A stretch of DNA of 64,000 nucleotides from an uncultured Pelagibacteraceae bacterium (GCA_902604225.1 CACKXV010000002.1:8799-72798), one strand, 5' to 3'; positions 1 to 64,000 are shown, counted from the stretch's first letter. Notes: generated by a model not told the origin, from the sequence alone. Made by a program: numbers and translations.

Positions 1-355
1 TTTGCTCTTCAGTTCCAAGAGACTGAATCAAAGGAATTGCAATATTATGTGAAAGTAAACTTGCAGAAACACCGCCACACCCTTGAGCAAATTCTTCTGC
101 GGTTACAATACCGTGGAATATATCAATGCCTTCTGTAGTACCACCGTATTTTTCATCATAACCCATGCCCATCAGACCAACCTCGGCGGCTTTTTTGTAT
201 AATTCTCTTGGGAATTCTCCTGCTTCTTCCCATTCCTCTACAAATGGGGCTATTTCTTTAGCTACAAACTTTCTAACTTCATCTCTCCAAGCGTGATGGG
301 AGTCATTATAAAATAAAGGTTCTTTTCCTTCTGCTATTCCAACTTTTGGTATCAT
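1..355 (-). CDS. acyl-CoA dehydrogenase, N-terminal part (rest of gene lies beyond the window start)
   Basis: Own translation of the minus strand from ATG at 355-353: MIPKVGIAEGKEPLFYNDSHHAWRDEVRKFVAKEIAPFVEEWEEAGEFPRELYKKAAEVGLMGMGYDEKYGG... This is a typical ACAD N-terminal domain. ATGA overlap with the stop of the upstream MaoC gene. Confidence 0.8.
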   Translation of the reverse strand, partial: MIPKVGIAEGKEPLFYNDSHHAWRDEVRKFVAKEIAPFVEEWEEAGEFPRELYKKAAEVGLMGMGYDEKYGGTTEGIDIFHGIVTAEEFAQGCGGVSASLLSHNIAIPLIQSLGTEEQ

Positions 356-1200
356 GTTATTTCACTCACTCCATTCTTAATTACAATTTTGTCTCGCTCT
401 TTTACTTTAGATTGATAGTAAACCTTACTGCCGTTTTTCCACATTTCAGTAACGATTGTTTCACCAGGATATACAGGGGATGAAAAACGGCAATCAAATT
501 TTTTTAACTTTTTAGCATCACCCTCACATACGCTTTCTACGAGTGAGCGGCACGCTATACCATAAGTGCACATGCCATGAAGGATAGGCTTTTCAAATCC
601 TGCAGTCTTTGCAAAATTAGGATCGGAGTGTAGCGGATTAAAATCACCTGAAAGTCTAAAAATCAAAGCTTGGTCAGGTTTAGTCTTAATTTCGTGAACA
701 AAATCTGGATCGCCTTCTGGTCTAAATATTTCACTTTTTGGAGATTCTGGACCTCCAAACCCTCCATCACCTCTCGCAAATGTGGTACTTACAAGTTTAC
801 AGATTTCAGTACTATCTTTTTTTAGTTTGATTGTAGTCTCCACATCTATTACCGCACCTTTACCTGCACCTTTATCATAGCAACCTATTACCTTAGCATT
901 AGAAATAAAATCTCCCGATACCGGTAGGGGATTTGTAAAAGACAGTTTTTGCTCACCATGCACTACTAAAATGAAATTTATGTTTGCTTTTAAAAGTAGA
1001 GGCGAGTGATATTGAAAATTTGTTGCCATTGATGGCAATGCAACTTGTGAGTTTTCATAAACATATTTTAACTCTGCCATATTCATCGGATCATTACCTA
1101 GACCAACTCCAAGGCTATAGAGAATTGAATCCTTATCAGAATAAGAAATTTCAACATTCTCAGATGTCATAGACATTATTTCATCGTAATTAATAGGCAT
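352..1200 (-). CDS. MaoC-like (R)-specific enoyl-CoA hydratase / double hot-dog dehydratase
   Basis: 282 aa. C-terminal hot-dog with FNPLHSDPNFAKTAGFEKPILHGMCTYG (MaoC dehydratase motif). Sits in a beta-oxidation context. Confidence 0.85.
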   Translation of the reverse strand: MPINYDEIMSMTSENVEISYSDKDSILYSLGVGLGNDPMNMAELKYVYENSQVALPSMATNFQYHSPLLLKANINFILVVHGEQKLSFTNPLPVSGDFISNAKVIGCYDKGAGKGAVIDVETTIKLKKDSTEICKLVSTTFARGDGGFGGPESPKSEIFRPEGDPDFVHEIKTKPDQALIFRLSGDFNPLHSDPNFAKTAGFEKPILHGMCTYGIACRSLVESVCEGDAKKLKKFDCRFSSPVYPGETIVTEMWKNGSKVYYQSKVKERDKIVIKNGVSEIT

Positions 1201-1259
1201 TTTTTATGTATTTTAGTACGTTTTAAATATATATATAGTTTATATAGTTCAAATATTTA

Positions 1260-2129
1260 ATGCGAGTAAAAAATATGTCTAAACCATTTGATGTCGAAAT
1301 AAACAATTCTATAGCTCATATAAGGTTCAACAGGCCTGAGAAAAGAAACTCAATGAATGAGGATTTTTGGAATTTATTTCCTAAGGAAGTTGAAGAATTA
1401 GATAGTAGCGGTGAAATCAGAGCCTTGGTCGTTTCTTCAACAGGTCCTCACTTTTCATCTGGCATAGATTTGAATATGTTTAAGGATGATGTGGTTGAAA
1501 ACCAAAGTGAAAATGAACTTGGAAGAAGCAGAGGCTACTTCTTACAACAACTACATTATTTACAGAACGCGGCTACTTGTTTGGAAACAGCTCGGTTTCC
1601 AGTGATAGCAGCAGTTCAAGGTGGATGCATTGGAGGAGGAATAGACTTAATCACTGCAGCTGATATTAGATTGTGCACAAAAGATGCTTTCTTTTTAATA
1701 GAAGAAATAAATGTTGGGCTTGCTGCAGACATTGGCACTATTCAAAGACTACCCAAAATTATTCCTGCTGGTATTGCGAGAGAATGGACAATGATGGGAG
1801 AGAAAGTTTCTGCGGATAGAGCAAAAGAGGTAGGACTTGTAAGTTCTCTGCATGAAAATCATGAAGAAATGCTGGATACTGCATTTAAAATTGCTGAAAG
1901 ACTTGCTTCAAAAACACCTTTAGCTATGTGGGTTACTAAAGAAGTTTTAAATTATTCTAGAGACCATTCGGTAAAAGAGGGATTAGAAAATGTAGCATTA
2001 TGGAATGCGGCGACCCTTCACAAAGAAGATGTGATGAATACCATGATGGCAAAAATGCAAAAAAAAGATCCTGAATATAGGAACTTAAGGAATAAAAATT
2101 TCCTAAAACGTAAATCTGATAAGCAGTAA
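1260..2129 (+). CDS. enoyl-CoA hydratase/isomerase (crotonase) family, dienoyl-CoA isomerase (ECH1)-like
   Basis: Crotonase motifs FSSGIDLNMF and GGCIGGGIDLITAADIRLCTKDAFF..EINVGLAADIGTIQRLP. An alternative ATG at 1275 is possible. Confidence 0.85.
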   Translation: MRVKNMSKPFDVEINNSIAHIRFNRPEKRNSMNEDFWNLFPKEVEELDSSGEIRALVVSSTGPHFSSGIDLNMFKDDVVENQSENELGRSRGYFLQQLHYLQNAATCLETARFPVIAAVQGGCIGGGIDLITAADIRLCTKDAFFLIEEINVGLAADIGTIQRLPKIIPAGIAREWTMMGEKVSADRAKEVGLVSSLHENHEEMLDTAFKIAERLASKTPLAMWVTKEVLNYSRDHSVKEGLENVALWNAATLHKEDVMNTMMAKMQKKDPEYRNLRNKNFLKRKSDKQ

Positions 2130-2147
2130 ATCAGATATAAAATTTAA

Positions 2148-3017
2148 ATGAGATTTAAAAAAGGAATTATTCTTGCCGCTGGTAAGGGAACTCGACTGTT
2201 CCCATCAACTGAAGCGGCATCAAAGCCTTTACTACCTTTGTATGACAAGCCATTGCTTTATTATGCACTGTCTAATTTAATGCTTGCAGGCATTAGGGAA
2301 GTATTATTTATTTCACGTAAGCAGGATATGCCGAGTTTTAAAAAACTGTTTGGCACAGGTAATCAGTTAGGTATGCGTTTTAAATATTCTTTCCAGGCGA
2401 AACAGAAAGGTATACCAGATGCAATAAATGTTGCTAATAACTTTATTACTCAACAGCCATTTGTCCTAGCCTTAGCGGACAATCTTTTCATCGGAGAAAG
2501 TTTTCAAAAAACACTAAAGCAAGTGCAATCAATAAATTCGGGTGCAGCAGTCTTAGCCGTAAAAACCAAATATCCCTCAAAATCTGCAGTTATTGATCTT
2601 GGAAAAAAAGGGAAAATCAAATCAATTATTGAAAAACCAAAGAAACCTAAAAGTAATTTAACCATACCGGGATTATATTTTTATGACTTCGAGTCTAAAT
2701 CGGTAGTTAGAAAACTTAAACCTTCTAAAAGAGGAGAGTTAGAAATCGTTGATGTACATCTTGCATATTTAGAGAAACAACTGCTCAATGTATTCCCACT
2801 CAAAAAAGATATAAAATGGTTTGATACAGGCGATGCCGCCGAAATGCTTGAGGCTTCTAATTATGTTCAAAGATATCAAAAAAATAAAAAAACCCTAGTG
2901 GGCTCAATTGAATTAATTGCCCTAAAAAATGGCTGGATTTCAAAAAAGAAATTCAGTTTAATCATTAGTAAATATCCAAATTCGCAGTATAAAAAAAATC
3001 TTCAAAAGTTTAGTTAA
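2148..3017 (+). CDS. sugar-1-phosphate nucleotidyltransferase, RmlA (glucose-1-phosphate thymidylyltransferase)-like
   Basis: N-terminus GIILAAGKGTRLFPSTEAASKPLLPLYDKPLLYYALSNLMLAGIREVLFIS closely follows the RmlA G-x-G-T-R-L signature region. No rmlBCD genes are nearby. Confidence 0.75.
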   Translation: MRFKKGIILAAGKGTRLFPSTEAASKPLLPLYDKPLLYYALSNLMLAGIREVLFISRKQDMPSFKKLFGTGNQLGMRFKYSFQAKQKGIPDAINVANNFITQQPFVLALADNLFIGESFQKTLKQVQSINSGAAVLAVKTKYPSKSAVIDLGKKGKIKSIIEKPKKPKSNLTIPGLYFYDFESKSVVRKLKPSKRGELEIVDVHLAYLEKQLLNVFPLKKDIKWFDTGDAAEMLEASNYVQRYQKNKKTLVGSIELIALKNGWISKKKFSLIISKYPNSQYKKNLQKFS

Positions 3018-3019
3018 TA

Positions 3020-3517
3020 ATGGATCGACAAGGTTTAATTGACTTACTCAATAAGAAATCTATTCGATTTAAATTAACTGAACACAAACCATTATTTACA
3101 GTGGAAGACTCAAAAAATTTAAGAGGTCAGATCGAAGGAGCTCATTCAAAGAATCTCTTCTTAAAGGATAAAAAAGATAATTTTTATTTAGTTAGCTTCA
3201 TAGAAGATATTGTTGCTGACCTTAAGAAAGCTGCAAATCCACTAGGCTCAAAGAAACTATCATTTGCCAGAGAAGAATATCTTTTGCAATATTTAGGCAT
3301 TAAGCCAGGTTCTGTATCGCCATTTGGATTATTAAACGATTATGAAAAAAAAGTTAAATTCTTCTTTGACTCGGAATTTATGAAATTTGATATCGTCAAT
3401 TTTCATCCGCTAGTTAATACTGCAACTGTTTCCATAGCACCAAGTGATCTGATTAATCTTATTGAAAAGTATCATTCAAAAGTAGAATTTATTAATATGC
3501 GTCAATTTCAAAAATGA
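3020..3517 (+). CDS. YbaK/ProX-type aminoacyl-tRNA editing (deacylase) domain protein
   Basis: 165 aa. HKPLFTVEDS..HSKNLFLKDKKDNFYLV..LSFAREEYLLQYLGIKPGSVSPFGLLND..FHPLVNTAT pattern of prolyl-tRNA-synthetase-associated editing domains. Confidence 0.75.
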   Translation: MDRQGLIDLLNKKSIRFKLTEHKPLFTVEDSKNLRGQIEGAHSKNLFLKDKKDNFYLVSFIEDIVADLKKAANPLGSKKLSFAREEYLLQYLGIKPGSVSPFGLLNDYEKKVKFFFDSEFMKFDIVNFHPLVNTATVSIAPSDLINLIEKYHSKVEFINMRQFQK

Positions 3518-3518
3518 A

Positions 3519-4046
3519 ATGAAAAAAGCAAAATTCATTAAAACAAAAAAAAGTATTGATACTAGTGTATTTAAACTTCAGTTAGATGAAGTTATTTGGG
3601 TTAATGGTAGAAGGGCCACAAGAGATGTTATTCGCCACAATGGGATAACTGCTATAGTGCCAATTGTAGATAAGAAATATATTATCTTGATTAAGCAGTA
3701 TAGGTATGGAGCTGACAAGATCATGTTAGAAGTGCCGGCAGGAACGATTGATCCTGGTGAAAAACCATTACAATGTGCAAAACGTGAATTAATTGAAGAA
3801 ACTGGTTATCATGGAAAGCAATGGAGACTTATAGGCAAATACTTTCCTACCCCAGCTTATAACACTTGTATTATTCATTCATATTTAACACATTGTTATA
3901 AACAAACAGCAACAAATTTTGATGATGATGAGGTCTTAGAAACAAAAATCTTCTCAGTAAGCGAAATAAAAAAAATGTTAAGAAATAATAAGTTTTCCGA
4001 TATTAAAACTTATATAAGCCTAGAGAGATTTACTAAATATTATTGA
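3519..4046 (+). CDS. NUDIX hydrolase (ADP-ribose/sugar-nucleotide pyrophosphatase-like)
   Basis: Nudix box GTIDPGEKPLQCAKRELIEETGY. Confidence 0.85.
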   Translation: MKKAKFIKTKKSIDTSVFKLQLDEVIWVNGRRATRDVIRHNGITAIVPIVDKKYIILIKQYRYGADKIMLEVPAGTIDPGEKPLQCAKRELIEETGYHGKQWRLIGKYFPTPAYNTCIIHSYLTHCYKQTATNFDDDEVLETKIFSVSEIKKMLRNNKFSDIKTYISLERFTKYY

Positions 4047-4477
4047 TTAAGTATTTTCCAGATACCTGAAGCTGACAAAATAATTTTATCTTTAGAAATC
4101 AAGTTTCCTTCTACAAATACAAGAGATTTCGTTGTTTTGGTAACTTTCCCGTCACACTCAATAATGTCATCTTGAAGACCTGGGCTTACAAAATTACAAT
4201 TTAAAGATATAGTACTGCAAGGTTTCTTTCCACACGCAGTAAACACCATTGAGCCTAAAAAAATATCTGCTAATGACATTGAGTATCCACCATGTGCAAT
4301 TCCATGAGCATTTAAGTGTTTGTCTAAAATTTTTGTAATGAATTTAAAGTTTCCGTCATCTTCTTTTTTGAAATACATTGGTCCAATGAGTACATCAAAA
4401 CCTGCATGCCACCCAAGTTTTTTATAACCTTCTGGAACCCAGTTAGGAAGAGACATTTCTGTTTTAAGCATTACCAT
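4040..4477 (-). CDS. PaaI/hot-dog fold acyl-CoA thioesterase
   Basis: 145 aa. AHGGYSMSLADIFLG motif typical of PaaI-type thioesterases. Its 3' end overlaps the convergent Nudix gene by 7 nt. Confidence 0.75.
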   Translation of the reverse strand: MVMLKTEMSLPNWVPEGYKKLGWHAGFDVLIGPMYFKKEDDGNFKFITKILDKHLNAHGIAHGGYSMSLADIFLGSMVFTACGKKPCSTISLNCNFVSPGLQDDIIECDGKVTKTTKSLVFVEGNLISKDKIILSASGIWKILNQ

Positions 4478-4667
4478 TTTAGATTCGTGTGTTGTTAAGA
4501 ATGCGAATTTTTAGCCTCGTAATTAAATCTGGTCAAGCATAATAAAGAAATTTATATGCCAAAATATGAGGCTATTTTAAGCGTCTTTAGATATATTAAA
4601 TTTTAACTTTTTTTTTCATATAAAAAGTTTATGTTACGTTTTTTAATATTTTCAGGGAAATAATCGT

Positions 4668-5849
4668 ATGAGAGAAGCTGCAATAATATCAACTGCCAGA
4701 ACTGGTTTAGCAAAAGCTATGCGTGGTGGATTTAATAAAACTCATGGAATTACGATGGGCGGCCATACTGTAAAACACGCAATTAAAAGAGCAGGAATAG
4801 AATCTGGTGAAGTAGAAGATATTATATTTGGTTGTGGACAACCTGAAGCCGCAACTGGTCATAACATTGGAAGAAATGTAGCGATAGCTGGCGGATGTCC
4901 TGTTACTGTTCCTGGTACTACAATCAATAGATTTTGCTCATCAGGACTTCAAAGTATTGCTGTTGCAGCTCAAAGAATTATTGTTGATGGTATCAAAGTT
5001 GCAATAGGTGGTGGAGTTGAGTCAATTTCAATGACACAGCAGAACTTAAATATGAAATACCTGATAGAGCCTGAATTGCAAAAAATCTGTCCTGCTTTAT
5101 GGATGCCAATGATTAATACAGCAGATATTGTTGCTGATAGATACAAAGTAAGCAGGGAACAGCAAGATGAATACTCACTTCAGAGTCAACAGCGTACAGC
5201 TGAAGCGCAAAGCGCTGGAAAGTTTACAGATGAAATCGTTCCTTTGAAAACAAAAATGGACGTTATGAACAAAGAAACAAAAGAAGTTACTGAGCAAGAA
5301 GTAACAGTTGATAAAGATGAGTGTAACAGACCTCAGACAACTTTAGAAAGTTTAGCTGGACTCATGCCAGTCATGGGACCTGATAAATACGTTACTGCAG
5401 GTAACGCAAGTCAGTTATCTGATGGAGCATCATCGTGCGTATTAATGGATTTGAAAGAAGCAGAAAAAAGAAACATTGAACCAATGGGAATTTTTAGAGG
5501 ATTATCAGTCGCAGCTTGTGAACCGGATGAAATGGGTATTGGTCCAGTTTTCGCTGTGCCAAAATTGTTAGAACAACACGGCTTATCCGTTGATGATATT
5601 GACATTTGGGAACTAAATGAAGCTTTTGCTGTTCAAGTATTATATTGCCGTGATAAACTTGGAATCGATAATGAGAAGCTGAATGTTAATGGTGGTTCAA
5701 TCTCAATTGGACACCCATACGGTATGACAGGTTCACGTATGACAGGTCATATTTTAATTGAGGGCAAAAGAAGAAATGCAAAATACGGTGTCGTCACAAT
5801 GTGCGTTGGCGGTGGCATGGGAGCGGCAGGACTTTTTGAAATTTTATGA
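4668..5849 (+). CDS. acetyl-CoA C-acyltransferase (3-ketoacyl-CoA thiolase)
   Basis: Thiolase signatures NRFCSSGLQSI (active-site Cys), NEAFA, and GGSISIGHPYGMTGSR..CVGGGMG at the C-terminus. Confidence 0.93.
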   Translation: MREAAIISTARTGLAKAMRGGFNKTHGITMGGHTVKHAIKRAGIESGEVEDIIFGCGQPEAATGHNIGRNVAIAGGCPVTVPGTTINRFCSSGLQSIAVAAQRIIVDGIKVAIGGGVESISMTQQNLNMKYLIEPELQKICPALWMPMINTADIVADRYKVSREQQDEYSLQSQQRTAEAQSAGKFTDEIVPLKTKMDVMNKETKEVTEQEVTVDKDECNRPQTTLESLAGLMPVMGPDKYVTAGNASQLSDGASSCVLMDLKEAEKRNIEPMGIFRGLSVAACEPDEMGIGPVFAVPKLLEQHGLSVDDIDIWELNEAFAVQVLYCRDKLGIDNEKLNVNGGSISIGHPYGMTGSRMTGHILIEGKRRNAKYGVVTMCVGGGMGAAGLFEIL

Positions 5850-6217
5850 TTGATACGATAAAATACATTGAGAAAATTGCTTTAGTAATAATTATTTTTG
5901 CGACAGTTATTGCTATTGGTTATGAGATTTTCGCAATGTATGAGAAATCGCTTGTTGAATTAGCTGATCTATTGTTACTATTTATTTACTTAGAAGTTAT
6001 TCAAATGATCAGAGAGTATTGGACGCTCAATAGGATCAGAATAAGCATTCCATTGTTTATTGCAATTACTGCCGTAGCTAGATTAATTATACTTCAAGGT
6101 AAGACAATGGATCCTAGCATGTTATTATATGAGGGTGGCGCAATACTGCTCATTGCAATTGCAGTGCTTATTCTAAAAGCGAGAAAACTAAAGATGTTTT
6201 CTGATGTTGAAGACTAA
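5846..6217 (+). CDS. small integral membrane protein (possibly PsiE-family)
   Basis: 123 aa with about 4 hydrophobic helices. LLLFIYLEVIQMIREYW resembles the PsiE family core. ATGA overlap with the thiolase stop. Confidence 0.4.
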   Translation: MIDTIKYIEKIALVIIIFATVIAIGYEIFAMYEKSLVELADLLLLFIYLEVIQMIREYWTLNRIRISIPLFIAITAVARLIILQGKTMDPSMLLYEGGAILLIAIAVLILKARKLKMFSDVED

Positions 6218-6635
6218 AATATTTAACTATTTTCAAATATTAATCTTATCCATCGTAATTCAGAATGGTGCGTATGCCATTACTGCATCAGATGAGGATG
6301 AAATAATATCAGTGGTAAGTGCACAACTGCAGGCATTTCAAGATGATGATTTTGAAAAAGCATATTCATATGCTTCTCCAACAATTAAAACCATCTTTTC
6401 TGATTATAAAAAGTTTAGAGATATGGTAGTGGGTCAATATCAAGCTGTGTATAGACCAAAAAGTATAAACTTTGGAAATGTTACAACCCAAGGGGGGACC
6501 ACTTTTCTCGAAGTCTATTTAGTTGATCCAGATGGCATATTTGTAACTGCAATTTATACGATGCAACAGCAAGAAGATGATAGCTGGCTTATTAATGGCT
6601 GTTTTCTCAATCAAGCTAAGAGTGATCAGATCTAA
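6204..6635 (+). CDS. secreted DUF4864-like protein
   Basis: Signal-peptide-like N-terminus (..IQNGAYA/ITA). VVSAQLQAFQDDDFEKAYSYASPTIKTIFSDYKKFRDMV..YRPKSINF matches my memory of the DUF4864 pattern. Confidence 0.5.
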   Translation: MLKTKIFNYFQILILSIVIQNGAYAITASDEDEIISVVSAQLQAFQDDDFEKAYSYASPTIKTIFSDYKKFRDMVVGQYQAVYRPKSINFGNVTTQGGTTFLEVYLVDPDGIFVTAIYTMQQQEDDSWLINGCFLNQAKSDQI

Positions 6636-7880
6636 TTAAGATGATTTCTCAATAATTTCTTGATAAAACTTTAAACTGTTTTTACTTTTTCTTTCAAGAG
6701 TTTCTCTATCAACTCCAATAAGTCCAAATCTTGGCTTATATCCATACAACCACTCAAAATTATCAAGGAATGACCAATAATAATAACCTCTTATATCGAG
6801 GCCATCATCAATACAGCGTTGAAGACCCTCTAGTGCTGTTTTGACATAGCTTATTCTTTGTTCATCATCATCGGTACCAATTCCATTTTCAGTCACAATC
6901 ATTGGACAATTAATTTTAGGCGCTACGTATCTCAAAACATTTTCAAGTGACTCTGGATAGTATTCATATCCCATCACGAGCATGGTTGAATTATTTGTAT
7001 TAGGTTTAATAATTCCTTCAGGACCATATGTATGACGCGTGTATGTTTGTATGCCTATAAAGTCATCATTTTTTACCTGTTCCAAGCAAATGTCTACAGA
7101 CTCGGCATGAGCTTTATCTCTCATTGCTTCCCCACCATCAATACATTGGTAATCCATAATTGAAAGTGTGATTCCAACTGGTTGATTTTTATTCAAGTTA
7201 CCTTTAATAACTGGAAATGACTTTACGTGAGCCTCCATCATGCAATCTCTTATTTTGAATGGATGTCCAAACAAAAAAGGTCCAAAGTTTTCAAGGCTTG
7301 AGCCGCATGTTTTTGCTGCTTCACTAACAAAAGGCATAATGGTTTTCATTCCACCCTCTGGATAGCTAGGAAAACTATGAGCAAAACAAGAGGTTAGGTT
7401 TGCCTCATTAATCGTACATACTGTATCCATATAATCGTCCAACTCTTTTGATACTTTTTCTGAGTATCGAACAAATAAATCTACGTTATTCTGATTTTCC
7501 CAACCACCTCTTGCAGTAAACCATAATGGCGATGTAAAGTGTTGAAGGGTTACACAAGTTTTCAAGCCTTTCTCTCTACAATAACCTAGAACTTTTTTGT
7601 AGTGATCTATTGCCTCTTGAGAAAATTCACCTTCACTGGTTTCAATTCGAGCCCATTCAACTGATAAGCGATAAGCTTGAATAGAATGATTAGCCATAAT
7701 ATCGATATCTTCTTCATATTTATTCCATTGATCACAAGCAATACCTGAAGGTTCAGCAAATGTTGTATCTTTAGTATGTTCTAAGTGCCAAAAATCTGAA
7801 TTAGTATTGTTTCCTTCAACTTGATGTGCTGCAGTTGCAGTACCCCATATAAAATCTTTAGGTAAATTTTTTAACATCAT
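6636..7880 (-). CDS. glycoside hydrolase family 1 beta-glucosidase/beta-galactosidase
   Basis: GH1 motifs: TINEAN (acid/base Glu), IVTENGIG (nucleophile Glu), YYYWSFLDNFEW. No signal peptide, so probably cytoplasmic. Confidence 0.9.
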   Translation of the reverse strand: MMLKNLPKDFIWGTATAAHQVEGNNTNSDFWHLEHTKDTTFAEPSGIACDQWNKYEEDIDIMANHSIQAYRLSVEWARIETSEGEFSQEAIDHYKKVLGYCREKGLKTCVTLQHFTSPLWFTARGGWENQNNVDLFVRYSEKVSKELDDYMDTVCTINEANLTSCFAHSFPSYPEGGMKTIMPFVSEAAKTCGSSLENFGPFLFGHPFKIRDCMMEAHVKSFPVIKGNLNKNQPVGITLSIMDYQCIDGGEAMRDKAHAESVDICLEQVKNDDFIGIQTYTRHTYGPEGIIKPNTNNSTMLVMGYEYYPESLENVLRYVAPKINCPMIVTENGIGTDDDEQRISYVKTALEGLQRCIDDGLDIRGYYYWSFLDNFEWLYGYKPRFGLIGVDRETLERKSKNSLKFYQEIIEKSS

Positions 7881-8908
7881 ACGAATTTTGCCTTTTTATA
7901 ATTCTCTAATATCATTTTTTTGAACTCTTCTACTTTATCATTTTTCACCAGTGTTACAACAGCACCTCCAAAACCAGCCCCCGTCAACTTTGATCCTAAC
8001 GCGCCAAAATAATTAGACAGGTTTACTAATTCATTCAATTCGTCAGTTGAAACACCATAATACTCAGATAGAGAAGAGTGACTTTCTGTCATCAGTTTCC
8101 CAAACTCATTAGGATTATCATCTTTAAGGAACTGAACAGCTTTTTTGACTCTTATATTTTCCTCTATAACATGTCTACATACTTTGAACTCTTCATCAGA
8201 TAATAATTTAATCTCTTTTTCGCTTATAAATTCTTTTTCACACAGATTTTTTAAATCCATCTTCTTTGCTGCACTAAGGCACAGCTCTTTTTTTTGATTA
8301 AACTCACTGTTTGATAAAATTCTTTTAGTATTACTATCAATAATTAGAAAATTATAATCATCAAAAATATTAACTAATTCGTAAGATCTACTAAGAGTAT
8401 TTAGATATAAAGCTTGTTTGCGATTACCTAATACAGAAGCAAATTGATCCATTATGCCACCACCAACTCCTACAAAAATATTTTCAATGCCATATGCCAA
8501 ATCGATAAGTTCATCATCAGACATATTTTTTTTATAAAAATTATTTAGAGCCTTTAAAGTACTTACTGTTATTGCAGCCGAGGACGAGAGTCCAATTCCT
8601 AATGGAAGTGTGCTGCTTATTTTAAAAGACAGTTCTTTGATTATAATTGAATATTTCTTACCAAAGAATAGACATGAGCCAATTATAAAATCTGCCCAAT
8701 CGTCTCTTTTTTCTAATTTTTCAATTGATAATGTTTTTTGGTACTTGTCTGAGGCTATGGAAATACAATCAATTTCAGGGTTCTCACTTAATTCGCAGAT
8801 TATTGAGTTTTTTATCTGTAAAGGTAATACACATCCTCCATTATAATCTAAATGCTCACCAATTAAGTTTACTCTCCCGTAGCCTTCACCAACTGAGACT
8901 GCTTTCAT
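7877..8908 (-). CDS. galK: galactokinase (GHMP kinase)
   Basis: Galactokinase signature GRVNLIGEHLDYNGG and GHMP motif PLGIGLSSSAA. ATGA overlap with the downstream GH1 gene. Confidence 0.85.
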   Translation of the reverse strand: MKAVSVGEGYGRVNLIGEHLDYNGGCVLPLQIKNSIICELSENPEIDCISIASDKYQKTLSIEKLEKRDDWADFIIGSCLFFGKKYSIIIKELSFKISSTLPLGIGLSSSAAITVSTLKALNNFYKKNMSDDELIDLAYGIENIFVGVGGGIMDQFASVLGNRKQALYLNTLSRSYELVNIFDDYNFLIIDSNTKRILSNSEFNQKKELCLSAAKKMDLKNLCEKEFISEKEIKLLSDEEFKVCRHVIEENIRVKKAVQFLKDDNPNEFGKLMTESHSSLSEYYGVSTDELNELVNLSNYFGALGSKLTGAGFGGAVVTLVKNDKVEEFKKMILENYKKAKFV

Positions 8909-8917
8909 AATTTGATC

Positions 8918-10243
8918 TTATCTTTGTTTTAACTCTGCAAATACTTTTTTATAAAAAATACTATCATATTTATTAAAGTACATTACGACGATAGCTATTG
9001 TTCCAGCAATAGATGGAAAAATATAACCCATAATGAAAAGACCATTCAATGTTTCCTCACTTTGTATTGCTGCATTTGCAATATAATTTGTGTTATCTAA
9101 TATTACTCCCGCTAACCAAGCACTAAAGCCAACACTTAACTTGAACACAAATACATGAGCAGAATTCAGTATTCCTTCCGCTCGAAATCCTGATTTCCAC
9201 TCGCCATACTCAACCGTATCAGCAATCATTGACCAGGCCATTACACCTGCCATACCAAAGCCAACAAACCCAGGACTAGCAATGAATGCTAATAACCAAA
9301 AGTTTTCATAACCTGTGATAAAATAAATTATTAAATCTGTAAAAACGTAGAGAAAAGTTCCAATCATGAATAATGTTTTCTTTTCAAACCTGTGTTTTAC
9401 TAAATTTATTACATATGCTCCAAGCATAATTTGTAGAATCACGCCCAGTAAAATTGGACTAAAGTATGCTTCTAATTGTAAGTTATATTTTACGAAATAG
9501 ATTACTGTAAGTTGCTTAATATTGTTCGCTATCCAAGTAGTAAGAAGAGCTAGCACTACAAAGTGTAATGGAAAATTTGTAAAAACCATTTTTATGATTT
9601 TTTTTAATCCAACACGTTTTTCATAAGGCTTAGAATAAATTTCTTTGGTATTAAAGAAGCAAAGAAAAGCAAAAATTGCTCCCATGAAAGCTAAACAACC
9701 AACCACAATTGGGAATCCATATTGAGGTGAGCTAAATAAGCCAACTAAAGGCAATGTTAATACTGCAACAGCAATTGACCCCGAACTGGCTCCTAAAAAT
9801 CTGAATGAGGCTAGAGAAGTCCTTTCATCTCGATCTTGGGTCATAGCTGGAATTAAAGAACCTACTGGTATAGCAATAATTGTATATAGTGTCGTGAAAG
9901 TAATGTAGGTGAAAAGAGCCCAGTAAAATTTACCTGTTTGGGATAAATCGGGAGAAGTAAAACACAGTATGATCATTATTAAAGCGGGGACAGATCCAAA
10001 TAAAATATAGGGTCTAAATTTCCCCCATCTCGTTGAGGTATTATCTGCTATGTACCCCATGATGGGATCAGTGAATGCATCCCAGACTTTCGCTATGAAA
10101 AATACCAACCCCGCTTGTGTTGGCGATAAACCAAAAATATCTGTGTAGAAAAACAGTAGATAAAATACGGTTAACTGCCACATGATATTTATCGCAAAAT
10201 CTCCACCGCCATAAAATATTTTTGATCTGGTACTTAGTTTCAT
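8918..10243 (-). CDS. glycoside-pentoside-hexuronide (GPH):cation symporter, MelB-like MFS transporter
   Basis: 441 aa with about 12 TM. GPH motif WDAFTDPIMGYIADNTSTRWGKFRPYIL. Confidence 0.85.
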   Translation of the reverse strand: MKLSTRSKIFYGGGDFAINIMWQLTVFYLLFFYTDIFGLSPTQAGLVFFIAKVWDAFTDPIMGYIADNTSTRWGKFRPYILFGSVPALIMIILCFTSPDLSQTGKFYWALFTYITFTTLYTIIAIPVGSLIPAMTQDRDERTSLASFRFLGASSGSIAVAVLTLPLVGLFSSPQYGFPIVVGCLAFMGAIFAFLCFFNTKEIYSKPYEKRVGLKKIIKMVFTNFPLHFVVLALLTTWIANNIKQLTVIYFVKYNLQLEAYFSPILLGVILQIMLGAYVINLVKHRFEKKTLFMIGTFLYVFTDLIIYFITGYENFWLLAFIASPGFVGFGMAGVMAWSMIADTVEYGEWKSGFRAEGILNSAHVFVFKLSVGFSAWLAGVILDNTNYIANAAIQSEETLNGLFIMGYIFPSIAGTIAIVVMYFNKYDSIFYKKVFAELKQR

Positions 10244-11382
10244 AAATTTTTATAAGTTGTTTCTACTAACTTTAAAGCACGTTGGTCACCTAACATCGAT
10301 CCAGTAAGCAAATTCATAGTGTAAGCAAAACTCAGCCCGTTTTCGGGATCACCAAAAGCCATAGAGCCACCCCAACCAGTATGACCAAACGCTTTGCTGC
10401 TCTTTCCAAAAAGTTTACCACCTCCCACACTATACCCTGCACAGCTCCATTGCATCGGCGATTTCATAACGTTATCATCACCGCTGACAGCAACTGCAGT
10501 TACTAATTTAAAAGTTTCATTTGATATGAAGTTATTTGACTGATGATTTATAAAGTGATCATAAATTTTTGCGATCGATCGTGAATTTCCATGACAGTTC
10601 ATTGCAGGAATTTCGGCTAGCCTCCATTCTGAAGTATTTGCTGTTTTAGTTCTGTTTGCAGGATTGAGGAATGCAGTTACCAAATAATTATCAACATTTT
10701 CTGGATTACTAAAAGCTTTACGTAAACTTTCAGAACTTATTAACTCAGCAATATTGTCATGATGTATCTCAGGGGTTCCAATAAAGCACTTTGCTTTCAG
10801 AGGCTCACTAAGAAGTTCATACAAATTTTTTCCAACTGATTTTTTTGTAATTCTTTTAATTAATTCTCCAACGAGAAAGCCGATAGTTTTAGGATGATAG
10901 CAAATTTCTTTGTTGGGTTCATGGAAAGGTTTTTGTTTTGCAAGTAACTCACAAACATAATCCCATTTATAAAAATCTGTTTCATCAAGAGGATCCCTCC
11001 AACCATAAAGACCTGCTTGATGAGATAAAAGTGTTTTTACCCTAATATCATTTTTTCCATTTTCAGAAAATTCTGGCCAATAATCGCAAACTCTTTTTTC
11101 TAATTCTAAATCACCATTATCAATTAGTTTTGCAACTACCATGGCGACAATTCCTTTACTGGTTGAATGAACATTGACCATTGTTTCTTTATTCCAGCTA
11201 ATTTTTTTGTCACGGTCTTGAAAACCACCGTAAAGATCTATGATTGGCTTACCATCTTTATATACAGCAAATGATGCACCAACTTCCTCATCACTTTCAA
11301 TATTTCTCTTAAAAAGTTCGTAGGTTTCTTGGAACTTTTCTTCAAATTCTCCATACTCTGTAACAGCATTCATAGTGCTCAT
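10240..11382 (-). CDS. serine hydrolase, beta-lactamase/esterase (class C, EstB-like) family
   Basis: S-x-x-K motif in HSTSKG. About 380 aa, no signal peptide. 4-nt overlap with the downstream symporter gene. Confidence 0.85.
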   Translation of the reverse strand: MSTMNAVTEYGEFEEKFQETYELFKRNIESDEEVGASFAVYKDGKPIIDLYGGFQDRDKKISWNKETMVNVHSTSKGIVAMVVAKLIDNGDLELEKRVCDYWPEFSENGKNDIRVKTLLSHQAGLYGWRDPLDETDFYKWDYVCELLAKQKPFHEPNKEICYHPKTIGFLVGELIKRITKKSVGKNLYELLSEPLKAKCFIGTPEIHHDNIAELISSESLRKAFSNPENVDNYLVTAFLNPANRTKTANTSEWRLAEIPAMNCHGNSRSIAKIYDHFINHQSNNFISNETFKLVTAVAVSGDDNVMKSPMQWSCAGYSVGGGKLFGKSSKAFGHTGWGGSMAFGDPENGLSFAYTMNLLTGSMLGDQRALKLVETTYKNL

Positions 11383-11428
11383 TTATAGTGTAATAAAATT
11401 AAATTTATATATTCTTCTTTTAGATTAT

Positions 11429-12337
11429 ATGAGCGAAGTAAATAACAAAACATATTTAATTGGTTTTATTCTTGCATTATCTGCTGGTTTGATTTGGAGT
11501 TTTGGTGCGCCTACTGTTCGCTATATGGTAGATGCTGAAATTTATCAATGGCATTATCTATTTTGTAGAGGCATTGTAGTAGCAACAATTCTCCTAATCT
11601 TTCTAATTTATCAAGAAGGATTAGCATTCAGACATAATTTTAAAAGGGTAGGTATTTCAGGTTTAATTGGTGGTTTGGGTCTAGCTTCAGCTTTTATTTT
11701 TTTCATATTTGGAATGACTTTTACTTCTGCAGCAACAACGTTATTTATGATTGGAACTCAACCTTTATTTGCGGGACTGTTTGCTTATATTTTTCTTAGA
11801 GAAAAAGTTGGAATAACTACAGCTATTGCATGTTTTGTTTCGTTGTTTGGTATGTTTTTAATGGCATACAATGACTGGTATGCTGGCACATTTTTAGGTT
11901 GGACTTTTGGATTATTTTGTTCAATTGGTTTTGCAATATTTGCTACGACTTTAAGATGGCAGCCTGATACACCAAAATTTACAACGATCATTATTGCTGG
12001 GATTGCATGCTCCTTATTTTCGATGTGTATGATTCTCTATCTCAATGATGGTTATACTATGCCGCTTAGAAATATACTATTGAGCATGATGCATGGTTCT
12101 TTTGTAGCAATAGGGTTAATACTTTTAAGTATAGGCGCACGCTATTTGCCAGCTGCTGAATTCATGCTTCTCTCTCTTACTGAAGTAGTAGGGGGAGTCA
12201 TATGGTGTTGGATACCTCTTTTTGGAGTTAACGAGGTGCCTTCAACATTCACTCTTATAGGAGGTATGATTATAATTATCGCAATCAGCTTCTATGCTTT
12301 AGGTTCAAAACAGAAAACTTCACCACCGACTTTATGA
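11429..12337 (+). CDS. EamA/DMT-family transporter
   Basis: About 10 TM helices with a duplicated EamA-like architecture. I prefer ATG 11429 (MSEVNNK...) to the GTG at 11375, which overlaps the divergent gene's start. Confidence 0.8.
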   Translation: MSEVNNKTYLIGFILALSAGLIWSFGAPTVRYMVDAEIYQWHYLFCRGIVVATILLIFLIYQEGLAFRHNFKRVGISGLIGGLGLASAFIFFIFGMTFTSAATTLFMIGTQPLFAGLFAYIFLREKVGITTAIACFVSLFGMFLMAYNDWYAGTFLGWTFGLFCSIGFAIFATTLRWQPDTPKFTTIIIAGIACSLFSMCMILYLNDGYTMPLRNILLSMMHGSFVAIGLILLSIGARYLPAAEFMLLSLTEVVGGVIWCWIPLFGVNEVPSTFTLIGGMIIIIAISFYALGSKQKTSPPTL

Positions 12338-12355
12338 GTAATAAGAGTTTATTGA

Positions 12356-13519
12356 ATGAATGAAATAATATCTAATAACTGGAACTTTCCGACGCCTATA
12401 TGGTTTGGGCTTTCACGTAGACTTGAAATTATAGAAGCGCTTAATGAGTTATCTATAGTGAAACCAATGATTGTTACAGACCCAAATTTTGCAGAAAATG
12501 AAAATTTTATTGAAATCCTTGCTATTCTTGAAAAGAATAAGATCGAATTCTCAGTATTTTCAAATTTAAAAGGAAATCCTACGGGCAAGAACGTAACGGA
12601 TGGTGTTGCTCAATTTAATTCAAGCAAAAGTGATGGTATAATTATTATTGGCGGAGGAAGTTCTTTGGATGCTGGAAAGGCCATTGCTTTTATGTCGAAG
12701 CAAAGGGAGGACTTATGGTTTTTTGAAGATGTCAGCGACAACTGGAAACAAGCTGTAACTGATAATCTGCCACAAGTAATTGCTATGCCAACAACCTCAG
12801 GAACTGGTTCAGAGACAGGAAGAGCCTCACTTATTGTTGATGAAGCAGATATGACAAAAAAAATTATTTTCCACCCGTCTTTCTTGCCTGATTTAGTCAT
12901 TCTTGATCCAGAGTTAACTTTGAGCTTACCCCCCCACTTAACTGCTGCCACAGGAATGGATGCGCTTGCGCATTGCTTAGAAGCTTATTGTGCACGAGGG
13001 TTTCATCCAATGGCAGATGGGATTGCTATAGAGGGAATTAAGAATGTTAAGGACCAATTGCTCACTGCTTATAACGAACCAAAAAATATTCATGCCAGAA
13101 GTAAGATGTTAGTAACCTCATCTATGGGTTCTACAGCTTTTCAAAAAGGGTTAGGAGCTATTCATTCATTGTCACATCCGATAAATGCAGTAAATGATAT
13201 TCATCATGGTTTATCAAATGCCATTTTCATGCCTTATGTTCTTAACTTTAATAAAGATGTAATTGAAGATAGAATTATTTCTCTATCAAAATATTTAGAC
13301 TTAAATAAGAAATCATTTGATGGATTCATGGAATGGATCTTGGATTTGAGAAGTAATCTTTCTATACCTCATACACTTAAAGAGTTGAATGTTGATTTTG
13401 ATTTTGACTTACTATCAGAAATGGCCTTAAAAGATCCATCCACTCAACCCAATCCCAAAGATATATCTTTAGATCAAATGAAGAATCTTTACATAAATTC
13501 ATACGAAGGTATTCTATAA
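12356..13519 (+). CDS. iron-containing (group III) alcohol dehydrogenase
   Basis: GGGSSLDAGKAIA dinucleotide motif. Metal-binding His motifs DALAHCLEAY and IHSLSHP..HHG. Confidence 0.9.
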   Translation: MNEIISNNWNFPTPIWFGLSRRLEIIEALNELSIVKPMIVTDPNFAENENFIEILAILEKNKIEFSVFSNLKGNPTGKNVTDGVAQFNSSKSDGIIIIGGGSSLDAGKAIAFMSKQREDLWFFEDVSDNWKQAVTDNLPQVIAMPTTSGTGSETGRASLIVDEADMTKKIIFHPSFLPDLVILDPELTLSLPPHLTAATGMDALAHCLEAYCARGFHPMADGIAIEGIKNVKDQLLTAYNEPKNIHARSKMLVTSSMGSTAFQKGLGAIHSLSHPINAVNDIHHGLSNAIFMPYVLNFNKDVIEDRIISLSKYLDLNKKSFDGFMEWILDLRSNLSIPHTLKELNVDFDFDLLSEMALKDPSTQPNPKDISLDQMKNLYINSYEGIL

Positions 13520-13521
13520 CT

Positions 13522-14262
13522 ATGATTAAAACAGAAAAATTAATCTATGGTGCACTAAATTCTGATCAAAAATTTGAAGGCTCAATCAGTTATGATGATA
13601 GCATAAGTAATCATCGTCCTGGCATCCTTGTTTGCCATGCATATGGCGGGCATTCATCTTTTGATGTTGCGAAAGCTGAAAAATTGGCTGAATTGGGTTA
13701 TTTTGCTTTTGCAATTGATCTCTATGGACAGGGTAGACGAGGTTCTAATCCAGAGGAGTCAATGGCACTTATGAATGAATTTAATTCTGACAGAGTATTG
13801 CTTCAAGAACGTATGATAAATGCATTTCAAACTCTTAAAAACTTCGATCAAGTTGATAAGAATAAAACTGGGGCTATTGGATTTTGTTTTGGTGGCAAGT
13901 GCGCTCTTGATCTTGCAAGATCTGGGGAGGATATTAAAGGAGTTGTTAGTTTTCACGGACTTTATGATGCTCCAACAGCGAGTACTGGAAAGCAATTAAA
14001 AGGGACATTAAAAATTGATAGTTCGATCTTAATTTTGCATGGCTATGATGATCCTATGGCCACTCCAAAAAGTATGGTCGAACTCGCTGATGAACTAAAT
14101 TTAAAGAAAGCTAAATGGCAAATTCATGCATATGGCAATGTGGGCCATGCCTTTACTAATCCAGAAGCTAATCAGAGAGAAAGCGGATTATTTTATGACC
14201 AATATGCTGATGAGCATTCTTGGAATGAAATGAAAAACTTCTTTTCAAAATTATTTTTATAG
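13522..14262 (+). CDS. dienelactone hydrolase family protein
   Basis: Nucleophile motif GFCFGG, plus ILHGYDDP and GNVGHAF (Cys-Asp-His triad layout of the DLH family). Confidence 0.85.
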   Translation: MIKTEKLIYGALNSDQKFEGSISYDDSISNHRPGILVCHAYGGHSSFDVAKAEKLAELGYFAFAIDLYGQGRRGSNPEESMALMNEFNSDRVLLQERMINAFQTLKNFDQVDKNKTGAIGFCFGGKCALDLARSGEDIKGVVSFHGLYDAPTASTGKQLKGTLKIDSSILILHGYDDPMATPKSMVELADELNLKKAKWQIHAYGNVGHAFTNPEANQRESGLFYDQYADEHSWNEMKNFFSKLFL

Positions 14263-14265
14263 ATC

Positions 14266-15333
14266 TTAATTAATATTAGTAATTTCTACTTTGTCAGAAC
14301 CAACTGGTAGTATTGCCATAGTTCCATCATCTGCTAATGTCCAATTGTTTGGACGTACTTCATTAACACCTCTCACAAAAATTATTTTCGCAATGAAATT
14401 TTGAGGGGCTGGAGTCAAATGATAAAATATTAACTCTTTTACATTTGCTTCATTGGCTGCTTGGGCAGCCTCAATTGGAGAAGCATGATAATCCTGAATA
14501 TCATAAAAGACTGTGGATAATAAGGGGTTAATGTCTTCAGAAATTTCTTCCAATCTTCCTATCATATTTTGAGAGAGAGCATCATGAAATAGTAAGTCTG
14601 CATTTTTAGCTTGTTCAACTAAGTTTTTACTGTAGTCGGTATCGCCACTTATCACTATGGATCGGCCTTTATAATCGAAACGAAAACCTAGCGAGGGATC
14701 AACTGGAAAATGCTCAACTTCAAAAGCTGTTATCTTAAGTCCACCATCATCAAAAATAACCGGATCATTTAAATTAATTATTTTTGTGTCAAAGCCGGCA
14801 AAGTCAGAAGGAGCTACTTCTTCTCCATGATGAAGTGTTCTCCACTCAGTGTCTAACTCATAAGCTTTTGTTATTCCCTCAGTCACGAGATTGGTACCCA
14901 GTGGCCCATACACTGGCAGTTTTTTGCCTCTATTTTGAGTTACCCATGAATAGAGGTGAAAGTCAGCTAGATCAGAAATATGATCTGAATGCAAGTGAGT
15001 TAATAAGACTGCATCTAAATTACCAAGATTAATACTCCAATTTATAAGGTTTTGTCTGCTACCATCCCCAGTATCAACCACAAACATATGATCAGGAGTT
15101 TTTATCATTATGCAAGGCTCAGCTCTTCCCTTACCAGGTAAGGGTCCCCGTGATCCGCAGACAAGACCAATAATATAATCGCCATCAAAACTTATTAATT
15201 TATCCTGATTATTCCATTGTCTATCAAAATCAAAATCTATCAAAAGATTTTGAACAGGAGTAGTTCTTATCCCGATAAGCGCAATAATGAGTACTAAAAT
15301 TGCGGTTATTAAAAAAAAATAAATTTTTTTCAT
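14266..15333 (-). CDS. membrane-anchored or secreted MBL-fold metallo-hydrolase
   Basis: Metallo-beta-lactamase motif LLTHLHSDHISD. N-terminal hydrophobic anchor MKKIYFFLITAILVLIIALIG. Confidence 0.85.
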   Translation of the reverse strand: MKKIYFFLITAILVLIIALIGIRTTPVQNLLIDFDFDRQWNNQDKLISFDGDYIIGLVCGSRGPLPGKGRAEPCIMIKTPDHMFVVDTGDGSRQNLINWSINLGNLDAVLLTHLHSDHISDLADFHLYSWVTQNRGKKLPVYGPLGTNLVTEGITKAYELDTEWRTLHHGEEVAPSDFAGFDTKIINLNDPVIFDDGGLKITAFEVEHFPVDPSLGFRFDYKGRSIVISGDTDYSKNLVEQAKNADLLFHDALSQNMIGRLEEISEDINPLLSTVFYDIQDYHASPIEAAQAANEANVKELIFYHLTPAPQNFIAKIIFVRGVNEVRPNNWTLADDGTMAILPVGSDKVEITNIN

Positions 15334-15338
15334 ATTTA

Positions 15339-15713
15339 TTAGCTAGACATTCTCTTCGATGTTACAAGCAATAAAGTAATAATTAATATTTCAATAATAA
15401 TAAATTGAGTTGCAAAGGTTGCATCATGTGCAGCCCATGAGATAACTCTAAATAAAGCAGTAACACCTAAAAGCATTGCGGGCGCGTAAAACCAAATACT
15501 TCTTAGAGTATAAGCTGCAAGTATCATCATTAAACCAATGCAAAAAAAATAGCTTCCTACATCACCAATTAGACTACTTCGACCTAAACCTTCAGAAATT
15601 TCTAAAATACCAAAATTAGCTCCAGCCTCGTAGGGAGAAATCACCCAGAGGAGACCAATTGCAATAAACAAGATCCCATTGATAGCATTTAAAACAACTA
15701 AAAATTTGTTCAT
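15339..15713 (-). CDS. small 4-TM membrane protein (uncharacterized)
   Basis: 124 aa with four hydrophobic segments. 5-nt spacer to the downstream MBL gene. No recognisable catalytic motif. Confidence 0.5.
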   Translation of the reverse strand: MNKFLVVLNAINGILFIAIGLLWVISPYEAGANFGILEISEGLGRSSLIGDVGSYFFCIGLMMILAAYTLRSIWFYAPAMLLGVTALFRVISWAAHDATFATQFIIIEILIITLLLVTSKRMSS

Positions 15714-15778
15714 AATCTCTCCCCTTTAGTATTATTAAATAATGTTTATTTTTATTATAATCAATAATAAGGTTCAAT

Positions 15779-16201
15779 ATGGAAGTTAAAAATAAGGTTT
15801 ATCCCAGTAAAGATCAGATGAGGGGTTTCTTTGAAACTGCAACTGATAGTGAACCAATCTATATGGTTAACTTATTAAAGTTTAAAGATAAAGCTGAATA
15901 CAAAGATGGAAGAAAAACAAAATTGACCGGTAGAGAAGCATACAAAATCTATGCAGAATTTGTAAAGAAGCATTTACAAAATATTGGCGGAGATCTTGTT
16001 TTACACACTGATGTGACACGTATGGTAGTTGGGCAAGTTGAGGAATTATGGGATGTAGTTGCTATCGCTAAATGGCCTTCAAGACAAATTATGGGTGAAA
16101 ATATGATGCCAAATGACCCAACGTATCTTGAAGCGTACCAACATAGAGAAGCAGGTTTAGCCGGCCAACTTAATATTGAAACTAAAGAAATAAATGATTG
16201 A
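15779..16201 (+). CDS. DUF1330-like (dimeric alpha/beta-barrel) protein
   Basis: 140 aa. [20 protein letters not shown]...[18 protein letters not shown] resembles DUF1330. Family assignment is from memory. Confidence 0.45.
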
Positions 16202-16880
16202 ATTATATACTTCGCCTACACCAAATGGATATAAGATTTCCGTCGCACTAGAGGAACTGGAAATACCTTACAATGTTCACGTTGTTAATCTACAAGCTGG
16301 AGATCAAAAAAAACCTGAATTCTTAGCAATGAACCCAAATGGACGTATTCCTGTAATTGTTGATATAGAAAATAATAATCTTTCAATTATGGAAAGTGGT
16401 GCTCAACTTATTTATTTAGCTGAGAAAGCAGGAAAACTTCTACCTACCGAAACAATTGCTCGTTCTAAAGTGATTCAATGGTTGATGTTCCAAATGGGAG
16501 GAATTGGTCCCATGATGGGGCAGGCAAACGTTTTTTTTCGGTATTGGCCTGGCGATAAAATCCAAGCGGCTGTAGATCGTTATCAAAATGAAGGACGACG
16601 ATTATTTGAAGTAATGGAAACACGTTTAAAGAATAATGAATTTTTAGCGGATGATTTTAGTATTGCTGATATTGCTAACTGGTGCTGGGTAAGAACATAT
16701 AAATGGTCAGGTATTAAAATAGATGGCCTGACAGGTCTTCAAAGATGGATGCAAATGATGGAAGATCGACCGGCATGTAAAAAAGGTGTAGCTGTTCCAA
16801 TTGATATTATGGAGTTGATGAGAAATATGAAACAATCAAAAGACTTAACGGACACAGGTTCGAAAATTATACAGAAATAG
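16194..16880 (+). CDS. glutathione S-transferase (Nu-class, YfcG/YghU-like)
   Basis: [56 protein letters not shown] is the characteristic YfcG-like N-terminal thioredoxin-fold region. Confidence 0.9.
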
Positions 16881-16889
16881 ATAGATATT

Positions 16890-17927
16890 ATGAATTTACC
16901 AAATCCATTAGTAGTACTTGGCGGAGTGGGGTCGCCTTATACTCGCAAAATGCTCTCCTACCTACGATATAAAAGAATTCCCCATAAAATGGTCTGGGGA
17001 GACCCTTCAAAATATCTAGATCAGAAAGGAATAGAAAAACCAAAACCTAGTTTGCTGCCAACGTTTGTATTGCCTGATGAAGATGGAAACTTAAAAGCAA
17101 TAACTGACTCCACTCCATTGATACGAAGGATTGATAAAGAGGTCAGTGAACGAAGTACCATACCATCTGACCCCGCCCTTGCGTTCATTAATTATCTAAT
17201 AGAAGATTTTGCCGATGAGTGGGGTACTAAATATATGTTTCATTATCGATGGCACGATCAAAAAGATGCAACTAATGCAGGTACTATTTTACCACTTCAG
17301 ACTATAGGAATGATGCCAGATGATATGCTAAAAAATGTTAGAGAAATGATCAGTAAAAGGCAAATTGACAGATTGTGGGTAGTGGGCTCAAACAATGATA
17401 CAGCGCCAATAATAGATGCAAGTTTAAGGCGCTTATTAGTTATTCTTGAAAAGCATTTTGCATCTGCATCTTACTTAATAAGTAAAAGACCTTCTTCCAG
17501 TGATTTTGCTTTATATGGACAACTGTCTCAGCTTGTTAACTTTGATCCAACTCCCAGAGAAATTTGTCACGAAGTATCTTTGAGAACAGTTGCATGGGTT
17601 GGTTTAATTGAAGACCAGTCTGGCATTGAAGTAACCGATGAACAATGGGGATCAATTGAAAGTTTGCCATTGACAGTAAAAGATTTACTCATTGAAATTG
17701 GAAATGGGTATGTGCCTGCACAATTAGCAAATGCAAAAGCTATAGAAAATGGCGATAAAGAATGGGAAACAGAAATCGATAATTGCCTTTGGAAGCAAAA
17801 ATCATTTCCCTACCAGGCAAAGTGTCTTAAATGGGTTAACGAAGAATATAACGCGCTTGAAGAAAATGATCAAAAAAAAGTTAATAACCTCCTTGATGGG
17901 ACAGGATGTGAAAGGTTAATATTATGA
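16890..17927 (+). CDS. glutathione S-transferase-like protein (long form)
   Basis: 345 aa. N-terminal GSPYTRKMLSYLRYKRIPHK thioredoxin-like GST-N pattern and an alpha-helical C-terminal half. Sits between a GST and a DsbA/HCCA-isomerase-like gene. Confidence 0.6.
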   Translation: MNLPNPLVVLGGVGSPYTRKMLSYLRYKRIPHKMVWGDPSKYLDQKGIEKPKPSLLPTFVLPDEDGNLKAITDSTPLIRRIDKEVSERSTIPSDPALAFINYLIEDFADEWGTKYMFHYRWHDQKDATNAGTILPLQTIGMMPDDMLKNVREMISKRQIDRLWVVGSNNDTAPIIDASLRRLLVILEKHFASASYLISKRPSSSDFALYGQLSQLVNFDPTPREICHEVSLRTVAWVGLIEDQSGIEVTDEQWGSIESLPLTVKDLLIEIGNGYVPAQLANAKAIENGDKEWETEIDNCLWKQKSFPYQAKCLKWVNEEYNALEENDQKKVNNLLDGTGCERLIL

Positions 17928-18571
17928 TTATGAAGGTGGATTTATATTTCTCTTTCAGAAGTCCCTATTCGTATTTAATTTTGCCACGCATGGTTGAATT
18001 GAGGGATAAACATGGGGTAGATGTTAATTTTAAGCAAGTTTACCCTCTTGCAATAAGGGAACCAGAATTTTTCAAAGGTAAAAATCTCTTTACTTACTTT
18101 TTAATCAGAAGAATTGATTATGTCAGACAAGCAAAAAAAAATAATATGGTTTTTGCCAAACCAAATCCTGATCCAATAAATCAAAACTTGGTGACTGGAA
18201 AAATTTCTGACCATCAGCCTTATATTTTTAAATTAGCCCATTATTGTCAAGCTATACAAAAAGATAAGCAGCTCGATTTTGCTGTTGTGGTTTCAAATAA
18301 AATATGGAGCGGTCTCAAGAACTGGAATACAGATGAGTCAATAGCTGATGCTACTTCAAAAGTTGGACTGAAATTTGAAGATATTGAAAAAATGCGTATC
18401 GAAAATGAACAAGCGTTAATTGATGAAATTAAGTTAAATCAAAAAGAACAGCTCGAAGCAGGACATCATGGAGTCCCTCTATCTGTTTACAAAGACAAAT
18501 TCTTTTTTGGTCAAGATCGTTTTGATGATCTGGTTAGTGAATTAAAAAAAGATGGATTAGTGATTAGCTGA
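17924..18571 (+). CDS. 2-hydroxychromene-2-carboxylate isomerase / DsbA-like thioredoxin-fold protein
   Basis: DLYFSFRSPYSYL N-terminal motif and C-terminal GVPLSVYKDKFFFGQDRFDDL, typical of the HCCA isomerase family. ATGA overlap with the upstream gene. Confidence 0.75.
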   Translation: MIMKVDLYFSFRSPYSYLILPRMVELRDKHGVDVNFKQVYPLAIREPEFFKGKNLFTYFLIRRIDYVRQAKKNNMVFAKPNPDPINQNLVTGKISDHQPYIFKLAHYCQAIQKDKQLDFAVVVSNKIWSGLKNWNTDESIADATSKVGLKFEDIEKMRIENEQALIDEIKLNQKEQLEAGHHGVPLSVYKDKFFFGQDRFDDLVSELKKDGLVIS

Positions 18572-18606
18572 TAAGAAACAAAGTATTTCCTGAGCTACAA
18601 TTTATA

Positions 18607-19479
18607 CTATTGTGCTGATATTCCTCTTATTCTTTCCGATCTTCTTCGTAATAATTCTGTTACGATCAGAATTAATGTTGAAAGAACAATTAAGCAAGTA
18701 GCTACAGCCATAATTGTTGGACTAAGCTGCTCTCTTAATCCTGTCCACATCTGAAGAGGTATAGTTGTTAAGTTCCTATCGCCTCCAGCAACGAATAAGA
18801 TCACGACTATTTCATCAAATGATGTAACGAATGCAAACAGTGCACCTGAAATAATTCCTGGTGTAATGAGCGGTAGTGTAATTTTAAAAAATGTATTGGT
18901 TGGTGTACTGCCAAGACTTGATGCAGCTCTTGTAATACTGTCATCAAAACCACTTAAGGTAGCAGTTACAGTAATGACAACAAATGGAGTTCCTAAAATT
19001 ATATGAGCGATTACTATGCCAGGAAACGTTGCTGCAAGACCTAATTTAGCAAGTGAAAAGAAGATTGCTGAGCCAGAAATGATTAGTGGGATGATCATTG
19101 GTGAAATTAAAATACTCATAATCAATTGTTTGTAAGGCATGTAACGACTGCTGAGCCCAAGAGCAGCAACAGTCCCTAAAACTGTAGCACCTATCGTTGC
19201 GAAAAAGGCATAATAGATGCTGTTCCGAGCAGCTATTCCCCATGGATTTTTGGTACCATAGACCATATCTTCATACCATCTAAGCGAGAATGCTTCAGGT
19301 TGAAGAGCTAGCATCCCATCAGAAAAATGAATGTATTGCTCTGCATTAAATGAAAGAGGAATGATGACAAATAGTGGGGCAATTAGAAAAAAGAAAACGG
19401 CAGTACAAATAATAATATATGAGTAATGCCAGACCCTGTATCTTGTTTCAGTATATTTAGGTAAAGCCATCTTAACCAA
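18607..19479 (-). CDS. ABC importer permease (PotC/PotI-like)
   Basis: About 6 TM. Binding-protein-dependent transport EAA-type loop AASSLGSTPTNTFFKITLPL. Confidence 0.85.
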   Translation of the reverse strand: MVKMALPKYTETRYRVWHYSYIIICTAVFFFLIAPLFVIIPLSFNAEQYIHFSDGMLALQPEAFSLRWYEDMVYGTKNPWGIAARNSIYYAFFATIGATVLGTVAALGLSSRYMPYKQLIMSILISPMIIPLIISGSAIFFSLAKLGLAATFPGIVIAHIILGTPFVVITVTATLSGFDDSITRAASSLGSTPTNTFFKITLPLITPGIISGALFAFVTSFDEIVVILFVAGGDRNLTTIPLQMWTGLREQLSPTIMAVATCLIVLSTLILIVTELLRRRSERIRGISAQ

Positions 19480-20719
19480 GCCTCATGTTATCAATGCCTA
19501 CAATTTTGTTGTATAGCCAATAAACTATTAAAACGGCTATCAATAAAACAGCTGCCATTGCAGTTGCTAAAGACCAATCAAGTGATTGCTGCATATGATA
19601 TGCAATTCTATTACTAATTAAAGTTCCTTTAGCACCCCCAACTAATGCAGGTGTGATGTAATATCCGATTGAAAGAACAAAAACTAAAATTGATCCTGCA
19701 CTTATGCCAGCATATGTGAGTGGAAAGTAAATTTTTCTGAATGCAAGGAAAGGAGTAGCCCCCATCGAAGTTGCAGCTCTCATTAAACTTGGTGGTATAG
19801 TTTTCATAACGCTATAAAGTGGAAGAACCATAAATGGTAAAAGAATTTGTGTCATCGCGATAAATGTACCTGTCATGTTGTACATTAATTCAAGCCTTCC
19901 TTCGTCTGCAACGATACCGAGAGAAACAAGAGTATCATTTAAGACCCCCTGTTTTTGTAGCAGGACCATCCAACTAGATGTTCGCACTAAAAGAGACGTC
20001 CAAAATGGAAGCAGCACGCAGATCATCAGTAAATTTGAATAACGCGTGGGTAATACAGAGAGTAAATGAGAAATTGGATAGGCTAGCAAGAAACAGCAGA
20101 ACGTAACACCGGCTGCAACAAAAATAGTTCTTAACCAGAGAGTAACATTTATTCGTTTCTTTTCAGGTATTCGTTCAATCGAGCCATCAAATTTTTGTTC
20201 GTAGTCAAACGTAGTTAAATATTTTCGGAAATGATAAGCATCCGTTCCTCTTTTGAGAGCAAGCCAGTATTCAACATCACCCCATTTTTTATGAACATCA
20301 ATAAACTGATCAAGAAAATTTTCATTTTCATCGAAATCTTTAAGTTTTCGTGCTGTTTTTTTTATAAGGCTTGTGAAACCTCCTTTTTCATAATTGAGTC
20401 TTGTCGCTATTTTACCGTGATTTTTTTCTTCTACCAATCCTTTGAGTTCATAAAAGAATGTTGAGGTTACATCTTCCCCGGGCATTTCAGTCCCATCCCA
20501 AGTTTGCATAATTACGTGAGTCTCACTTAAAAATTCATTCATCTGAACGTTATCGATGCTTCTTCCAAGCATTTGAAATATCGGTATCACGTAGGCAAAT
20601 ACGATAAAGAAAAGTAAGGGAGCAGCCAATAAAAACGCTGTAGTTCTTCGTCTTCGTTCAACTTTTCTGAGTTTTACAGAGAGGAGCTCTCCGTCCGATG
20701 TTCTAATTTCTGCTGACAT
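19472..20719 (-). CDS. ABC importer permease (PotB/PotH-like) with a large extra loop after TM1
   Basis: EAA loop AATSMGATPFLAFRKIYFPL. 415 aa versus my recollection of under 300 aa for this family. The extra hydrophilic segment is about 150 aa. Confidence 0.85.
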   Translation of the reverse strand: MSAEIRTSDGELLSVKLRKVERRRRTTAFLLAAPLLFFIVFAYVIPIFQMLGRSIDNVQMNEFLSETHVIMQTWDGTEMPGEDVTSTFFYELKGLVEEKNHGKIATRLNYEKGGFTSLIKKTARKLKDFDENENFLDQFIDVHKKWGDVEYWLALKRGTDAYHFRKYLTTFDYEQKFDGSIERIPEKKRINVTLWLRTIFVAAGVTFCCFLLAYPISHLLSVLPTRYSNLLMICVLLPFWTSLLVRTSSWMVLLQKQGVLNDTLVSLGIVADEGRLELMYNMTGTFIAMTQILLPFMVLPLYSVMKTIPPSLMRAATSMGATPFLAFRKIYFPLTYAGISAGSILVFVLSIGYYITPALVGGAKGTLISNRIAYHMQQSLDWSLATAMAAVLLIAVLIVYWLYNKIVGIDNMRLG

Positions 20720-20746
20720 TAAGTATGAGGATACTTAATTTAAAGG

Positions 20747-20774
20747 ACTTGGGCAACCCATAGGTTGCCCAAGT
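20747..20774 (-). promoter_or_regulatory. intercistronic GC-rich stem-loop between the binding-protein gene and the permease genes
   Basis: Perfect 12-bp inverted repeat ACTTGGGCAACC / GGTTGCCCAAGT with a 4-nt loop (CATA), in the 64-nt gap of the minus-strand operon. No strong U-tract on the minus strand. Confidence 0.5.
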
Positions 20775-20783
20775 TTTAGTCTC

Positions 20784-21905
20784 TTATAAGTTAGCTTTCC
20801 AAGCTTCCCATGCGTCGTTGATATCAGTATTGTTATCAGCGTACCACTCTGGGTTCATAAGAACATAGTTCTTAGTGTTTGCTGGAGCTGTAGGCATGTG
20901 AGGCATAATCTCAACTGCACCTGCTTGAGGTGAATTAAACCACGGCTCATCAGCCATGATTATGTCAAGAGATGAGATTCTGAAAGGTGCGTAAGCAATA
21001 TGCTTTGCACTTCCAGCCAATCCTTCAGAGCTTGTGAAGTATTTCAATGCTTCCATTGCTTCAGCTTGGTTTGGACCACCTTTTACAAGTACGAAGTACT
21101 CATAATCAAGAATTTGACCATCCCACACCATTTTCATAGGTGAACCCTCGTTCACAATAGCGTTGAAATGACGTCCGTTCCAACCAGTAGCCATAATAGC
21201 TTCACCAGAAACTAACTGCTCAGGCGGTTGTGCACCAGCTGACCAAAAGATGCAACCACCTTTAGGGTCGTTACAAAGTTCTGAAAGCTTATCAAGAGCT
21301 CTATCGATTCCATTTTCTTCCATGTATTCATACACTTCACCTCCTGGAACACCATCTGCAACTAGAGCAAACTCAAGGTTTGACATTGCAGAGCTATAAA
21401 GAGATCTTACTCCTGGATATTTGCTTGGATTGAAGAAGTCTTCCATTGAGTCAGGATAACTTCCGTCAAAATTTATGTTATCAGTGTTGTAAGCGTAGTT
21501 CCATGAGTAAAGAATGTTACCCACAGCACAGTCACTTGGCATTGGAGCAAAGAAGTCGTCACTTGCTTTCATGCCATTTACACCTGCTGGGAAGTCATTG
21601 TCGAAATCAAATTCTACAAACAATCCTTCGTCACAACCGATAATTGTATCACGTGCATACACATCGATGATGTCCCAAGTAATTGCTCCAGACTCGACTT
21701 GAGCTTTAATTTCACTCAAACCTCCACTGTAGTCAATCCAGTTTATTTGAACACCACTCTTTTCTTGATATGGGTCCCCATAACCGAGTTTTTGACTTTC
21801 AGTATAAGCACCACCCCATGATACTACATTTACTTCCGCAGCTGTAGCCATTGTAGGTGCCACCAATAAAGCAGCCAAAGACATTATTTTTGTTAATCTT
21901 AACAT
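20784..21905 (-). CDS. periplasmic substrate-binding protein, PotD/PotF (polyamine/amine) family
   Basis: Signal peptide ..LLVAPTMATA/AE. VNVVSWGGAYTESQ start typical of PotF-type SBPs. Co-oriented with the PotA/B/C-like genes. Confidence 0.85.
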   Translation of the reverse strand: MLRLTKIMSLAALLVAPTMATAAEVNVVSWGGAYTESQKLGYGDPYQEKSGVQINWIDYSGGLSEIKAQVESGAITWDIIDVYARDTIIGCDEGLFVEFDFDNDFPAGVNGMKASDDFFAPMPSDCAVGNILYSWNYAYNTDNINFDGSYPDSMEDFFNPSKYPGVRSLYSSAMSNLEFALVADGVPGGEVYEYMEENGIDRALDKLSELCNDPKGGCIFWSAGAQPPEQLVSGEAIMATGWNGRHFNAIVNEGSPMKMVWDGQILDYEYFVLVKGGPNQAEAMEALKYFTSSEGLAGSAKHIAYAPFRISSLDIIMADEPWFNSPQAGAVEIMPHMPTAPANTKNYVLMNPEWYADNNTDINDAWEAWKANL

Positions 21906-22027
21906 GATTAATCGTCTCCTTTTTTTATATAAAGAAGATATTACATAGGGGCTTTAACAAAAACGCAACAAAAAAAGGTAAATTTTTTCAATATTTTAGG
22001 ATTGAATCTATATGTAGTATCAAAGGT

Positions 22028-23116
22028 TTAGTAATCTAGTGCTCGACAGTCCTGAGAAGACCAACCTAAATTTACTTTGTCACCAAGATTAAGCTTTGAA
22101 TTACTACTCGCGTTTGGAACTTTAAGAATAAAATCATCATTGCCCAGCAAATTCACACGCACTCTTGTATGATCTCCATGGTAAATGATTTCTTTTATTT
22201 CAGCTTCAAATCGATTTTCAATTTGCTCAGTCGGATTTATGTTAACCCTTTCAGGTCGAAGTGAAATTCTTGATTTTTCACCAGCAGAAGATACTGCTAT
22301 TGGGTTTGCTATTATTATCTCGCCTGTATTTGTCTCAACTTTTGCAGTGCCAGAAGCTAATTCTTTTACAGTTCCGGTAAATGTATTGTTTTCCCCAATA
22401 AAGCTAGCAACAAAAGAATTAACCGGTGTTTCATATAATTCATTCGGACCAGAAAGCTGTTGAACCTTACCGTCATTAAAGACAGCAATTCTGTTAGACA
22501 TAGTTAACGCTTCACCTTGATCGTGAGTGACATATACGACTGTAACCCCCAGTGTTTCATGAATATGTTTTAGTTCGTATTGCATACTCTCACGTAAGTT
22601 TTTGTCTAACGCGCCTAAAGGTTCATCCATTAAAACTAATTTAGGATCAAATACCAATGCTCTTGCAACAGCAACGCGTTGCTGCTGACCACCAGATAGT
22701 TGTGCAGGCATTCTATTTTCAAAGCCCGTTAGTGAAACCATTTTTAAGGTTTTATTTATACGTTCTTCAATTTCTGCCTTATCAATTTTTCTGACTTTCA
22801 ATGGAAATGCTAAATTTTCAAATACTGATAGATGCGGAAAAAGAGCGTAGTTCTGAAAAACCATACCAATACCTCTTTTGTGAGGAGGTATATTATTGAT
22901 TGGATTGCCATCAAAATAAATCTCCCCATTAGTAGGCGTTTCAAAGCCTGCAAGCATCATCAATGTAGTTGTTTTACCAGAACCTGAAGGCCCTAATAAA
23001 GTTAAAAACTCCCCTTCAGCAATATCAAGGTCTAGACCTTTTACGACCAGTTCTTTACCGTCATAACTTTTGTCAACTTGTTCAAATTTTACAAAATCTG
23101 ACTTTTTTCCACTCAT
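22028..23116 (-). CDS. ABC importer ATP-binding protein (PotA-like)
   Basis: Walker A GPSGSGKTT, signature LSGGQQQRVAVARAL, Walker B LVLMDEPLGALD. C-terminal TOBE-like domain. Confidence 0.92.
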   Translation of the reverse strand: MSGKKSDFVKFEQVDKSYDGKELVVKGLDLDIAEGEFLTLLGPSGSGKTTTLMMLAGFETPTNGEIYFDGNPINNIPPHKRGIGMVFQNYALFPHLSVFENLAFPLKVRKIDKAEIEERINKTLKMVSLTGFENRMPAQLSGGQQQRVAVARALVFDPKLVLMDEPLGALDKNLRESMQYELKHIHETLGVTVVYVTHDQGEALTMSNRIAVFNDGKVQQLSGPNELYETPVNSFVASFIGENNTFTGTVKELASGTAKVETNTGEIIIANPIAVSSAGEKSRISLRPERVNINPTEQIENRFEAEIKEIIYHGDHTRVRVNLLGNDDFILKVPNASSNSKLNLGDKVNLGWSSQDCRALDY

Positions 23117-23234
23117 GATTTCAGACTAAGGTAAAAATAGTTGGGAATCTAGGGTTATTTAAACTAAATTAATCAATGATAAAAATTATAATAAAGTTCG
23201 TTAATTAGCCAAAACAAGATATTACAAAGTACTA

Positions 23235-24668
23235 ATGAAAAAATATCAGCATTACATAAATGGAGAGTGGGTTGACTCAACAGGAAGCGAAACTATTGCC
23301 GTTGTCAATCCTGCAACAGAAGAAGTAATAGGAGAAATTTCAGCTGCTAATAAAGATGATATTGACCAGGCTGTTGCAGCAGCAAAAGTAGCTTATGAGT
23401 CACGAGTGCTTGTCGACATGAATCCTATGGAGAGAGCAAAATTAATGCGTAGCATTGCTGATGAATTAAGAAAGATCAGCAAAGATGGTGGCGCATTATT
23501 GTGTGAAGAGAATGGAAAATTATTGGCTGCGTCTGAGTATGAATTTTTGGATGCGGCAAACTATTTTGACTATTACAGTGGATTGACTGATAAAATTGAA
23601 GGCCAAACCATACCAGTAAATAATCAGGTGATGGATTATACTTTGTATGAACCTTATGGTGTTTCAGGTCATATTGTTCCTTGGAATTTTCCTATTTCAA
23701 TGTTGGCACGTTCTCTAGCCTGTTCATTTGCTGCGGGAAATTCAACAGTTATAAAACCAGCTGAGTTAACTCCTCTAGCAACTACATCATTTTTCGCACA
23801 GGCTGTTCACAATGCCGGGGTACCAAAGGGACTTATTAATATAGTCACTGGATATGGTATTGAGGCAGGAGCTGCTTTGACATCAAATCTAGATGTTGCT
23901 CAAATCACATTCACGGGATCTGTGAAAACTGGAAAGATAATACTTCATGCAGCTGCAGAAAGAGCAGTACCAGCTGTAGTAGAGCTAGGTGGTAAATCAG
24001 CTGCCGTTATATTACCTGATGCTGATATAGATAAAGTTGTTAATGCAACAAAAGTTGGAATATTTAGTCAGGCTGGACAAATATGTTCTGCAATGTCACG
24101 CATGATTGTTCATAAGTCTATTAAAGATGAGGTATTAGATAAGCTATCGGAATTAGCTAAATCAATAAAAGTTGGACCAGGTAATGAAGAAGGTGTTGAC
24201 CTAACACCTGTAATATCAGAAGAACAGCTTCAAAAAGTAGAGAACTATGCAAGATCGGGTTTACAAGCTGGAGCCACAGCAATATCAGGAGGCAATCGAG
24301 TTGATCGAAAAGGGTATTTCTTTGAGCCGACAATTTACGCAGACGTTAGGCCAGATATGACCATCGCTCAAGAAGAAATATTCGGCCCATTCCTATCTGT
24401 GCTTGATTATGAAGATCATGAAGAAGCAATCCATATTGCAAATGATACAGACTACGGTTTAGCGGCAGGTGTATTTACAAAAGATGTAGATATGGCAACG
24501 AAGACAGCAGCTAAGCTTAATGGTGGACAAGTCTATGTGAACAGCTGGTTTACAGGCAGTATTGCAACACCTTTTGGTGGGTATAAACAATCAGGCTATA
24601 GTCGTGAAAAAGGTCAGCAAGCTATAAAGAGCTATTTGCAATTAAAGAATGTTGGAATTCAACTTTAA
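23235..24668 (+). CDS. NAD(P)+-dependent aldehyde dehydrogenase
   Basis: ALDH motifs VELGGKSA (catalytic Glu) and FSQAGQICSAMSR (catalytic Cys). 477 aa. Confidence 0.92.
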   Translation: MKKYQHYINGEWVDSTGSETIAVVNPATEEVIGEISAANKDDIDQAVAAAKVAYESRVLVDMNPMERAKLMRSIADELRKISKDGGALLCEENGKLLAASEYEFLDAANYFDYYSGLTDKIEGQTIPVNNQVMDYTLYEPYGVSGHIVPWNFPISMLARSLACSFAAGNSTVIKPAELTPLATTSFFAQAVHNAGVPKGLINIVTGYGIEAGAALTSNLDVAQITFTGSVKTGKIILHAAAERAVPAVVELGGKSAAVILPDADIDKVVNATKVGIFSQAGQICSAMSRMIVHKSIKDEVLDKLSELAKSIKVGPGNEEGVDLTPVISEEQLQKVENYARSGLQAGATAISGGNRVDRKGYFFEPTIYADVRPDMTIAQEEIFGPFLSVLDYEDHEEAIHIANDTDYGLAAGVFTKDVDMATKTAAKLNGGQVYVNSWFTGSIATPFGGYKQSGYSREKGQQAIKSYLQLKNVGIQL

Positions 24669-25283
24669 TTAATCATTATCTTCAAGTCCAGCACCAGCGG
24701 CCGTACTTTTCAATTTTTCATTTTCTTCAACAAAGGTATCTGTTGATAATGCATATAGCTCATCCCAGACTTCTTGGGTGAATGAGTCATCATTTTCAAA
24801 TGTAGACACTTTAATATTTTTAGCTTTTTCTATTACTAGGGAATTAACATCGCTATCACTAAACATATACTTATCTAAATTAAATCTAAATACATGCTCA
24901 TCTATATTTATACTTACTCTTTTGCCAATTAGAAACGACAGTCTGCTTATAAAGGGAATCATAAGAAGAGGGTAGCTTACATTAAAAAAATTGATTTCCT
25001 TTAAAAGTTCTACTTTTTTAAAATCATCTATAAGGCATACCCCAGTTAGGATTGGACAAAGGCATTCATTATCAATTTTATTTTGCAATTCTATGGCATT
25101 TGGACCAATTGGTGTTTTCTTTTGTATATCTTTTAAATATGATTTTAAATTTTCTATACCTGCGATTCCTATCAATTCCAATATATCAATATTTTTTCCA
25201 ACTTCTTCAGCCACACCCCATGAGTACCCCGCAGCTTTAGTAGCTCTTTTTGATACTGTAATGATTTCGCTCGAGGACCTCAT
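24669..25283 (-). CDS. hypothetical protein (possibly DUF3726-like)
   Basis: 204-aa ORF, last gene of a tightly spaced minus-strand operon (4-nt gap). The AAGYSWGVAEEVG segment vaguely recalls DUF3726. No catalytic motif recognised. Confidence 0.5.
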   Translation of the reverse strand: MRSSSEIITVSKRATKAAGYSWGVAEEVGKNIDILELIGIAGIENLKSYLKDIQKKTPIGPNAIELQNKIDNECLCPILTGVCLIDDFKKVELLKEINFFNVSYPLLMIPFISRLSFLIGKRVSINIDEHVFRFNLDKYMFSDSDVNSLVIEKAKNIKVSTFENDDSFTQEVWDELYALSTDTFVEENEKLKSTAAGAGLEDND

Positions 25284-25287
25284 AAAA

Positions 25288-26946
25288 TTATGAATAAATC
25301 CATCTGTCGTTAGTTTGACTTATCTCATTTATTAAAGGCGCTCCTTGATACATGCATATTCTCAACCACTTATCGGAACGTGGGTCAAATTTTTGCGCCC
25401 CAAAAAAAGATAACTTTAATCTCAGCATATCAATGGGCATTAAATTTGAACCAATTGAATTATCTTGAATTTCAGAGTATGGCAGCTTCTCAGCTATAAA
25501 GCATCTTCTTACCACATGTCTTAAATCGCTATTATTCCTCAAAAACTCTGACAAAATTTGGTCTTCAGGAACTTCCAAAAGACGGAAATACAGTGCATTT
25601 ATATCACGAGCTATGGCAAGAGGCTGTTCCAACTCAGATCCTTCGTCATCAAATCTATTCGCCAACCTAGGCTCTTCTTTATTTTTAGAAATAAACCAAA
25701 ATTTTTCATTTTGTTTATTTTTTGAGAAATCAATCTCAATTATATTTTTGTAACCTGTAGAAATTATATTCTTTAATTCACTTACTTTTTTATGAGTTGG
25801 AATGTTGAAATATAAATCTTCATCAGAACTCATTTTTGATATCAAAGGATTAATAATAGAGTCATAAGGCTCCATCATTAGAGAAATGATAAATTCAATA
25901 CCTTCAAAACTTAAATTCTTATCAATCCATTTATAAAGATGATTCCATAGATTTACTCTATCTACAGATAAGATTGAAAGATATTCACTTTCAAATTTTT
26001 TAATATCATTCCTTAATTCTTTAATTTTTTTTAATTGATATTCACTTTCTGTTTCCCAAGTATTAATCATATTTTTAGAAAGTTGGAGACATTCCTTAAA
26101 TATGTTTAGATCACTATCTTTTACTTTATTTATTTCTCTAATTTGTCTTAACGCATCTTCTTTAGCGAAAATCCACTGATGCAATAGAGATGGATGATTA
26201 ATAATAAAGGGAGCCATGCCAAGTCCTGTAGAATTTCCTATTCCAAGTTTACGTGCTATTGACTGGTCAAGTTTTACAGCTAGTTTAGGGTTATTCTTTT
26301 TTGCAATGTGATTTACTTGATCAAAAGTAAACTGACGCACTAAATAAACTAACATCATTTCAAGTCGAAAGGGACCATTAATTTCTTTGCGATCTTTAAT
26401 TCTATATCGATCAGCTAATCCAAATTTACCAGATCCATAAACTGCTGTGGTTCGATAAAGGTAGCCAACTCTTTTTATCAAAGATAAATCAGGTTGAACT
26501 CCATTTGAAAGTCTTTCAACAACATGATTAAAAATTCTTAAAGACTTATTTGCTCTCGATAATGTTAATTCTTTATAACTGCATCGACCTACTTCCTGCT
26601 TAGGAACATTCAATTTTAATCTTTGAATATCGTTTTCTGTTGGGACTCCATCGTGAAGGACAAATGCCGCATCCCATTTCGTAGCAATTACTCTGTCGGA
26701 TCTTTCAGAAGCATCAAGTTCATTAGCAAAGCAAATTAATGAGTAGGTACGACTATCTTTATTAACTGAATAAACGGCAGTTCCAAAACCTTGTTCATCA
26801 AGGTCAAACAAATCACGTTTAAATGTCCAACTTTTAAATTCTCTCACAAAACTTCTTAGAAATGATAGCTTTGTTTGATGAAATGAGCCTAATCGCTTAA
26901 GCGTCATGACATCATGAGGATTGCGGTGCTTAATTTGTTTATGCAT
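25288..26946 (-). CDS. uncharacterized 552-aa protein
   Basis: Long uninterrupted ORF, with its start sharing 1 nt with the stop of the upstream M19 gene (TAATG). No family motif that I can recognise. Confidence 0.6.
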   Translation of the reverse strand: MHKQIKHRNPHDVMTLKRLGSFHQTKLSFLRSFVREFKSWTFKRDLFDLDEQGFGTAVYSVNKDSRTYSLICFANELDASERSDRVIATKWDAAFVLHDGVPTENDIQRLKLNVPKQEVGRCSYKELTLSRANKSLRIFNHVVERLSNGVQPDLSLIKRVGYLYRTTAVYGSGKFGLADRYRIKDRKEINGPFRLEMMLVYLVRQFTFDQVNHIAKKNNPKLAVKLDQSIARKLGIGNSTGLGMAPFIINHPSLLHQWIFAKEDALRQIREINKVKDSDLNIFKECLQLSKNMINTWETESEYQLKKIKELRNDIKKFESEYLSILSVDRVNLWNHLYKWIDKNLSFEGIEFIISLMMEPYDSIINPLISKMSSDEDLYFNIPTHKKVSELKNIISTGYKNIIEIDFSKNKQNEKFWFISKNKEEPRLANRFDDEGSELEQPLAIARDINALYFRLLEVPEDQILSEFLRNNSDLRHVVRRCFIAEKLPYSEIQDNSIGSNLMPIDMLRLKLSFFGAQKFDPRSDKWLRICMYQGAPLINEISQTNDRWIYS

Positions 26947-27917
26947 TAATGAATATTCTCTTTATAAAAATTAAACCAGTTGTCACCTAATATTGCATCC
27001 ACTTCTTTATCATCAAAGCCAATTTCTTTTAAGCCTGTTTCAAGGTTGTTAAACCCTAATGTATTTTCAAACCAATCTGGCTGCCTAGGAAATGCTGCAT
27101 CACTTTTAGACCCTTCTCCATAATCCTTATTTTTTGTCCATGTACCATTTCTCATCCACTCAACAACAGAGTCAGGTTGATCAAGACATAAATCTGATCC
27201 AATGCCTACATGATCAATGCCCATGAGGTCTACAGTCCTTGCTGTCATTTCACAAAAACTTTTAAGAGTACAATTAGTTCCTCCAAGAAGATGGTGAGGA
27301 TAAAGTGAAAGACCAATAATCCCATTTGATTGACCAAGTGCTTTTAAAAGCTCATTTGACTTATTTCTTTTAGCTGGATGCCAAAAGTAGGGATTAGCAT
27401 GAGTGATGGCAATCGGTTTTTCTGAAATATTGATCGCATCCAACGTTGATTGTTCTGCCGAGTGTGACATATCTATAACTATTCCAACTCTATTCATTTC
27501 TCTAATGACTTCTCTACCCATTCGAGTAACACCACTGTCATTTTCTTCATAGCAACCTGTTGCGAGCAAAGATTGGTTATTGTATGTGAGCTGCATAAAC
27601 ACTGCTCCTAAATCATGCACAGCTTCAACGAGCTTAATATCGTCTTCAATGGGTGAACAATTTTGGAAACCAAAAAAGACAGCAGTTTTTTCTTCTTCTT
27701 TTGCTTTTTCTATATCTTTGTAGGTCCTTCCATGTATCAATAAATTATTAAATTCTTCAAAATAAGAGTTCCATTGCTCTACATTATTTTTTACTTCATC
27801 AAAATCCTCGTGATAAGCTATGGTTACATGAATTGCATTTAAACCCGCTTTATTATTGATTTTAAAAATTTCTTCTGACCAATTACAATATTGTAAATTA
27901 TCGATTCTATAGGTCAT
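26946..27917 (-). CDS. membrane-dipeptidase (peptidase M19, renal dipeptidase) family protein
   Basis: M19 landmarks HVTIAYHED, VIDMSHSAEQS, ITHANP, GIGSDL. Confidence 0.85.
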   Translation of the reverse strand: MTYRIDNLQYCNWSEEIFKINNKAGLNAIHVTIAYHEDFDEVKNNVEQWNSYFEEFNNLLIHGRTYKDIEKAKEEEKTAVFFGFQNCSPIEDDIKLVEAVHDLGAVFMQLTYNNQSLLATGCYEENDSGVTRMGREVIREMNRVGIVIDMSHSAEQSTLDAINISEKPIAITHANPYFWHPAKRNKSNELLKALGQSNGIIGLSLYPHHLLGGTNCTLKSFCEMTARTVDLMGIDHVGIGSDLCLDQPDSVVEWMRNGTWTKNKDYGEGSKSDAAFPRQPDWFENTLGFNNLETGLKEIGFDDKEVDAILGDNWFNFYKENIH

Positions 27918-28126
27918 ATAATTCTAATTTGTTGATCATAGTTTCTACTCATATACTATGAAAGTGTTGAGAGGGAAACAATGCTAACAAATTCAATTTT
28001 TGAGCAATTTCATTGATTTTTTGTAGATACTGCGACAATTTTGGCCCGATTCTCCATCTGAACTTCTTTCTTTCTTCATTTAAGATATTATATTCATTTA
28101 GATACTAATATTTTTGAAACTACATT

Positions 28127-28726
28127 ATGTACACGCCTATTAACCAATATATTGAGAGATTAGAAAATATCTCTTTTGATGTTGATGAATTGAACAAAGC
28201 TGTATCTGAACTTGTAAAAATCAGGCCGTTTGAGAATGAAAACATAAAACCAGGAATGCTAAAGTCCAATGCAATTTGTCTGAACTATGATGAAAAGGAA
28301 CTTGATGAGTGGTTTGGGGGCAATATCAGAGGTAAATATTGGACAAAGCCTGACTCTTCTTTTGAGGAAATGGAGCGCGAGCCATACATTGACGAAACTC
28401 GATATACACTATTCAATCCGAAGCTAAATAATACTTACTTTAAATATGTCTATGACAAAATTAATGAGTTCTTTGAAGTAGGAAGATGCAGAGTTATCAA
28501 AATGCCTCCAAGAACGACGCTGAGTTGGCACCGTGATCCTGAAAAACGTATTCACGTTGCAATTAAGACAAATTATGGCGCTAGAATGTTTATTGAGCAT
28601 ACAGGTCACCACATACCGGCTGACGGAAATATTTATCTAACTGATAATACTAAGTATCACACAGCTATCAATGGTGGTGAAGAAGATCGTATTCATTTAG
28701 TTGCAACGGTATTGGGTACAAAATAG
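28127..28726 (+). CDS. aspartyl/asparaginyl beta-hydroxylase-like cupin oxygenase
   Basis: LSWHRDPEKRIHVAIKTN..IPADGNIYLTDNTKYHTAINGGEEDRIHLV fits the AspH-family H-x-D...H metal site and surrounding pattern. Confidence 0.7.
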   Translation: MYTPINQYIERLENISFDVDELNKAVSELVKIRPFENENIKPGMLKSNAICLNYDEKELDEWFGGNIRGKYWTKPDSSFEEMEREPYIDETRYTLFNPKLNNTYFKYVYDKINEFFEVGRCRVIKMPPRTTLSWHRDPEKRIHVAIKTNYGARMFIEHTGHHIPADGNIYLTDNTKYHTAINGGEEDRIHLVATVLGTK

Positions 28727-28728
28727 TT

Positions 28729-30048
28729 TTAGCAATCAATAATATTTTTTCTTTCCCAATCTTTTTTGTCATCATCACTAACTTTATTGTGTTCTGCAAT
28801 CTCTCTTTTTTTAAGTTTTACGTATTGCGAGACTACTTTTGAACCTATAGATTTTTTTACAACTTCACTGGCTTTAAATTTATTTAGTGATTCTGTAAGA
28901 GACTGAGGTAGTTTTTTTATTCTTTTTAATTTGTGACCTTGTGAATACATATTCACATCAATTCTCTTACCCGGACTTCTCTTATTTTTTATTCCATCCA
29001 ATCCCATTGCAATTAAACCAGCTTGTAGAAGATATGGATTTACTGCACCATCAGCGGGCCTAAATTCTATCCGCCCTGTATCTGGTATTCTGATCATGTG
29101 TGTTCGATTGTTTCCTGAATACGTTACAGCGGTAGGTGAATACGTTGAGCCTGAATTGGTTGTTCTCGCATTCAAACGATCATAACTATTCAATGAAGGG
29201 TTAAACCATGCAGAAAATGAGTCTACAGATTTCATAATTCCACCAATAAAGTGGTAGCCCATTTTGGATAAGCCAAGCTCATTATCCTTATCAAGAAAAT
29301 AGTTTTTCTTCTTTTTTAAATCCCATAAGGATGCGTGCGCATGGCAACCATTGCCCGTTAAACTATTAAATGGCTTGGGCATAAAAGTTGCTCTTAATTC
29401 GTGTTTCTCAGCAATAGACTTTACCATAAACTTAAAAAAGACATGTCTATCTGCAGTCGTGAGTGAGTCAGTGTAATCCCAATTCATTTCATATTGCCCA
29501 TTTGCATCTTCATGATCGTTTTGGTACGGCTTCCACCCAAGTTTAATCATAGAGTCGCAAATCTCTTTTAAAATATCATAGCGCCTCATCAATGCTGCAA
29601 CATCATAACAAGGTTTTGGGGCATCATCTCTTGAGTCAGCAACTTTAGTCCCTTCTTCATTGAGTATAAAAAATTCACATTCCACGCCAGTCATCATTTT
29701 AAAATTAAGATCTGTCATTTGGTTAATTTGTTTTTTGAGAATGACACGCGGACACTGATCCATCGGCGCATTGTTAATCACCAGATCACTGGCCAACCAA
29801 CCGACATCAGGTTGCCATGGTAATTGTATCAGGCTCTCTGGGTCCGGAACGGCAAACATATCGGGGGCTGCAAAATCAAGGTCCAAGTAGGTTGCAAAAC
29901 CACCAAATCCAGCACCGGTTTTTTGCATATCAGAAATAGCGCGGGCTGGCACTAATTTCGCGCGTTGGATCCCGAATAAATCAACAAAACTTATTAAAAA
30001 GTATTTGATTTTCTTTTGCTGAGCGATCTTAGCTAAATTGCTTTTCAT
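28729..30048 (-). CDS. glutamine synthetase-like gamma-glutamyl ligase (GlnA/PuuA/GmaS family)
   Basis: GS motifs GVECEFFIL, NGCHAHASLWD, NSYDRL, RIPD..RIEFRPADGAVNPYL. I prefer ATG 30048 (MKSNLAK..) to the TTG at 30084 used in the ORF track. Confidence 0.85.
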   Translation of the reverse strand: MKSNLAKIAQQKKIKYFLISFVDLFGIQRAKLVPARAISDMQKTGAGFGGFATYLDLDFAAPDMFAVPDPESLIQLPWQPDVGWLASDLVINNAPMDQCPRVILKKQINQMTDLNFKMMTGVECEFFILNEEGTKVADSRDDAPKPCYDVAALMRRYDILKEICDSMIKLGWKPYQNDHEDANGQYEMNWDYTDSLTTADRHVFFKFMVKSIAEKHELRATFMPKPFNSLTGNGCHAHASLWDLKKKKNYFLDKDNELGLSKMGYHFIGGIMKSVDSFSAWFNPSLNSYDRLNARTTNSGSTYSPTAVTYSGNNRTHMIRIPDTGRIEFRPADGAVNPYLLQAGLIAMGLDGIKNKRSPGKRIDVNMYSQGHKLKRIKKLPQSLTESLNKFKASEVVKKSIGSKVVSQYVKLKKREIAEHNKVSDDDKKDWERKNIIDC

Positions 30049-30143
30049 AATTAGAATTATGACTTCCAATTTTTTTAAATTCAATAAGGATTATAAGCTA
30101 TATTTATGTTAACCAAGACCCATTTTGGGTATAACATCAAACT

Positions 30144-31208
30144 ATGGATTCAAGCTTAGAAGCAAAAAAAGAAAAAGTTATCGATCTCATTAATAAACTA
30201 GACGATAGCAACTTTGCATTATTGTTGCTAATTCACATCTCCCGGTATCAAAATTTATTTTTACATACAGATTCTGATTGGGAAAACAGCCCAACCAGTT
30301 GGTTGACAAAAGATAGACGACTACAAGATGAGTCTATAGGTGTTCTTTCGTTCATCATCCTTTATTCTCTTACCAATGCGCATGTGAATGCAGACCTTTT
30401 TCCTGAATATAGAAAGCAAATTGAGGCAATGCATCTTGAAGACTACTTGGATAATAATTTTTTTACAGGTCCATATAATAAGTTTATTGGAAAAAAAATA
30501 TCTCTTAAAGTTCTCGAGGCATTTTTTTCTATACCCCGTGAAAATATAAGACGATTCATAAATTCATTGATAGAGACTGGGTTTGTAAATAAAGATAAAA
30601 AGTATGGTTACCTTGTAAACATGGAGGCGTATGTTCAATATATATTTACTGATTCTCTAAGTAAAATTATGAAGTCACTTATGAGAACATTCGATGATAT
30701 TATCGTAAATCTTGAAGATAAGTATAAACTAAAATTAAATTTAAGACCTATTGGGACCATAAATCTAGGAAAAGTAAGGCCAGAAATCTGGAATCGGATA
30801 AGGTTACCTATGTATCACTTTTGGGTAAGAGTTTTAACACTAGACGGCAATGATTTAAACTTGACTCCTAATGATCGCGTTGTCTTGTCTGCATCAATCT
30901 ATTTTAGGAAACGAACTGGAATATTAAATTTTAAAACTATTTCTGATTTATACAAAAATGATTATCTTTTACCGACCAATATATCATCAATTTCTGAGGC
31001 ATCTAGAATGCCGAGAGAAACTGTGAGGAGGTGCAGTAATAAGTTAATAAAGATTGGACATTTAGAAAAAAAAGGACGTCAATTGTTTAGAATTAATTAC
31101 GCACATAAAGATGGAGAAGTAGCAACATTTATCAAGAATAAGGCAATAACGACGCGTGATATGATGAATTTTTACTTTAGTATTTATGAAGATCTAGCTC
31201 AGTCTTAA
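30144..31208 (+). CDS. uncharacterized protein with two winged-helix/HTH-like segments (putative regulator)
   Basis: Two MarR/Crp-like stretches: LEAFFSIPRENIRRFINSLIETGFVNKD and ISEASRMPRETVRRCSNKLIKIGHLEKKG. Divergent from the GS-like gene. Confidence 0.5.
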   Translation: MDSSLEAKKEKVIDLINKLDDSNFALLLLIHISRYQNLFLHTDSDWENSPTSWLTKDRRLQDESIGVLSFIILYSLTNAHVNADLFPEYRKQIEAMHLEDYLDNNFFTGPYNKFIGKKISLKVLEAFFSIPRENIRRFINSLIETGFVNKDKKYGYLVNMEAYVQYIFTDSLSKIMKSLMRTFDDIIVNLEDKYKLKLNLRPIGTINLGKVRPEIWNRIRLPMYHFWVRVLTLDGNDLNLTPNDRVVLSASIYFRKRTGILNFKTISDLYKNDYLLPTNISSISEASRMPRETVRRCSNKLIKIGHLEKKGRQLFRINYAHKDGEVATFIKNKAITTRDMMNFYFSIYEDLAQS

Positions 31209-33982
31209 ATTGAGCACATTAAAATAATTTCTTCATTACACACTAGTTCAGCTTCAACAATGGAGCTATTTTGGGAACTTAATTGTGTATCGAGTGCCTC
31301 CAGCATGGACTTTGCTTCACCCATTGGCACTGGACCAACAATTACTGAATAGTCATTTTTATCAAATTTATCGACATTGATATCATATTTAAGGAATCTG
31401 CTGTCAAATCCCATTACATCATAAATGTAATTCATAAAACTGAATGCAGAATTACCACGCGTATAAGATCCAATTTTTATATAAACAAATTCAGTTTTGC
31501 TGGTATCAACTGTTAATTCAGTCTCTTCAATATCACTTGCTTGGGCACTAAAAGCATTTGATGCTACTTCTGTTGGCTCTTCAATGAGTTGAGTTAAATC
31601 TTCTAACGCTTGAGATGCTTCTTCAGATAATTTATTTTCTAATTCAGCAGTATTGTTCAGTTCTGTAAGTAACTCTCTTGCAGTATTGGCTTCTTCTACA
31701 AGACTATTCTCATCAACAGTATTAATGATTTTCTTTTTTGGTAAAACGCTAATCAAATCTAATGTTTCTTCAGTATTATCAATTGTCGTTTCATCATTCG
31801 GTATGAGAGACGTATCTGCCTGGTTCTCAATTGTATCCATCTCTGTTATAGCTTCTTCTTCACTATCAATTGCAGATTCGTCGAGTATATTTTGAGCTTT
31901 TTTAAGTGTGTTATCTACTGAGTCTAATAAATCATTGAGACTATCGGCATCATTAATAACCATTTCATTTGAAACTGCATACTCATCTAAATCAATTTTT
32001 GGCTCTTCAATAATTTCTGCAATCTCGGGAATTTCATCAATTGATTCTGAGGCTTCTTCATTAGTTTCAATGTCTTTTTCAATTGTGAGGTTGTTCGCTT
32101 CTTTTTTATCCAAACCCAACTGGATAAGTTTTTGCCTTGCACCTTCACCTTCTTGGGCAAGAAATTGACCCTCATCCATAAATTGAAGTGTGAATCTATC
32201 TTCAACAGATACAAGTGCATTCGCAACTGAAACTTTTAATTTTATGCCAGATACGTCACTAGGAGGATTGCCCACAAATGATAAATCAGAAGTTAAAAAA
32301 GCGAGCCATCTTGGTAAAGCGGTGCCGTCTTCTTGTACAGCTTCATAACGCAATTTACCAGGCCCACTTATATTGAAAGTATTATCAGAAATTTGGAATT
32401 TATTACTGCTTTGCTGAGTGTTAATCGGATCATTGATTATTAAAAGCATCGGATCTTGTTCATTGATGGGAATTTCTACAGTCGCTTGATAATTCATGCC
32501 CCATTCAGCTAAATTCTTTTGAATATCATTACTTAGTTCTTCAATTGACATATTTTGATGATTTTCAGGTAAGATGTCCTTGCCAATTGAAGCATAAATT
32601 TGACCTATACTGTGCTGCATTTCTGAAAAAGCTAAATCTTTTCTTAATTCGGCAACTAAAAGACTCGCTTCTTCTCTGATAACTTCAAGTTCGCCAAATC
32701 TTGATACTTTTTGTGCATTTTGAACCTGTTTACTTATTCTTTTAGCTACATCTAAATATCTTTGAGCCGTATCATATTCCTCAATAGCAAGATCGTAGTT
32801 GATATTGGACAAATGAACTTGAGATAGTACTGTCATTGCAATTGCTAAATGTCTTTCAGCGATCAGTTCCTGGTTAGCTTTAGAGGCTTTTCTTGTCGCT
32901 CCGACAGAGAAAATATCAAATAAATTACCTCCAATTGATGCGCCATATTCATAGGTATCTTGATTAAACAAGTAATTATTATTTGTATAGCCGTAGGCGG
33001 CATTAAATTTTAAGCTTGGAATAAGAGCCAACATTGCAGCTCGCGTATCTTTACTTGAGATTCTTTTTTGGTAACGGCTTTCCATGAGCTCTGGTCTTGA
33101 AAGGAGAGCGATCTCTTCCATGGTTTGAATATCCATTTTAAGGTTCGTTAAGTATGAATTATTATCAGTCAGCGTAAAATCTTGATTAGGCAGTAGACCC
33201 ATCAGAGTTGCCAGCTCATTTTTAGAGTTTATAAGTGCTCGCTGCTGCGTTTGAAGTGTTCTCTGAACATCAAGCAGTTCCTTTTGATAAAGTAAGGAGT
33301 CCATAGGAGCTGAAATTAAAAGCTCTTCAATATATTGAGAGTCAGAGAGTGCGTCTTCAACTCTTTGAAGAAGTGGATTAAGTTTCATAAGAAGATTTTC
33401 AGATGCTTGAGCCTTCCAATAAGACCTAATAATATCTCGAGTAATATTTTGAATAGCTTTTCTCTCTAGTTCCTTGGCAATTAGATATCTGTCAGCTTGC
33501 TGTCCTGCTCTAATGTATGAGAGACCAAAGTCTAATGCATTCCAGGTGAATTCAATACCTCTTGTTTCTTGGCTTTTATCTCTCGAAATTGTATAACTCT
33601 CTGTTCCATCAAGTGAGGGAGCAGTACCACCATCAGTCGTAACAGTCTTACTCAAAGAAGGCTGTAACTTTGTGAACTCAGAATAACCCGCACTCAATGC
33701 AATATCAGGAAGCATGTCAAATTTTTGAAGATCTCTTTGTCTATTTGCCAATGCAGACTCCATTACACTTATTCTAAGATCTCGATTGTTTCTAATTGCG
33801 ATTGCAATTGCGGTATGCAAGTCAATATTTTGCAATGATGTATCAACGGTTAGTTCAGTAATATCTTCAGCAATTGAAAAACTTAAAGTTTCTGTATCAA
33901 TATTTTTTGGAGATCGCGCACAAGCAGCGAGTGCGATAAATAGGCAAAATATAATTATTTTTGTACTAATTCTTTTCATCAA
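31205..33982 (-). CDS. TolC/OprM-type outer-membrane efflux lipoprotein fused to a cadherin-like module, acidic linker and SPOR-like C-terminal domain
   Basis: Lipobox FIALAAC. About 450 aa of OEP-type helical repeats. ALPRWLAFLTSDLSFVGNPP..FTLQF (about nt 32180-32360). E/D/T/N-rich linker. C-terminus FVYIKIGSY..YSVIVGPVPMGEAKSMLEAL is SPOR-like. Confidence 0.8.
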   Translation of the reverse strand: MMKRISTKIIIFCLFIALAACARSPKNIDTETLSFSIAEDITELTVDTSLQNIDLHTAIAIAIRNNRDLRISVMESALANRQRDLQKFDMLPDIALSAGYSEFTKLQPSLSKTVTTDGGTAPSLDGTESYTISRDKSQETRGIEFTWNALDFGLSYIRAGQQADRYLIAKELERKAIQNITRDIIRSYWKAQASENLLMKLNPLLQRVEDALSDSQYIEELLISAPMDSLLYQKELLDVQRTLQTQQRALINSKNELATLMGLLPNQDFTLTDNNSYLTNLKMDIQTMEEIALLSRPELMESRYQKRISSKDTRAAMLALIPSLKFNAAYGYTNNNYLFNQDTYEYGASIGGNLFDIFSVGATRKASKANQELIAERHLAIAMTVLSQVHLSNINYDLAIEEYDTAQRYLDVAKRISKQVQNAQKVSRFGELEVIREEASLLVAELRKDLAFSEMQHSIGQIYASIGKDILPENHQNMSIEELSNDIQKNLAEWGMNYQATVEIPINEQDPMLLIINDPINTQQSSNKFQISDNTFNISGPGKLRYEAVQEDGTALPRWLAFLTSDLSFVGNPPSDVSGIKLKVSVANALVSVEDRFTLQFMDEGQFLAQEGEGARQKLIQLGLDKKEANNLTIEKDIETNEEASESIDEIPEIAEIIEEPKIDLDEYAVSNEMVINDADSLNDLLDSVDNTLKKAQNILDESAIDSEEEAITEMDTIENQADTSLIPNDETTIDNTEETLDLISVLPKKKIINTVDENSLVEEANTARELLTELNNTAELENKLSEEASQALEDLTQLIEEPTEVASNAFSAQASDIEETELTVDTSKTEFVYIKIGSYTRGNSAFSFMNYIYDVMGFDSRFLKYDINVDKFDKNDYSVIVGPVPMGEAKSMLEALDTQLSSQNSSIVEAELVCNEEIILMCSI

Positions 33983-34165
33983 TTAAGGATATCTTTTATC
34001 AATGGTATAAAGAAGGAAATATAGACAAATGGCTAAAAACTCTAAAAAAAATTTGCCCAAAATGGGTTATTAAAGCTTATGAGAGTACCTTTAGAATTTT
34101 AGTAATGTATAAAGAAAAGGCTTAATGCCAATAATCATACAAATGCGAAAAATTATATATAAAAA
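33983..34165. promoter_or_regulatory. divergent intergenic (promoter) region between the TolC-fusion gene and the giant gene
   Basis: 183-bp AT-rich spacer, one of the longest non-coding gaps in this compact window. No specific -35/-10 element or operator could be assigned confidently. Confidence 0.4.
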
Positions 34166-37100
34166 ATGAGCAATAAACTTATTCAGGCTTTGGAACCCCG
34201 TCTTATGCTGGATGGTGCTGCAGTAGCAACTGCAATTGATGCGGTTGATGATTTAGCTCAGTTTCAAAAATCCGAAAGCGATAAGTCATCTAAAGCAGAT
34301 CACTTCAAAGCTGATAAAGATACGAAACTACCTTTTGTAAATTTAGATACATCAGCTCAAAGTGCAAAATCAAGACAGATTATTTTTATCGATAGTACAG
34401 TTGAAGATATTGAAATTCTAATCAACAGTTTTGACAACAATACTGAAGTGCATGTTATACAAAGTGATCAAGATGGATTTGTTACTATGCAAAATATTTT
34501 ATCATCTCAAGAAAATATCGATGCGGTTCACATCATTGGTCACGGAAGTTTAGGACAGATTGCATTTGGTACAGCCGTATTAAACACTGATACATTAAAT
34601 GCTTATGAAAACATTCTCCAAGAGATTGGAACTAGTCTCTCAGAAAATGGAGACATTTTATTTTATGGTTGTAACGTTGCTGCAGATCAAAGTGGTGAGA
34701 TCTTAATTAATCAGATTGCAGACATCACAGATGCTGATGTAGCCGCATCAGATGATGTGACGGGTAAAGGAGGGGATTGGGACCTTGAGAAACATACAGG
34801 CATTATTGAAACCGAAAATGTTTCAGTGGTAGGCTATCAATATGCATTAGATAACGGTGTAACAGCAACTCAAAATGCTGTTGAAATACATAATTCAAAT
34901 ATGAATTTTATGGCAGGCGGCGGAGACTATCAAAATAACACTGGAGGTCAAACAGATCCAGGGGGAACCCGATACATCGTCACGCTTGAAAGAGGCAATG
35001 TCACAACAGGAAGTAATTTAGTTTTTGATTACGCAGTAGCCTCATCAAGTCATGATCCAGACAATGACGGCGCTGTTAATGTTTATATGGTTTTTCTAAA
35101 TGACTATGTAAATAGAAGATCCTTAAACGATAGAGGTATTATAACGTTTGATAATGAAATTCTTGGTATTTTTACCACTCCAGAAAATACAATAGCAAAA
35201 TCTGGTTACGATATGAGTACTGGTACCTATCCTTTAACAACTGGTTCAAAAAAAGTCCAGATGAGGGATTTGGAGTATCAGAATGATGGAGTTCCTCCAG
35301 GTGTAATGGGATCAGGAGATGCTTTTACCGTAACAGGGTCAAATAAAATTTTAACCATGGCTACAGATAATGGACTGAAAGGTGACTTCGTGAGGGTAGT
35401 CACGAGAGTAGCTGCTACAAATCAAGATCCTGTTGGTAATAACGACACTGGAGCTGCTAATGAAGATGCGAGTGTCTCTGTAAGTGCAGGTAGCGGTGTT
35501 TTGTCAAATGATACAGATCCTGACGGAGACTCACCACTTACTGTAAGTGCAATATCAGGAGGTTCTCTTGGATCAGCTTTAGATGGTAATTATGGACAAC
35601 TAACTTTAAGTGCAGATGGTAGTTACACTTATAACGCAAATAAAGATCTAGCAGACCCTCTAGATCCAGGTGATACAGCAACGGACACATTTACTTATAC
35701 GGTATCTGATGGAAATGGTGGAACAGATACAGCAACGCTTACGATAACTATTACAGGAGTAAACGACCCAATAACTGCAATAAATGATACTGATGCAGTA
35801 AATGAAGATGCAACAATTAATCGAAGCACTTCAGACTCGCAGGAACTTGATCATGATGATACGGACCCAGATGGTGATGACGCCTCTGGAAGCTTTACGA
35901 TTACGGCAATTCGTACTGGCAGGGAAGGTGCAAGTGGAACCAGTGGTACGGTTGGACAGGCATTGACGGGAACCTATGGTGTACTGACAGTTGATTCAGA
36001 TGGTAGTTATAGTTATGCGGCGACAACAAGTGGTGCAGATGGTTTAGCGCATGGAGCGACAGCAATTGATTACTTCACCTACACAGTTAGAGATCACAGT
36101 GGTGGCGATACAGATACTGCTGAACTTGCAATTACAGTCACAGGCGTTGGACCAGTAGCAGCGAATGATACGGGCGCAGTTGACGAAAATGCTACGCTAT
36201 CTAAAAACGCAGGTGCAGGCGTAATTGCAAACGATACAAGTGGTGATACAGAAAGCCTTGCCGTTACAGCCATAAGAACTGAAGCAGAAGACTCAGGAAG
36301 TGGAACAAGTGGAACAGTGGGACAAGCCTTAACCGGTACTTATGGTGTGTTAACATTGGATGCAGATGGAAGTTACACATATGTTGCCAATACCACAGCT
36401 GCTGAAGCATTGGATGCTGGAGACAGTGTAACAGATGTCTTTACTTATACTGTGGCAGATGATGATGACGCAAGTACAGACACAGGAACATTAACAATCA
36501 CCATTACAGGAGTTGATGATGATCCGGTTGGCGTTAACGATACTGGTGCTGTTAACGAGGATGCAACACTTGATGTTGACCAGGTAGGTAGCGGTGTTTT
36601 AGCTAACGATACCGATGCTGATACTGATGCAAGTTTAACAGTTTCAGCAATTTCTGGTGGAACTGTAGGACAAGCAAAAAATGGCACATATGGAGCACTT
36701 ACCTTAGCTTCTAATGGTACTTATACTTACGTGGCCAATCAAAGTGGGGCGGACGGCCTTGCTGCTGGCGCCACAGCAACAGATACCTTTACATATACAG
36801 TTAGTGATGGAGCAGGAACTACTGATACAGCTACTTTAACAATAACTGTTACGGGCATTGGGCCACAGGCTGTAAATGATACGGGAGCAGTTGATGAAGA
36901 TGATACTCTAAATGTCAATGAAGCATCGGGCGTTATAAGTAATGATGATGATAACAGTAGTTTCGATAGTGAGAGTTTGGCAGTTACAGGAATACGAACA
37001 GGGACTGAGTCTGGAAGTGGATCTGCAGGCTCAATTAATTCTGCTCTTACAGGAACCTATGGTCAGTTAACCATTCAAGCAAACGGTAGTTATGCTTATG

Positions 37101-40100
37101 TTGCTAACCAAGCTGCAGCTGACGCTCTTGATCCAGGTGATACTGTTACGGATACATTTACTTACACTGTTAAAGATGATGATGATAAAAATGCTGACAC
37201 CGGTGAACTCGTTATCACCATAACAGGTGTCAATGATGATATTACAGCAGTCAATGATACAGATGCTTTAATTTCTGGTGCAGAAATTATACGAAGTACC
37301 TCAGATACTCAAGAGTTAGACCATGATGATACAGACCCAGATGCGGATGATGTTTCTGGTTCATTTGCAATTACAGCAATCCGAACTGGGGCAAGTGAAG
37401 GTGCTGGGACTGCCAAAACTATTGGCCAAGCTTTCACAACGACATACGGCACAATGACAGTACGAGCAGACGGATCATATACTTATACTGCTGATCAAAG
37501 TGGCTCAACAAGTTTAGGAAACGGAGTCACAGCAACAGACAGTTTCAATTATACCGTTCAAGACCATAATAGTGGAGATACGGACATAGCAACTCTCGTG
37601 ATTACCATCACTGGATCAAATAATCAAAACCCCGTTGCATCAAATGATACAGGTGTCATTATTGAAGATGGGACACTTACTGTTGCCGATGGCGGTTCAG
37701 CAGTAACAGGCTCTGATAGCAATAACAACAATGAGAGTGGTGATACAACAGGAGATGTATTAGTCGGGGATACAGATGCTGATGGTGATACCTTAACAGT
37801 TACTAATATTTCAGGAGGAACAGTTGGAGATCCAGTGACGGGTTCTTTTGGTACACTGACAATTCATTCAACTGGACGTTACAGTTACGAGGCTGATCAA
37901 GCTGCAGCTGACGCTCTTGATCCAGGTGATACCGGAACTGATACTTTTACATATACGGTAGGGGATGGAAATGGTGGATCAGATACAGCAACCCTGATCT
38001 TTACGATAATTGGCGCCGATGATGATCCTGTTGGCGTAAATGACACAGGTTATATCAATGAAGATGCAACTTTGAGTGTTTCAGATGGTGGCTCTGCTGT
38101 AACAGGTTCTGATAGCAATAATAACAATGAGAGTGGTGATACGACAGGGGATGTTTTAGCAAATGATACAGATGCAGACGGGGATGCAAGTCTTGTAGTT
38201 TCCGCGATTTCCGGTGGAACTCTGGGACAAGGTGTTGCGGGCACTTATGGTATCTTGACTTTAAATGCAAATGGTAGCTATTCATATGTAGCTAATCAAA
38301 ATGGTGCGGATGGATTGGCGGCGAATGCAACTGCTACTGATGTGTTCACTTATACTGTAAGTGACGGTGCTGGTACAACCGATACAGCAACCCTTACAAT
38401 TACTGTAAAAGGTGTTGGTCCTGTTGCAAGTAATGATACAGGCAGTGTAAATGAAGATGCAACGTTATCTGTGAGTGCTGGTTCTGGAGTTACATCAAAT
38501 GATACAAGTGGTGATACTGAAAGCTTAGCGGTCACAGCGATTAGAACGGGTACTGAGTCAGGCAGTGGATCTTCTGGTACTGTCGGTCAATCATTAACAG
38601 GTACTTACGGTACACTGACTATGAATGCCGATGGAAGCTATACATATGTTGCTGATCAAGCTGCAGCCGATGCACTCGATCCAAGCGAGACTGCAACAGA
38701 CACATTTACCTACACAGTAGCGGACGATGACGATAAAAATACAGATACTGGCGAGATCGTAATCACTGTTACTGGTACAAATGACACAATTGTTGCGGTT
38801 AATGATACAGATGCTGTGAATGAAGATGCAACAATCACTCGATCAACCAGTGATACGCAGGAACTGGATCATGATGATACAGATGTTGACGGCGACGATG
38901 TTTCAGGATCATTCACGATTACAGCTATTAGAACAGGCACAGAAAGCGGGTCTGGTAACGCTGGAACTATTGGTCAAGCATTAACAGGAACTTACGGTAC
39001 ACTTACGGTTAATGCCGATGGATCATACACATATGTTGCTGATCAAAATGCAGCAGACAGCATTGTGACCGGCAATGCAGCAAATGAAACATTTACTTAT
39101 ACGGTTAGAGATCATAACAGCGGATCCACAGATACTGCAGAGCTTACTTTTATTATAACAGGTATAAATGATGAAAGTCCTGTGGCTGTTGATGATACAG
39201 ACACTGTACCAAAAGGTGAGACAATTACGAGAGCAGCTAATACGACGTCTGCACTTAACGCAGACGATACAGATGCAGATGGTGAGTCGTTAACAATTTC
39301 TGCAATTAGAGTTGGACAAACTGAAGGTGGCGGAGATTCAGGTACACTTGGCAATGCACTCGTTGGAACGTATGGTACGCTTACACTTAGTGCTGATGGA
39401 AGTTACAGCTATGTTGCTGATCAGGCAGCTGCAGATGCATTAAAACGTGGCGAAAGTGCAATAGAGTACTTCAACTACACAGTAACTGATGGAACAAATG
39501 AGGACATTGGTGTACTTGCAATTACCGTTACCGGTAAGAGTGATCCTCCCGTACCGGATGACGACTCACTTGCAATCGATGCAGGTGCGACAGGTGTAAA
39601 AGATGCCTCAAAAGGTGTATTAAACAACGATACAGATCCTGATGGTGACAGCTTAACTGTAAATACGATACGAACAGGTGAGGAAACTGGCACTGGGACA
39701 ACTGGATCAATTGGATCACCTCTTACAGGAGCGTATGGAGATTTAACAATTAACGCTGACGGCAGCTATGAATACAAGGCTAATAATGCGAAGGCATTAA
39801 ATCCAGGTGAAACAGAAACGGAATACTTTACGTATACCGCAACGGATGGAGAAACACCTGTAGAAGCTCAAATTGCCGTAACTGTGACAGGTAAAAATGA
39901 TCCACCTGAAGTTTTATACCCTGTCCGAGATCCAAATACAATTGCAGGTGCAACAATCATTATCAGGCACAAACAGATTTTTGACGATCCAGATACAGGT
40001 ATTTATGATATCGCAGAATACAAGATTATTGATCCTGAAGATGGCACAGAAGTAAGCCTTCCCGATGGACTAAGATTAAAACAAAATAAGATTCATGGAT

Positions 40101-41281
40101 CCATTAGTACACCTGGAACATATTCAATTACGATAAGAGCCATTGATGGTGAAGGGCTTTATGCAGATCATACATTTACAATTACAGTAAACCCTGCGCC
40201 AGGAGAAATGGTTGAAAAGGAAACTACCGATGAAGAAATACCATCCACTTATGATACAGTTGTCATTAAACCAAAGAAAGATTATTTAGCTGCATTACAA
40301 GAAATTAATGAGGGTTCATTAGCTAACACTGATGATGGCTTTAATTTAGGTACTATATCAATTGCCGATACTGCATCTCTTTCAAAACCGCTTAAATTTA
40401 ATGGAGGTTTGAGATTGATGGATGCCGTCGCCAATGAATCATCTGGCAATGAAGAGTCCGATTTATCAGTTGGCGTTAAATTAAATGATGATAACCAAAA
40501 GAATGTTGAAATGTACTCAGGAAAACTATCTGATGGGGAAGCATTACCTGAGTGGATACAAGTCAATCCCGAAACGGGAGAAACAACTGCCGATATGCCC
40601 GAGGGCGTTCAAGAAGTTGAAGTACAGCTTGTTGCTTTAGACAAAGATGGGAACACAAGAGACATTAATATTGTTCTGGATAAAGCAAAAATTAAAAATG
40701 ATCAAAATTTTATTCGAGGTACAGTTGGTCAGACTCAGGTAGTTGTTGACAACGATGCAAATGTAAATCTTATTCGTAAAAGTGAAGGAAAGACTGACCA
40801 AGTCGCATCAAATAATTTAAATGCTGAAACTGATTTCCTAGGAACCATGAAACTAAGTGATATTCAAGTCGATGCAGGGAAGTATACGTTTGATGTTATC
40901 GATGACAATCAATCGAATGTAAAATTGTACAAAGCTGAGATGAAAGATGGAAGCTCTTTACCTGAATGGATTACCATTGATCCAGAAACAGGAGCCATTT
41001 CAGCAGACCCATCAATAGGGCGAACAGGTTCTGCGGCACCAGCATTTTTAACAAATAGTCTTCAATTCCTAGAGTTAAAAATTATTGCTGAAGATGAAGA
41101 TGGTAAAGAGAGAATAATTGAAGTTGATATTAATCTTGATGAAATCGCTACGCCATCTGAAACTGAAGAGCAAGTTGATGAAACTGATGAAGTTTCGTTT
41201 ATTCCCCTTGATGAACAACTTAAGGTACAGTCTCAGAAAATAGATAATTATGGCGAAAAAATTATTAGTCTTGTAAGCTAA
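34166..41281 (+). CDS. giant (2,371 aa) DUF4347 / cadherin-like (VCBS-type) repeat surface protein, putative adhesin
   Basis: N-terminus ..ALEPRLMLDGAA plus a DUF4347-like region (IIFIDS..DAVHIIGHGS..ILFYGCNVAA..DVAASDD). 12 repeats with NDTDxDGD and GTYGxLTxxADGSYTY..TDTFTYTV. C-terminal He_PIG/CADG-like modules. Confidence 0.9.
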   Translation: MSNKLIQALEPRLMLDGAAVATAIDAVDDLAQFQKSESDKSSKADHFKADKDTKLPFVNLDTSAQSAKSRQIIFIDSTVEDIEILINSFDNNTEVHVIQSDQDGFVTMQNILSSQENIDAVHIIGHGSLGQIAFGTAVLNTDTLNAYENILQEIGTSLSENGDILFYGCNVAADQSGEILINQIADITDADVAASDDVTGKGGDWDLEKHTGIIETENVSVVGYQYALDNGVTATQNAVEIHNSNMNFMAGGGDYQNNTGGQTDPGGTRYIVTLERGNVTTGSNLVFDYAVASSSHDPDNDGAVNVYMVFLNDYVNRRSLNDRGIITFDNEILGIFTTPENTIAKSGYDMSTGTYPLTTGSKKVQMRDLEYQNDGVPPGVMGSGDAFTVTGSNKILTMATDNGLKGDFVRVVTRVAATNQDPVGNNDTGAANEDASVSVSAGSGVLSNDTDPDGDSPLTVSAISGGSLGSALDGNYGQLTLSADGSYTYNANKDLADPLDPGDTATDTFTYTVSDGNGGTDTATLTITITGVNDPITAINDTDAVNEDATINRSTSDSQELDHDDTDPDGDDASGSFTITAIRTGREGASGTSGTVGQALTGTYGVLTVDSDGSYSYAATTSGADGLAHGATAIDYFTYTVRDHSGGDTDTAELAITVTGVGPVAANDTGAVDENATLSKNAGAGVIANDTSGDTESLAVTAIRTEAEDSGSGTSGTVGQALTGTYGVLTLDADGSYTYVANTTAAEALDAGDSVTDVFTYTVADDDDASTDTGTLTITITGVDDDPVGVNDTGAVNEDATLDVDQVGSGVLANDTDADTDASLTVSAISGGTVGQAKNGTYGALTLASNGTYTYVANQSGADGLAAGATATDTFTYTVSDGAGTTDTATLTITVTGIGPQAVNDTGAVDEDDTLNVNEASGVISNDDDNSSFDSESLAVTGIRTGTESGSGSAGSINSALTGTYGQLTIQANGSYAYVANQAAADALDPGDTVTDTFTYTVKDDDDKNADTGELVITITGVNDDITAVNDTDALISGAEIIRSTSDTQELDHDDTDPDADDVSGSFAITAIRTGASEGAGTAKTIGQAFTTTYGTMTVRADGSYTYTADQSGSTSLGNGVTATDSFNYTVQDHNSGDTDIATLVITITGSNNQNPVASNDTGVIIEDGTLTVADGGSAVTGSDSNNNNESGDTTGDVLVGDTDADGDTLTVTNISGGTVGDPVTGSFGTLTIHSTGRYSYEADQAAADALDPGDTGTDTFTYTVGDGNGGSDTATLIFTIIGADDDPVGVNDTGYINEDATLSVSDGGSAVTGSDSNNNNESGDTTGDVLANDTDADGDASLVVSAISGGTLGQGVAGTYGILTLNANGSYSYVANQNGADGLAANATATDVFTYTVSDGAGTTDTATLTITVKGVGPVASNDTGSVNEDATLSVSAGSGVTSNDTSGDTESLAVTAIRTGTESGSGSSGTVGQSLTGTYGTLTMNADGSYTYVADQAAADALDPSETATDTFTYTVADDDDKNTDTGEIVITVTGTNDTIVAVNDTDAVNEDATITRSTSDTQELDHDDTDVDGDDVSGSFTITAIRTGTESGSGNAGTIGQALTGTYGTLTVNADGSYTYVADQNAADSIVTGNAANETFTYTVRDHNSGSTDTAELTFIITGINDESPVAVDDTDTVPKGETITRAANTTSALNADDTDADGESLTISAIRVGQTEGGGDSGTLGNALVGTYGTLTLSADGSYSYVADQAAADALKRGESAIEYFNYTVTDGTNEDIGVLAITVTGKSDPPVPDDDSLAIDAGATGVKDASKGVLNNDTDPDGDSLTVNTIRTGEETGTGTTGSIGSPLTGAYGDLTINADGSYEYKANNAKALNPGETETEYFTYTATDGETPVEAQIAVTVTGKNDPPEVLYPVRDPNTIAGATIIIRHKQIFDDPDTGIYDIAEYKIIDPEDGTEVSLPDGLRLKQNKIHGSISTPGTYSITIRAIDGEGLYADHTFTITVNPAPGEMVEKETTDEEIPSTYDTVVIKPKKDYLAALQEINEGSLANTDDGFNLGTISIADTASLSKPLKFNGGLRLMDAVANESSGNEESDLSVGVKLNDDNQKNVEMYSGKLSDGEALPEWIQVNPETGETTADMPEGVQEVEVQLVALDKDGNTRDINIVLDKAKIKNDQNFIRGTVGQTQVVVDNDANVNLIRKSEGKTDQVASNNLNAETDFLGTMKLSDIQVDAGKYTFDVIDDNQSNVKLYKAEMKDGSSLPEWITIDPETGAISADPSIGRTGSAAPAFLTNSLQFLELKIIAEDEDGKERIIEVDINLDEIATPSETEEQVDETDEVSFIPLDEQLKVQSQKIDNYGEKIISLVS
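35420..39908 (+). repeat. array of 12 tandem coding repeats (about 113-131 aa each) inside the giant gene
   Basis: Unit boundaries read from the translation (each ends ..T(L/E)xITxTGxN/GDP). At least three sequence subtypes occur in irregular order. Some DNA stretches are identical or near-identical between units (see the repeat-array finding). Confidence 0.9.
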
Positions 41282-41293
41282 TTCTGTAAATAA

Positions 41294-42013
41294 ATGAATA
41301 AAGTTAAAACATCGTTAGCAGCGTTTTGCTTTCTTTTTATATCTTTTGACGCACTAGCTGAAGAAAGATCAACACGTATTTTAGTTACTGCAACTGAAGA
41401 GGCGACTTTATCAAGTGAAATTTCAGCAAAAATAATCTCTATTCCTGTAAAAGCAGGAAATAACTTTAGTAAATCAGATATTTTAATTGAATTTGACTGT
41501 TCTTTTTTTGAAGCCCAAAAAGATGTTGTTCAAGCAGAACTTGATAGTGCTAGGGTAACTTTAAAAAGCAATCAAGAGCTTGCTGCGATGAGATCTATTG
41601 GAGAGTACGAAGTTCAACTGTCTCAAATAGCAGTCGATCGAGCAGAATCAGAATTAAATATTGCAGAACTCAACACTGATCGTTGTATTATTCGAGCGCC
41701 CTATGACGGAGTCATGTCCAAAGTTTTTGTAAATGAGTACGAAAGTATTGAAAGGCAACAGCCATTGATTGAAATTATTGGGTCAGGCACGTTGGAGGCA
41801 AAACTTATGATATCAAGTAAATGGCTATCATGGTTATCTGAAGGATATCCTCTAAGTATAGTTATTGATGAGAATGGCTTAGAGTATAGTGCACAAATAC
41901 ATTCTTTGGGTGCGGATATAGATCCGGTAAGTCAGACGATTGATGCTACCGCACAATTTGATAAAAATTATGAAACATTACTTCCAGGAATGAGTGGGAC
42001 AGCAACGTTTTGA
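41294..42013 (+). CDS. periplasmic membrane-fusion-protein-like (biotin-lipoyl/HlyD_D23-type) adaptor, short form
   Basis: Signal peptide ..FISFDALA/EE. SEISAKIISIPVKAGNNFSKSDILIEFD (lipoyl-like hairpin), short coiled segment, IRAPYDGVMSKVFVNEYE second lipoyl half. 12 nt after the giant gene. Confidence 0.65.
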   Translation: MNKVKTSLAAFCFLFISFDALAEERSTRILVTATEEATLSSEISAKIISIPVKAGNNFSKSDILIEFDCSFFEAQKDVVQAELDSARVTLKSNQELAAMRSIGEYEVQLSQIAVDRAESELNIAELNTDRCIIRAPYDGVMSKVFVNEYESIERQQPLIEIIGSGTLEAKLMISSKWLSWLSEGYPLSIVIDENGLEYSAQIHSLGADIDPVSQTIDATAQFDKNYETLLPGMSGTATF

Positions 42014-43353
42014 ATGATAATTCTTCAATAAAAATTGCACGACTAATTACACTTGAAAAAAAGTTTCGTAATGCTGATAGTGAAATAGAACTTGGTTTTA
42101 TTTGTGCAAACGAATTACGGAGTATAGTTGACTATAATTTCTTATTTCTTCTCAACAGATCAAGCATAAACCGGCTTAAAGTGAATACTATTTCTGATTT
42201 ATCAGTCATTGATAGAACTGCTCCAACCGTTACCTTTATTGAGGGATTGCTCAATAAGAAAGGAATGATCAATAGTGATGAAGTATCTACAATTAGTCTT
42301 CAAAGCCTTGATTTAGACAAAGTAAATCTAAGTATCCCTGAAAATTTTCCAAATCATTTAGTTTTTGTTCCTTTGTCTTCTCGAATAGAAAAAAATATTG
42401 GTTACTTAGTTCTTGTAAGAACAGAACCAGTTACAAGTTCAGAAAAAGATTTATTATTACACATTTCTGAAAGCTTTAGCCACGCGCTCACTGCATTTGG
42501 TTCAAAAAAAACGGTTTTAACAAGTATCAGTCGTATATTTACAGGGTGGGTAAAGTGGCTAGTGATTGCATCCATAACTGTGGTGATGTTCTTTCCTATT
42601 AGCATGTCAGCTTTGGCACCAGTAGAAGTGGTTGCAAAAGATCCAACCATTGTCACATCACCTGTGAACGGTGTTGTTGAAAAAGTTTTAATTAAGACCA
42701 ACGAAAATGTAAAACCAGGTACGCAACTAGTTAAACTGGATGATTTAAATTTTAAAAATCAGTATGAAATTGCACTTCAAAAACTTGAAGTAGCTGAAGC
42801 TGAGCTGTTAAGAGTTAAGCAGTCATCATTTTCAAATGAAGATGATAAAGCACGCCTGGTTGAGCTTTCAACTGAAGTAGGGTTAAGGAAAAAAGAAGCT
42901 ACTTATGCAGAAGAACAATTGAAGTATTCAATCATTTCTGCAGAGCGAGAAGGTATAGCCGTAGTTGAAGACTTTACTGATTGGCAAGGGAGACCTGTTA
43001 CCATTGGCGAAAAAATATTAACTATAGCTGATCCTCAACGCATTGAATTTCAAATCTTTTTACCTACTAAAGATTCTCTTTTGATTAAAAAAGAAGCCAG
43101 AGTAAAAGTGTTTTTAGATAGTGACCCTCTTAATTCTCTTGAAGGAGAAGTCTTGCGTACTTCTTATAAGCCTGCTCTTACGGCTGAGAATATTTTAGCA
43201 TATCAGATTTTTGCAAAATTAGATGAAAACCAAGGAGAAGTTCCAAGAATAGGTTTGCGAGGTACAGCAAAAATTTACGGAGAAAAAACAAGTATTTTTT
43301 ACTACATATTCCGTGTTCCTATAAATCTTATGAGACAATTTTTAGGTTTTTAG
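42010..43353 (+). CDS. HlyD-family membrane fusion protein with an N-terminal GAF-like cytoplasmic domain
   Basis: TTG start overlapping the upstream TGA (TTGA). About 170 aa GAF-like (..HLVFVPLSS..NIGYLVLVRTEP..). One TM (WLVIASITVVMFFPISMSALA). Then VTSPVNGVVEKVLIKTNENVKPGTQLVKLDD plus coiled coil. Confidence 0.7.
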   Translation: MNDNSSIKIARLITLEKKFRNADSEIELGFICANELRSIVDYNFLFLLNRSSINRLKVNTISDLSVIDRTAPTVTFIEGLLNKKGMINSDEVSTISLQSLDLDKVNLSIPENFPNHLVFVPLSSRIEKNIGYLVLVRTEPVTSSEKDLLLHISESFSHALTAFGSKKTVLTSISRIFTGWVKWLVIASITVVMFFPISMSALAPVEVVAKDPTIVTSPVNGVVEKVLIKTNENVKPGTQLVKLDDLNFKNQYEIALQKLEVAEAELLRVKQSSFSNEDDKARLVELSTEVGLRKKEATYAEEQLKYSIISAEREGIAVVEDFTDWQGRPVTIGEKILTIADPQRIEFQIFLPTKDSLLIKKEARVKVFLDSDPLNSLEGEVLRTSYKPALTAENILAYQIFAKLDENQGEVPRIGLRGTAKIYGEKTSIFYYIFRVPINLMRQFLGF

Positions 43354-45459
43354 ATGACTGTTCCATACTTAAGACAAGATTTGAAATTGAGCGAGGGTCC
43401 CAAAAAAGAGGATGGCTCTCCATCGTGGCTACTTTATGATTCTTTAAGAAATAAATATTTTTCGATCAATAAAAATGCTTTTGATCTTTTAAACAACTGG
43501 TCAAGTGGATCTCAATTAGATGATTTCATAAAAAAAATTAATGAAATTAATTTATTGGTAAGTGAGGAAGAAATAAATGAGTTTATCAATTTTCTTGATC
43601 AAAATAATTTGACCATCAAAAAGACCAGTGAAGAAGTAAAGTCTTTGGTGGTTCAAAGAAACAAAACGAATAAACATTGGTTACTTAAACTCATTCACAA
43701 TTATCTATTTTTTAAAATACCTTTATTAAGACCAGGCACTTGGCTCCAAAGAACTTTACCTATTGCCATGTTCTTAAGCTCATTAACAGTCAGACGGCTT
43801 ATTTATGTTTTAGGAATAATTGGAATATTTTTGACAATAACTAATTATGAGAAATTCCTCTCAACCTTTTCATATTTTTACAATATTAACGGCTTGATCT
43901 TATTTGGAATTACAATTGTTTTTGTAAAAGCTTTACATGAGTTGGGTCATGCGTATGTAGCTACGTACTATAAGTGTAAAGTTTCATCAATTGGCTTGGC
44001 CATGTTAGTTTTTTTCCCATTTTTATATACGGATACCTCTGATGCTTGGAAACTCACTGATCACAGAAAGCGTTTAGTAATAAATTTTGCAGGCATGTTA
44101 ACGGAACTGCACCTAGCATTAATTGCTACATTTGCATGGGCAGTATTTCCTGAGGGCATTATGAAAAGTGCTGCATTTTTTATTGCAACATCAAGCTGGA
44201 TTTCGTCATTGTTAATAAACATAAGTCCCTTTATGCGGTTTGATGGTTATTATGTTCTATCTGATTTTCTTAAAGCTGAAAACTTGCAACCACGCTCATT
44301 TGCTTTAGGGAGATGGCAGATAAGAGAGTGGCTCTTTGGTTTTAAATTTCAGCCACCAGAACAGTTGATCGCTAACAGAAGGTGGACATTTATAATTTAT
44401 GCATGGGCTACGTGGATTTATCGTTTCTTCATTTTTATTGGTATTGCATTATTGGTTTATTATCTAACATTTAAAATATTAGGAATTATTTTATTTATCA
44501 TAGAAATTGTATGGTTCATTTTATTGCCGATTGCTAGAGAAGTCATTCAATGGTGGAAGCTTAGAAAGTCAATGAAATTCAATAGATCTTCTATGAGGTC
44601 AATTGTCTTGTTCACAGTATTTATGTTTGCCATGCTTGTTCCATGGCGTACGTCCCTAAGTTTGCCAGCTGTTATTGAAGATGGTATTGTTCTTGATATT
44701 TTTGCATCGGAAGATTCCAAGATAAGAAAGGTCAATGTTTCACATAATCAGTATGTAGCTGAGGGAGACTTACTAGTTGTTATGACCAGTCCTTTGATCT
44801 CTAATAAAGTTGAAAAAGCAATAGATCGCGTAAAAATGATACAGCAAAAACTTGATCGTAGAGTGGGATCAAAGCTTGATCTTAGTAATCTATTAATACT
44901 TGAGAATGAGTTACAAAAAGAGATTGAAATTTTGAATTCATTGAAAGAAGAAAATAAAGCTTTATCAATTTATGCACCATCAGATGGCATAATAAAAGAT
45001 TTGATAAGTCTCAACGCTAATCAATGGGTAAATAAAAAAGATAAGCTGTTTTCAATTGTTCAGTCAGAAGAAGTGCAAGTGATAGCTTTTGTTAGCGAGA
45101 CGGATCTTGATAAAATAAAAAAAGTTTCAAGTGGTTACTTTCATGCAAAAAATAATGAGTTTGCGAAAGTCAAAGTCGAACTAGTATCATCAAATGAAAC
45201 TTCAACCGAAGAGTTACCGTATTTGGTTCTGACCTCAACTTATGGAGGCACAATTGCTTCAAGAGAAATACTTGGAAAGAAAAAAGTTCAAAGACCTGAA
45301 AATGCTCTTTATCAGCTAAATTTCACTTCTTCAGAGAGTCCAAAAGATTTACAGTGGCAGACAGCAGGATCTGTTAAAATAGATTCGGAAAATTATAATA
45401 TTTTTCAAAATATATTTAATGCTACTACCTCAATACTCATTCAGGAAAGTGGGTTCTAG
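43354..45459 (+). CDS. PqqD-like domain + M50 (site-2 protease) metalloprotease + HlyD-like periplasmic domain fusion protein
   Basis: HELGH at nt 43936-43950 and NISPFMRFDG at 44218-44247 (M50 motifs) in a multi-TM core. N-terminus SWLLYDSLRNKYFSINKNAFDLLNNW is PqqD-like. C-terminus has lipoyl-like and coiled-coil MFP features. Starts directly after the upstream stop. Confidence 0.8.
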   Translation: MTVPYLRQDLKLSEGPKKEDGSPSWLLYDSLRNKYFSINKNAFDLLNNWSSGSQLDDFIKKINEINLLVSEEEINEFINFLDQNNLTIKKTSEEVKSLVVQRNKTNKHWLLKLIHNYLFFKIPLLRPGTWLQRTLPIAMFLSSLTVRRLIYVLGIIGIFLTITNYEKFLSTFSYFYNINGLILFGITIVFVKALHELGHAYVATYYKCKVSSIGLAMLVFFPFLYTDTSDAWKLTDHRKRLVINFAGMLTELHLALIATFAWAVFPEGIMKSAAFFIATSSWISSLLINISPFMRFDGYYVLSDFLKAENLQPRSFALGRWQIREWLFGFKFQPPEQLIANRRWTFIIYAWATWIYRFFIFIGIALLVYYLTFKILGIILFIIEIVWFILLPIAREVIQWWKLRKSMKFNRSSMRSIVLFTVFMFAMLVPWRTSLSLPAVIEDGIVLDIFASEDSKIRKVNVSHNQYVAEGDLLVVMTSPLISNKVEKAIDRVKMIQQKLDRRVGSKLDLSNLLILENELQKEIEILNSLKEENKALSIYAPSDGIIKDLISLNANQWVNKKDKLFSIVQSEEVQVIAFVSETDLDKIKKVSSGYFHAKNNEFAKVKVELVSSNETSTEELPYLVLTSTYGGTIASREILGKKKVQRPENALYQLNFTSSESPKDLQWQTAGSVKIDSENYNIFQNIFNATTSILIQESGF

Positions 45460-45465
45460 TATAAT

Positions 45466-47505
45466 CTAATTTTTATATTTTTCTAAGCATAGCAAGAAAG
45501 CATTATCTAAAGAGCTTTCTTCCAAAGCATTTAATCGTCCACTTTTACCAGCATGACCACCTACCAAATTCATCTTCATTAATATTGGATTTCCTGAAGT
45601 ACTATTTTCTCTTAGTTTTGGAACATATTTTGCTGGTTCGTAATACTGAACTTGAGAGTCATAAAGGCTGGATGTGACTAAGACAGCAGGATAATTTGAT
45701 GGTTTAATGTTATCGTAGGGTGAATAACTCTTAATATAATTATACTCATCTTCATTTGCTGGATTACCCCATTCTTTATATTCAAAAGTAGTTAGAGGAA
45801 TTGTTTCATCTGACATTGTAGTCACTACATCCACAAAAGGAACTGCTGAAATAATACCTGTATATAATTCTGGCTCCATATTAATGATTGCTCCCATTAA
45901 AAGACCGCCAGCACTTCCACCCATTGCATATACATTTTTAGCATTGCCATACCCTTGCTTGATTAGTGATTTTGTTGCGTCAATAAAATCATAAAATGTG
46001 TTCTTTTTATTAAAGATTTTACCATCATCGTACCACTTTCGCCCCATTTCAGAGCCACCTCGGATATTGGCGACAGCAAAAATAAATCCTCGATTAAGTA
46101 AGGGCAAGATGGATGTCCTAAAAGCTGCATCAATTATAATTCCATAAGAACCATAACCATAAAGAAGAATAGGAGCATGAGATAACTTGGTTCCCTTTTT
46201 ATACACCAGTGATACAGGAACTTTTGTTTCATCACGGGCAGTAATTTTAATTCTTTCCACCTCATATAGATTTTCATCGTAATTGTTTACTGGCTGCTGC
46301 CATGCCAATTCACCCTTACCTGACTCAATATCCTCTTTGAATATTGAACTAGGTTTCTTTGGACTCGAATATCCATAGTAAAATTCAGTATCAAGGTACT
46401 CATTATTGGTTGCTAAATAACAAGAAAAGGCAGGGTCACTAAATTCAATATAACTCCTATCAAGTGTTTCTCTGTTAATTTTCACTATCTTAGGCAGTCC
46501 GTCTTCGCGTACCTCTAAATAAAGATATTGAGGAAAAGTAACAAAATCTTCTATTAAAATAGCGTCATCATGTTCAACAACAGTTTCCCATTTATCAAAA
46601 TCGTCAATTTGATTGATTGTGAATTTTAAAATTGAAAAGTTTTTTTTATTTTCTGCATTACTGCTGACATAGAAACACTCTGGTGTATCTTCAATTGAAT
46701 AAAGATGTTTATCGGATCGTTTGAGTACACAAAATGGTAGACTGTGTTCTTCATCTAAATCAAGTAGCCACGTTTCTGAAGACTCGGTTTTACTGGTATA
46801 AATATTCAAATATTTCTTGGTCCGTGATTCATAAATATGAACATGAAATTCTGTGTCATTTTCCTCGTAGATTAGAACATCTTCTTTTGGATCAGTTCCA
46901 ACTTTGTGTTTAAAAACCTTATTTTCTATCAAAGTGACTGGATCTTTTTGAGCATAGTAAAATGAAGTATTACTCTTGTCCCAAACAATGCTTCCAGAGC
47001 ACCTCTGAACTTTACTGTCAATAATTTTGCCAGTCGTTAGATCTTTGACTTTTATATTGTATTCACGTCGGCCTGATAAATCTTCTGCATAAGCAATTAA
47101 AAGGTTATTTGGCGATGGAGTTATTGATGTAATATTTATATAATCTAAGCCCTCAGCCAGCGCATTTACATCAATAACTAACTCTTTATTCCCATAGAGC
47201 TCTCGATAGTATGTTTTATATTGCTGTTCAGAGTTAATTTCAGAGTAATACAGATAATCTCCGTATTTAATTTTTATTGAAACCTCTTTTGGTGGTATGA
47301 AACTAACTAATTCATCATAAATTTCTTTACGGCAATCATTATTTTTTTCGAACCAATCTTCTAAGTAATTATTTTCTTCCTCTAAATAAGAAATAATTTC
47401 TGGATCTTTACGCGTATCATCTCTGAGCCAGTAATAATCATCAACACGTTCATCGCCATGTGCAATATGAATTTTAGGAATTTTTTTTGGCAGAGGAGGT
47501 TTCAT
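45466..47505 (-). CDS. ptrB: oligopeptidase B (protease II), S9A prolyl oligopeptidase family
   Basis: 679 aa. N-terminal beta-propeller region, catalytic GGSAGGLLMG, and C-terminal ..GGHAG. N-terminus HGDERVDDYYWLRD is typical of PtrB. Confidence 0.9.
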   Translation of the reverse strand: MKPPLPKKIPKIHIAHGDERVDDYYWLRDDTRKDPEIISYLEEENNYLEDWFEKNNDCRKEIYDELVSFIPPKEVSIKIKYGDYLYYSEINSEQQYKTYYRELYGNKELVIDVNALAEGLDYINITSITPSPNNLLIAYAEDLSGRREYNIKVKDLTTGKIIDSKVQRCSGSIVWDKSNTSFYYAQKDPVTLIENKVFKHKVGTDPKEDVLIYEENDTEFHVHIYESRTKKYLNIYTSKTESSETWLLDLDEEHSLPFCVLKRSDKHLYSIEDTPECFYVSSNAENKKNFSILKFTINQIDDFDKWETVVEHDDAILIEDFVTFPQYLYLEVREDGLPKIVKINRETLDRSYIEFSDPAFSCYLATNNEYLDTEFYYGYSSPKKPSSIFKEDIESGKGELAWQQPVNNYDENLYEVERIKITARDETKVPVSLVYKKGTKLSHAPILLYGYGSYGIIIDAAFRTSILPLLNRGFIFAVANIRGGSEMGRKWYDDGKIFNKKNTFYDFIDATKSLIKQGYGNAKNVYAMGGSAGGLLMGAIINMEPELYTGIISAVPFVDVVTTMSDETIPLTTFEYKEWGNPANEDEYNYIKSYSPYDNIKPSNYPAVLVTSSLYDSQVQYYEPAKYVPKLRENSTSGNPILMKMNLVGGHAGKSGRLNALEESSLDNAFLLCLEKYKN

Positions 47506-47542
47506 TATCTTCTAATATATTACTAACATCTTTTCAATTTTA

Positions 47543-47616
47543 TGGTGCCCCCAACCTGTACTGACCAGGTATCTACGCATTACCAATGCGTTGCACTACC
47601 ATTGTGCTATGGGGGC
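47543..47616 (-). tRNA. tRNA-Thr (anticodon GGU)
   Basis: Hand-folded cloverleaf: acceptor GCCCCCA/TGGGGGC, D arm GCAC-AATGGTA-GTGC, anticodon arm ACGCA-TTGGTAA-TGCGT, variable AGAT, T arm ACCTG-GTCAGTA-CAGGT, encoded ACCA 3' end. Confidence 0.8.
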
Positions 47617-47638
47617 ATAGTTTAATAGTTAATCAGAT

Positions 47639-48523
47639 TTATCCTTTTAAAACAGACTTTATGGTATCTCCAATTACTGATGGGTTTTTTGATATAGTAA
47701 CGCCAGACTCTTTTAAAAGTTCAACTTTCTCAACAGCACTCTCACCATAGGCCGAAACAATAGCACCGGCGTGACCCATTACTCTACCTTTTGGCGCAGT
47801 TAGTCCAGCAATATATGCAACTACTGGTTTTTTCATATTTTCTTTTGCAAATTTACCTGCATCTACTTCTTGAGGCCCACCAATTTCACCAATCATTAAT
47901 ATAATATCTGTATCTGGATCTTCCTCAAACCGCGCTAGAATATCTCTAAACGAACTTCCGTTAATTGGATCTCCGCCGATGCCTACGCTAGTTGAAACAC
48001 CAATATCTAGCTCTTTCATTTGTGACGCAGCTTCATATCCCAGTGTTCCTGATCGGCCAACAATGCCAACGTTTCCTTTTTTATAAATATGCCCTGGCAT
48101 TATACCCAGCATTGATTTGCCAGGGCTAATAATACCAGCACAGTTAGGTCCGATCATCGTCATTTTTTCAGTTTTAGCATATCTCCGCATATACCTCTTT
48201 ACTTTAATCATGTCGTGAGAGGGAATTCCATCTGTTATTGCGACGCACACTTTGATACCTGCATCCGCAGCTTCCATAGCAGAGTCCGCAGCATAACTTG
48301 GGGGAACAAATAAGATACTTGCTTCAGCATCTGTTTGCTTGACAGCATCTTTAACAGTATTGAAAACAGGAAGGCCAAGATGTTTTGATCCTCCTTTGCC
48401 AGGAGTAACGCCTCCTACGACGTTAGATCCGTAATCAATCATTTCTTGTGCATGAAAACTTCCTATTTTACCAGTGAAGCCCTGGACAATTATTTTAGTA
48501 TGTTCATCAATCAATATAGACAT
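47639..48523 (-). CDS. ADP-forming acid--CoA ligase alpha subunit (SucD family; malate--CoA ligase MtkB-like)
   Basis: [18 protein letters not shown].., phospho-His region SRMGHAGAI-type (VMGHAGAIV). VKRYMRRY..MIGPNCAGIISPGKSMLGIMPGHIY resembles MtkB more than E. coli SucD (from memory). Confidence 0.88.
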   Translation of the reverse strand: MSILIDEHTKIIVQGFTGKIGSFHAQEMIDYGSNVVGGVTPGKGGSKHLGLPVFNTVKDAVKQTDAEASILFVPPSYAADSAMEAADAGIKVCVAITDGIPSHDMIKVKRYMRRYAKTEKMTMIGPNCAGIISPGKSMLGIMPGHIYKKGNVGIVGRSGTLGYEAASQMKELDIGVSTSVGIGGDPINGSSFRDILARFEEDPDTDIILMIGEIGGPQEVDAGKFAKENMKKPVVAYIAGLTAPKGRVMGHAGAIVSAYGESAVEKVELLKESGVTISKNPSVIGDTIKSVLKG

Positions 48524-49698
48524 TATTTTACTTCAATCTTTTTTAACGCCTCAACAGCCTTTGTAGCAGCTTCTTTTAGTGAATGAGCTTCAATGAAATC
48601 AATTCCACTTTCTTTCAAAATCTTATTTCCCTTTTCAACATTTGTGCCAGCTAACCTAATCACAAGCGGCATGTCTATTTTAATTGTTTGAAGTGCTTGA
48701 ACTATTCCCTCAGCAACCCAATCACATCTGTTAATACCAGCAAATATATTTACTAAAATAACTTTTACTTTTTCATCCGATGAAACAAGCTTGAAAGCTT
48801 TTACAATTTTTTCTGGCGTTGCTCCCCCTCCAATATCAAGGAAGTTTGCTGGCTCTCCACCAGCGGATTTAATCATATCCATTGACGCCATTGCCAATCC
48901 AGCACCGTTGATAATATTTCCAATGTTTCCCTCAAGTCCAACGTAATTAAGACCTCTATCACTTGCATATACTTCACTTGGATTTTCTTGAGATTTATCT
49001 CTTAATTCCGCAACATCATTTCTCCTAAACAATGCATTATTATCAAAACTCATTTTACAATCTAGAGCTAAAACATGCTTATCTTTTGTAATGACCAAAG
49101 GGTTAACTTCTACCATAGTTGCATCTAGTTCACTAAATGCTCTATAACAACCCTCAATGACCTCAGCGGTTCTTGAGATAAGACCTGTTTCAACACCAAG
49201 GTTAAATGCAATTTCCCTTGCTTGAAATTCCTGTATACCAACCGCGGCTTCTATTTTTGACCTAATTATGGTTTCCGGCTTTTTATTTGATATCTCTTCA
49301 ACACTCATTCCACCTTCAGTAGACGCAACAACCATTATACATTCAGAGCCTCTATCAAAAACAAGTCCTAAATAAAGTTCTCTTTCGATATCAGAGGCTT
49401 CTTCTATATAAACTCTATTGATAATTTTTCCTGAAGGACCTGTTTGATTCGTAATAAGTTTTTTTCCAAGCAGCTTATCCGCAGCACGTGCAACTTCTAG
49501 AGCATCGTTGCAAACGATTATTCCGCCAGCTTTACCTCTTGCGCCAGAGTGAACTTGTGCTTTTACAACCCAACGTGAACCACCAATTTCTTTCGCTTTG
49601 TATTCTGCATTTTCTGGGCTGTAAGCAATCCCTCCCCTTGGGATTCCAATTCCAAAGTCCGATAAAATTTTTTTTGCCTGGTACTCATGTATATCCAT
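48523..49698 (-). CDS. ADP-forming acid--CoA ligase beta subunit (SucC family; malate--CoA ligase MtkA-like)
   Basis: ATP-grasp N-terminus MDIHEYQAK... The [15 protein letters not shown] motif and [14 protein letters not shown] without the alphaproteobacterial SucC insertion resemble MtkA (from memory). TAATG coupling to the alpha subunit. Confidence 0.88.
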
Positions 49699-49764
49699 CT
49701 TAACCCCTAAAAAATTCTACTATAATAAAAAAGTAATGTCGTGAGATTAATATTATTTTATTTA

Positions 49765-51555
49765 TTAACCTCCAATGGCAATCCCTTCTCTTCGAGGATC
49801 TGACCCTCCCTCAAGATTATCTCCGATATATATTGTATTTATTCCCGAAAAGTATTTTTTTAATTGTGTTTCATAGCCCATTGCTGAAATTGCTTCTTGT
49901 AGACTGCTAGCATTTGGACCATCTTCAATGTCATATCTACCCCATCGGTTAATTGCGTGGGGTAAAGATACAGATTGTTGTACATTCATATCCCAATCAA
50001 TAAGGGAAATAAGATGGTTTGCAACGAACCCAATGATGTTACTGCCTCCAGGAGAACCAGTAATGTATATTGGTTTTCCTTCCTTTAAGACAATTGTTGG
50101 TGACATAGAGGATCGTGGGCGTTTACCTGGTTCTAATCTATTGGAAATTAATTTCCCATCAATTTCATCACGAAAAGAAAAATCTGTAAGTTGATTGTTT
50201 AATAAAAATCCACTTTCCGTTAACAATCTAGATCCAAAAGCATTTTCTATTGAAGAAGTCATAGATAGCGCATTCCCATATTTATCATAAATTGATATAT
50301 GGGTTGTTGATTGTAGCTCAAGCGAATTATCATCTGCATAATTGTATGTAAATTCTTGAGAAGGGTTTCCAGCTTCAATATTTTCTGTCCTTGTTCCTAA
50401 TTTTATTTTCTTTGATCTTTTTTTTAAATATTCATGATCAAGTAAACCTTCCATGGGAACTTCAACAAAATCACTGTCTGCTAAATATCTATCTCGATCA
50501 GCATATGCTAACCGGCTTGCATCACCAATCACCTGCCATGATTTAGGATCTTCGTAGCCGAGTAATTTTAAGTTAAATTCTTCAAGAATTTTTAATATTT
50601 GTGCAACTGCGACACCCCCTGATGAAGGTGGACCCATACCACAAACATTATGCTCTCTATAACTTATGCATACTGGATTGCGTTCTATTACAGAATAATT
50701 TTCTAAATCACTATTTTCTAGAAACCCAGGATTTTCAGAATAGTTTTGAACTGTATTTACAATGTCATCAGCAATTTCTCCTTTATAGAAATTTTCAATA
50801 CCATCTGTAGAAATTTTTTTTAACGTTTCAGCATATGCTTTATTCGTTACTAATTGTTTATATTTAAGATTATTTCCATCAGGTAAAAAGTAATCAGATG
50901 TTTGACTACTTTTTTTTAGTCTGTCCGAGTCTCTATCAATTGATGACGCCAACTTCTTAGACACAGGAAAACCATTTTCCCCAAGATTTATTGCAGCGGT
51001 AAATAGACTTGACCACTTTGCTTTCCCCCATTTTTCATATGCTTTGAACATTAATGCAGGTGTACCTGGCGTTCCTACAGAAAGACCACCAATGACAGCG
51101 TCAAAAAATTTTTTAGTCTCTCCACTTTCGTTTTGAAACTGAGTTGCATAAGAAGCTCTTGGCGCAGTCTCACGCCCGTCTAATGTTGTAACTTTATTGG
51201 TTTTGTTATCGTACCATATTAAGAAACTTCCACCACCAAGACCAGACGACTCTGGCTCTACTAATCCTAAAACTGCTTGTGCAGCTATCATTGCATCTGC
51301 AGCAGTTCCACCTTCCTCAAGAATTTCAGCTCCTGCTGCAGAAGCGTATGAATTTGCTGTCACAATCATCCAGTCTTTCCCTAAAACTGGAACCATATCT
51401 TTTTTTGCTTTTATTGAAGCATTTATTTGTTCAGTATTTAAATCCTCATAATCAATAATAAATGTTTCAGGGCTAATGAGATCAGAGAGATCCTCTGCGT
51501 ACGAATTGAGGGCAAGTAATAAAGTTAATATAATAAGAGAAATCAGTTTCTTCAT
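49765..51555 (-). CDS. ggt: gamma-glutamyltranspeptidase
   Basis: Autoprocessing/catalytic Thr region QSTTHISIYDKYGNALSMTSSIENAFGS and GSPGGSNII. Signal peptide from MKKLISLIILTLLLAL, so I prefer ATG 51555 to 51582. Confidence 0.92.
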   Translation of the reverse strand: MKKLISLIILTLLLALNSYAEDLSDLISPETFIIDYEDLNTEQINASIKAKKDMVPVLGKDWMIVTANSYASAAGAEILEEGGTAADAMIAAQAVLGLVEPESSGLGGGSFLIWYDNKTNKVTTLDGRETAPRASYATQFQNESGETKKFFDAVIGGLSVGTPGTPALMFKAYEKWGKAKWSSLFTAAINLGENGFPVSKKLASSIDRDSDRLKKSSQTSDYFLPDGNNLKYKQLVTNKAYAETLKKISTDGIENFYKGEIADDIVNTVQNYSENPGFLENSDLENYSVIERNPVCISYREHNVCGMGPPSSGGVAVAQILKILEEFNLKLLGYEDPKSWQVIGDASRLAYADRDRYLADSDFVEVPMEGLLDHEYLKKRSKKIKLGTRTENIEAGNPSQEFTYNYADDNSLELQSTTHISIYDKYGNALSMTSSIENAFGSRLLTESGFLLNNQLTDFSFRDEIDGKLISNRLEPGKRPRSSMSPTIVLKEGKPIYITGSPGGSNIIGFVANHLISLIDWDMNVQQSVSLPHAINRWGRYDIEDGPNASSLQEAISAMGYETQLKKYFSGINTIYIGDNLEGGSDPRREGIAIGG

Positions 51556-51556
51556 T

Positions 51557-51994
51557 TTATTCTGTATAGTTAATAGTTTCATTGATGTTCAAATCCTGAC
51601 ACCAATCATATTTCTGATTGCGGTTATAAACAACGCCTAGTTGGTTTTCGATAATTTTACTTGATGCATCTTCACCATCAATTATTAGATACGATAAAAC
51701 TCTTCCAAAATAATCTTCCAGATATTCAGTTTTAAATTCAATTGTTGAAGCATTTGCAATAAGATCATTTAAGTAATCTCTTGCCTTTATACCCAATTTT
51801 AGTTCAGCATTGCATTTTGGCTTTGATATTTCAGGGGTATCTAACTCAAGTAATCTTATTTTTTTCTTCATGTCATTCATTGTGATGTAGCAAGTATCTC
51901 CATCATAGCAGTATTGACCGTTGTACTGCCGAAGACTAATTTCAGCTTGAGCCGTTGTAATCATGCTAACAAATATCACGAGAATATATTTCAT
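51557..51994 (-). CDS. secreted staphylococcal-nuclease (SNase/thermonuclease)-like protein
   Basis: IRLLELDTPE, plus downstream ..R..YL..DYFGRVLSYL pattern of the SNase fold. Signal peptide MKYILVIFVSMITTAQA (start at ATG 51994). Confidence 0.8.
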   Translation of the reverse strand: MKYILVIFVSMITTAQAEISLRQYNGQYCYDGDTCYITMNDMKKKIRLLELDTPEISKPKCNAELKLGIKARDYLNDLIANASTIEFKTEYLEDYFGRVLSYLIIDGEDASSKIIENQLGVVYNRNQKYDWCQDLNINETINYTE

Positions 51995-52068
51995 CTTAAT
52001 AACTATAAATCTTGTTTTTATATGATAAAGCAATTAGAAGACATTCAACAATATTTTAAACTCCACAG

Positions 52069-53889
52069 ATGACATTAAAGTTAAGAAACATTGCTATTAT
52101 TGCTCATGTTGATCATGGGAAAACGACATTAATAGACTCTTTAATGAAACAAACAGGCATGTTTCGTGAAAATCAAAACGTAGATGAACGTTTAATGGAC
52201 TCTGGCGATCTCGAAAAGGAAAGAGGGATTACTATTCTAGCAAAACCAACTTCAATTGTTTGGAAAGATGTCCGTATTAATATAATCGATACTCCTGGGC
52301 ATGCTGATTTTGGAGGTGAAGTAGAACGAGTTCTTGGAATGGCAGATGGCGTAATAATATTAGCAGATGCTGCAGAAGGACCAATGCCGCAAACAAAGTT
52401 TGTTTTAGGTAAAGCTCTCGCTCAGAATTTAAAGCCCATTGTTGTAATTAATAAAGTAGATCGGCACGATGCTAGATCTGACGAGGTTGTTAATGAAGTT
52501 TTTGATTTATTTGTTGCATTAGAAGCAAGTGAAGAACAGTTGGACTTTCCAATTTTATATGCGGCAGGTAGAGAGGGATGGTGTATCGAAAAGTTAGATG
52601 ATCCCAGAGAAAATTTATATCCCTTATTAGATCTAATATTAAATCACGTTGAAGAACCAACAGTAGATCTATTAAAACCTTTTGCAATGCTCGCAACTCT
52701 TCTTGATGCAGATCCTTATTTAGGACGATGCCTTATTGGAAGAGTTATAAATGGATCCGCAAAAGTAAATGATCAAGTGAAGTCTATTAATCTAAGTGGT
52801 CGCCAAATAGAAACGGGTAGACTGACCAAACTATTTACCTTTAGAGGGGCAGACAGAGTGCCAGTTGATGAAGTAACAGCTGGAGATATAATCTGTATCG
52901 CTGGTTTAGCTGTGACATCAGTAGCAGATACAATATGTAACCCTGAGGTTACAGAACCACTCGTTTCAACACCCATTGATCCTCCAACTATGTCAGTGAC
53001 TATTACAGTCAATGACTCGCCATTTGCTGGTACCGATGGAAATAGAGTAACCTCAACTTTAATTCGTGAGAGACTTTTAGCTGAAGCTGAAACCAACGTT
53101 GCTATTACTTTTGAAGAAAATGGTCAAAAAGATGCTTTTGAAATCGGTGGGCGTGGTGAGCTGCAAATCGGTGTCTTAATAGAACAAATGCGAAGAGAAG
53201 GATTTGAACTATCAGTATCAAGACCACGTGTTCTTTACAAAGTTGGTGAAAACGGAGCAAGAACAGAGCCTATTGAGGAGGTTATTATTGACGTTGACGA
53301 CGAATATACAAGCACTGTGGTTGATGGAATGAATCAAAGAAAAGGTGAAATGCAAGACATGCGAGCATCTGGAGCAGGTAAGACGAGACTAACATTTTTA
53401 GCTCCATCAAGAGGCTTAATAGGATACCAAAATAAATTCTTAACAGATACAAAAGGAACAGGCGTTCTCAATAGGCTCTTCAAAAAATATGATAATTATA
53501 AAGGGAGTATTGTTGGACGAAAATATGGAGCATTAATATCAACTGATACTGGCAGCGCAGCAGCGTATGCAATTTTTAACTTACAAGATCGTGGTACAAT
53601 GTTTATTGGCCACCAAACTAAGGTTTATGGAGGTATGGTGGTTGGTGAGCACAGTCGTGATAATGATCTTGAAATAAATGTTTTAAAAGGTAAGCAGCTT
53701 ACTAATGTAAGGGCTTCTGGAACAGATGAAGCAGTTAAATTAACTCCACCAAGAAGAATGTCACTAGAAGAAATGATGGCTTATATCAATGAGGATGAGC
53801 TATTAGAGGTCACTCCAAAAAATTTAAGATTAAGAAAACGCTATCTATCAGCCATTGATCGTAAAAGAGACAGAAAATCAAAATCCTAA
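52069..53889 (+). CDS. typA: translational GTPase TypA/BipA
   Basis: [32 protein letters not shown] GTPase motifs. 606 aa with the characteristic BipA C-terminus. Confidence 0.95.
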
Positions 53890-53893
53890 TTAC

Positions 53894-54655
53894 TTAATTT
53901 TTTACACCATATCCTTTTGAAATCACAATAGCTACGCCAACAATACAAGCCACTAAAAAGCCTACAAGCGATACAACACTTATAAAGATATTAATATCTG
54001 AAGCGCCATAAAATGACCATCGCATCCCATTTATAAGGTATACCACAGGATTAAAGTATGAAACTTTCTGCCAGAACTCGGGTAACATCTCGATTGTATA
54101 TAAACTGCCCCCTAAAAAAACTAATGGAGTAATAATTATGAGAGGAACAACTTGCAATTGCTCAAAGTTATTGCTGAGCAATCCGATTAAAAATCCAAAT
54201 AAACTAAATGTAAGACAAGTTAAAATTAGGAGAAAAAGCATCAACAAGGGATATTGAATTTTTAGTTCAACAAAAAAACTTGCAGTAAGTAAAATTATTA
54301 TACCAACAATTAAAGACTTTGTTGCACTGGCTCCAACAAATCCAATTATGATTTCCAAAGATGATACCGGTGCAGCCAACACCTCATAAATAGAACCTGT
54401 GAATTTTGGAAAAAATATTCCAAATGCTGAGTTTGAAATACTTTGCGTCAAAAGAGTAAGCATAAGTAACCCAGGTACTATAAATGATCCATAACTCACA
54501 CCATCAAGCTCTGGTATCATGCTTCCTATTACGGATCCGAATACAATAAAATATAAAGAAGTTGAAATTACTGGTGAAAGTATGCTTTGACCTATTGTTC
54601 TTCGCATTCTATCCATCTCATGGAAATATATTGCTCTTATAGCGTAAAAGTTCAT
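53894..54655 (-). CDS. ABC-2 type exporter permease
   Basis: 253 aa with 6 TM, in the ABC-2 (YadH-like) layout. 1-nt start/stop overlap with the upstream ATPase gene. Confidence 0.85.
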   Translation of the reverse strand: MNFYAIRAIYFHEMDRMRRTIGQSILSPVISTSLYFIVFGSVIGSMIPELDGVSYGSFIVPGLLMLTLLTQSISNSAFGIFFPKFTGSIYEVLAAPVSSLEIIIGFVGASATKSLIVGIIILLTASFFVELKIQYPLLMLFLLILTCLTFSLFGFLIGLLSNNFEQLQVVPLIIITPLVFLGGSLYTIEMLPEFWQKVSYFNPVVYLINGMRWSFYGASDINIFISVVSLVGFLVACIVGVAIVISKGYGVKN

Positions 54656-55578
54656 TAATTTTCCCTTACTAACTCGACAAAAATATTTTCTAAAGAACTT
54701 TGTTCAGTTTTTAAATCTTTCAACTTCAATCCAGTTTCTTTCATATCTTGTAACAATGATGTAATTCCCGTTTGTTTACTTGACGAGTCATAATTGTAGC
54801 TGATTGATAATCCATTGTTCAAGACTGTTAGATTGTAACTTTCTAATTTAGAGGGAAGTGCTTGAATAGCCTCCTGTAAGTCAATAACAAGTGTTTTCTG
54901 ACCCATACTCTTTACTAGGTCAGATGTGTTATCAACTACTAGAAGTTCTCCTTTATTAATAACAGCAACTCGGTCAGCGATTGCCTCTGCTTCTTCAATG
55001 TAATGGGTTGTAAGAATAATAGTGACACCACTATTTCTTAGATCCTTAATTACTTGCCACATTTCTTGCCTTAATTCAACGTCTACGCCAGCACTGGGCT
55101 CATCAAGGAATAATACGGAAGGTTCATGTGAAAGAGCTTTTGCTATTAATACCCTTCTTTTCATACCACCTGATAATTCATTAATTCTAGAGTTTCTTTT
55201 ATCCCATAAGCTTAAATCTTTTAAAATTTTTTCAATTAAAGATGGATTGGGAGCCTTTCCATATAACCCGCGTGTATAAGAAACATTATTAAATACATAC
55301 TCAAATTGTTCTAATGATAATTCTTGTGGAACTAAACCAATTAGCGACCTAGTACGTCTATAGTCTTTTATAATATCAAAATTATCGACTGTTACTGAGC
55401 CAGATGTTGGAATAACAATTCCACATATAATGCTAATCATCGTTGTTTTTCCAGCACCATTTGGACCCAACAAAGCAATAATTTCATTTTTCTTTATGTC
55501 CAGGGTGATATTTTTTAGTGCCTGAAAATCATTATCATAAATTTTTGAAAGTTTTTTAATTGAGACAACATTTTGCAT
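54655..55578 (-). CDS. ABC-2 type exporter ATP-binding protein
   Basis: Walker A GPNGAGKTT, signature LSGGMKRRVLIAKAL, Walker B VLFLDEPSAGVD. Confidence 0.92.
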   Translation of the reverse strand: MQNVVSIKKLSKIYDNDFQALKNITLDIKKNEIIALLGPNGAGKTTMISIICGIVIPTSGSVTVDNFDIIKDYRRTRSLIGLVPQELSLEQFEYVFNNVSYTRGLYGKAPNPSLIEKILKDLSLWDKRNSRINELSGGMKRRVLIAKALSHEPSVLFLDEPSAGVDVELRQEMWQVIKDLRNSGVTIILTTHYIEEAEAIADRVAVINKGELLVVDNTSDLVKSMGQKTLVIDLQEAIQALPSKLESYNLTVLNNGLSISYNYDSSSKQTGITSLLQDMKETGLKLKDLKTEQSSLENIFVELVREN

Positions 55579-55638
55579 CGCTACTTTATATCACTAAAAA
55601 TAAAGAAGTCTTTTATTCTTTTAAATAAATTATTCTAA

Positions 55639-56262
55639 CTAAATTGGCTGAAAGATACTTGATGCAAAATCAAGTACATGAATTTTACCCGATCCAATAT
55701 CTATCCAAGAGCCATAAATATTGATTTCTTTACGATCCAATCTTTCACGAATAAATGGATAGCTCTCTAGATTTTCTATAGATGTTTTAATACTTACCTT
55801 CTCCAAATCTTTTATTGACTCATTTTCATTCAAGTTAGAAATCTTGTTAAAAGAGGGCTTAAGAAGATTTAACCAGTTTGAAATTGATGAGTTGGCATCG
55901 AAGGAATTTTCTTTACACATACCGTACCCATTTTTAATACCACCACAGCTTGAATGACCCATAACAATTATATTTTTAATATTTAAGACCGTAATACCAA
56001 ACTCAATAGCTGCAATTGTTCCGCTATGTTCTGTTATATAATTATACGGTGGAACAATATTTGCTATATTTCTATGGACCAGCATCTCACCTGGTTCAGA
56101 TTTAAATATTGAATTTGGATCTACTCTTGAGTCGACGCAAGAAATGATAATATATTTTGGAGACTGGCCTTCTTTAGCAAGACTCTCAAAAAGATTTTTC
56201 TTTTTTAAGTATGTATCATTGTGCCAATCTTTATATTTTTCTTTAAGATCTTGTGGAAACAT
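55639..56262 (-). CDS. beta-class carbonic anhydrase
   Basis: Zinc-ligand motifs SCVDSRV and GHSSCGGI. Confidence 0.9.
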   Translation of the reverse strand: MFPQDLKEKYKDWHNDTYLKKKNLFESLAKEGQSPKYIIISCVDSRVDPNSIFKSEPGEMLVHRNIANIVPPYNYITEHSGTIAAIEFGITVLNIKNIIVMGHSSCGGIKNGYGMCKENSFDANSSISNWLNLLKPSFNKISNLNENESIKDLEKVSIKTSIENLESYPFIRERLDRKEINIYGSWIDIGSGKIHVLDFASSIFQPI

Positions 56263-56266
56263 ATCT

Positions 56267-58195
56267 TTAATTATTTTTTATCCAAATCGGTGATGACCAT
56301 GCCATCTCACGCATAATTTTTGGATAGTTTTTAGAGGGTTTTTCATCTATTCTGATACTATCATAAGTTGACCATCTACACGTAGGGTTTTCAATAGCTC
56401 TAACGTAGTAAAAAGCATTTTGCTCAAATGAGTATTTCTCATCAGTCCATAGAATTTCTAATCGATCGGCTCCGAAGTTTTCGTTAAATGAACAATTGTC
56501 AAAATCTACCTTTGCTTTTGTTGGTTTGCACCTATTTTTTCTGCTATTAATTTCCCTATCATCACTACAGACTACATCGTAAACAACTTCTTTTTCATTT
56601 CCATCTTCAGTCCAACCTTTAACTATTTGAATTTTGTCTAATGGCGCACTCAGTGAGTCTCGTTCAGCAGTGATATAGAATTTGGGTATTTGCATAGAGC
56701 TATTTATAACAGTACTGCCCATGGTATAACCGTTTTCATAGGATTCTGCTATTGGATCAATAGACTTATAGATTTCTTCTGTACTATTAAAATTGAGAAA
56801 AAATCTCAACTTAATTCTTGTACCGCTAGTTGCATACACTTCTTTTTTTTGCATGGCTTCAAATAAAGTATTTCGATTGTTCTCTTCAGCCCAAACTGCC
56901 GCTAGACCACCTGGATTATTTACAAGTTGGGTCATTAATAATCCTTCTTTAACTCTTCTTTTAGACGGTCCAACGAAGCTGGTTCTACCTCTGTAATCCC
57001 ATTCTTCTGTATCTCCTGGATTAGAATTATGAGAGTCAGAACTTCCTATCATTCCAAAATCAAGGGGATTAAATCCAAATTCGTTCTCCAAAGAAAGCCC
57101 TTTTTTTAGTCCATCACGCGCCATAGAAGTTTCTTGAATGCATAATGTATCATCATCATTTTCACATTTTGGATAAAATTGTTCAATATCACATTCTTCG
57201 TCAGTACTTCCAAAAAATGTACTGCATTCTGAGTTTCCTTTGTCCTGAAATATTTCAACTAATGGCTCATTGTTGTTCCGTAGTTTCCAATCTTCAAGTG
57301 TATATTGTTCATTATCGATCGTATGGTTTGCAAACGCATATCCCCATGAGCGATTACCATTATGTGGTATTGTCATAAACTCACAGGGATAGTTGCAACT
57401 TTCTAATAACTTTTTCCATAAATCAATAGCTGTGTGAGCATCGAAAAGTGAGAAAGCTTTTTCAGGGACCGTATTATTTTTAAATATAACATTTCTGTGG
57501 TTATAGCCACCATCAGGTAATGTGGGCGAGTATTCATAAGCAACAAACGTTGTAAATTTTCCAGGTTCATTATGGTTATCCGCAGCTTTTATAATTTTGT
57601 TCCATGTAGATTTTATAAATCGTTCTTCCTTTTCTTTATCACCAATAGCTGCTGACATGATGCTTACTGGCGGCCTCGCAACAGATGTCTCGCGAAGATC
57701 AAAAAAAAATCTATAACTAGGGGACTCCAATCTTGCACAAGTAATTTTGGACTCCTCTGTAATCTCTGGATCGGCACAGCTTTCCTGTAGTCCAAAAGTT
57801 TCTGCATGATCAGTTACTGCAGCAAAGTCTAGAGGTCTTGAAATTTGCATTTGTTCACCAAACATATTAAGCATAGGCTCTCCCTTGGCAAACTTATATG
57901 TATCATCTAGGCCATAGCGATTACCAAAAATATAGGAATCAAATGACAAGCTTGAATGAACATGAAGATCGCCAAAATATACATTCTTATTCTTGTTTGG
58001 TTTTTTAAATTCAAAAGGTTCAAAAACAGTTTGCCTTGTAATATTTTCTCTTTGTTCTTTTGCTTCTTCAGAAAGTTTTAAAATTTCTTCTTTTGATAGG
58101 ACAGGTACGTTGTATAAGTTATACAAATATAGAGAACCAATTAAAATTAAAAAACCAAGGGAACTAAATAGAATAATCCAATGAATTTTTCTCAT
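56267..58195 (-). CDS. membrane-anchored DUF3604-like (PHP-type metal-dependent) protein
   Basis: N-terminal TM (IHWIILFSSLGFLILIGSLYL). GDLHVHSSLSFDSY PHP-like metal motif. The size (642 aa) matches my memory of DUF3604. Confidence 0.6.
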   Translation of the reverse strand: MRKIHWIILFSSLGFLILIGSLYLYNLYNVPVLSKEEILKLSEEAKEQRENITRQTVFEPFEFKKPNKNKNVYFGDLHVHSSLSFDSYIFGNRYGLDDTYKFAKGEPMLNMFGEQMQISRPLDFAAVTDHAETFGLQESCADPEITEESKITCARLESPSYRFFFDLRETSVARPPVSIMSAAIGDKEKEERFIKSTWNKIIKAADNHNEPGKFTTFVAYEYSPTLPDGGYNHRNVIFKNNTVPEKAFSLFDAHTAIDLWKKLLESCNYPCEFMTIPHNGNRSWGYAFANHTIDNEQYTLEDWKLRNNNEPLVEIFQDKGNSECSTFFGSTDEECDIEQFYPKCENDDDTLCIQETSMARDGLKKGLSLENEFGFNPLDFGMIGSSDSHNSNPGDTEEWDYRGRTSFVGPSKRRVKEGLLMTQLVNNPGGLAAVWAEENNRNTLFEAMQKKEVYATSGTRIKLRFFLNFNSTEEIYKSIDPIAESYENGYTMGSTVINSSMQIPKFYITAERDSLSAPLDKIQIVKGWTEDGNEKEVVYDVVCSDDREINSRKNRCKPTKAKVDFDNCSFNENFGADRLEILWTDEKYSFEQNAFYYVRAIENPTCRWSTYDSIRIDEKPSKNYPKIMREMAWSSPIWIKNN

Positions 58196-58240
58196 AATAT
58201 CTAGTCATAGACAATATAAGGGTATAAAATTTTTACAAGC

Positions 58241-59383
58241 ATGAGTGAAGGATATATTTTAAAAAAAACTGAAAAATCTCTACCATTAAATTGGTATTTC
58301 AATCAAAATCAATTTGATAAAGAAATAAGGAAAGTTTTATCAAAGGAATGGCTATACATTTGCCATGAACATGCTTTATCACAGCCGTTATCTTTTCATA
58401 CTGTTGAAATAAGTAAATTTAATATTCTTCTTGTGCGTGACAAAGATGGAAATATGAATGCATATTATAATTCTTGTAGCCATCGAGGATCTATTTTAAA
58501 AAAAGAAAAAAATGGTAAGCTAAAGTCTAATTTATTAGTTTGCCCTTATCACCAATGGTCCTACAACGCAAGTAATGGAAATCTCGTAAAAACTTCCTCA
58601 ATAATAGATCCAAAAAATTTTAAAAAGGACAAAAATTGTTTGATCAAAGTAAAATTTAAAATTTGGAATGGACTAATTTTTATTAACTTAGACAATAAAG
58701 CTAAATGGAATTCAAAAAAAGTTTTCCCGGATTATAGTGACGCTTTTTCGCAATTGAATGTGAGTAATTATCAAATTGGCCACACATGGAAAAAACAAAT
58801 AAAATGTAACTGGAAAATTTTTTGGGAAAATTATAGTGAGTGTCTACATTGTCCAAATCTTCATCCAGAACTATCTAATCTTGTTCCTATTTATGGTCGG
58901 AGACTTGTAGACATTAAAGATGACCCTAACTGGAAAAGGTTTATCAATCATGATGATCCAAAGTATAAAGGAGGTATGAAAAAAGGAACTGAAACGTGGT
59001 CAATGGATGGCAGCGCGCAAGGGCATCGTGTAGAATACTTAGAAAAGCAGACAGACTTCCCTGGATATATTTATATGACAAGCTGGCCATCTATGTTTTT
59101 AGCAATTTTTACTGACCATATCAGAATGGTTCGTATCCTTCCTTTATCGAATGAACTCACAGAAGTAACGGCAGAGTGGGTTTTTCGAAAAGAAACACTT
59201 AAAGATAAAAAATATTCAATGAAAAATGTTGTTGATTTTGCAGTGCTCGTAATGAAACAGGACGCAGAAGCTTGTGAACTTAATCAAAAAGGCATACATA
59301 ATCCAATACGTAAAAATGGAACCTTAATGCCTGAAGAGTATGAAATAAAAAGGTTTCATAATTGGCTTAGAAAGAAATTATAA
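58241..59383 (+). CDS. Rieske [2Fe-2S] non-heme-iron oxygenase, alpha (catalytic) subunit type
   Basis: Rieske motif CSHRGSIL..(17 aa)..CPYHQWSY. Mononuclear-iron region NWKIFWENYSECLHCPNLH. Confidence 0.88.
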   Translation: MSEGYILKKTEKSLPLNWYFNQNQFDKEIRKVLSKEWLYICHEHALSQPLSFHTVEISKFNILLVRDKDGNMNAYYNSCSHRGSILKKEKNGKLKSNLLVCPYHQWSYNASNGNLVKTSSIIDPKNFKKDKNCLIKVKFKIWNGLIFINLDNKAKWNSKKVFPDYSDAFSQLNVSNYQIGHTWKKQIKCNWKIFWENYSECLHCPNLHPELSNLVPIYGRRLVDIKDDPNWKRFINHDDPKYKGGMKKGTETWSMDGSAQGHRVEYLEKQTDFPGYIYMTSWPSMFLAIFTDHIRMVRILPLSNELTEVTAEWVFRKETLKDKKYSMKNVVDFAVLVMKQDAEACELNQKGIHNPIRKNGTLMPEEYEIKRFHNWLRKKL

Positions 59384-59393
59384 ATATTAAAAA

Positions 59394-60554
59394 ATGAATG
59401 TAGTTACAGAAAATTTTGAAAAAGAAATGATTGCTTGGAGGCATGACTTTCATGCCCACCCAGAACTAAATTTTGATTTAGACATCACATCAGCAAAAGT
59501 TGCAGAGATTTTAAAAAGCTTTGGATTAGAAGTTTTTGAAGGAATTGGAAAAAAAGGCATTGTTGCAGTCCTTAAAAATGGCAATAGTAATAAGAGTATA
59601 GGTATACGTGCTGACATGGATGCTTTACCAGTAAAAGAAGAGAGTGACTGCGCATATAAATCCACTCATGAAGGAAAAATGCATGCGTGTGGTCACGATG
59701 GTCATACGGCAATGGCTCTCGGTGCTGCCAAATATCTTTCTGAAACAAAAAATTTTAATGGCACGGTTTATTTTATTTTCCAACCTGATGAAGAAAAAAC
59801 GCAAGGTGCACAAGCAATGATTGATGACGGTTTGTTTGAAAAATTCTCGATAGATGAAGTTTATGCATTTCATAATTTACCAGGAATGGAAGTTGGCTCT
59901 TTTGCTACACGTTCAGGCACAATAACAGCAAGTGAAAGTCTTTTTAATATCAAGCTTTGGGGTCAAGGCGGACATTCTGCATTACCGCACATGGGAGTTG
60001 ATACGATAACAGTCGGAACACAAATTATAACTTCCTTGCAATCAATAGTTTCAAGAAAATTAAACCCAGCAATGAATGGTGTTGTATCTGTTACCAAATT
60101 TGAGTCTGATGGAAATGAAAATATTTTACCCGGTCATTCTATAATCTCTGGAGATGCTCGAGCACTATCGCCTGAGGCCAATAAAATTATTGAAGATAGT
60201 ATGCGAAATATTGTTGAAGGCATTGCCAACGCTCACGGTATAAAATTTGAATTTACATACGATACGCGAACAAACATGACAATTAATACAATTGAACAAG
60301 CAGCTTTTGCGTCAAAGGTTGCTGAAGATCTTGTTGGAACTAAAAATGTTGATAGAAATTGTGATCCAAAATTATTTTCTGAGGATTTTGCTCAAATGTT
60401 AATGGTTAAACCAGGTTGCTACATACTTATTGGCAACGGAACAGAGGGAACACACGGTCAGTCATTACATTCTTCTACATACGATTTTAATGACAAACTT
60501 CTTGTGATCGGGTCCTCTTTCTGGACCAAACTTGTTTCTGAACGACTATCCTAG
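59394..60554 (+). CDS. M20D amidohydrolase (hippurate hydrolase / N-acyl-amino acid amidohydrolase-like)
   Basis: MHACGHDGH metal-binding motif, FQPDEE, and a dimerisation-domain-sized insert. 386 aa. Confidence 0.88.
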   Translation: MNVVTENFEKEMIAWRHDFHAHPELNFDLDITSAKVAEILKSFGLEVFEGIGKKGIVAVLKNGNSNKSIGIRADMDALPVKEESDCAYKSTHEGKMHACGHDGHTAMALGAAKYLSETKNFNGTVYFIFQPDEEKTQGAQAMIDDGLFEKFSIDEVYAFHNLPGMEVGSFATRSGTITASESLFNIKLWGQGGHSALPHMGVDTITVGTQIITSLQSIVSRKLNPAMNGVVSVTKFESDGNENILPGHSIISGDARALSPEANKIIEDSMRNIVEGIANAHGIKFEFTYDTRTNMTINTIEQAAFASKVAEDLVGTKNVDRNCDPKLFSEDFAQMLMVKPGCYILIGNGTEGTHGQSLHSSTYDFNDKLLVIGSSFWTKLVSERLS

Positions 60555-60558
60555 ATTT

Positions 60559-61728
60559 ATGAATTTTCCTAAAAGTGAATATATTGATAGACTTGCTAAA
60601 GTTAAGATGTCAATGCAAGAAAAAGGAATAGATCTGTTAATATCGCAAGATACCGCAAATATGAATTATCTAACAGGATATGACGCATGGTCATTTTATT
60701 ATGCGCAATGTGTTTTAGTTCATGTTGATCTAGATGAGCCATTTTTGTTCGTAAGAGATCAAGATGCTGGAGGTGCATTTTTGCAGAGCTGTTGGTCACA
60801 AGAAAATATTATTGTATATGCAGAAAAATATATCCATACATGGCCCAACCACCCCTACGATTATTTAATCGAGATCATTAAAAATAAAAATTGGGATAAT
60901 CAATCAATCGGTCTTGAAATGGATAGCCATTATTTTACAGCTTTTTGTTATCAGAAACTTATTGATGGATTGCCTGATGCATTACTTAAAGATTCTGAAA
61001 GGCTTGTGAATTGGGTGAGATATATAAAATCTGATAATGAAATTGAACTAATGAAAAAAGCTGCATTGATTACCGATCAAGCTATGCAAACTGCAATTGA
61101 CACAATAAATCCAGGAATTAGACAATGTGATGCAGTTGGAGAAATTCAAAAAGCAATGTTTTATGGTACACCTGAAATTGGTGGGGAGTACTCAAGTATC
61201 GCTACCTTATTGCCCACTGGCGCAGGGACATCTGCGTCTCATTTAACTGCAACACAAGAGAAGTTTGTTAAGGGCGAAGCTACAATTGTTGAATTAGCTG
61301 GTGTTCATAAGAGATACCATGCTCCACTAGCGAGAACAGTATTGCTTGGTAAGGCAGAGCAAAAAAAAATTGACGCTATTAAAGCTACCAATGAAGCTTT
61401 AGACGAAGGCATTTCAGCCATTAAACCTGGAAATACAGCTGATGATGTGGCACAAAAATTTTGGGCTATTCTTGATAAGCATGACATTAAAAAAGAATCA
61501 CGAACTGGATATTCAATTGGCATAGGATATCCTCCAGATTGGGGTGAGCACACAATAAATATCTCTAAAGGAGACCAAACTATTCTTCATCCAAATGTCA
61601 CATTCCACATGATTGCAGTAATGCAATTCGGTAGCTGGGGCGTTGAAGCGAGTCACTCATTGAGAGTTACAGAAAATGGTTCAGAAAAGTTTTCTGATTT
61701 TTCAAGCGATCTGTTCATTAAAGACTAG
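60559..61728 (+). CDS. M24 creatinase/Xaa-Pro peptidase-fold hydrolase, ectoine hydrolase (DoeA/EutD)-like
   Basis: NYLTGYDAWSFYYAQ and LVNWVRYIKSDNEIELMKKA resemble the DoeA N-terminal region (from memory). Pita-bread C-terminal half. I prefer ATG 60559 to the TTG at 60532. Confidence 0.75.
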   Translation: MNFPKSEYIDRLAKVKMSMQEKGIDLLISQDTANMNYLTGYDAWSFYYAQCVLVHVDLDEPFLFVRDQDAGGAFLQSCWSQENIIVYAEKYIHTWPNHPYDYLIEIIKNKNWDNQSIGLEMDSHYFTAFCYQKLIDGLPDALLKDSERLVNWVRYIKSDNEIELMKKAALITDQAMQTAIDTINPGIRQCDAVGEIQKAMFYGTPEIGGEYSSIATLLPTGAGTSASHLTATQEKFVKGEATIVELAGVHKRYHAPLARTVLLGKAEQKKIDAIKATNEALDEGISAIKPGNTADDVAQKFWAILDKHDIKKESRTGYSIGIGYPPDWGEHTINISKGDQTILHPNVTFHMIAVMQFGSWGVEASHSLRVTENGSEKFSDFSSDLFIKD

Positions 61729-61827
61729 CCATAAGCTTAGAAAATAATCCTTCAATAGCACTCCTTGTTTTTACTAGAGAATCCTATAAAAAAATTGTAT
61801 AAAGTAGCGCAATTCACGGAGATAATT

Positions 61828-62016
61828 ATGGGCATTCATCACGATTACAAGTCTAAACGCGGAGAGCGCGCGATGGCAAAACAACAGAAAAGAGAGTCCA
61901 AACAAGCTGATAATACAGATAAAAAAGAAGAAGAAAAACTTGTTAAAGAGCTTAAAAAAGCAGGGTTGAATAAAGATGAAATCAAACAGTTCCTCGAAGG
62001 ACGAGCAAAAGAATAA
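61828..62016 (+). CDS. small Lys/Glu-rich hypothetical protein (62 aa)
   Basis: ATG 61828 preceded by GGAG (61818-61821) with a 6-nt spacer. The product MGIHHDYKSKRGERAMAKQQKRESK... is low complexity. The upstream part of the ORF-track frame (from 61765) lacks an RBS. Confidence 0.35.
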   Translation: MGIHHDYKSKRGERAMAKQQKRESKQADNTDKKEEEKLVKELKKAGLNKDEIKQFLEGRAKE

Positions 62017-62107
62017 AAAGCTTAATGATACTGAACGACTATCAGAGGCTTTGAGACAGAATTTAAAAAAAAGAAAAGAATATCAACGAAAGAAAGAAGA
62101 AAAATAA
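61976..62107 (+). CDS. possible 43-aa basic small protein (not in the ORF track; overlaps the previous ORF in another frame)
   Basis: Own translation: [43 protein letters not shown]. The stop (62105-62107) is 1 nt before the dcd ATG. The LxEALRxNLxKRK tail recalls small alphaproteobacterial hypotheticals. Confidence 0.3.
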
Positions 62108-62108
62108 G

Positions 62109-62663
62109 ATGACCATCATGTCTGATAACTGGATTAAAAAAATGTCTTTAGATCAAGGCATGATTGAGCCCTTTGTAGACGGACAAAAAAAAGATGGGAC
62201 TATTTCCTTTGGATTGTCCTCTTACGGATATGACGCAAGAGTATCTGAAGATTTTAAAATATTTACAAATGTTGACTCAGCATTAGTTGATCCTAAAAAT
62301 TTTGATGACAAAGGCTTTGTTGATAGACCAGGCAAAGAATGCATCATACCACCTAATTCATTTGCACTGGCACGCACCGTTGAATATTTCAGAATTCCAA
62401 GAGATGTATTAGTAGTTTGTTTAGGTAAATCAACATATGCAAGATGTGGAATAATAGTTAATGTAACTCCTTTGGAGCCCGAGTGGGAAGGACATGTAAC
62501 TTTAGAGTTTTCAAATACAACACCACTGCCAGCAAAAATATATGCAAATGAAGGAGGCTGTCAGTTCCTATTCTATAAAGGAGAGGCTCCGCCAGAGATT
62601 TCCTACAAGGATAGAAAAGGGAAATACATGAAACAAACTGGCGTTACTCTTCCCAAGCTATAA
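62109..62663 (+). CDS. dcd: dCTP deaminase
   Basis: 184 aa. [55 protein letters not shown] are dCTP deaminase/dUTPase-fold signatures. Confidence 0.92.
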
Positions 62664-62669
62664 AATTCA

Positions 62670-63929
62670 ATGCAGAAAATTGTTATAAATGGAGGACAAC
62701 CTCTAAGGGGTGTGATTCCTGTTAGTGGATCAAAGAATGCTGCTCTACCCATTATGGCTGCTAGTATTTTAACTAATGAAAAATTAGAACTTTCAAATGT
62801 TCCGGATCTTGTTGATGTAAAAACTATGAGTTTGGTTTTATCATCTCTTGGAGTTAATGTCGCAAAAAGTGAAAGTAATAAAAATTCTATTACACTTCAA
62901 TATTCAGATACGGAAAAAACTATTGCTGAATATGATTTAGTGAGAAAGATGCGAGCAAGTATATTAGTACTAGGACCTTTGCTTGCAAGAAAGCGTGAGG
63001 CGAGTGTATCACTTCCTGGAGGTTGCGCTATAGGTGCTCGACCAATCGATATTCATATAGACGCACTTACAAAGCTCGGTGCAACTTTTGAATTAGAAAA
63101 AGGATATATTCAATGTAGCGCACCTAAAGGACTGACTGGGAATAAGATCCAACTTCCTAAAGTATCTGTTGGCGCTACTGAAAATATTGTTATGGCAGCA
63201 TCATTAGCAAGTGGTGAAACTGAAATTTCTAATATCGCGTTAGAGCCTGAGGTGATTGATTTAATTAATTGTTTAAATACTATGGGAGCAAAAATTGAAC
63301 TTGGTGACAATAGGTCTGTTATGATCCAAGGAGTAAAAACTTTGAACGGCTCAATCTATTCTATTATTCCTGATCGTATCGAAGCGATTACTTATATCAT
63401 AGCTGGAGCATTAGCAGGAGATGGACTTAAAATAGAAAATTTAAACATTGAACACATAAGCAATGTTTTAGAGACTTTAAAGGCATTACCAGTTGATATA
63501 ATTTTTGATGAAAATAGTGTAACAGTAAATAAATCTAATATTAGTGAAGGTATTGAAATTCAAACAAAGGAATACCCTGGCTTCCCAACAGACGTTCAAG
63601 CGCAAATGATGGTTTTAATGTCTATGGCTAAAACTAAGTCAGTCATAGATGAGAACATATTTGAAAATAGATTCATGCATGTACCTGAATTGAATAGAAT
63701 GGGAGCAAATATTGAAATTAATGGCAAAAGAGCAATTATTAATCCTTGCTCAGGATTTAGAGGGGCTCCAGTTATGGCAACTGATCTAAGAGCTTCAGTA
63801 AGTTTAATTTTAGCAGGATTAGCGGCTGAAGGTGAAACAACCCTAAATCGCATCTATCACTTGGATAGAGGGTATGAACAAATTGAAGTAAAATTAGAAG
63901 CATGTGGAGCAGAGATTAAGAGGGTTTAA
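62670..63929 (+). CDS. murA: UDP-N-acetylglucosamine 1-carboxyvinyltransferase
   Basis: VSGSKNAALPIMAASIL, catalytic-Cys loop LPGGCAIGARPIDIH, and C-terminal HLDRGYE..KL..GA.I.RV. Confidence 0.95.
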   Translation: MQKIVINGGQPLRGVIPVSGSKNAALPIMAASILTNEKLELSNVPDLVDVKTMSLVLSSLGVNVAKSESNKNSITLQYSDTEKTIAEYDLVRKMRASILVLGPLLARKREASVSLPGGCAIGARPIDIHIDALTKLGATFELEKGYIQCSAPKGLTGNKIQLPKVSVGATENIVMAASLASGETEISNIALEPEVIDLINCLNTMGAKIELGDNRSVMIQGVKTLNGSIYSIIPDRIEAITYIIAGALAGDGLKIENLNIEHISNVLETLKALPVDIIFDENSVTVNKSNISEGIEIQTKEYPGFPTDVQAQMMVLMSMAKTKSVIDENIFENRFMHVPELNRMGANIEINGKRAIINPCSGFRGAPVMATDLRASVSLILAGLAAEGETTLNRIYHLDRGYEQIEVKLEACGAEIKRV

Positions 63930-63934
63930 AAAAT

Positions 63935-64000
63935 ATGAATTTGAATGCAATTGATACTGATGAATTAAAAATTATTGGGACAATATTGCAGGATGGACTC
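63935..64000 (+). CDS. start of a DUF2948-like ORF (truncated by the window end)
   Basis: ATG 63935. MNLNAIDTDELKIIGTILQDGL resembles the N-terminus (..L.AxDxEDLxxxSxxxQDA) of the DUF2948 proteins that follow murA in alphaproteobacteria. Only 22 aa are visible. Confidence 0.4.
   Translation, partial: MNLNAIDTDELKIIGTILQDGL

Follow-up and report, generated by a model that had tools for sequence, protein, structure and literature searches.

An Outer-Membrane Channel Lipoprotein of SAR11 Bacteria With a Long C-Terminal Arm and a Probable, Strongly Diverged SPOR Domain

Results

Organization and Integrity of the Channel Gene

The window (the whole stretch of DNA analyzed, 64 kb in length) came from an uncultured Pelagibacteraceae bacterium and contained a gene for an extended TolC/OEP-family outer-membrane lipoprotein. 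Its product comprised a signal peptide, a channel-forming region, an Ig-like domain, an acidic tether, and an end domain with a short tail, and it was flanked by a divergently oriented group of genes for a giant protein, adaptors, and a protease-adaptor fusion (Table 1).

Table 1. Coordinates of the channel gene, its parts, and the neighboring genes in the window.
Feature	Position (nt)	Strand	Basis
Whole gene, extended TolC/OEP-family outer-membrane lipoprotein	31205..33982	-	ORF list; >100 full-length homolog clusters; gap-free collinearity with SAG AG-894-A11
Lipoprotein signal peptide ending in lipobox LAAC (Cys21)	33920..33982	-	Read from sequence; L[SVA]AC kept in most family members
OEP/TolC-like channel-forming region, aa ~22-495	32498..33919	-	Pfam OEP; Marinomonas OMF alignment; mosaic identity profile
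He_PIG-type Ig-like domain (PF05345), aa 516-600, contains ALPRWLAFLTSDLSFVGNPP	32183..32437	-	Pfam hit
Acidic tether, few Pro/Gly, aa 604-828	31499..32173	-	Composition; length conservation; identity; islands
Terminal beta-alpha-beta-beta-alpha-beta domain, aa 832-914, probably diverged SPOR	31241..31489	-	AF2 model; hhalign; MAFFT; positional counterpart of sister-clade SPOR
C-terminal tail, invariant Cys-x7-Cys (CNEEIILMCSI)	31208..31240	-	Columns C101 and C109 of family alignment; low pLDDT in model
Giant surface protein, putative cargo, 2371 aa, divergently transcribed	34166..41281	+	Pfam; NCBIfam; synteny
Near-invariant N-terminal cargo motif MSNKLIQALEPRLMLDGAAVATAIDAVDD	34166..34255	+	Kept from SAR11 to Marinomonas and Rheinheimera; weak NCBIfam LEPR-XLL match
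Adaptor 1, small HlyD/RND_mfp-type periplasmic protein with signal peptide, 239 aa	41294..42013	+	Pfam HlyD_3; NCBIfam TIGR01730, 101 bits, above cut-off
Adaptor 2, 447 aa: cytoplasmic N-terminal domain of ~170 aa, TM segment, HlyD-type periplasmic part	42010..43353	+	Profile searches
M50/HExxH intramembrane metalloprotease fused to HlyD-type adaptor, 701 aa	43354..45459	+	Pfam Peptidase_M50 and HlyD_3

The ORF was uninterrupted and 925 aa long when counted from the TTG start to the stop codon (31205–31207). Translation probably begins instead at the ATG that directly follows (33977–33979), which gives 924 aa as in the homolog P0001. The sequence-only reading had described one continuous ORF, and the positions it had given for the channel parts were correct within a few tens of bases. 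The alternative is that two genes were fused by a frameshift or by chimeric assembly inside the low-complexity linker; an acidic region of this kind could in principle mislead assemblers, and the gene is mosaic, with sequence from two lineages. However, an independent single-cell genome, SAG AG-894-A11, aligned with 93.4% nt identity and zero gaps over 2775 nt, no tandem repeats were found in the gene, and the same continuous architecture was kept in >100 independent Pelagibacterales protein clusters from SAGs, MAGs, and metagenomes (NCBI, ENA, and JGI). No frameshift or join was found within 31.5–32.2 kb, and the linker was 213–282 aa long in the window-clade members measured. The identity profile placed the mosaic junction at aa ~480–500, at the border between the OEP part and the extension and outside the linker, and independent assemblies (L007, P0001 with 53 members, and P0002) had it in common. 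The OEP region was the recombinant tract, nearest to the P0024 lineage. A two-gene artefact is thus extremely improbable and is ruled out as far as sequence data allow. Judging from the mosaic profile, the gene is demonstrably recombinogenic.

Channel-Forming Region and Arm

The lipobox, FIALAAC, occupied aa 15–21, and lipidation of the protein was predicted from this motif. Pfam OEP (PF02321) matched with an E of 8e-34 (117.4 bits, cut-off 22) in two stretches corresponding to two tandem repeats. The NCBIfam cut-offs for NodT (TIGR01845, 39.4 bits vs. 210) and type I secretion TolC (TIGR01844, 30.7 bits vs. 225) were both missed. By these profile scores, the channel is classed as a divergent OMF outside both curated subfamilies.

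The He_PIG domain scored 27.2 bits when the full-length protein was searched and 30.4 bits when searched alone (Pfam cut-off 24), and the same match was precomputed for many homologs. The tether of 225 aa contained 62 D+E and 13 K+R residues, which gave a net charge of -49, together with 5 Pro and 4 Gly, and is probably largely helical. Five short conserved islands were recognized in it: FLA.E...AR..L, L..LLDS[VI][DE], [IL][LT]P.KK, E..L..EA..AL..L, and [FY].AQA. The N-terminal lipobox, the OEP-type part, the cadherin-like module (here He_PIG), and the long acidic linker that the sequence-only reading had proposed were all recovered. Identity was 74–91% in the OEP part, 67–95% in the Ig-like domain (across the window clade), and 55–97% in the end domain; the tether evolved fast, with 31–40% identity in distant members. 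This pattern showed three folded modules under selection and one spacer constrained in length.

Arm-bearing channels were confined to Pelagibacterales, and their nearest relatives outside the order had no extension. The range proposed earlier for a survey of TolC-SPOR fusions, marine alphaproteobacteria, narrows to this one order. Marinomonas possessed the same system with a plain OMF of 526 aa, and its OMFs aligned with the channel protein at aa 1–494 only. This indicated that the arm was a SAR11 addition.

Gene Neighborhood

The giant protein carried an N-terminal LEPR motif, DUF4347, 12 cadherin-like/Big_9 repeats, and He_PIG modules at its C-terminus; no RTX repeats (HemolysinCabind) were detected in it by Pfam at E ≤ 0.01. 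The N-terminal domain of adaptor 2 had no Pfam match. In the M50 fusion, the HELGH and NISPFMRFDG motifs were intact, the NCBIfam model daptide_HExxH matched below its cut-off (E 2e-38), and the N-terminus gave a weak PqqD-related match (NCBIfam, E 6e-4). The channel, the giant protein, and the three HlyD-type adaptors, one of them the M50 fusion, showed strict synteny in ~30 loci of SAR11, those of the sister clade among them, a statement that covers all SAR11 loci with enough flank. Such synteny in about 30 genomes strongly supports the giant protein as the putative cargo of the channel. The channel had been thought to share a protein-interaction module with this cargo. He_PIG was indeed present in both, but it is a common Ig-like domain and the likeness is only a family signature, so that no specific channel-cargo interaction follows from it.

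No ABC exporter was found in the channel cluster, and the partner genes included no ABC, RND, or MFS pump. The sole ABC genes of the window were an ABC-2 pair (53894–55578) that lay past several housekeeping genes. The Marinomonas locus L046 likewise had no ABC gene among the upstream genes or from the OMF to the end of the locus. The absence refers to the cluster and the window, and an ABC exporter may be encoded elsewhere in the genome.

End Domain and Its Counterpart in the Sister Clade

A sister SAR11 clade (>60 clusters, one of them with 371 member sequences) encoded channels of 799–850 aa that had the same layout and ended in a Pfam SPOR domain (27.5 and 22.7 bits, cut-off 21). As a Foldseek control, the model of this domain recovered the RlpA SPOR (E 1e-5, TM 0.81) and also CwlC and DedD. 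The residues of SPOR domains that bind denuded glycan lie on the beta-sheet (FtsN Q251, S254, W283, and R285; RlpA Q270 and R309), and FtsN requires Q251, W283, and R285 for septal localization (PMC6895207). The hhalign and MAFFT alignments showed that the sister clade retained Q, an aromatic residue, and R at the binding positions, and tethering of its channel to the cell wall is well supported.

The last ~97 aa of the window's protein had also been compared to SPOR domains, with a folded C-terminus to be expected. The AF2 model of the end domain was folded, with the beta-alpha-beta-beta-alpha-beta order of SPOR (pLDDT 70.7, from a shallow alignment), and the domain occupied the place of the sister-clade SPOR. 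However, whereas OEP and He_PIG exceeded their Pfam cut-offs, Pfam SPOR (PF05036) gave no match even at E ≤ 10 in the C-terminus of the window's protein and in 12 relatives. With the end domain as query, a PDB sequence search returned no match, BLASTP detected no similarity to the sister-clade SPOR, and Foldseek with this moderately confident model returned only generic or de novo ferredoxin-like folds (best E 0.017).

Profile-profile comparison by hhalign aligned the end domain with the SPOR profile at a score of 20.5, with 59 columns in register through beta1-alpha1-beta2-beta3-alpha2. Reversed controls scored 8–10, and none of 300 column shuffles reached 20.5, although this null destroys secondary-structure periodicity and might be beaten by any beta-alpha-beta-beta-alpha-beta domain. 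The hhalign probabilities were only 0.6–9%, which is sub-significant. Unguided MAFFT arrived at this register too and showed a GP that is invariant after beta3; an island upstream of the end domain, F.SAQA, was common to P0120 and the window clade. These alignments suggest that the window's end domain is probably a descendant of SPOR that diverged in place. Alternatively, domain swapping put an unrelated ferredoxin-like domain in the place of SPOR, or SPOR in the place of such a domain, and the resemblance is only one of convergent topology. The fold is extremely common, as the Foldseek matches reflect, the hhalign probabilities are low, and the gene has recombined at the border between the OEP part and the extension. 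Nevertheless, the in-register alignment beats both sets of controls, and the MAFFT register, the GP, and the shared upstream island argue against a swap that included the junction; we regard domain swapping as quite unlikely.

Whether or not the end domain descended from SPOR, its ligand may have changed. At the positions of FtsN Q251, S254, W283, and R285, the window clade had K, S, D, and S. The domain was acidic, with a pI of about 4.3 in the window's protein and 4.2–5.6 overall, compared with 9.4–10.3 in E. coli SPORs, which would be unfavorable for binding an anionic glycan. The Cys-x7-Cys tail was missing from the sister clade (MAFFT) and from canonical SPOR domains. The domain was 93–97% identical where the OEP part was 80% identical, and among 1.84 billion representatives it was restricted to this channel family. 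It is possible, if somewhat unlikely, that the end domain no longer binds the wall and that its ferredoxin-like fold, borne on the long tether, now has a regulatory role or binds a protein; it might dock on the adaptors, the periplasmic DUF4347 part, or the M50 fusion and thereby gate the channel or retain the cargo. The changed residues and acidic surface, the new invariant tail, the failure to match solved SPORs when the control did, and the conserved short motifs in the linker favor this explanation, and the strong conservation together with confinement to one family would fit co-evolution with a specific partner. However, no partner was identified, and the canonical SPOR of the sister clade occupies the same position in the protein and the same gene neighborhood, which makes a conserved role the simplest assumption. 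SPOR domains are, moreover, poorly conserved in sequence and bind glycan mostly through main-chain contacts (PMC6895207). We judge the chance that wall binding was retained in the window's end domain to be slightly short of even. The proposal that the channel is tethered to the wall is well supported for the sister clade, with its Pfam SPOR and RlpA-like model; for the window's protein, position and descent speak for it, and the SPOR tests, the binding residues, and the pI speak against it.

Discussion

The best overall explanation, to which we assign a probability of roughly 0.6, is that the channel is the OMF of a giant-protein system and carries an arm whose end domain, a diverged SPOR, still positions or anchors it on the wall. 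The channel would belong to a conserved five-gene envelope system, present in a subset of uncultured SAR11 and dedicated to the giant cadherin-repeat surface protein. Its channel-forming part (aa ~22–495) is ordinary. In SAR11 only, each protomer would extend from its periplasmic C-terminus into an arm of He_PIG domain, tether, and end domain; the periplasmic location of the arm follows the topology of TolC by analogy. In the sister clade, a trimeric channel would be held by three SPOR arms on amidase-processed ("denuded") peptidoglycan. In the window's end domain, the Cys-x7-Cys tail would be a gain and the absence of the Gln/Arg binding residues a loss; the arm may nevertheless anchor or position the channel on the cell wall. 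Such a load-bearing or positioning arm would presumably pass the load on the surface-exposed giant protein to the sacculus, or place the system at division sites.

A wider reading, which is speculative and on balance unlikely, is that the OMF, the three HlyD-type adaptors, and the M50-adaptor fusion, maybe with a PqqD-like leader-binding part, form a previously undescribed ABC-independent envelope system common to SAR11 and Marinomonas/Rheinheimera. Such a system would recognize and process the near-invariant LEPR motif of giant DUF4347 adhesins and display them on the surface, and in SAR11 the SPOR-type arms would fasten its channel to the wall, which would let a free-living planktonic cell bear a giant adhesin under load.

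The usual description of TolC-family channels is of exit ducts that stand free and have no wall-binding domains. We know of no earlier case of a TolC-type channel built to grip peptidoglycan, and a whole lineage equipped with Ig-like domain, tether, and SPOR arm would be the first. In the ocean, no bacterial group is more abundant than SAR11, which is commonly seen as a minimalist plankter that does not adhere. Nature has in effect set up an experiment with its two clades, of which one retains a canonical SPOR and the other has a strongly conserved but unrecognizable derivative; their comparison could show how far SPOR can drift and whether the ligand is kept. The cluster, with its giant LEPR/DUF4347 protein, three adaptors, and M50 fusion but no ABC gene, points to an unstudied route for the export or anchoring of giant surface proteins.

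Compared with TolC, OprM, and NodT (PF02321), the SAR11 channel has the same two OEP repeats, a lipobox as in the NodT/OprM class, and adjoining HlyD-type adaptors. However, it is about twice the usual length, with an Ig-like domain, a tether, and an end domain added at the C-terminus; its scores fall well short of the NCBIfam cut-offs for NodT and type I secretion TolC, and it has no ABC, RND, or MFS partner. The cluster differs from the T1SS (ABC-MFP-OMF) in having no dedicated ABC exporter, and its cargo has an N-terminal LEPR motif, whereas classic T1SS substrates carry their signal at the C-terminus. In Lap-type systems, the retained adhesin LapA is held in the TolC-like LapE. The SAR11 cluster likewise places a giant repetitive adhesin beside a dedicated OMF and adaptors, and the N-terminal DUF4347 could be a periplasmic stopper; however, it contains no ABC transporter and no LapG/LapD-like genes, its cargo has no RTX repeats (Pfam), and an M50 protease-adaptor fusion is present.

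Wall-binding modules are found on other machines, namely AMIN of the PilQ secretin and the OmpA/MotB-like domains of T6SS TagL/TssL and of SiiA in the Salmonella SPI-4 T1SS, which exports a giant adhesin. The logic is alike, in that a trans-envelope machine gains a wall-binding module for anchoring or positioning, but the domain families are different and the module sits on a secretin or an inner-membrane accessory protein instead of a TolC-family channel. No paper describing an OEP-SPOR fusion was found in a literature search. In overall plan, the SAR11 channel resembles RlpA, a lipoprotein of the outer membrane in which a long linker likewise leads to a beta-alpha-beta-beta-alpha-beta domain at the C-terminus. 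Compared with RlpA, FtsN, DamX, and DedD, the window's end domain gives no Pfam SPOR match and only ferredoxin-like Foldseek matches, lacks the Gln/Arg residues, is acidic, and has the additional Cys-x7-Cys, whereas the sister-clade end domain is a true SPOR that matches that of RlpA; in SAR11, the carrier is a channel rather than a lytic transglycosylase or a divisome protein.

Architecture and integrity of the channel protein

The channel gene formed a single uninterrupted open reading frame, 925 aa long if counted from the TTG. Translation probably begins at the ATG directly after it, as the nearest protein in the databases has 924 aa. The sequence-only reading had divided the product into a lipoprotein of OEP type, a cadherin-like segment, an acidic linker and a SPOR-like end, and its coordinates for all four segments were right to within a few tens of bases. 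Its first three segments were borne out. Pfam recognized two OEP stretches (E 8e-34), and the N-terminus was closed by a LAAC lipobox, which was kept as L[SVA]AC across the family. The cadherin-like segment was a He_PIG Ig-like domain (aa 516-600), which scored 27.2 bits within the full-length sequence and 30.4 bits when scanned on its own (Pfam cut-off, 24 bits). The linker (aa 604-828) was acidic and of low complexity, with 62 D+E, 13 K+R, a net charge of -49 and only five Pro and four Gly. The OEP part fell far under the NCBIfam cut-offs for the NodT and type I secretion TolC subfamilies, and the protein is an outer-membrane factor (OMF) of a divergent kind.

In the first homolog search, more than 100 clusters matched over their full length (910-978 aa, 60-97% identity). 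They came from SAGs, MAGs and metagenomes deposited with NCBI, ENA and JGI, and every source name given was Pelagibacterales. Compared with AG-894-A11, an independent single-cell genome, the gene was 93.4% identical in nucleotides over 2775 nt, with 0 gaps, and no tandem repeats were found in its DNA. An assembly chimera or frameshift was rejected on these three grounds; an assembly join or frameshift inside the linker in particular was ruled out by the gap-free alignment and the homolog clusters.

The gene was a natural mosaic. Residues ~21-480 were closest to the lineage of cluster P0024 (up to 100% identity in 40-aa windows), and residues ~500-925 and all flanking genes were closest to the P0005/L008-L014 lineage. 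The junction falls where the OEP part meets the extension and was common to independent assemblies; it thus reflects recombination and not an assembly error.

Among members ~70% identical overall, identity was 74-91% in the OEP part, 67-78% in the Ig-like domain, 55-80% in the end domain and 31-40% in the linker. The linker was 213-282 aa long in those window-clade members (relatives sharing the window's end-domain type) that were measured, and held five conserved islands, which may be docking motifs. This module-wise identity, the stable linker length and the islands indicate three folded modules under selection and a spacer constrained in length, not in sequence.

Coordinates of the channel gene, its neighbors and the features discussed
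Feature	Position	Strand	Remarks
354-aa protein	30144-31208	+	weak winged-helix/HTH matches only; converges on the channel gene, 4-nt overlap
Channel gene	31205-33982	-	
Cys-x7-Cys tail, hydrophobic (CNEEIILMCSI)	31208-31240	-	follows the final strand of the end domain
Five conserved islands in the fast-evolving linker	31499-32173	-	FLA.E...AR..L; L..LLDS[VI][DE]; [IL][LT]P.KK; E..L..EA..AL..L; [FY].AQA
Recombination breakpoint, aa ~480-500 of the channel	~32480-32540	-	from the identity profile
Giant protein	34166-41281	+	
N-terminal motif of the giant protein, ~25 residues	34166-34255	+	K.LI.ALEPR..LDGAAVATA.D; also in loci L007-L050
DUF4347 domain of the giant protein	34379-34819	+	weak match to Peptidase_C80 (self-cleaving cysteine protease domain), E 0.038
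Three HlyD-type adaptors	41294-45459	+	after the giant gene
ABC-2 permease and ABC ATPase pair	53894-55578	-	8 kb from the cluster; no other ABC system in the window

A sister clade with a canonical SPOR domain

The most distant match of the first search, P0120 (850 aa), had the same layout of OEP part, Ig-like domain and linker. Its C-terminal end was a Pfam-valid SPOR domain (27.5 bits, cut-off 21) that aligned with the crystallized SPOR of RlpA. A search seeded by P0120 uncovered another clade within Pelagibacterales, with over 60 clusters (799-815 aa) of which one had 371 member sequences, and many of these clusters carried a precomputed SPOR match. OEP and SPOR were also scored in the genome copy at locus L039, and IMG had automatically annotated some of these proteins as 'outer membrane protein TolC/cell division septation protein DedD'.

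The one sister-clade linker measured, that of P0120, was shorter (152 aa). The sister-clade linkers of P0120, P0125 and P0126 were E/K/A/L-rich, with EEQARLEAE/EEELRLAEEE repeats resembling a single-alpha-helix spacer, whereas the window-clade linker was purely acidic; thus the two clades have the same architecture with different kinds of spacer.

The end domain of the window clade

The last ~90 aa had been called SPOR-like, and direct tests did not recover a SPOR domain there. The last ~97 aa of the window's protein and 12 relatives matched no Pfam family at E<=10, SPOR included, and the isolated C-terminus with 13 family members gave no SPOR or other meaningful match in Pfam and NCBIfam at the same threshold. 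Searched against PDB sequences, the family profile yielded only chance matches to Csa3 (E ~0.6). BLASTP did not align the window's C-terminus with the sister-clade SPOR, and a word-indexed homolog search with the SPOR domain of P0120 gave no matches. When 1.84 billion representatives were searched exhaustively with HMMER, no end-domain relatives came up outside the family itself; two candidates were dismissed, the spurious P0123, a PAN-repeat protein whose six identical repeats scored 5.7 bits each, and P0124, a chimeric fragment belonging to the same family.

What stood of the SPOR resemblance was the predicted order of secondary-structure elements and the position matching that of the sister-clade SPOR. 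The AlphaFold model of the end domain (pLDDT 70.7, moderately confident, from a 13-sequence family alignment) had the element order beta-alpha-beta-beta-alpha-beta, the RNP/ferredoxin-like layout common to SPOR domains (PMC6895207). Foldseek against the PDB returned only generic or de novo ferredoxin folds for this model (best E 0.017), with no SPOR entry among the best 50 matches. As a positive control, the sister-clade SPOR domain was modeled (pLDDT 88.9, same element order) and searched identically; its top four matches were RlpA SPOR (E 1e-5, TM 0.81, rmsd 1.6), CwlC and DedD. The negative for the window's domain is informative because the identical search recovered SPOR structures for the control. 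From its sequence and model, the window's end domain does not appear to be a canonical SPOR domain.

Profile comparison pointed to a more distant relationship. With the FtsN, DamX, DedD and RlpA SPORs of E. coli K-12 as hhalign references, the sister clade matched at 84% probability (E 7e-6), and the window clade scored 20.5 against the combined SPOR profile (E 0.0035, probability 9%). This second alignment covered 59 columns from beta1 to alpha2 in the correct register, pairing YIKIGSY with vQ.Ga. and VIVGPVP with IlvGP. Reversed-profile controls scored 8-10 vs. the observed 20.5, and none of 300 column-shuffled profiles reached the observed score (mean ~10, SD 2, maximum 19.4). Unguided MAFFT placed the end domains of both clades in the same register, with an invariant Ala in alpha1, Lys in beta2 and GP after beta3, and aligned 'FYSAAQ' of P0120 with the window clade's 'F.SAQA' island directly upstream of the end domain. 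The shared register, the invariants and the alignment of the upstream island favor in-place divergence over a swap of cassettes. We put the probability that the window's end domain descends from SPOR at about 0.65.

Wall anchor or protein partner

A TolC protomer has both termini in the periplasm, with its C-terminus packed at the equatorial domain. Given this established topology, the arm (Ig-like domain, linker and end domain) must, by analogy, be periplasmic and present three times per trimer. Since SPOR binds amidase-processed glycan strands (PMC6895207) and the sister-clade arms end in SPOR, the sister-clade channel would be tethered to the wall. The cell-wall tether proposed by the sequence-only reading thus holds best for the sister clade, with its Pfam-valid SPOR and RlpA match; for the window's own protein, which lacks a canonical SPOR, it keeps modest confidence.

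FtsN residues needed for septal localization include Q251, S254, W283 and R285 (PMC6895207). Q, an aromatic residue and R are retained at the corresponding SPOR positions in the sister clade. In the window clade, hhalign and MAFFT alignments placed K, D and S at Q251, W283 and R285, and S254 was kept. The window-clade end domain is also acidic (pI 4.2-5.6 vs. 9.4-10.3 for E. coli SPORs), carries three extra residues between beta2 and beta3, and ends in a tail of 15 residues in which a Cys-x7-Cys pair is invariant. Canonical SPOR domains are without this pair, which may form a periplasmic disulfide. The residue losses, acidity, insertion and Cys tail count against a conserved function, and that the window's end domain still binds peptidoglycan is a tentative proposal, a little short of an even chance. 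The main rival explanation is that the end domain now targets a partner protein instead; both the islands kept in the linker and the end domain's very high conservation would fit a wall anchor as well as a protein partner. With modest confidence, we favor an arm that would anchor or position the channel on the sacculus, in the same role as in the sister clade. Its function could be to take up load from the giant surface protein, or to locate the system at sites of division.

The gene cluster and its putative cargo

The channel gene is divergent from the gene for a 2371-aa giant protein, the putative cargo, which comprises DUF4347, 12 cadherin-like/Big_9 repeats and C-terminal He_PIG modules. 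G+C was 0.41-0.445 within the giant gene (35001-40000) vs. ~0.31-0.37 across most of the remaining window, probably an effect of the D/T/G/A-rich cadherin-like repeats and not of foreign origin. The first adaptor (239 aa) is secreted; the second (447 aa) has a cytoplasmic N-terminal domain and a TM segment; the third (701 aa) joins an adaptor to an intramembrane metalloprotease of the M50/HExxH type, with HELGH and NISPFMRFDG intact, and gave a weak PqqD-like match at its N-terminus.

Among 38 Pelagibacteraceae/Pelagibacterales loci in a genome scan, the giant N-terminus, both adaptors and the M50 fusion adjoined the channel (tblastn) in every SAR11 locus with enough flank, sister clade included. 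The 354-aa protein, which might be a regulator, was syntenic in nearly all window-clade loci (53-92% identity). The nearest relatives outside SAR11 were OMFs of Marinomonas and Rheinheimera, which matched aa 1-494 only (37-40% identity). In Marinomonas alcarazii, an ordinary 526-aa OMF with OEP domains only precedes a homolog of adaptor 1, a DUF4347 protein of 2592 aa and a homolog of adaptor 2. Because Marinomonas has the system with a plain OMF, the system is older than SAR11 and the arm was added within SAR11.

No ABC, RND or MFS pump was found in the SAR11 cluster or within the 10-kb flanks of the Marinomonas version. A nearby ABC exporter was considered as the missing energizer and was not found near the cluster. 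The ABC-2 pair is separated from it by housekeeping genes (prolyl oligopeptidase, sucCD, gamma-glutamyltranspeptidase and bipA) and is probably unrelated.

The first ~25 residues of the giant protein were almost invariant from SAR11 to Marinomonas and Rheinheimera, whose OMFs are only ~39% identical, and weakly matched the NCBIfam LEPR-XLL N-terminal domain. The motif behaves like an N-terminal targeting or processing signal. The intramembrane protease in the cluster, the lack of RTX repeats in the giant protein (Pfam) and of an ABC exporter nearby likewise suggest that this N-terminus is a recognition or processing signal. The DUF4347 domain holds HIIGHG ... YGCNVA motifs resembling a His/Cys dyad and may be a clan-CD-like protease or stopper domain.

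The sequence-only reading had the channel share a protein-interaction module with its putative cargo. The sharing stood at family level: He_PIG covers the Ig-like domain of the channel as well as two modules at the C-terminal end of the giant protein. A specific interaction does not follow from it. Similarity was confined to the signature Y.A..DG..LP.W (E 4e-4 and 0.008, single comparisons), and a specific kinship of these modules was rejected, since only this signature was in common.

Comparison with known systems

Our literature search met no description of an OEP/TolC fusion to SPOR or any wall-binding module and no work describing this SAR11 cluster; searches on LEPR-XLL, DUF4347, M50-HlyD systems and SAR11 giant adhesins turned up no relevant work. 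The architecture was already in the databases, unremarked, as 'TolC family protein' or 'TolC/DedD'. If the ABC-less M50-adaptor system were a distinct export route, the finding would be of greater interest. The components, OMF, He_PIG and SPOR, are each known, as is a wall-binding module on an envelope machine; their combination is new and lineage-wide.
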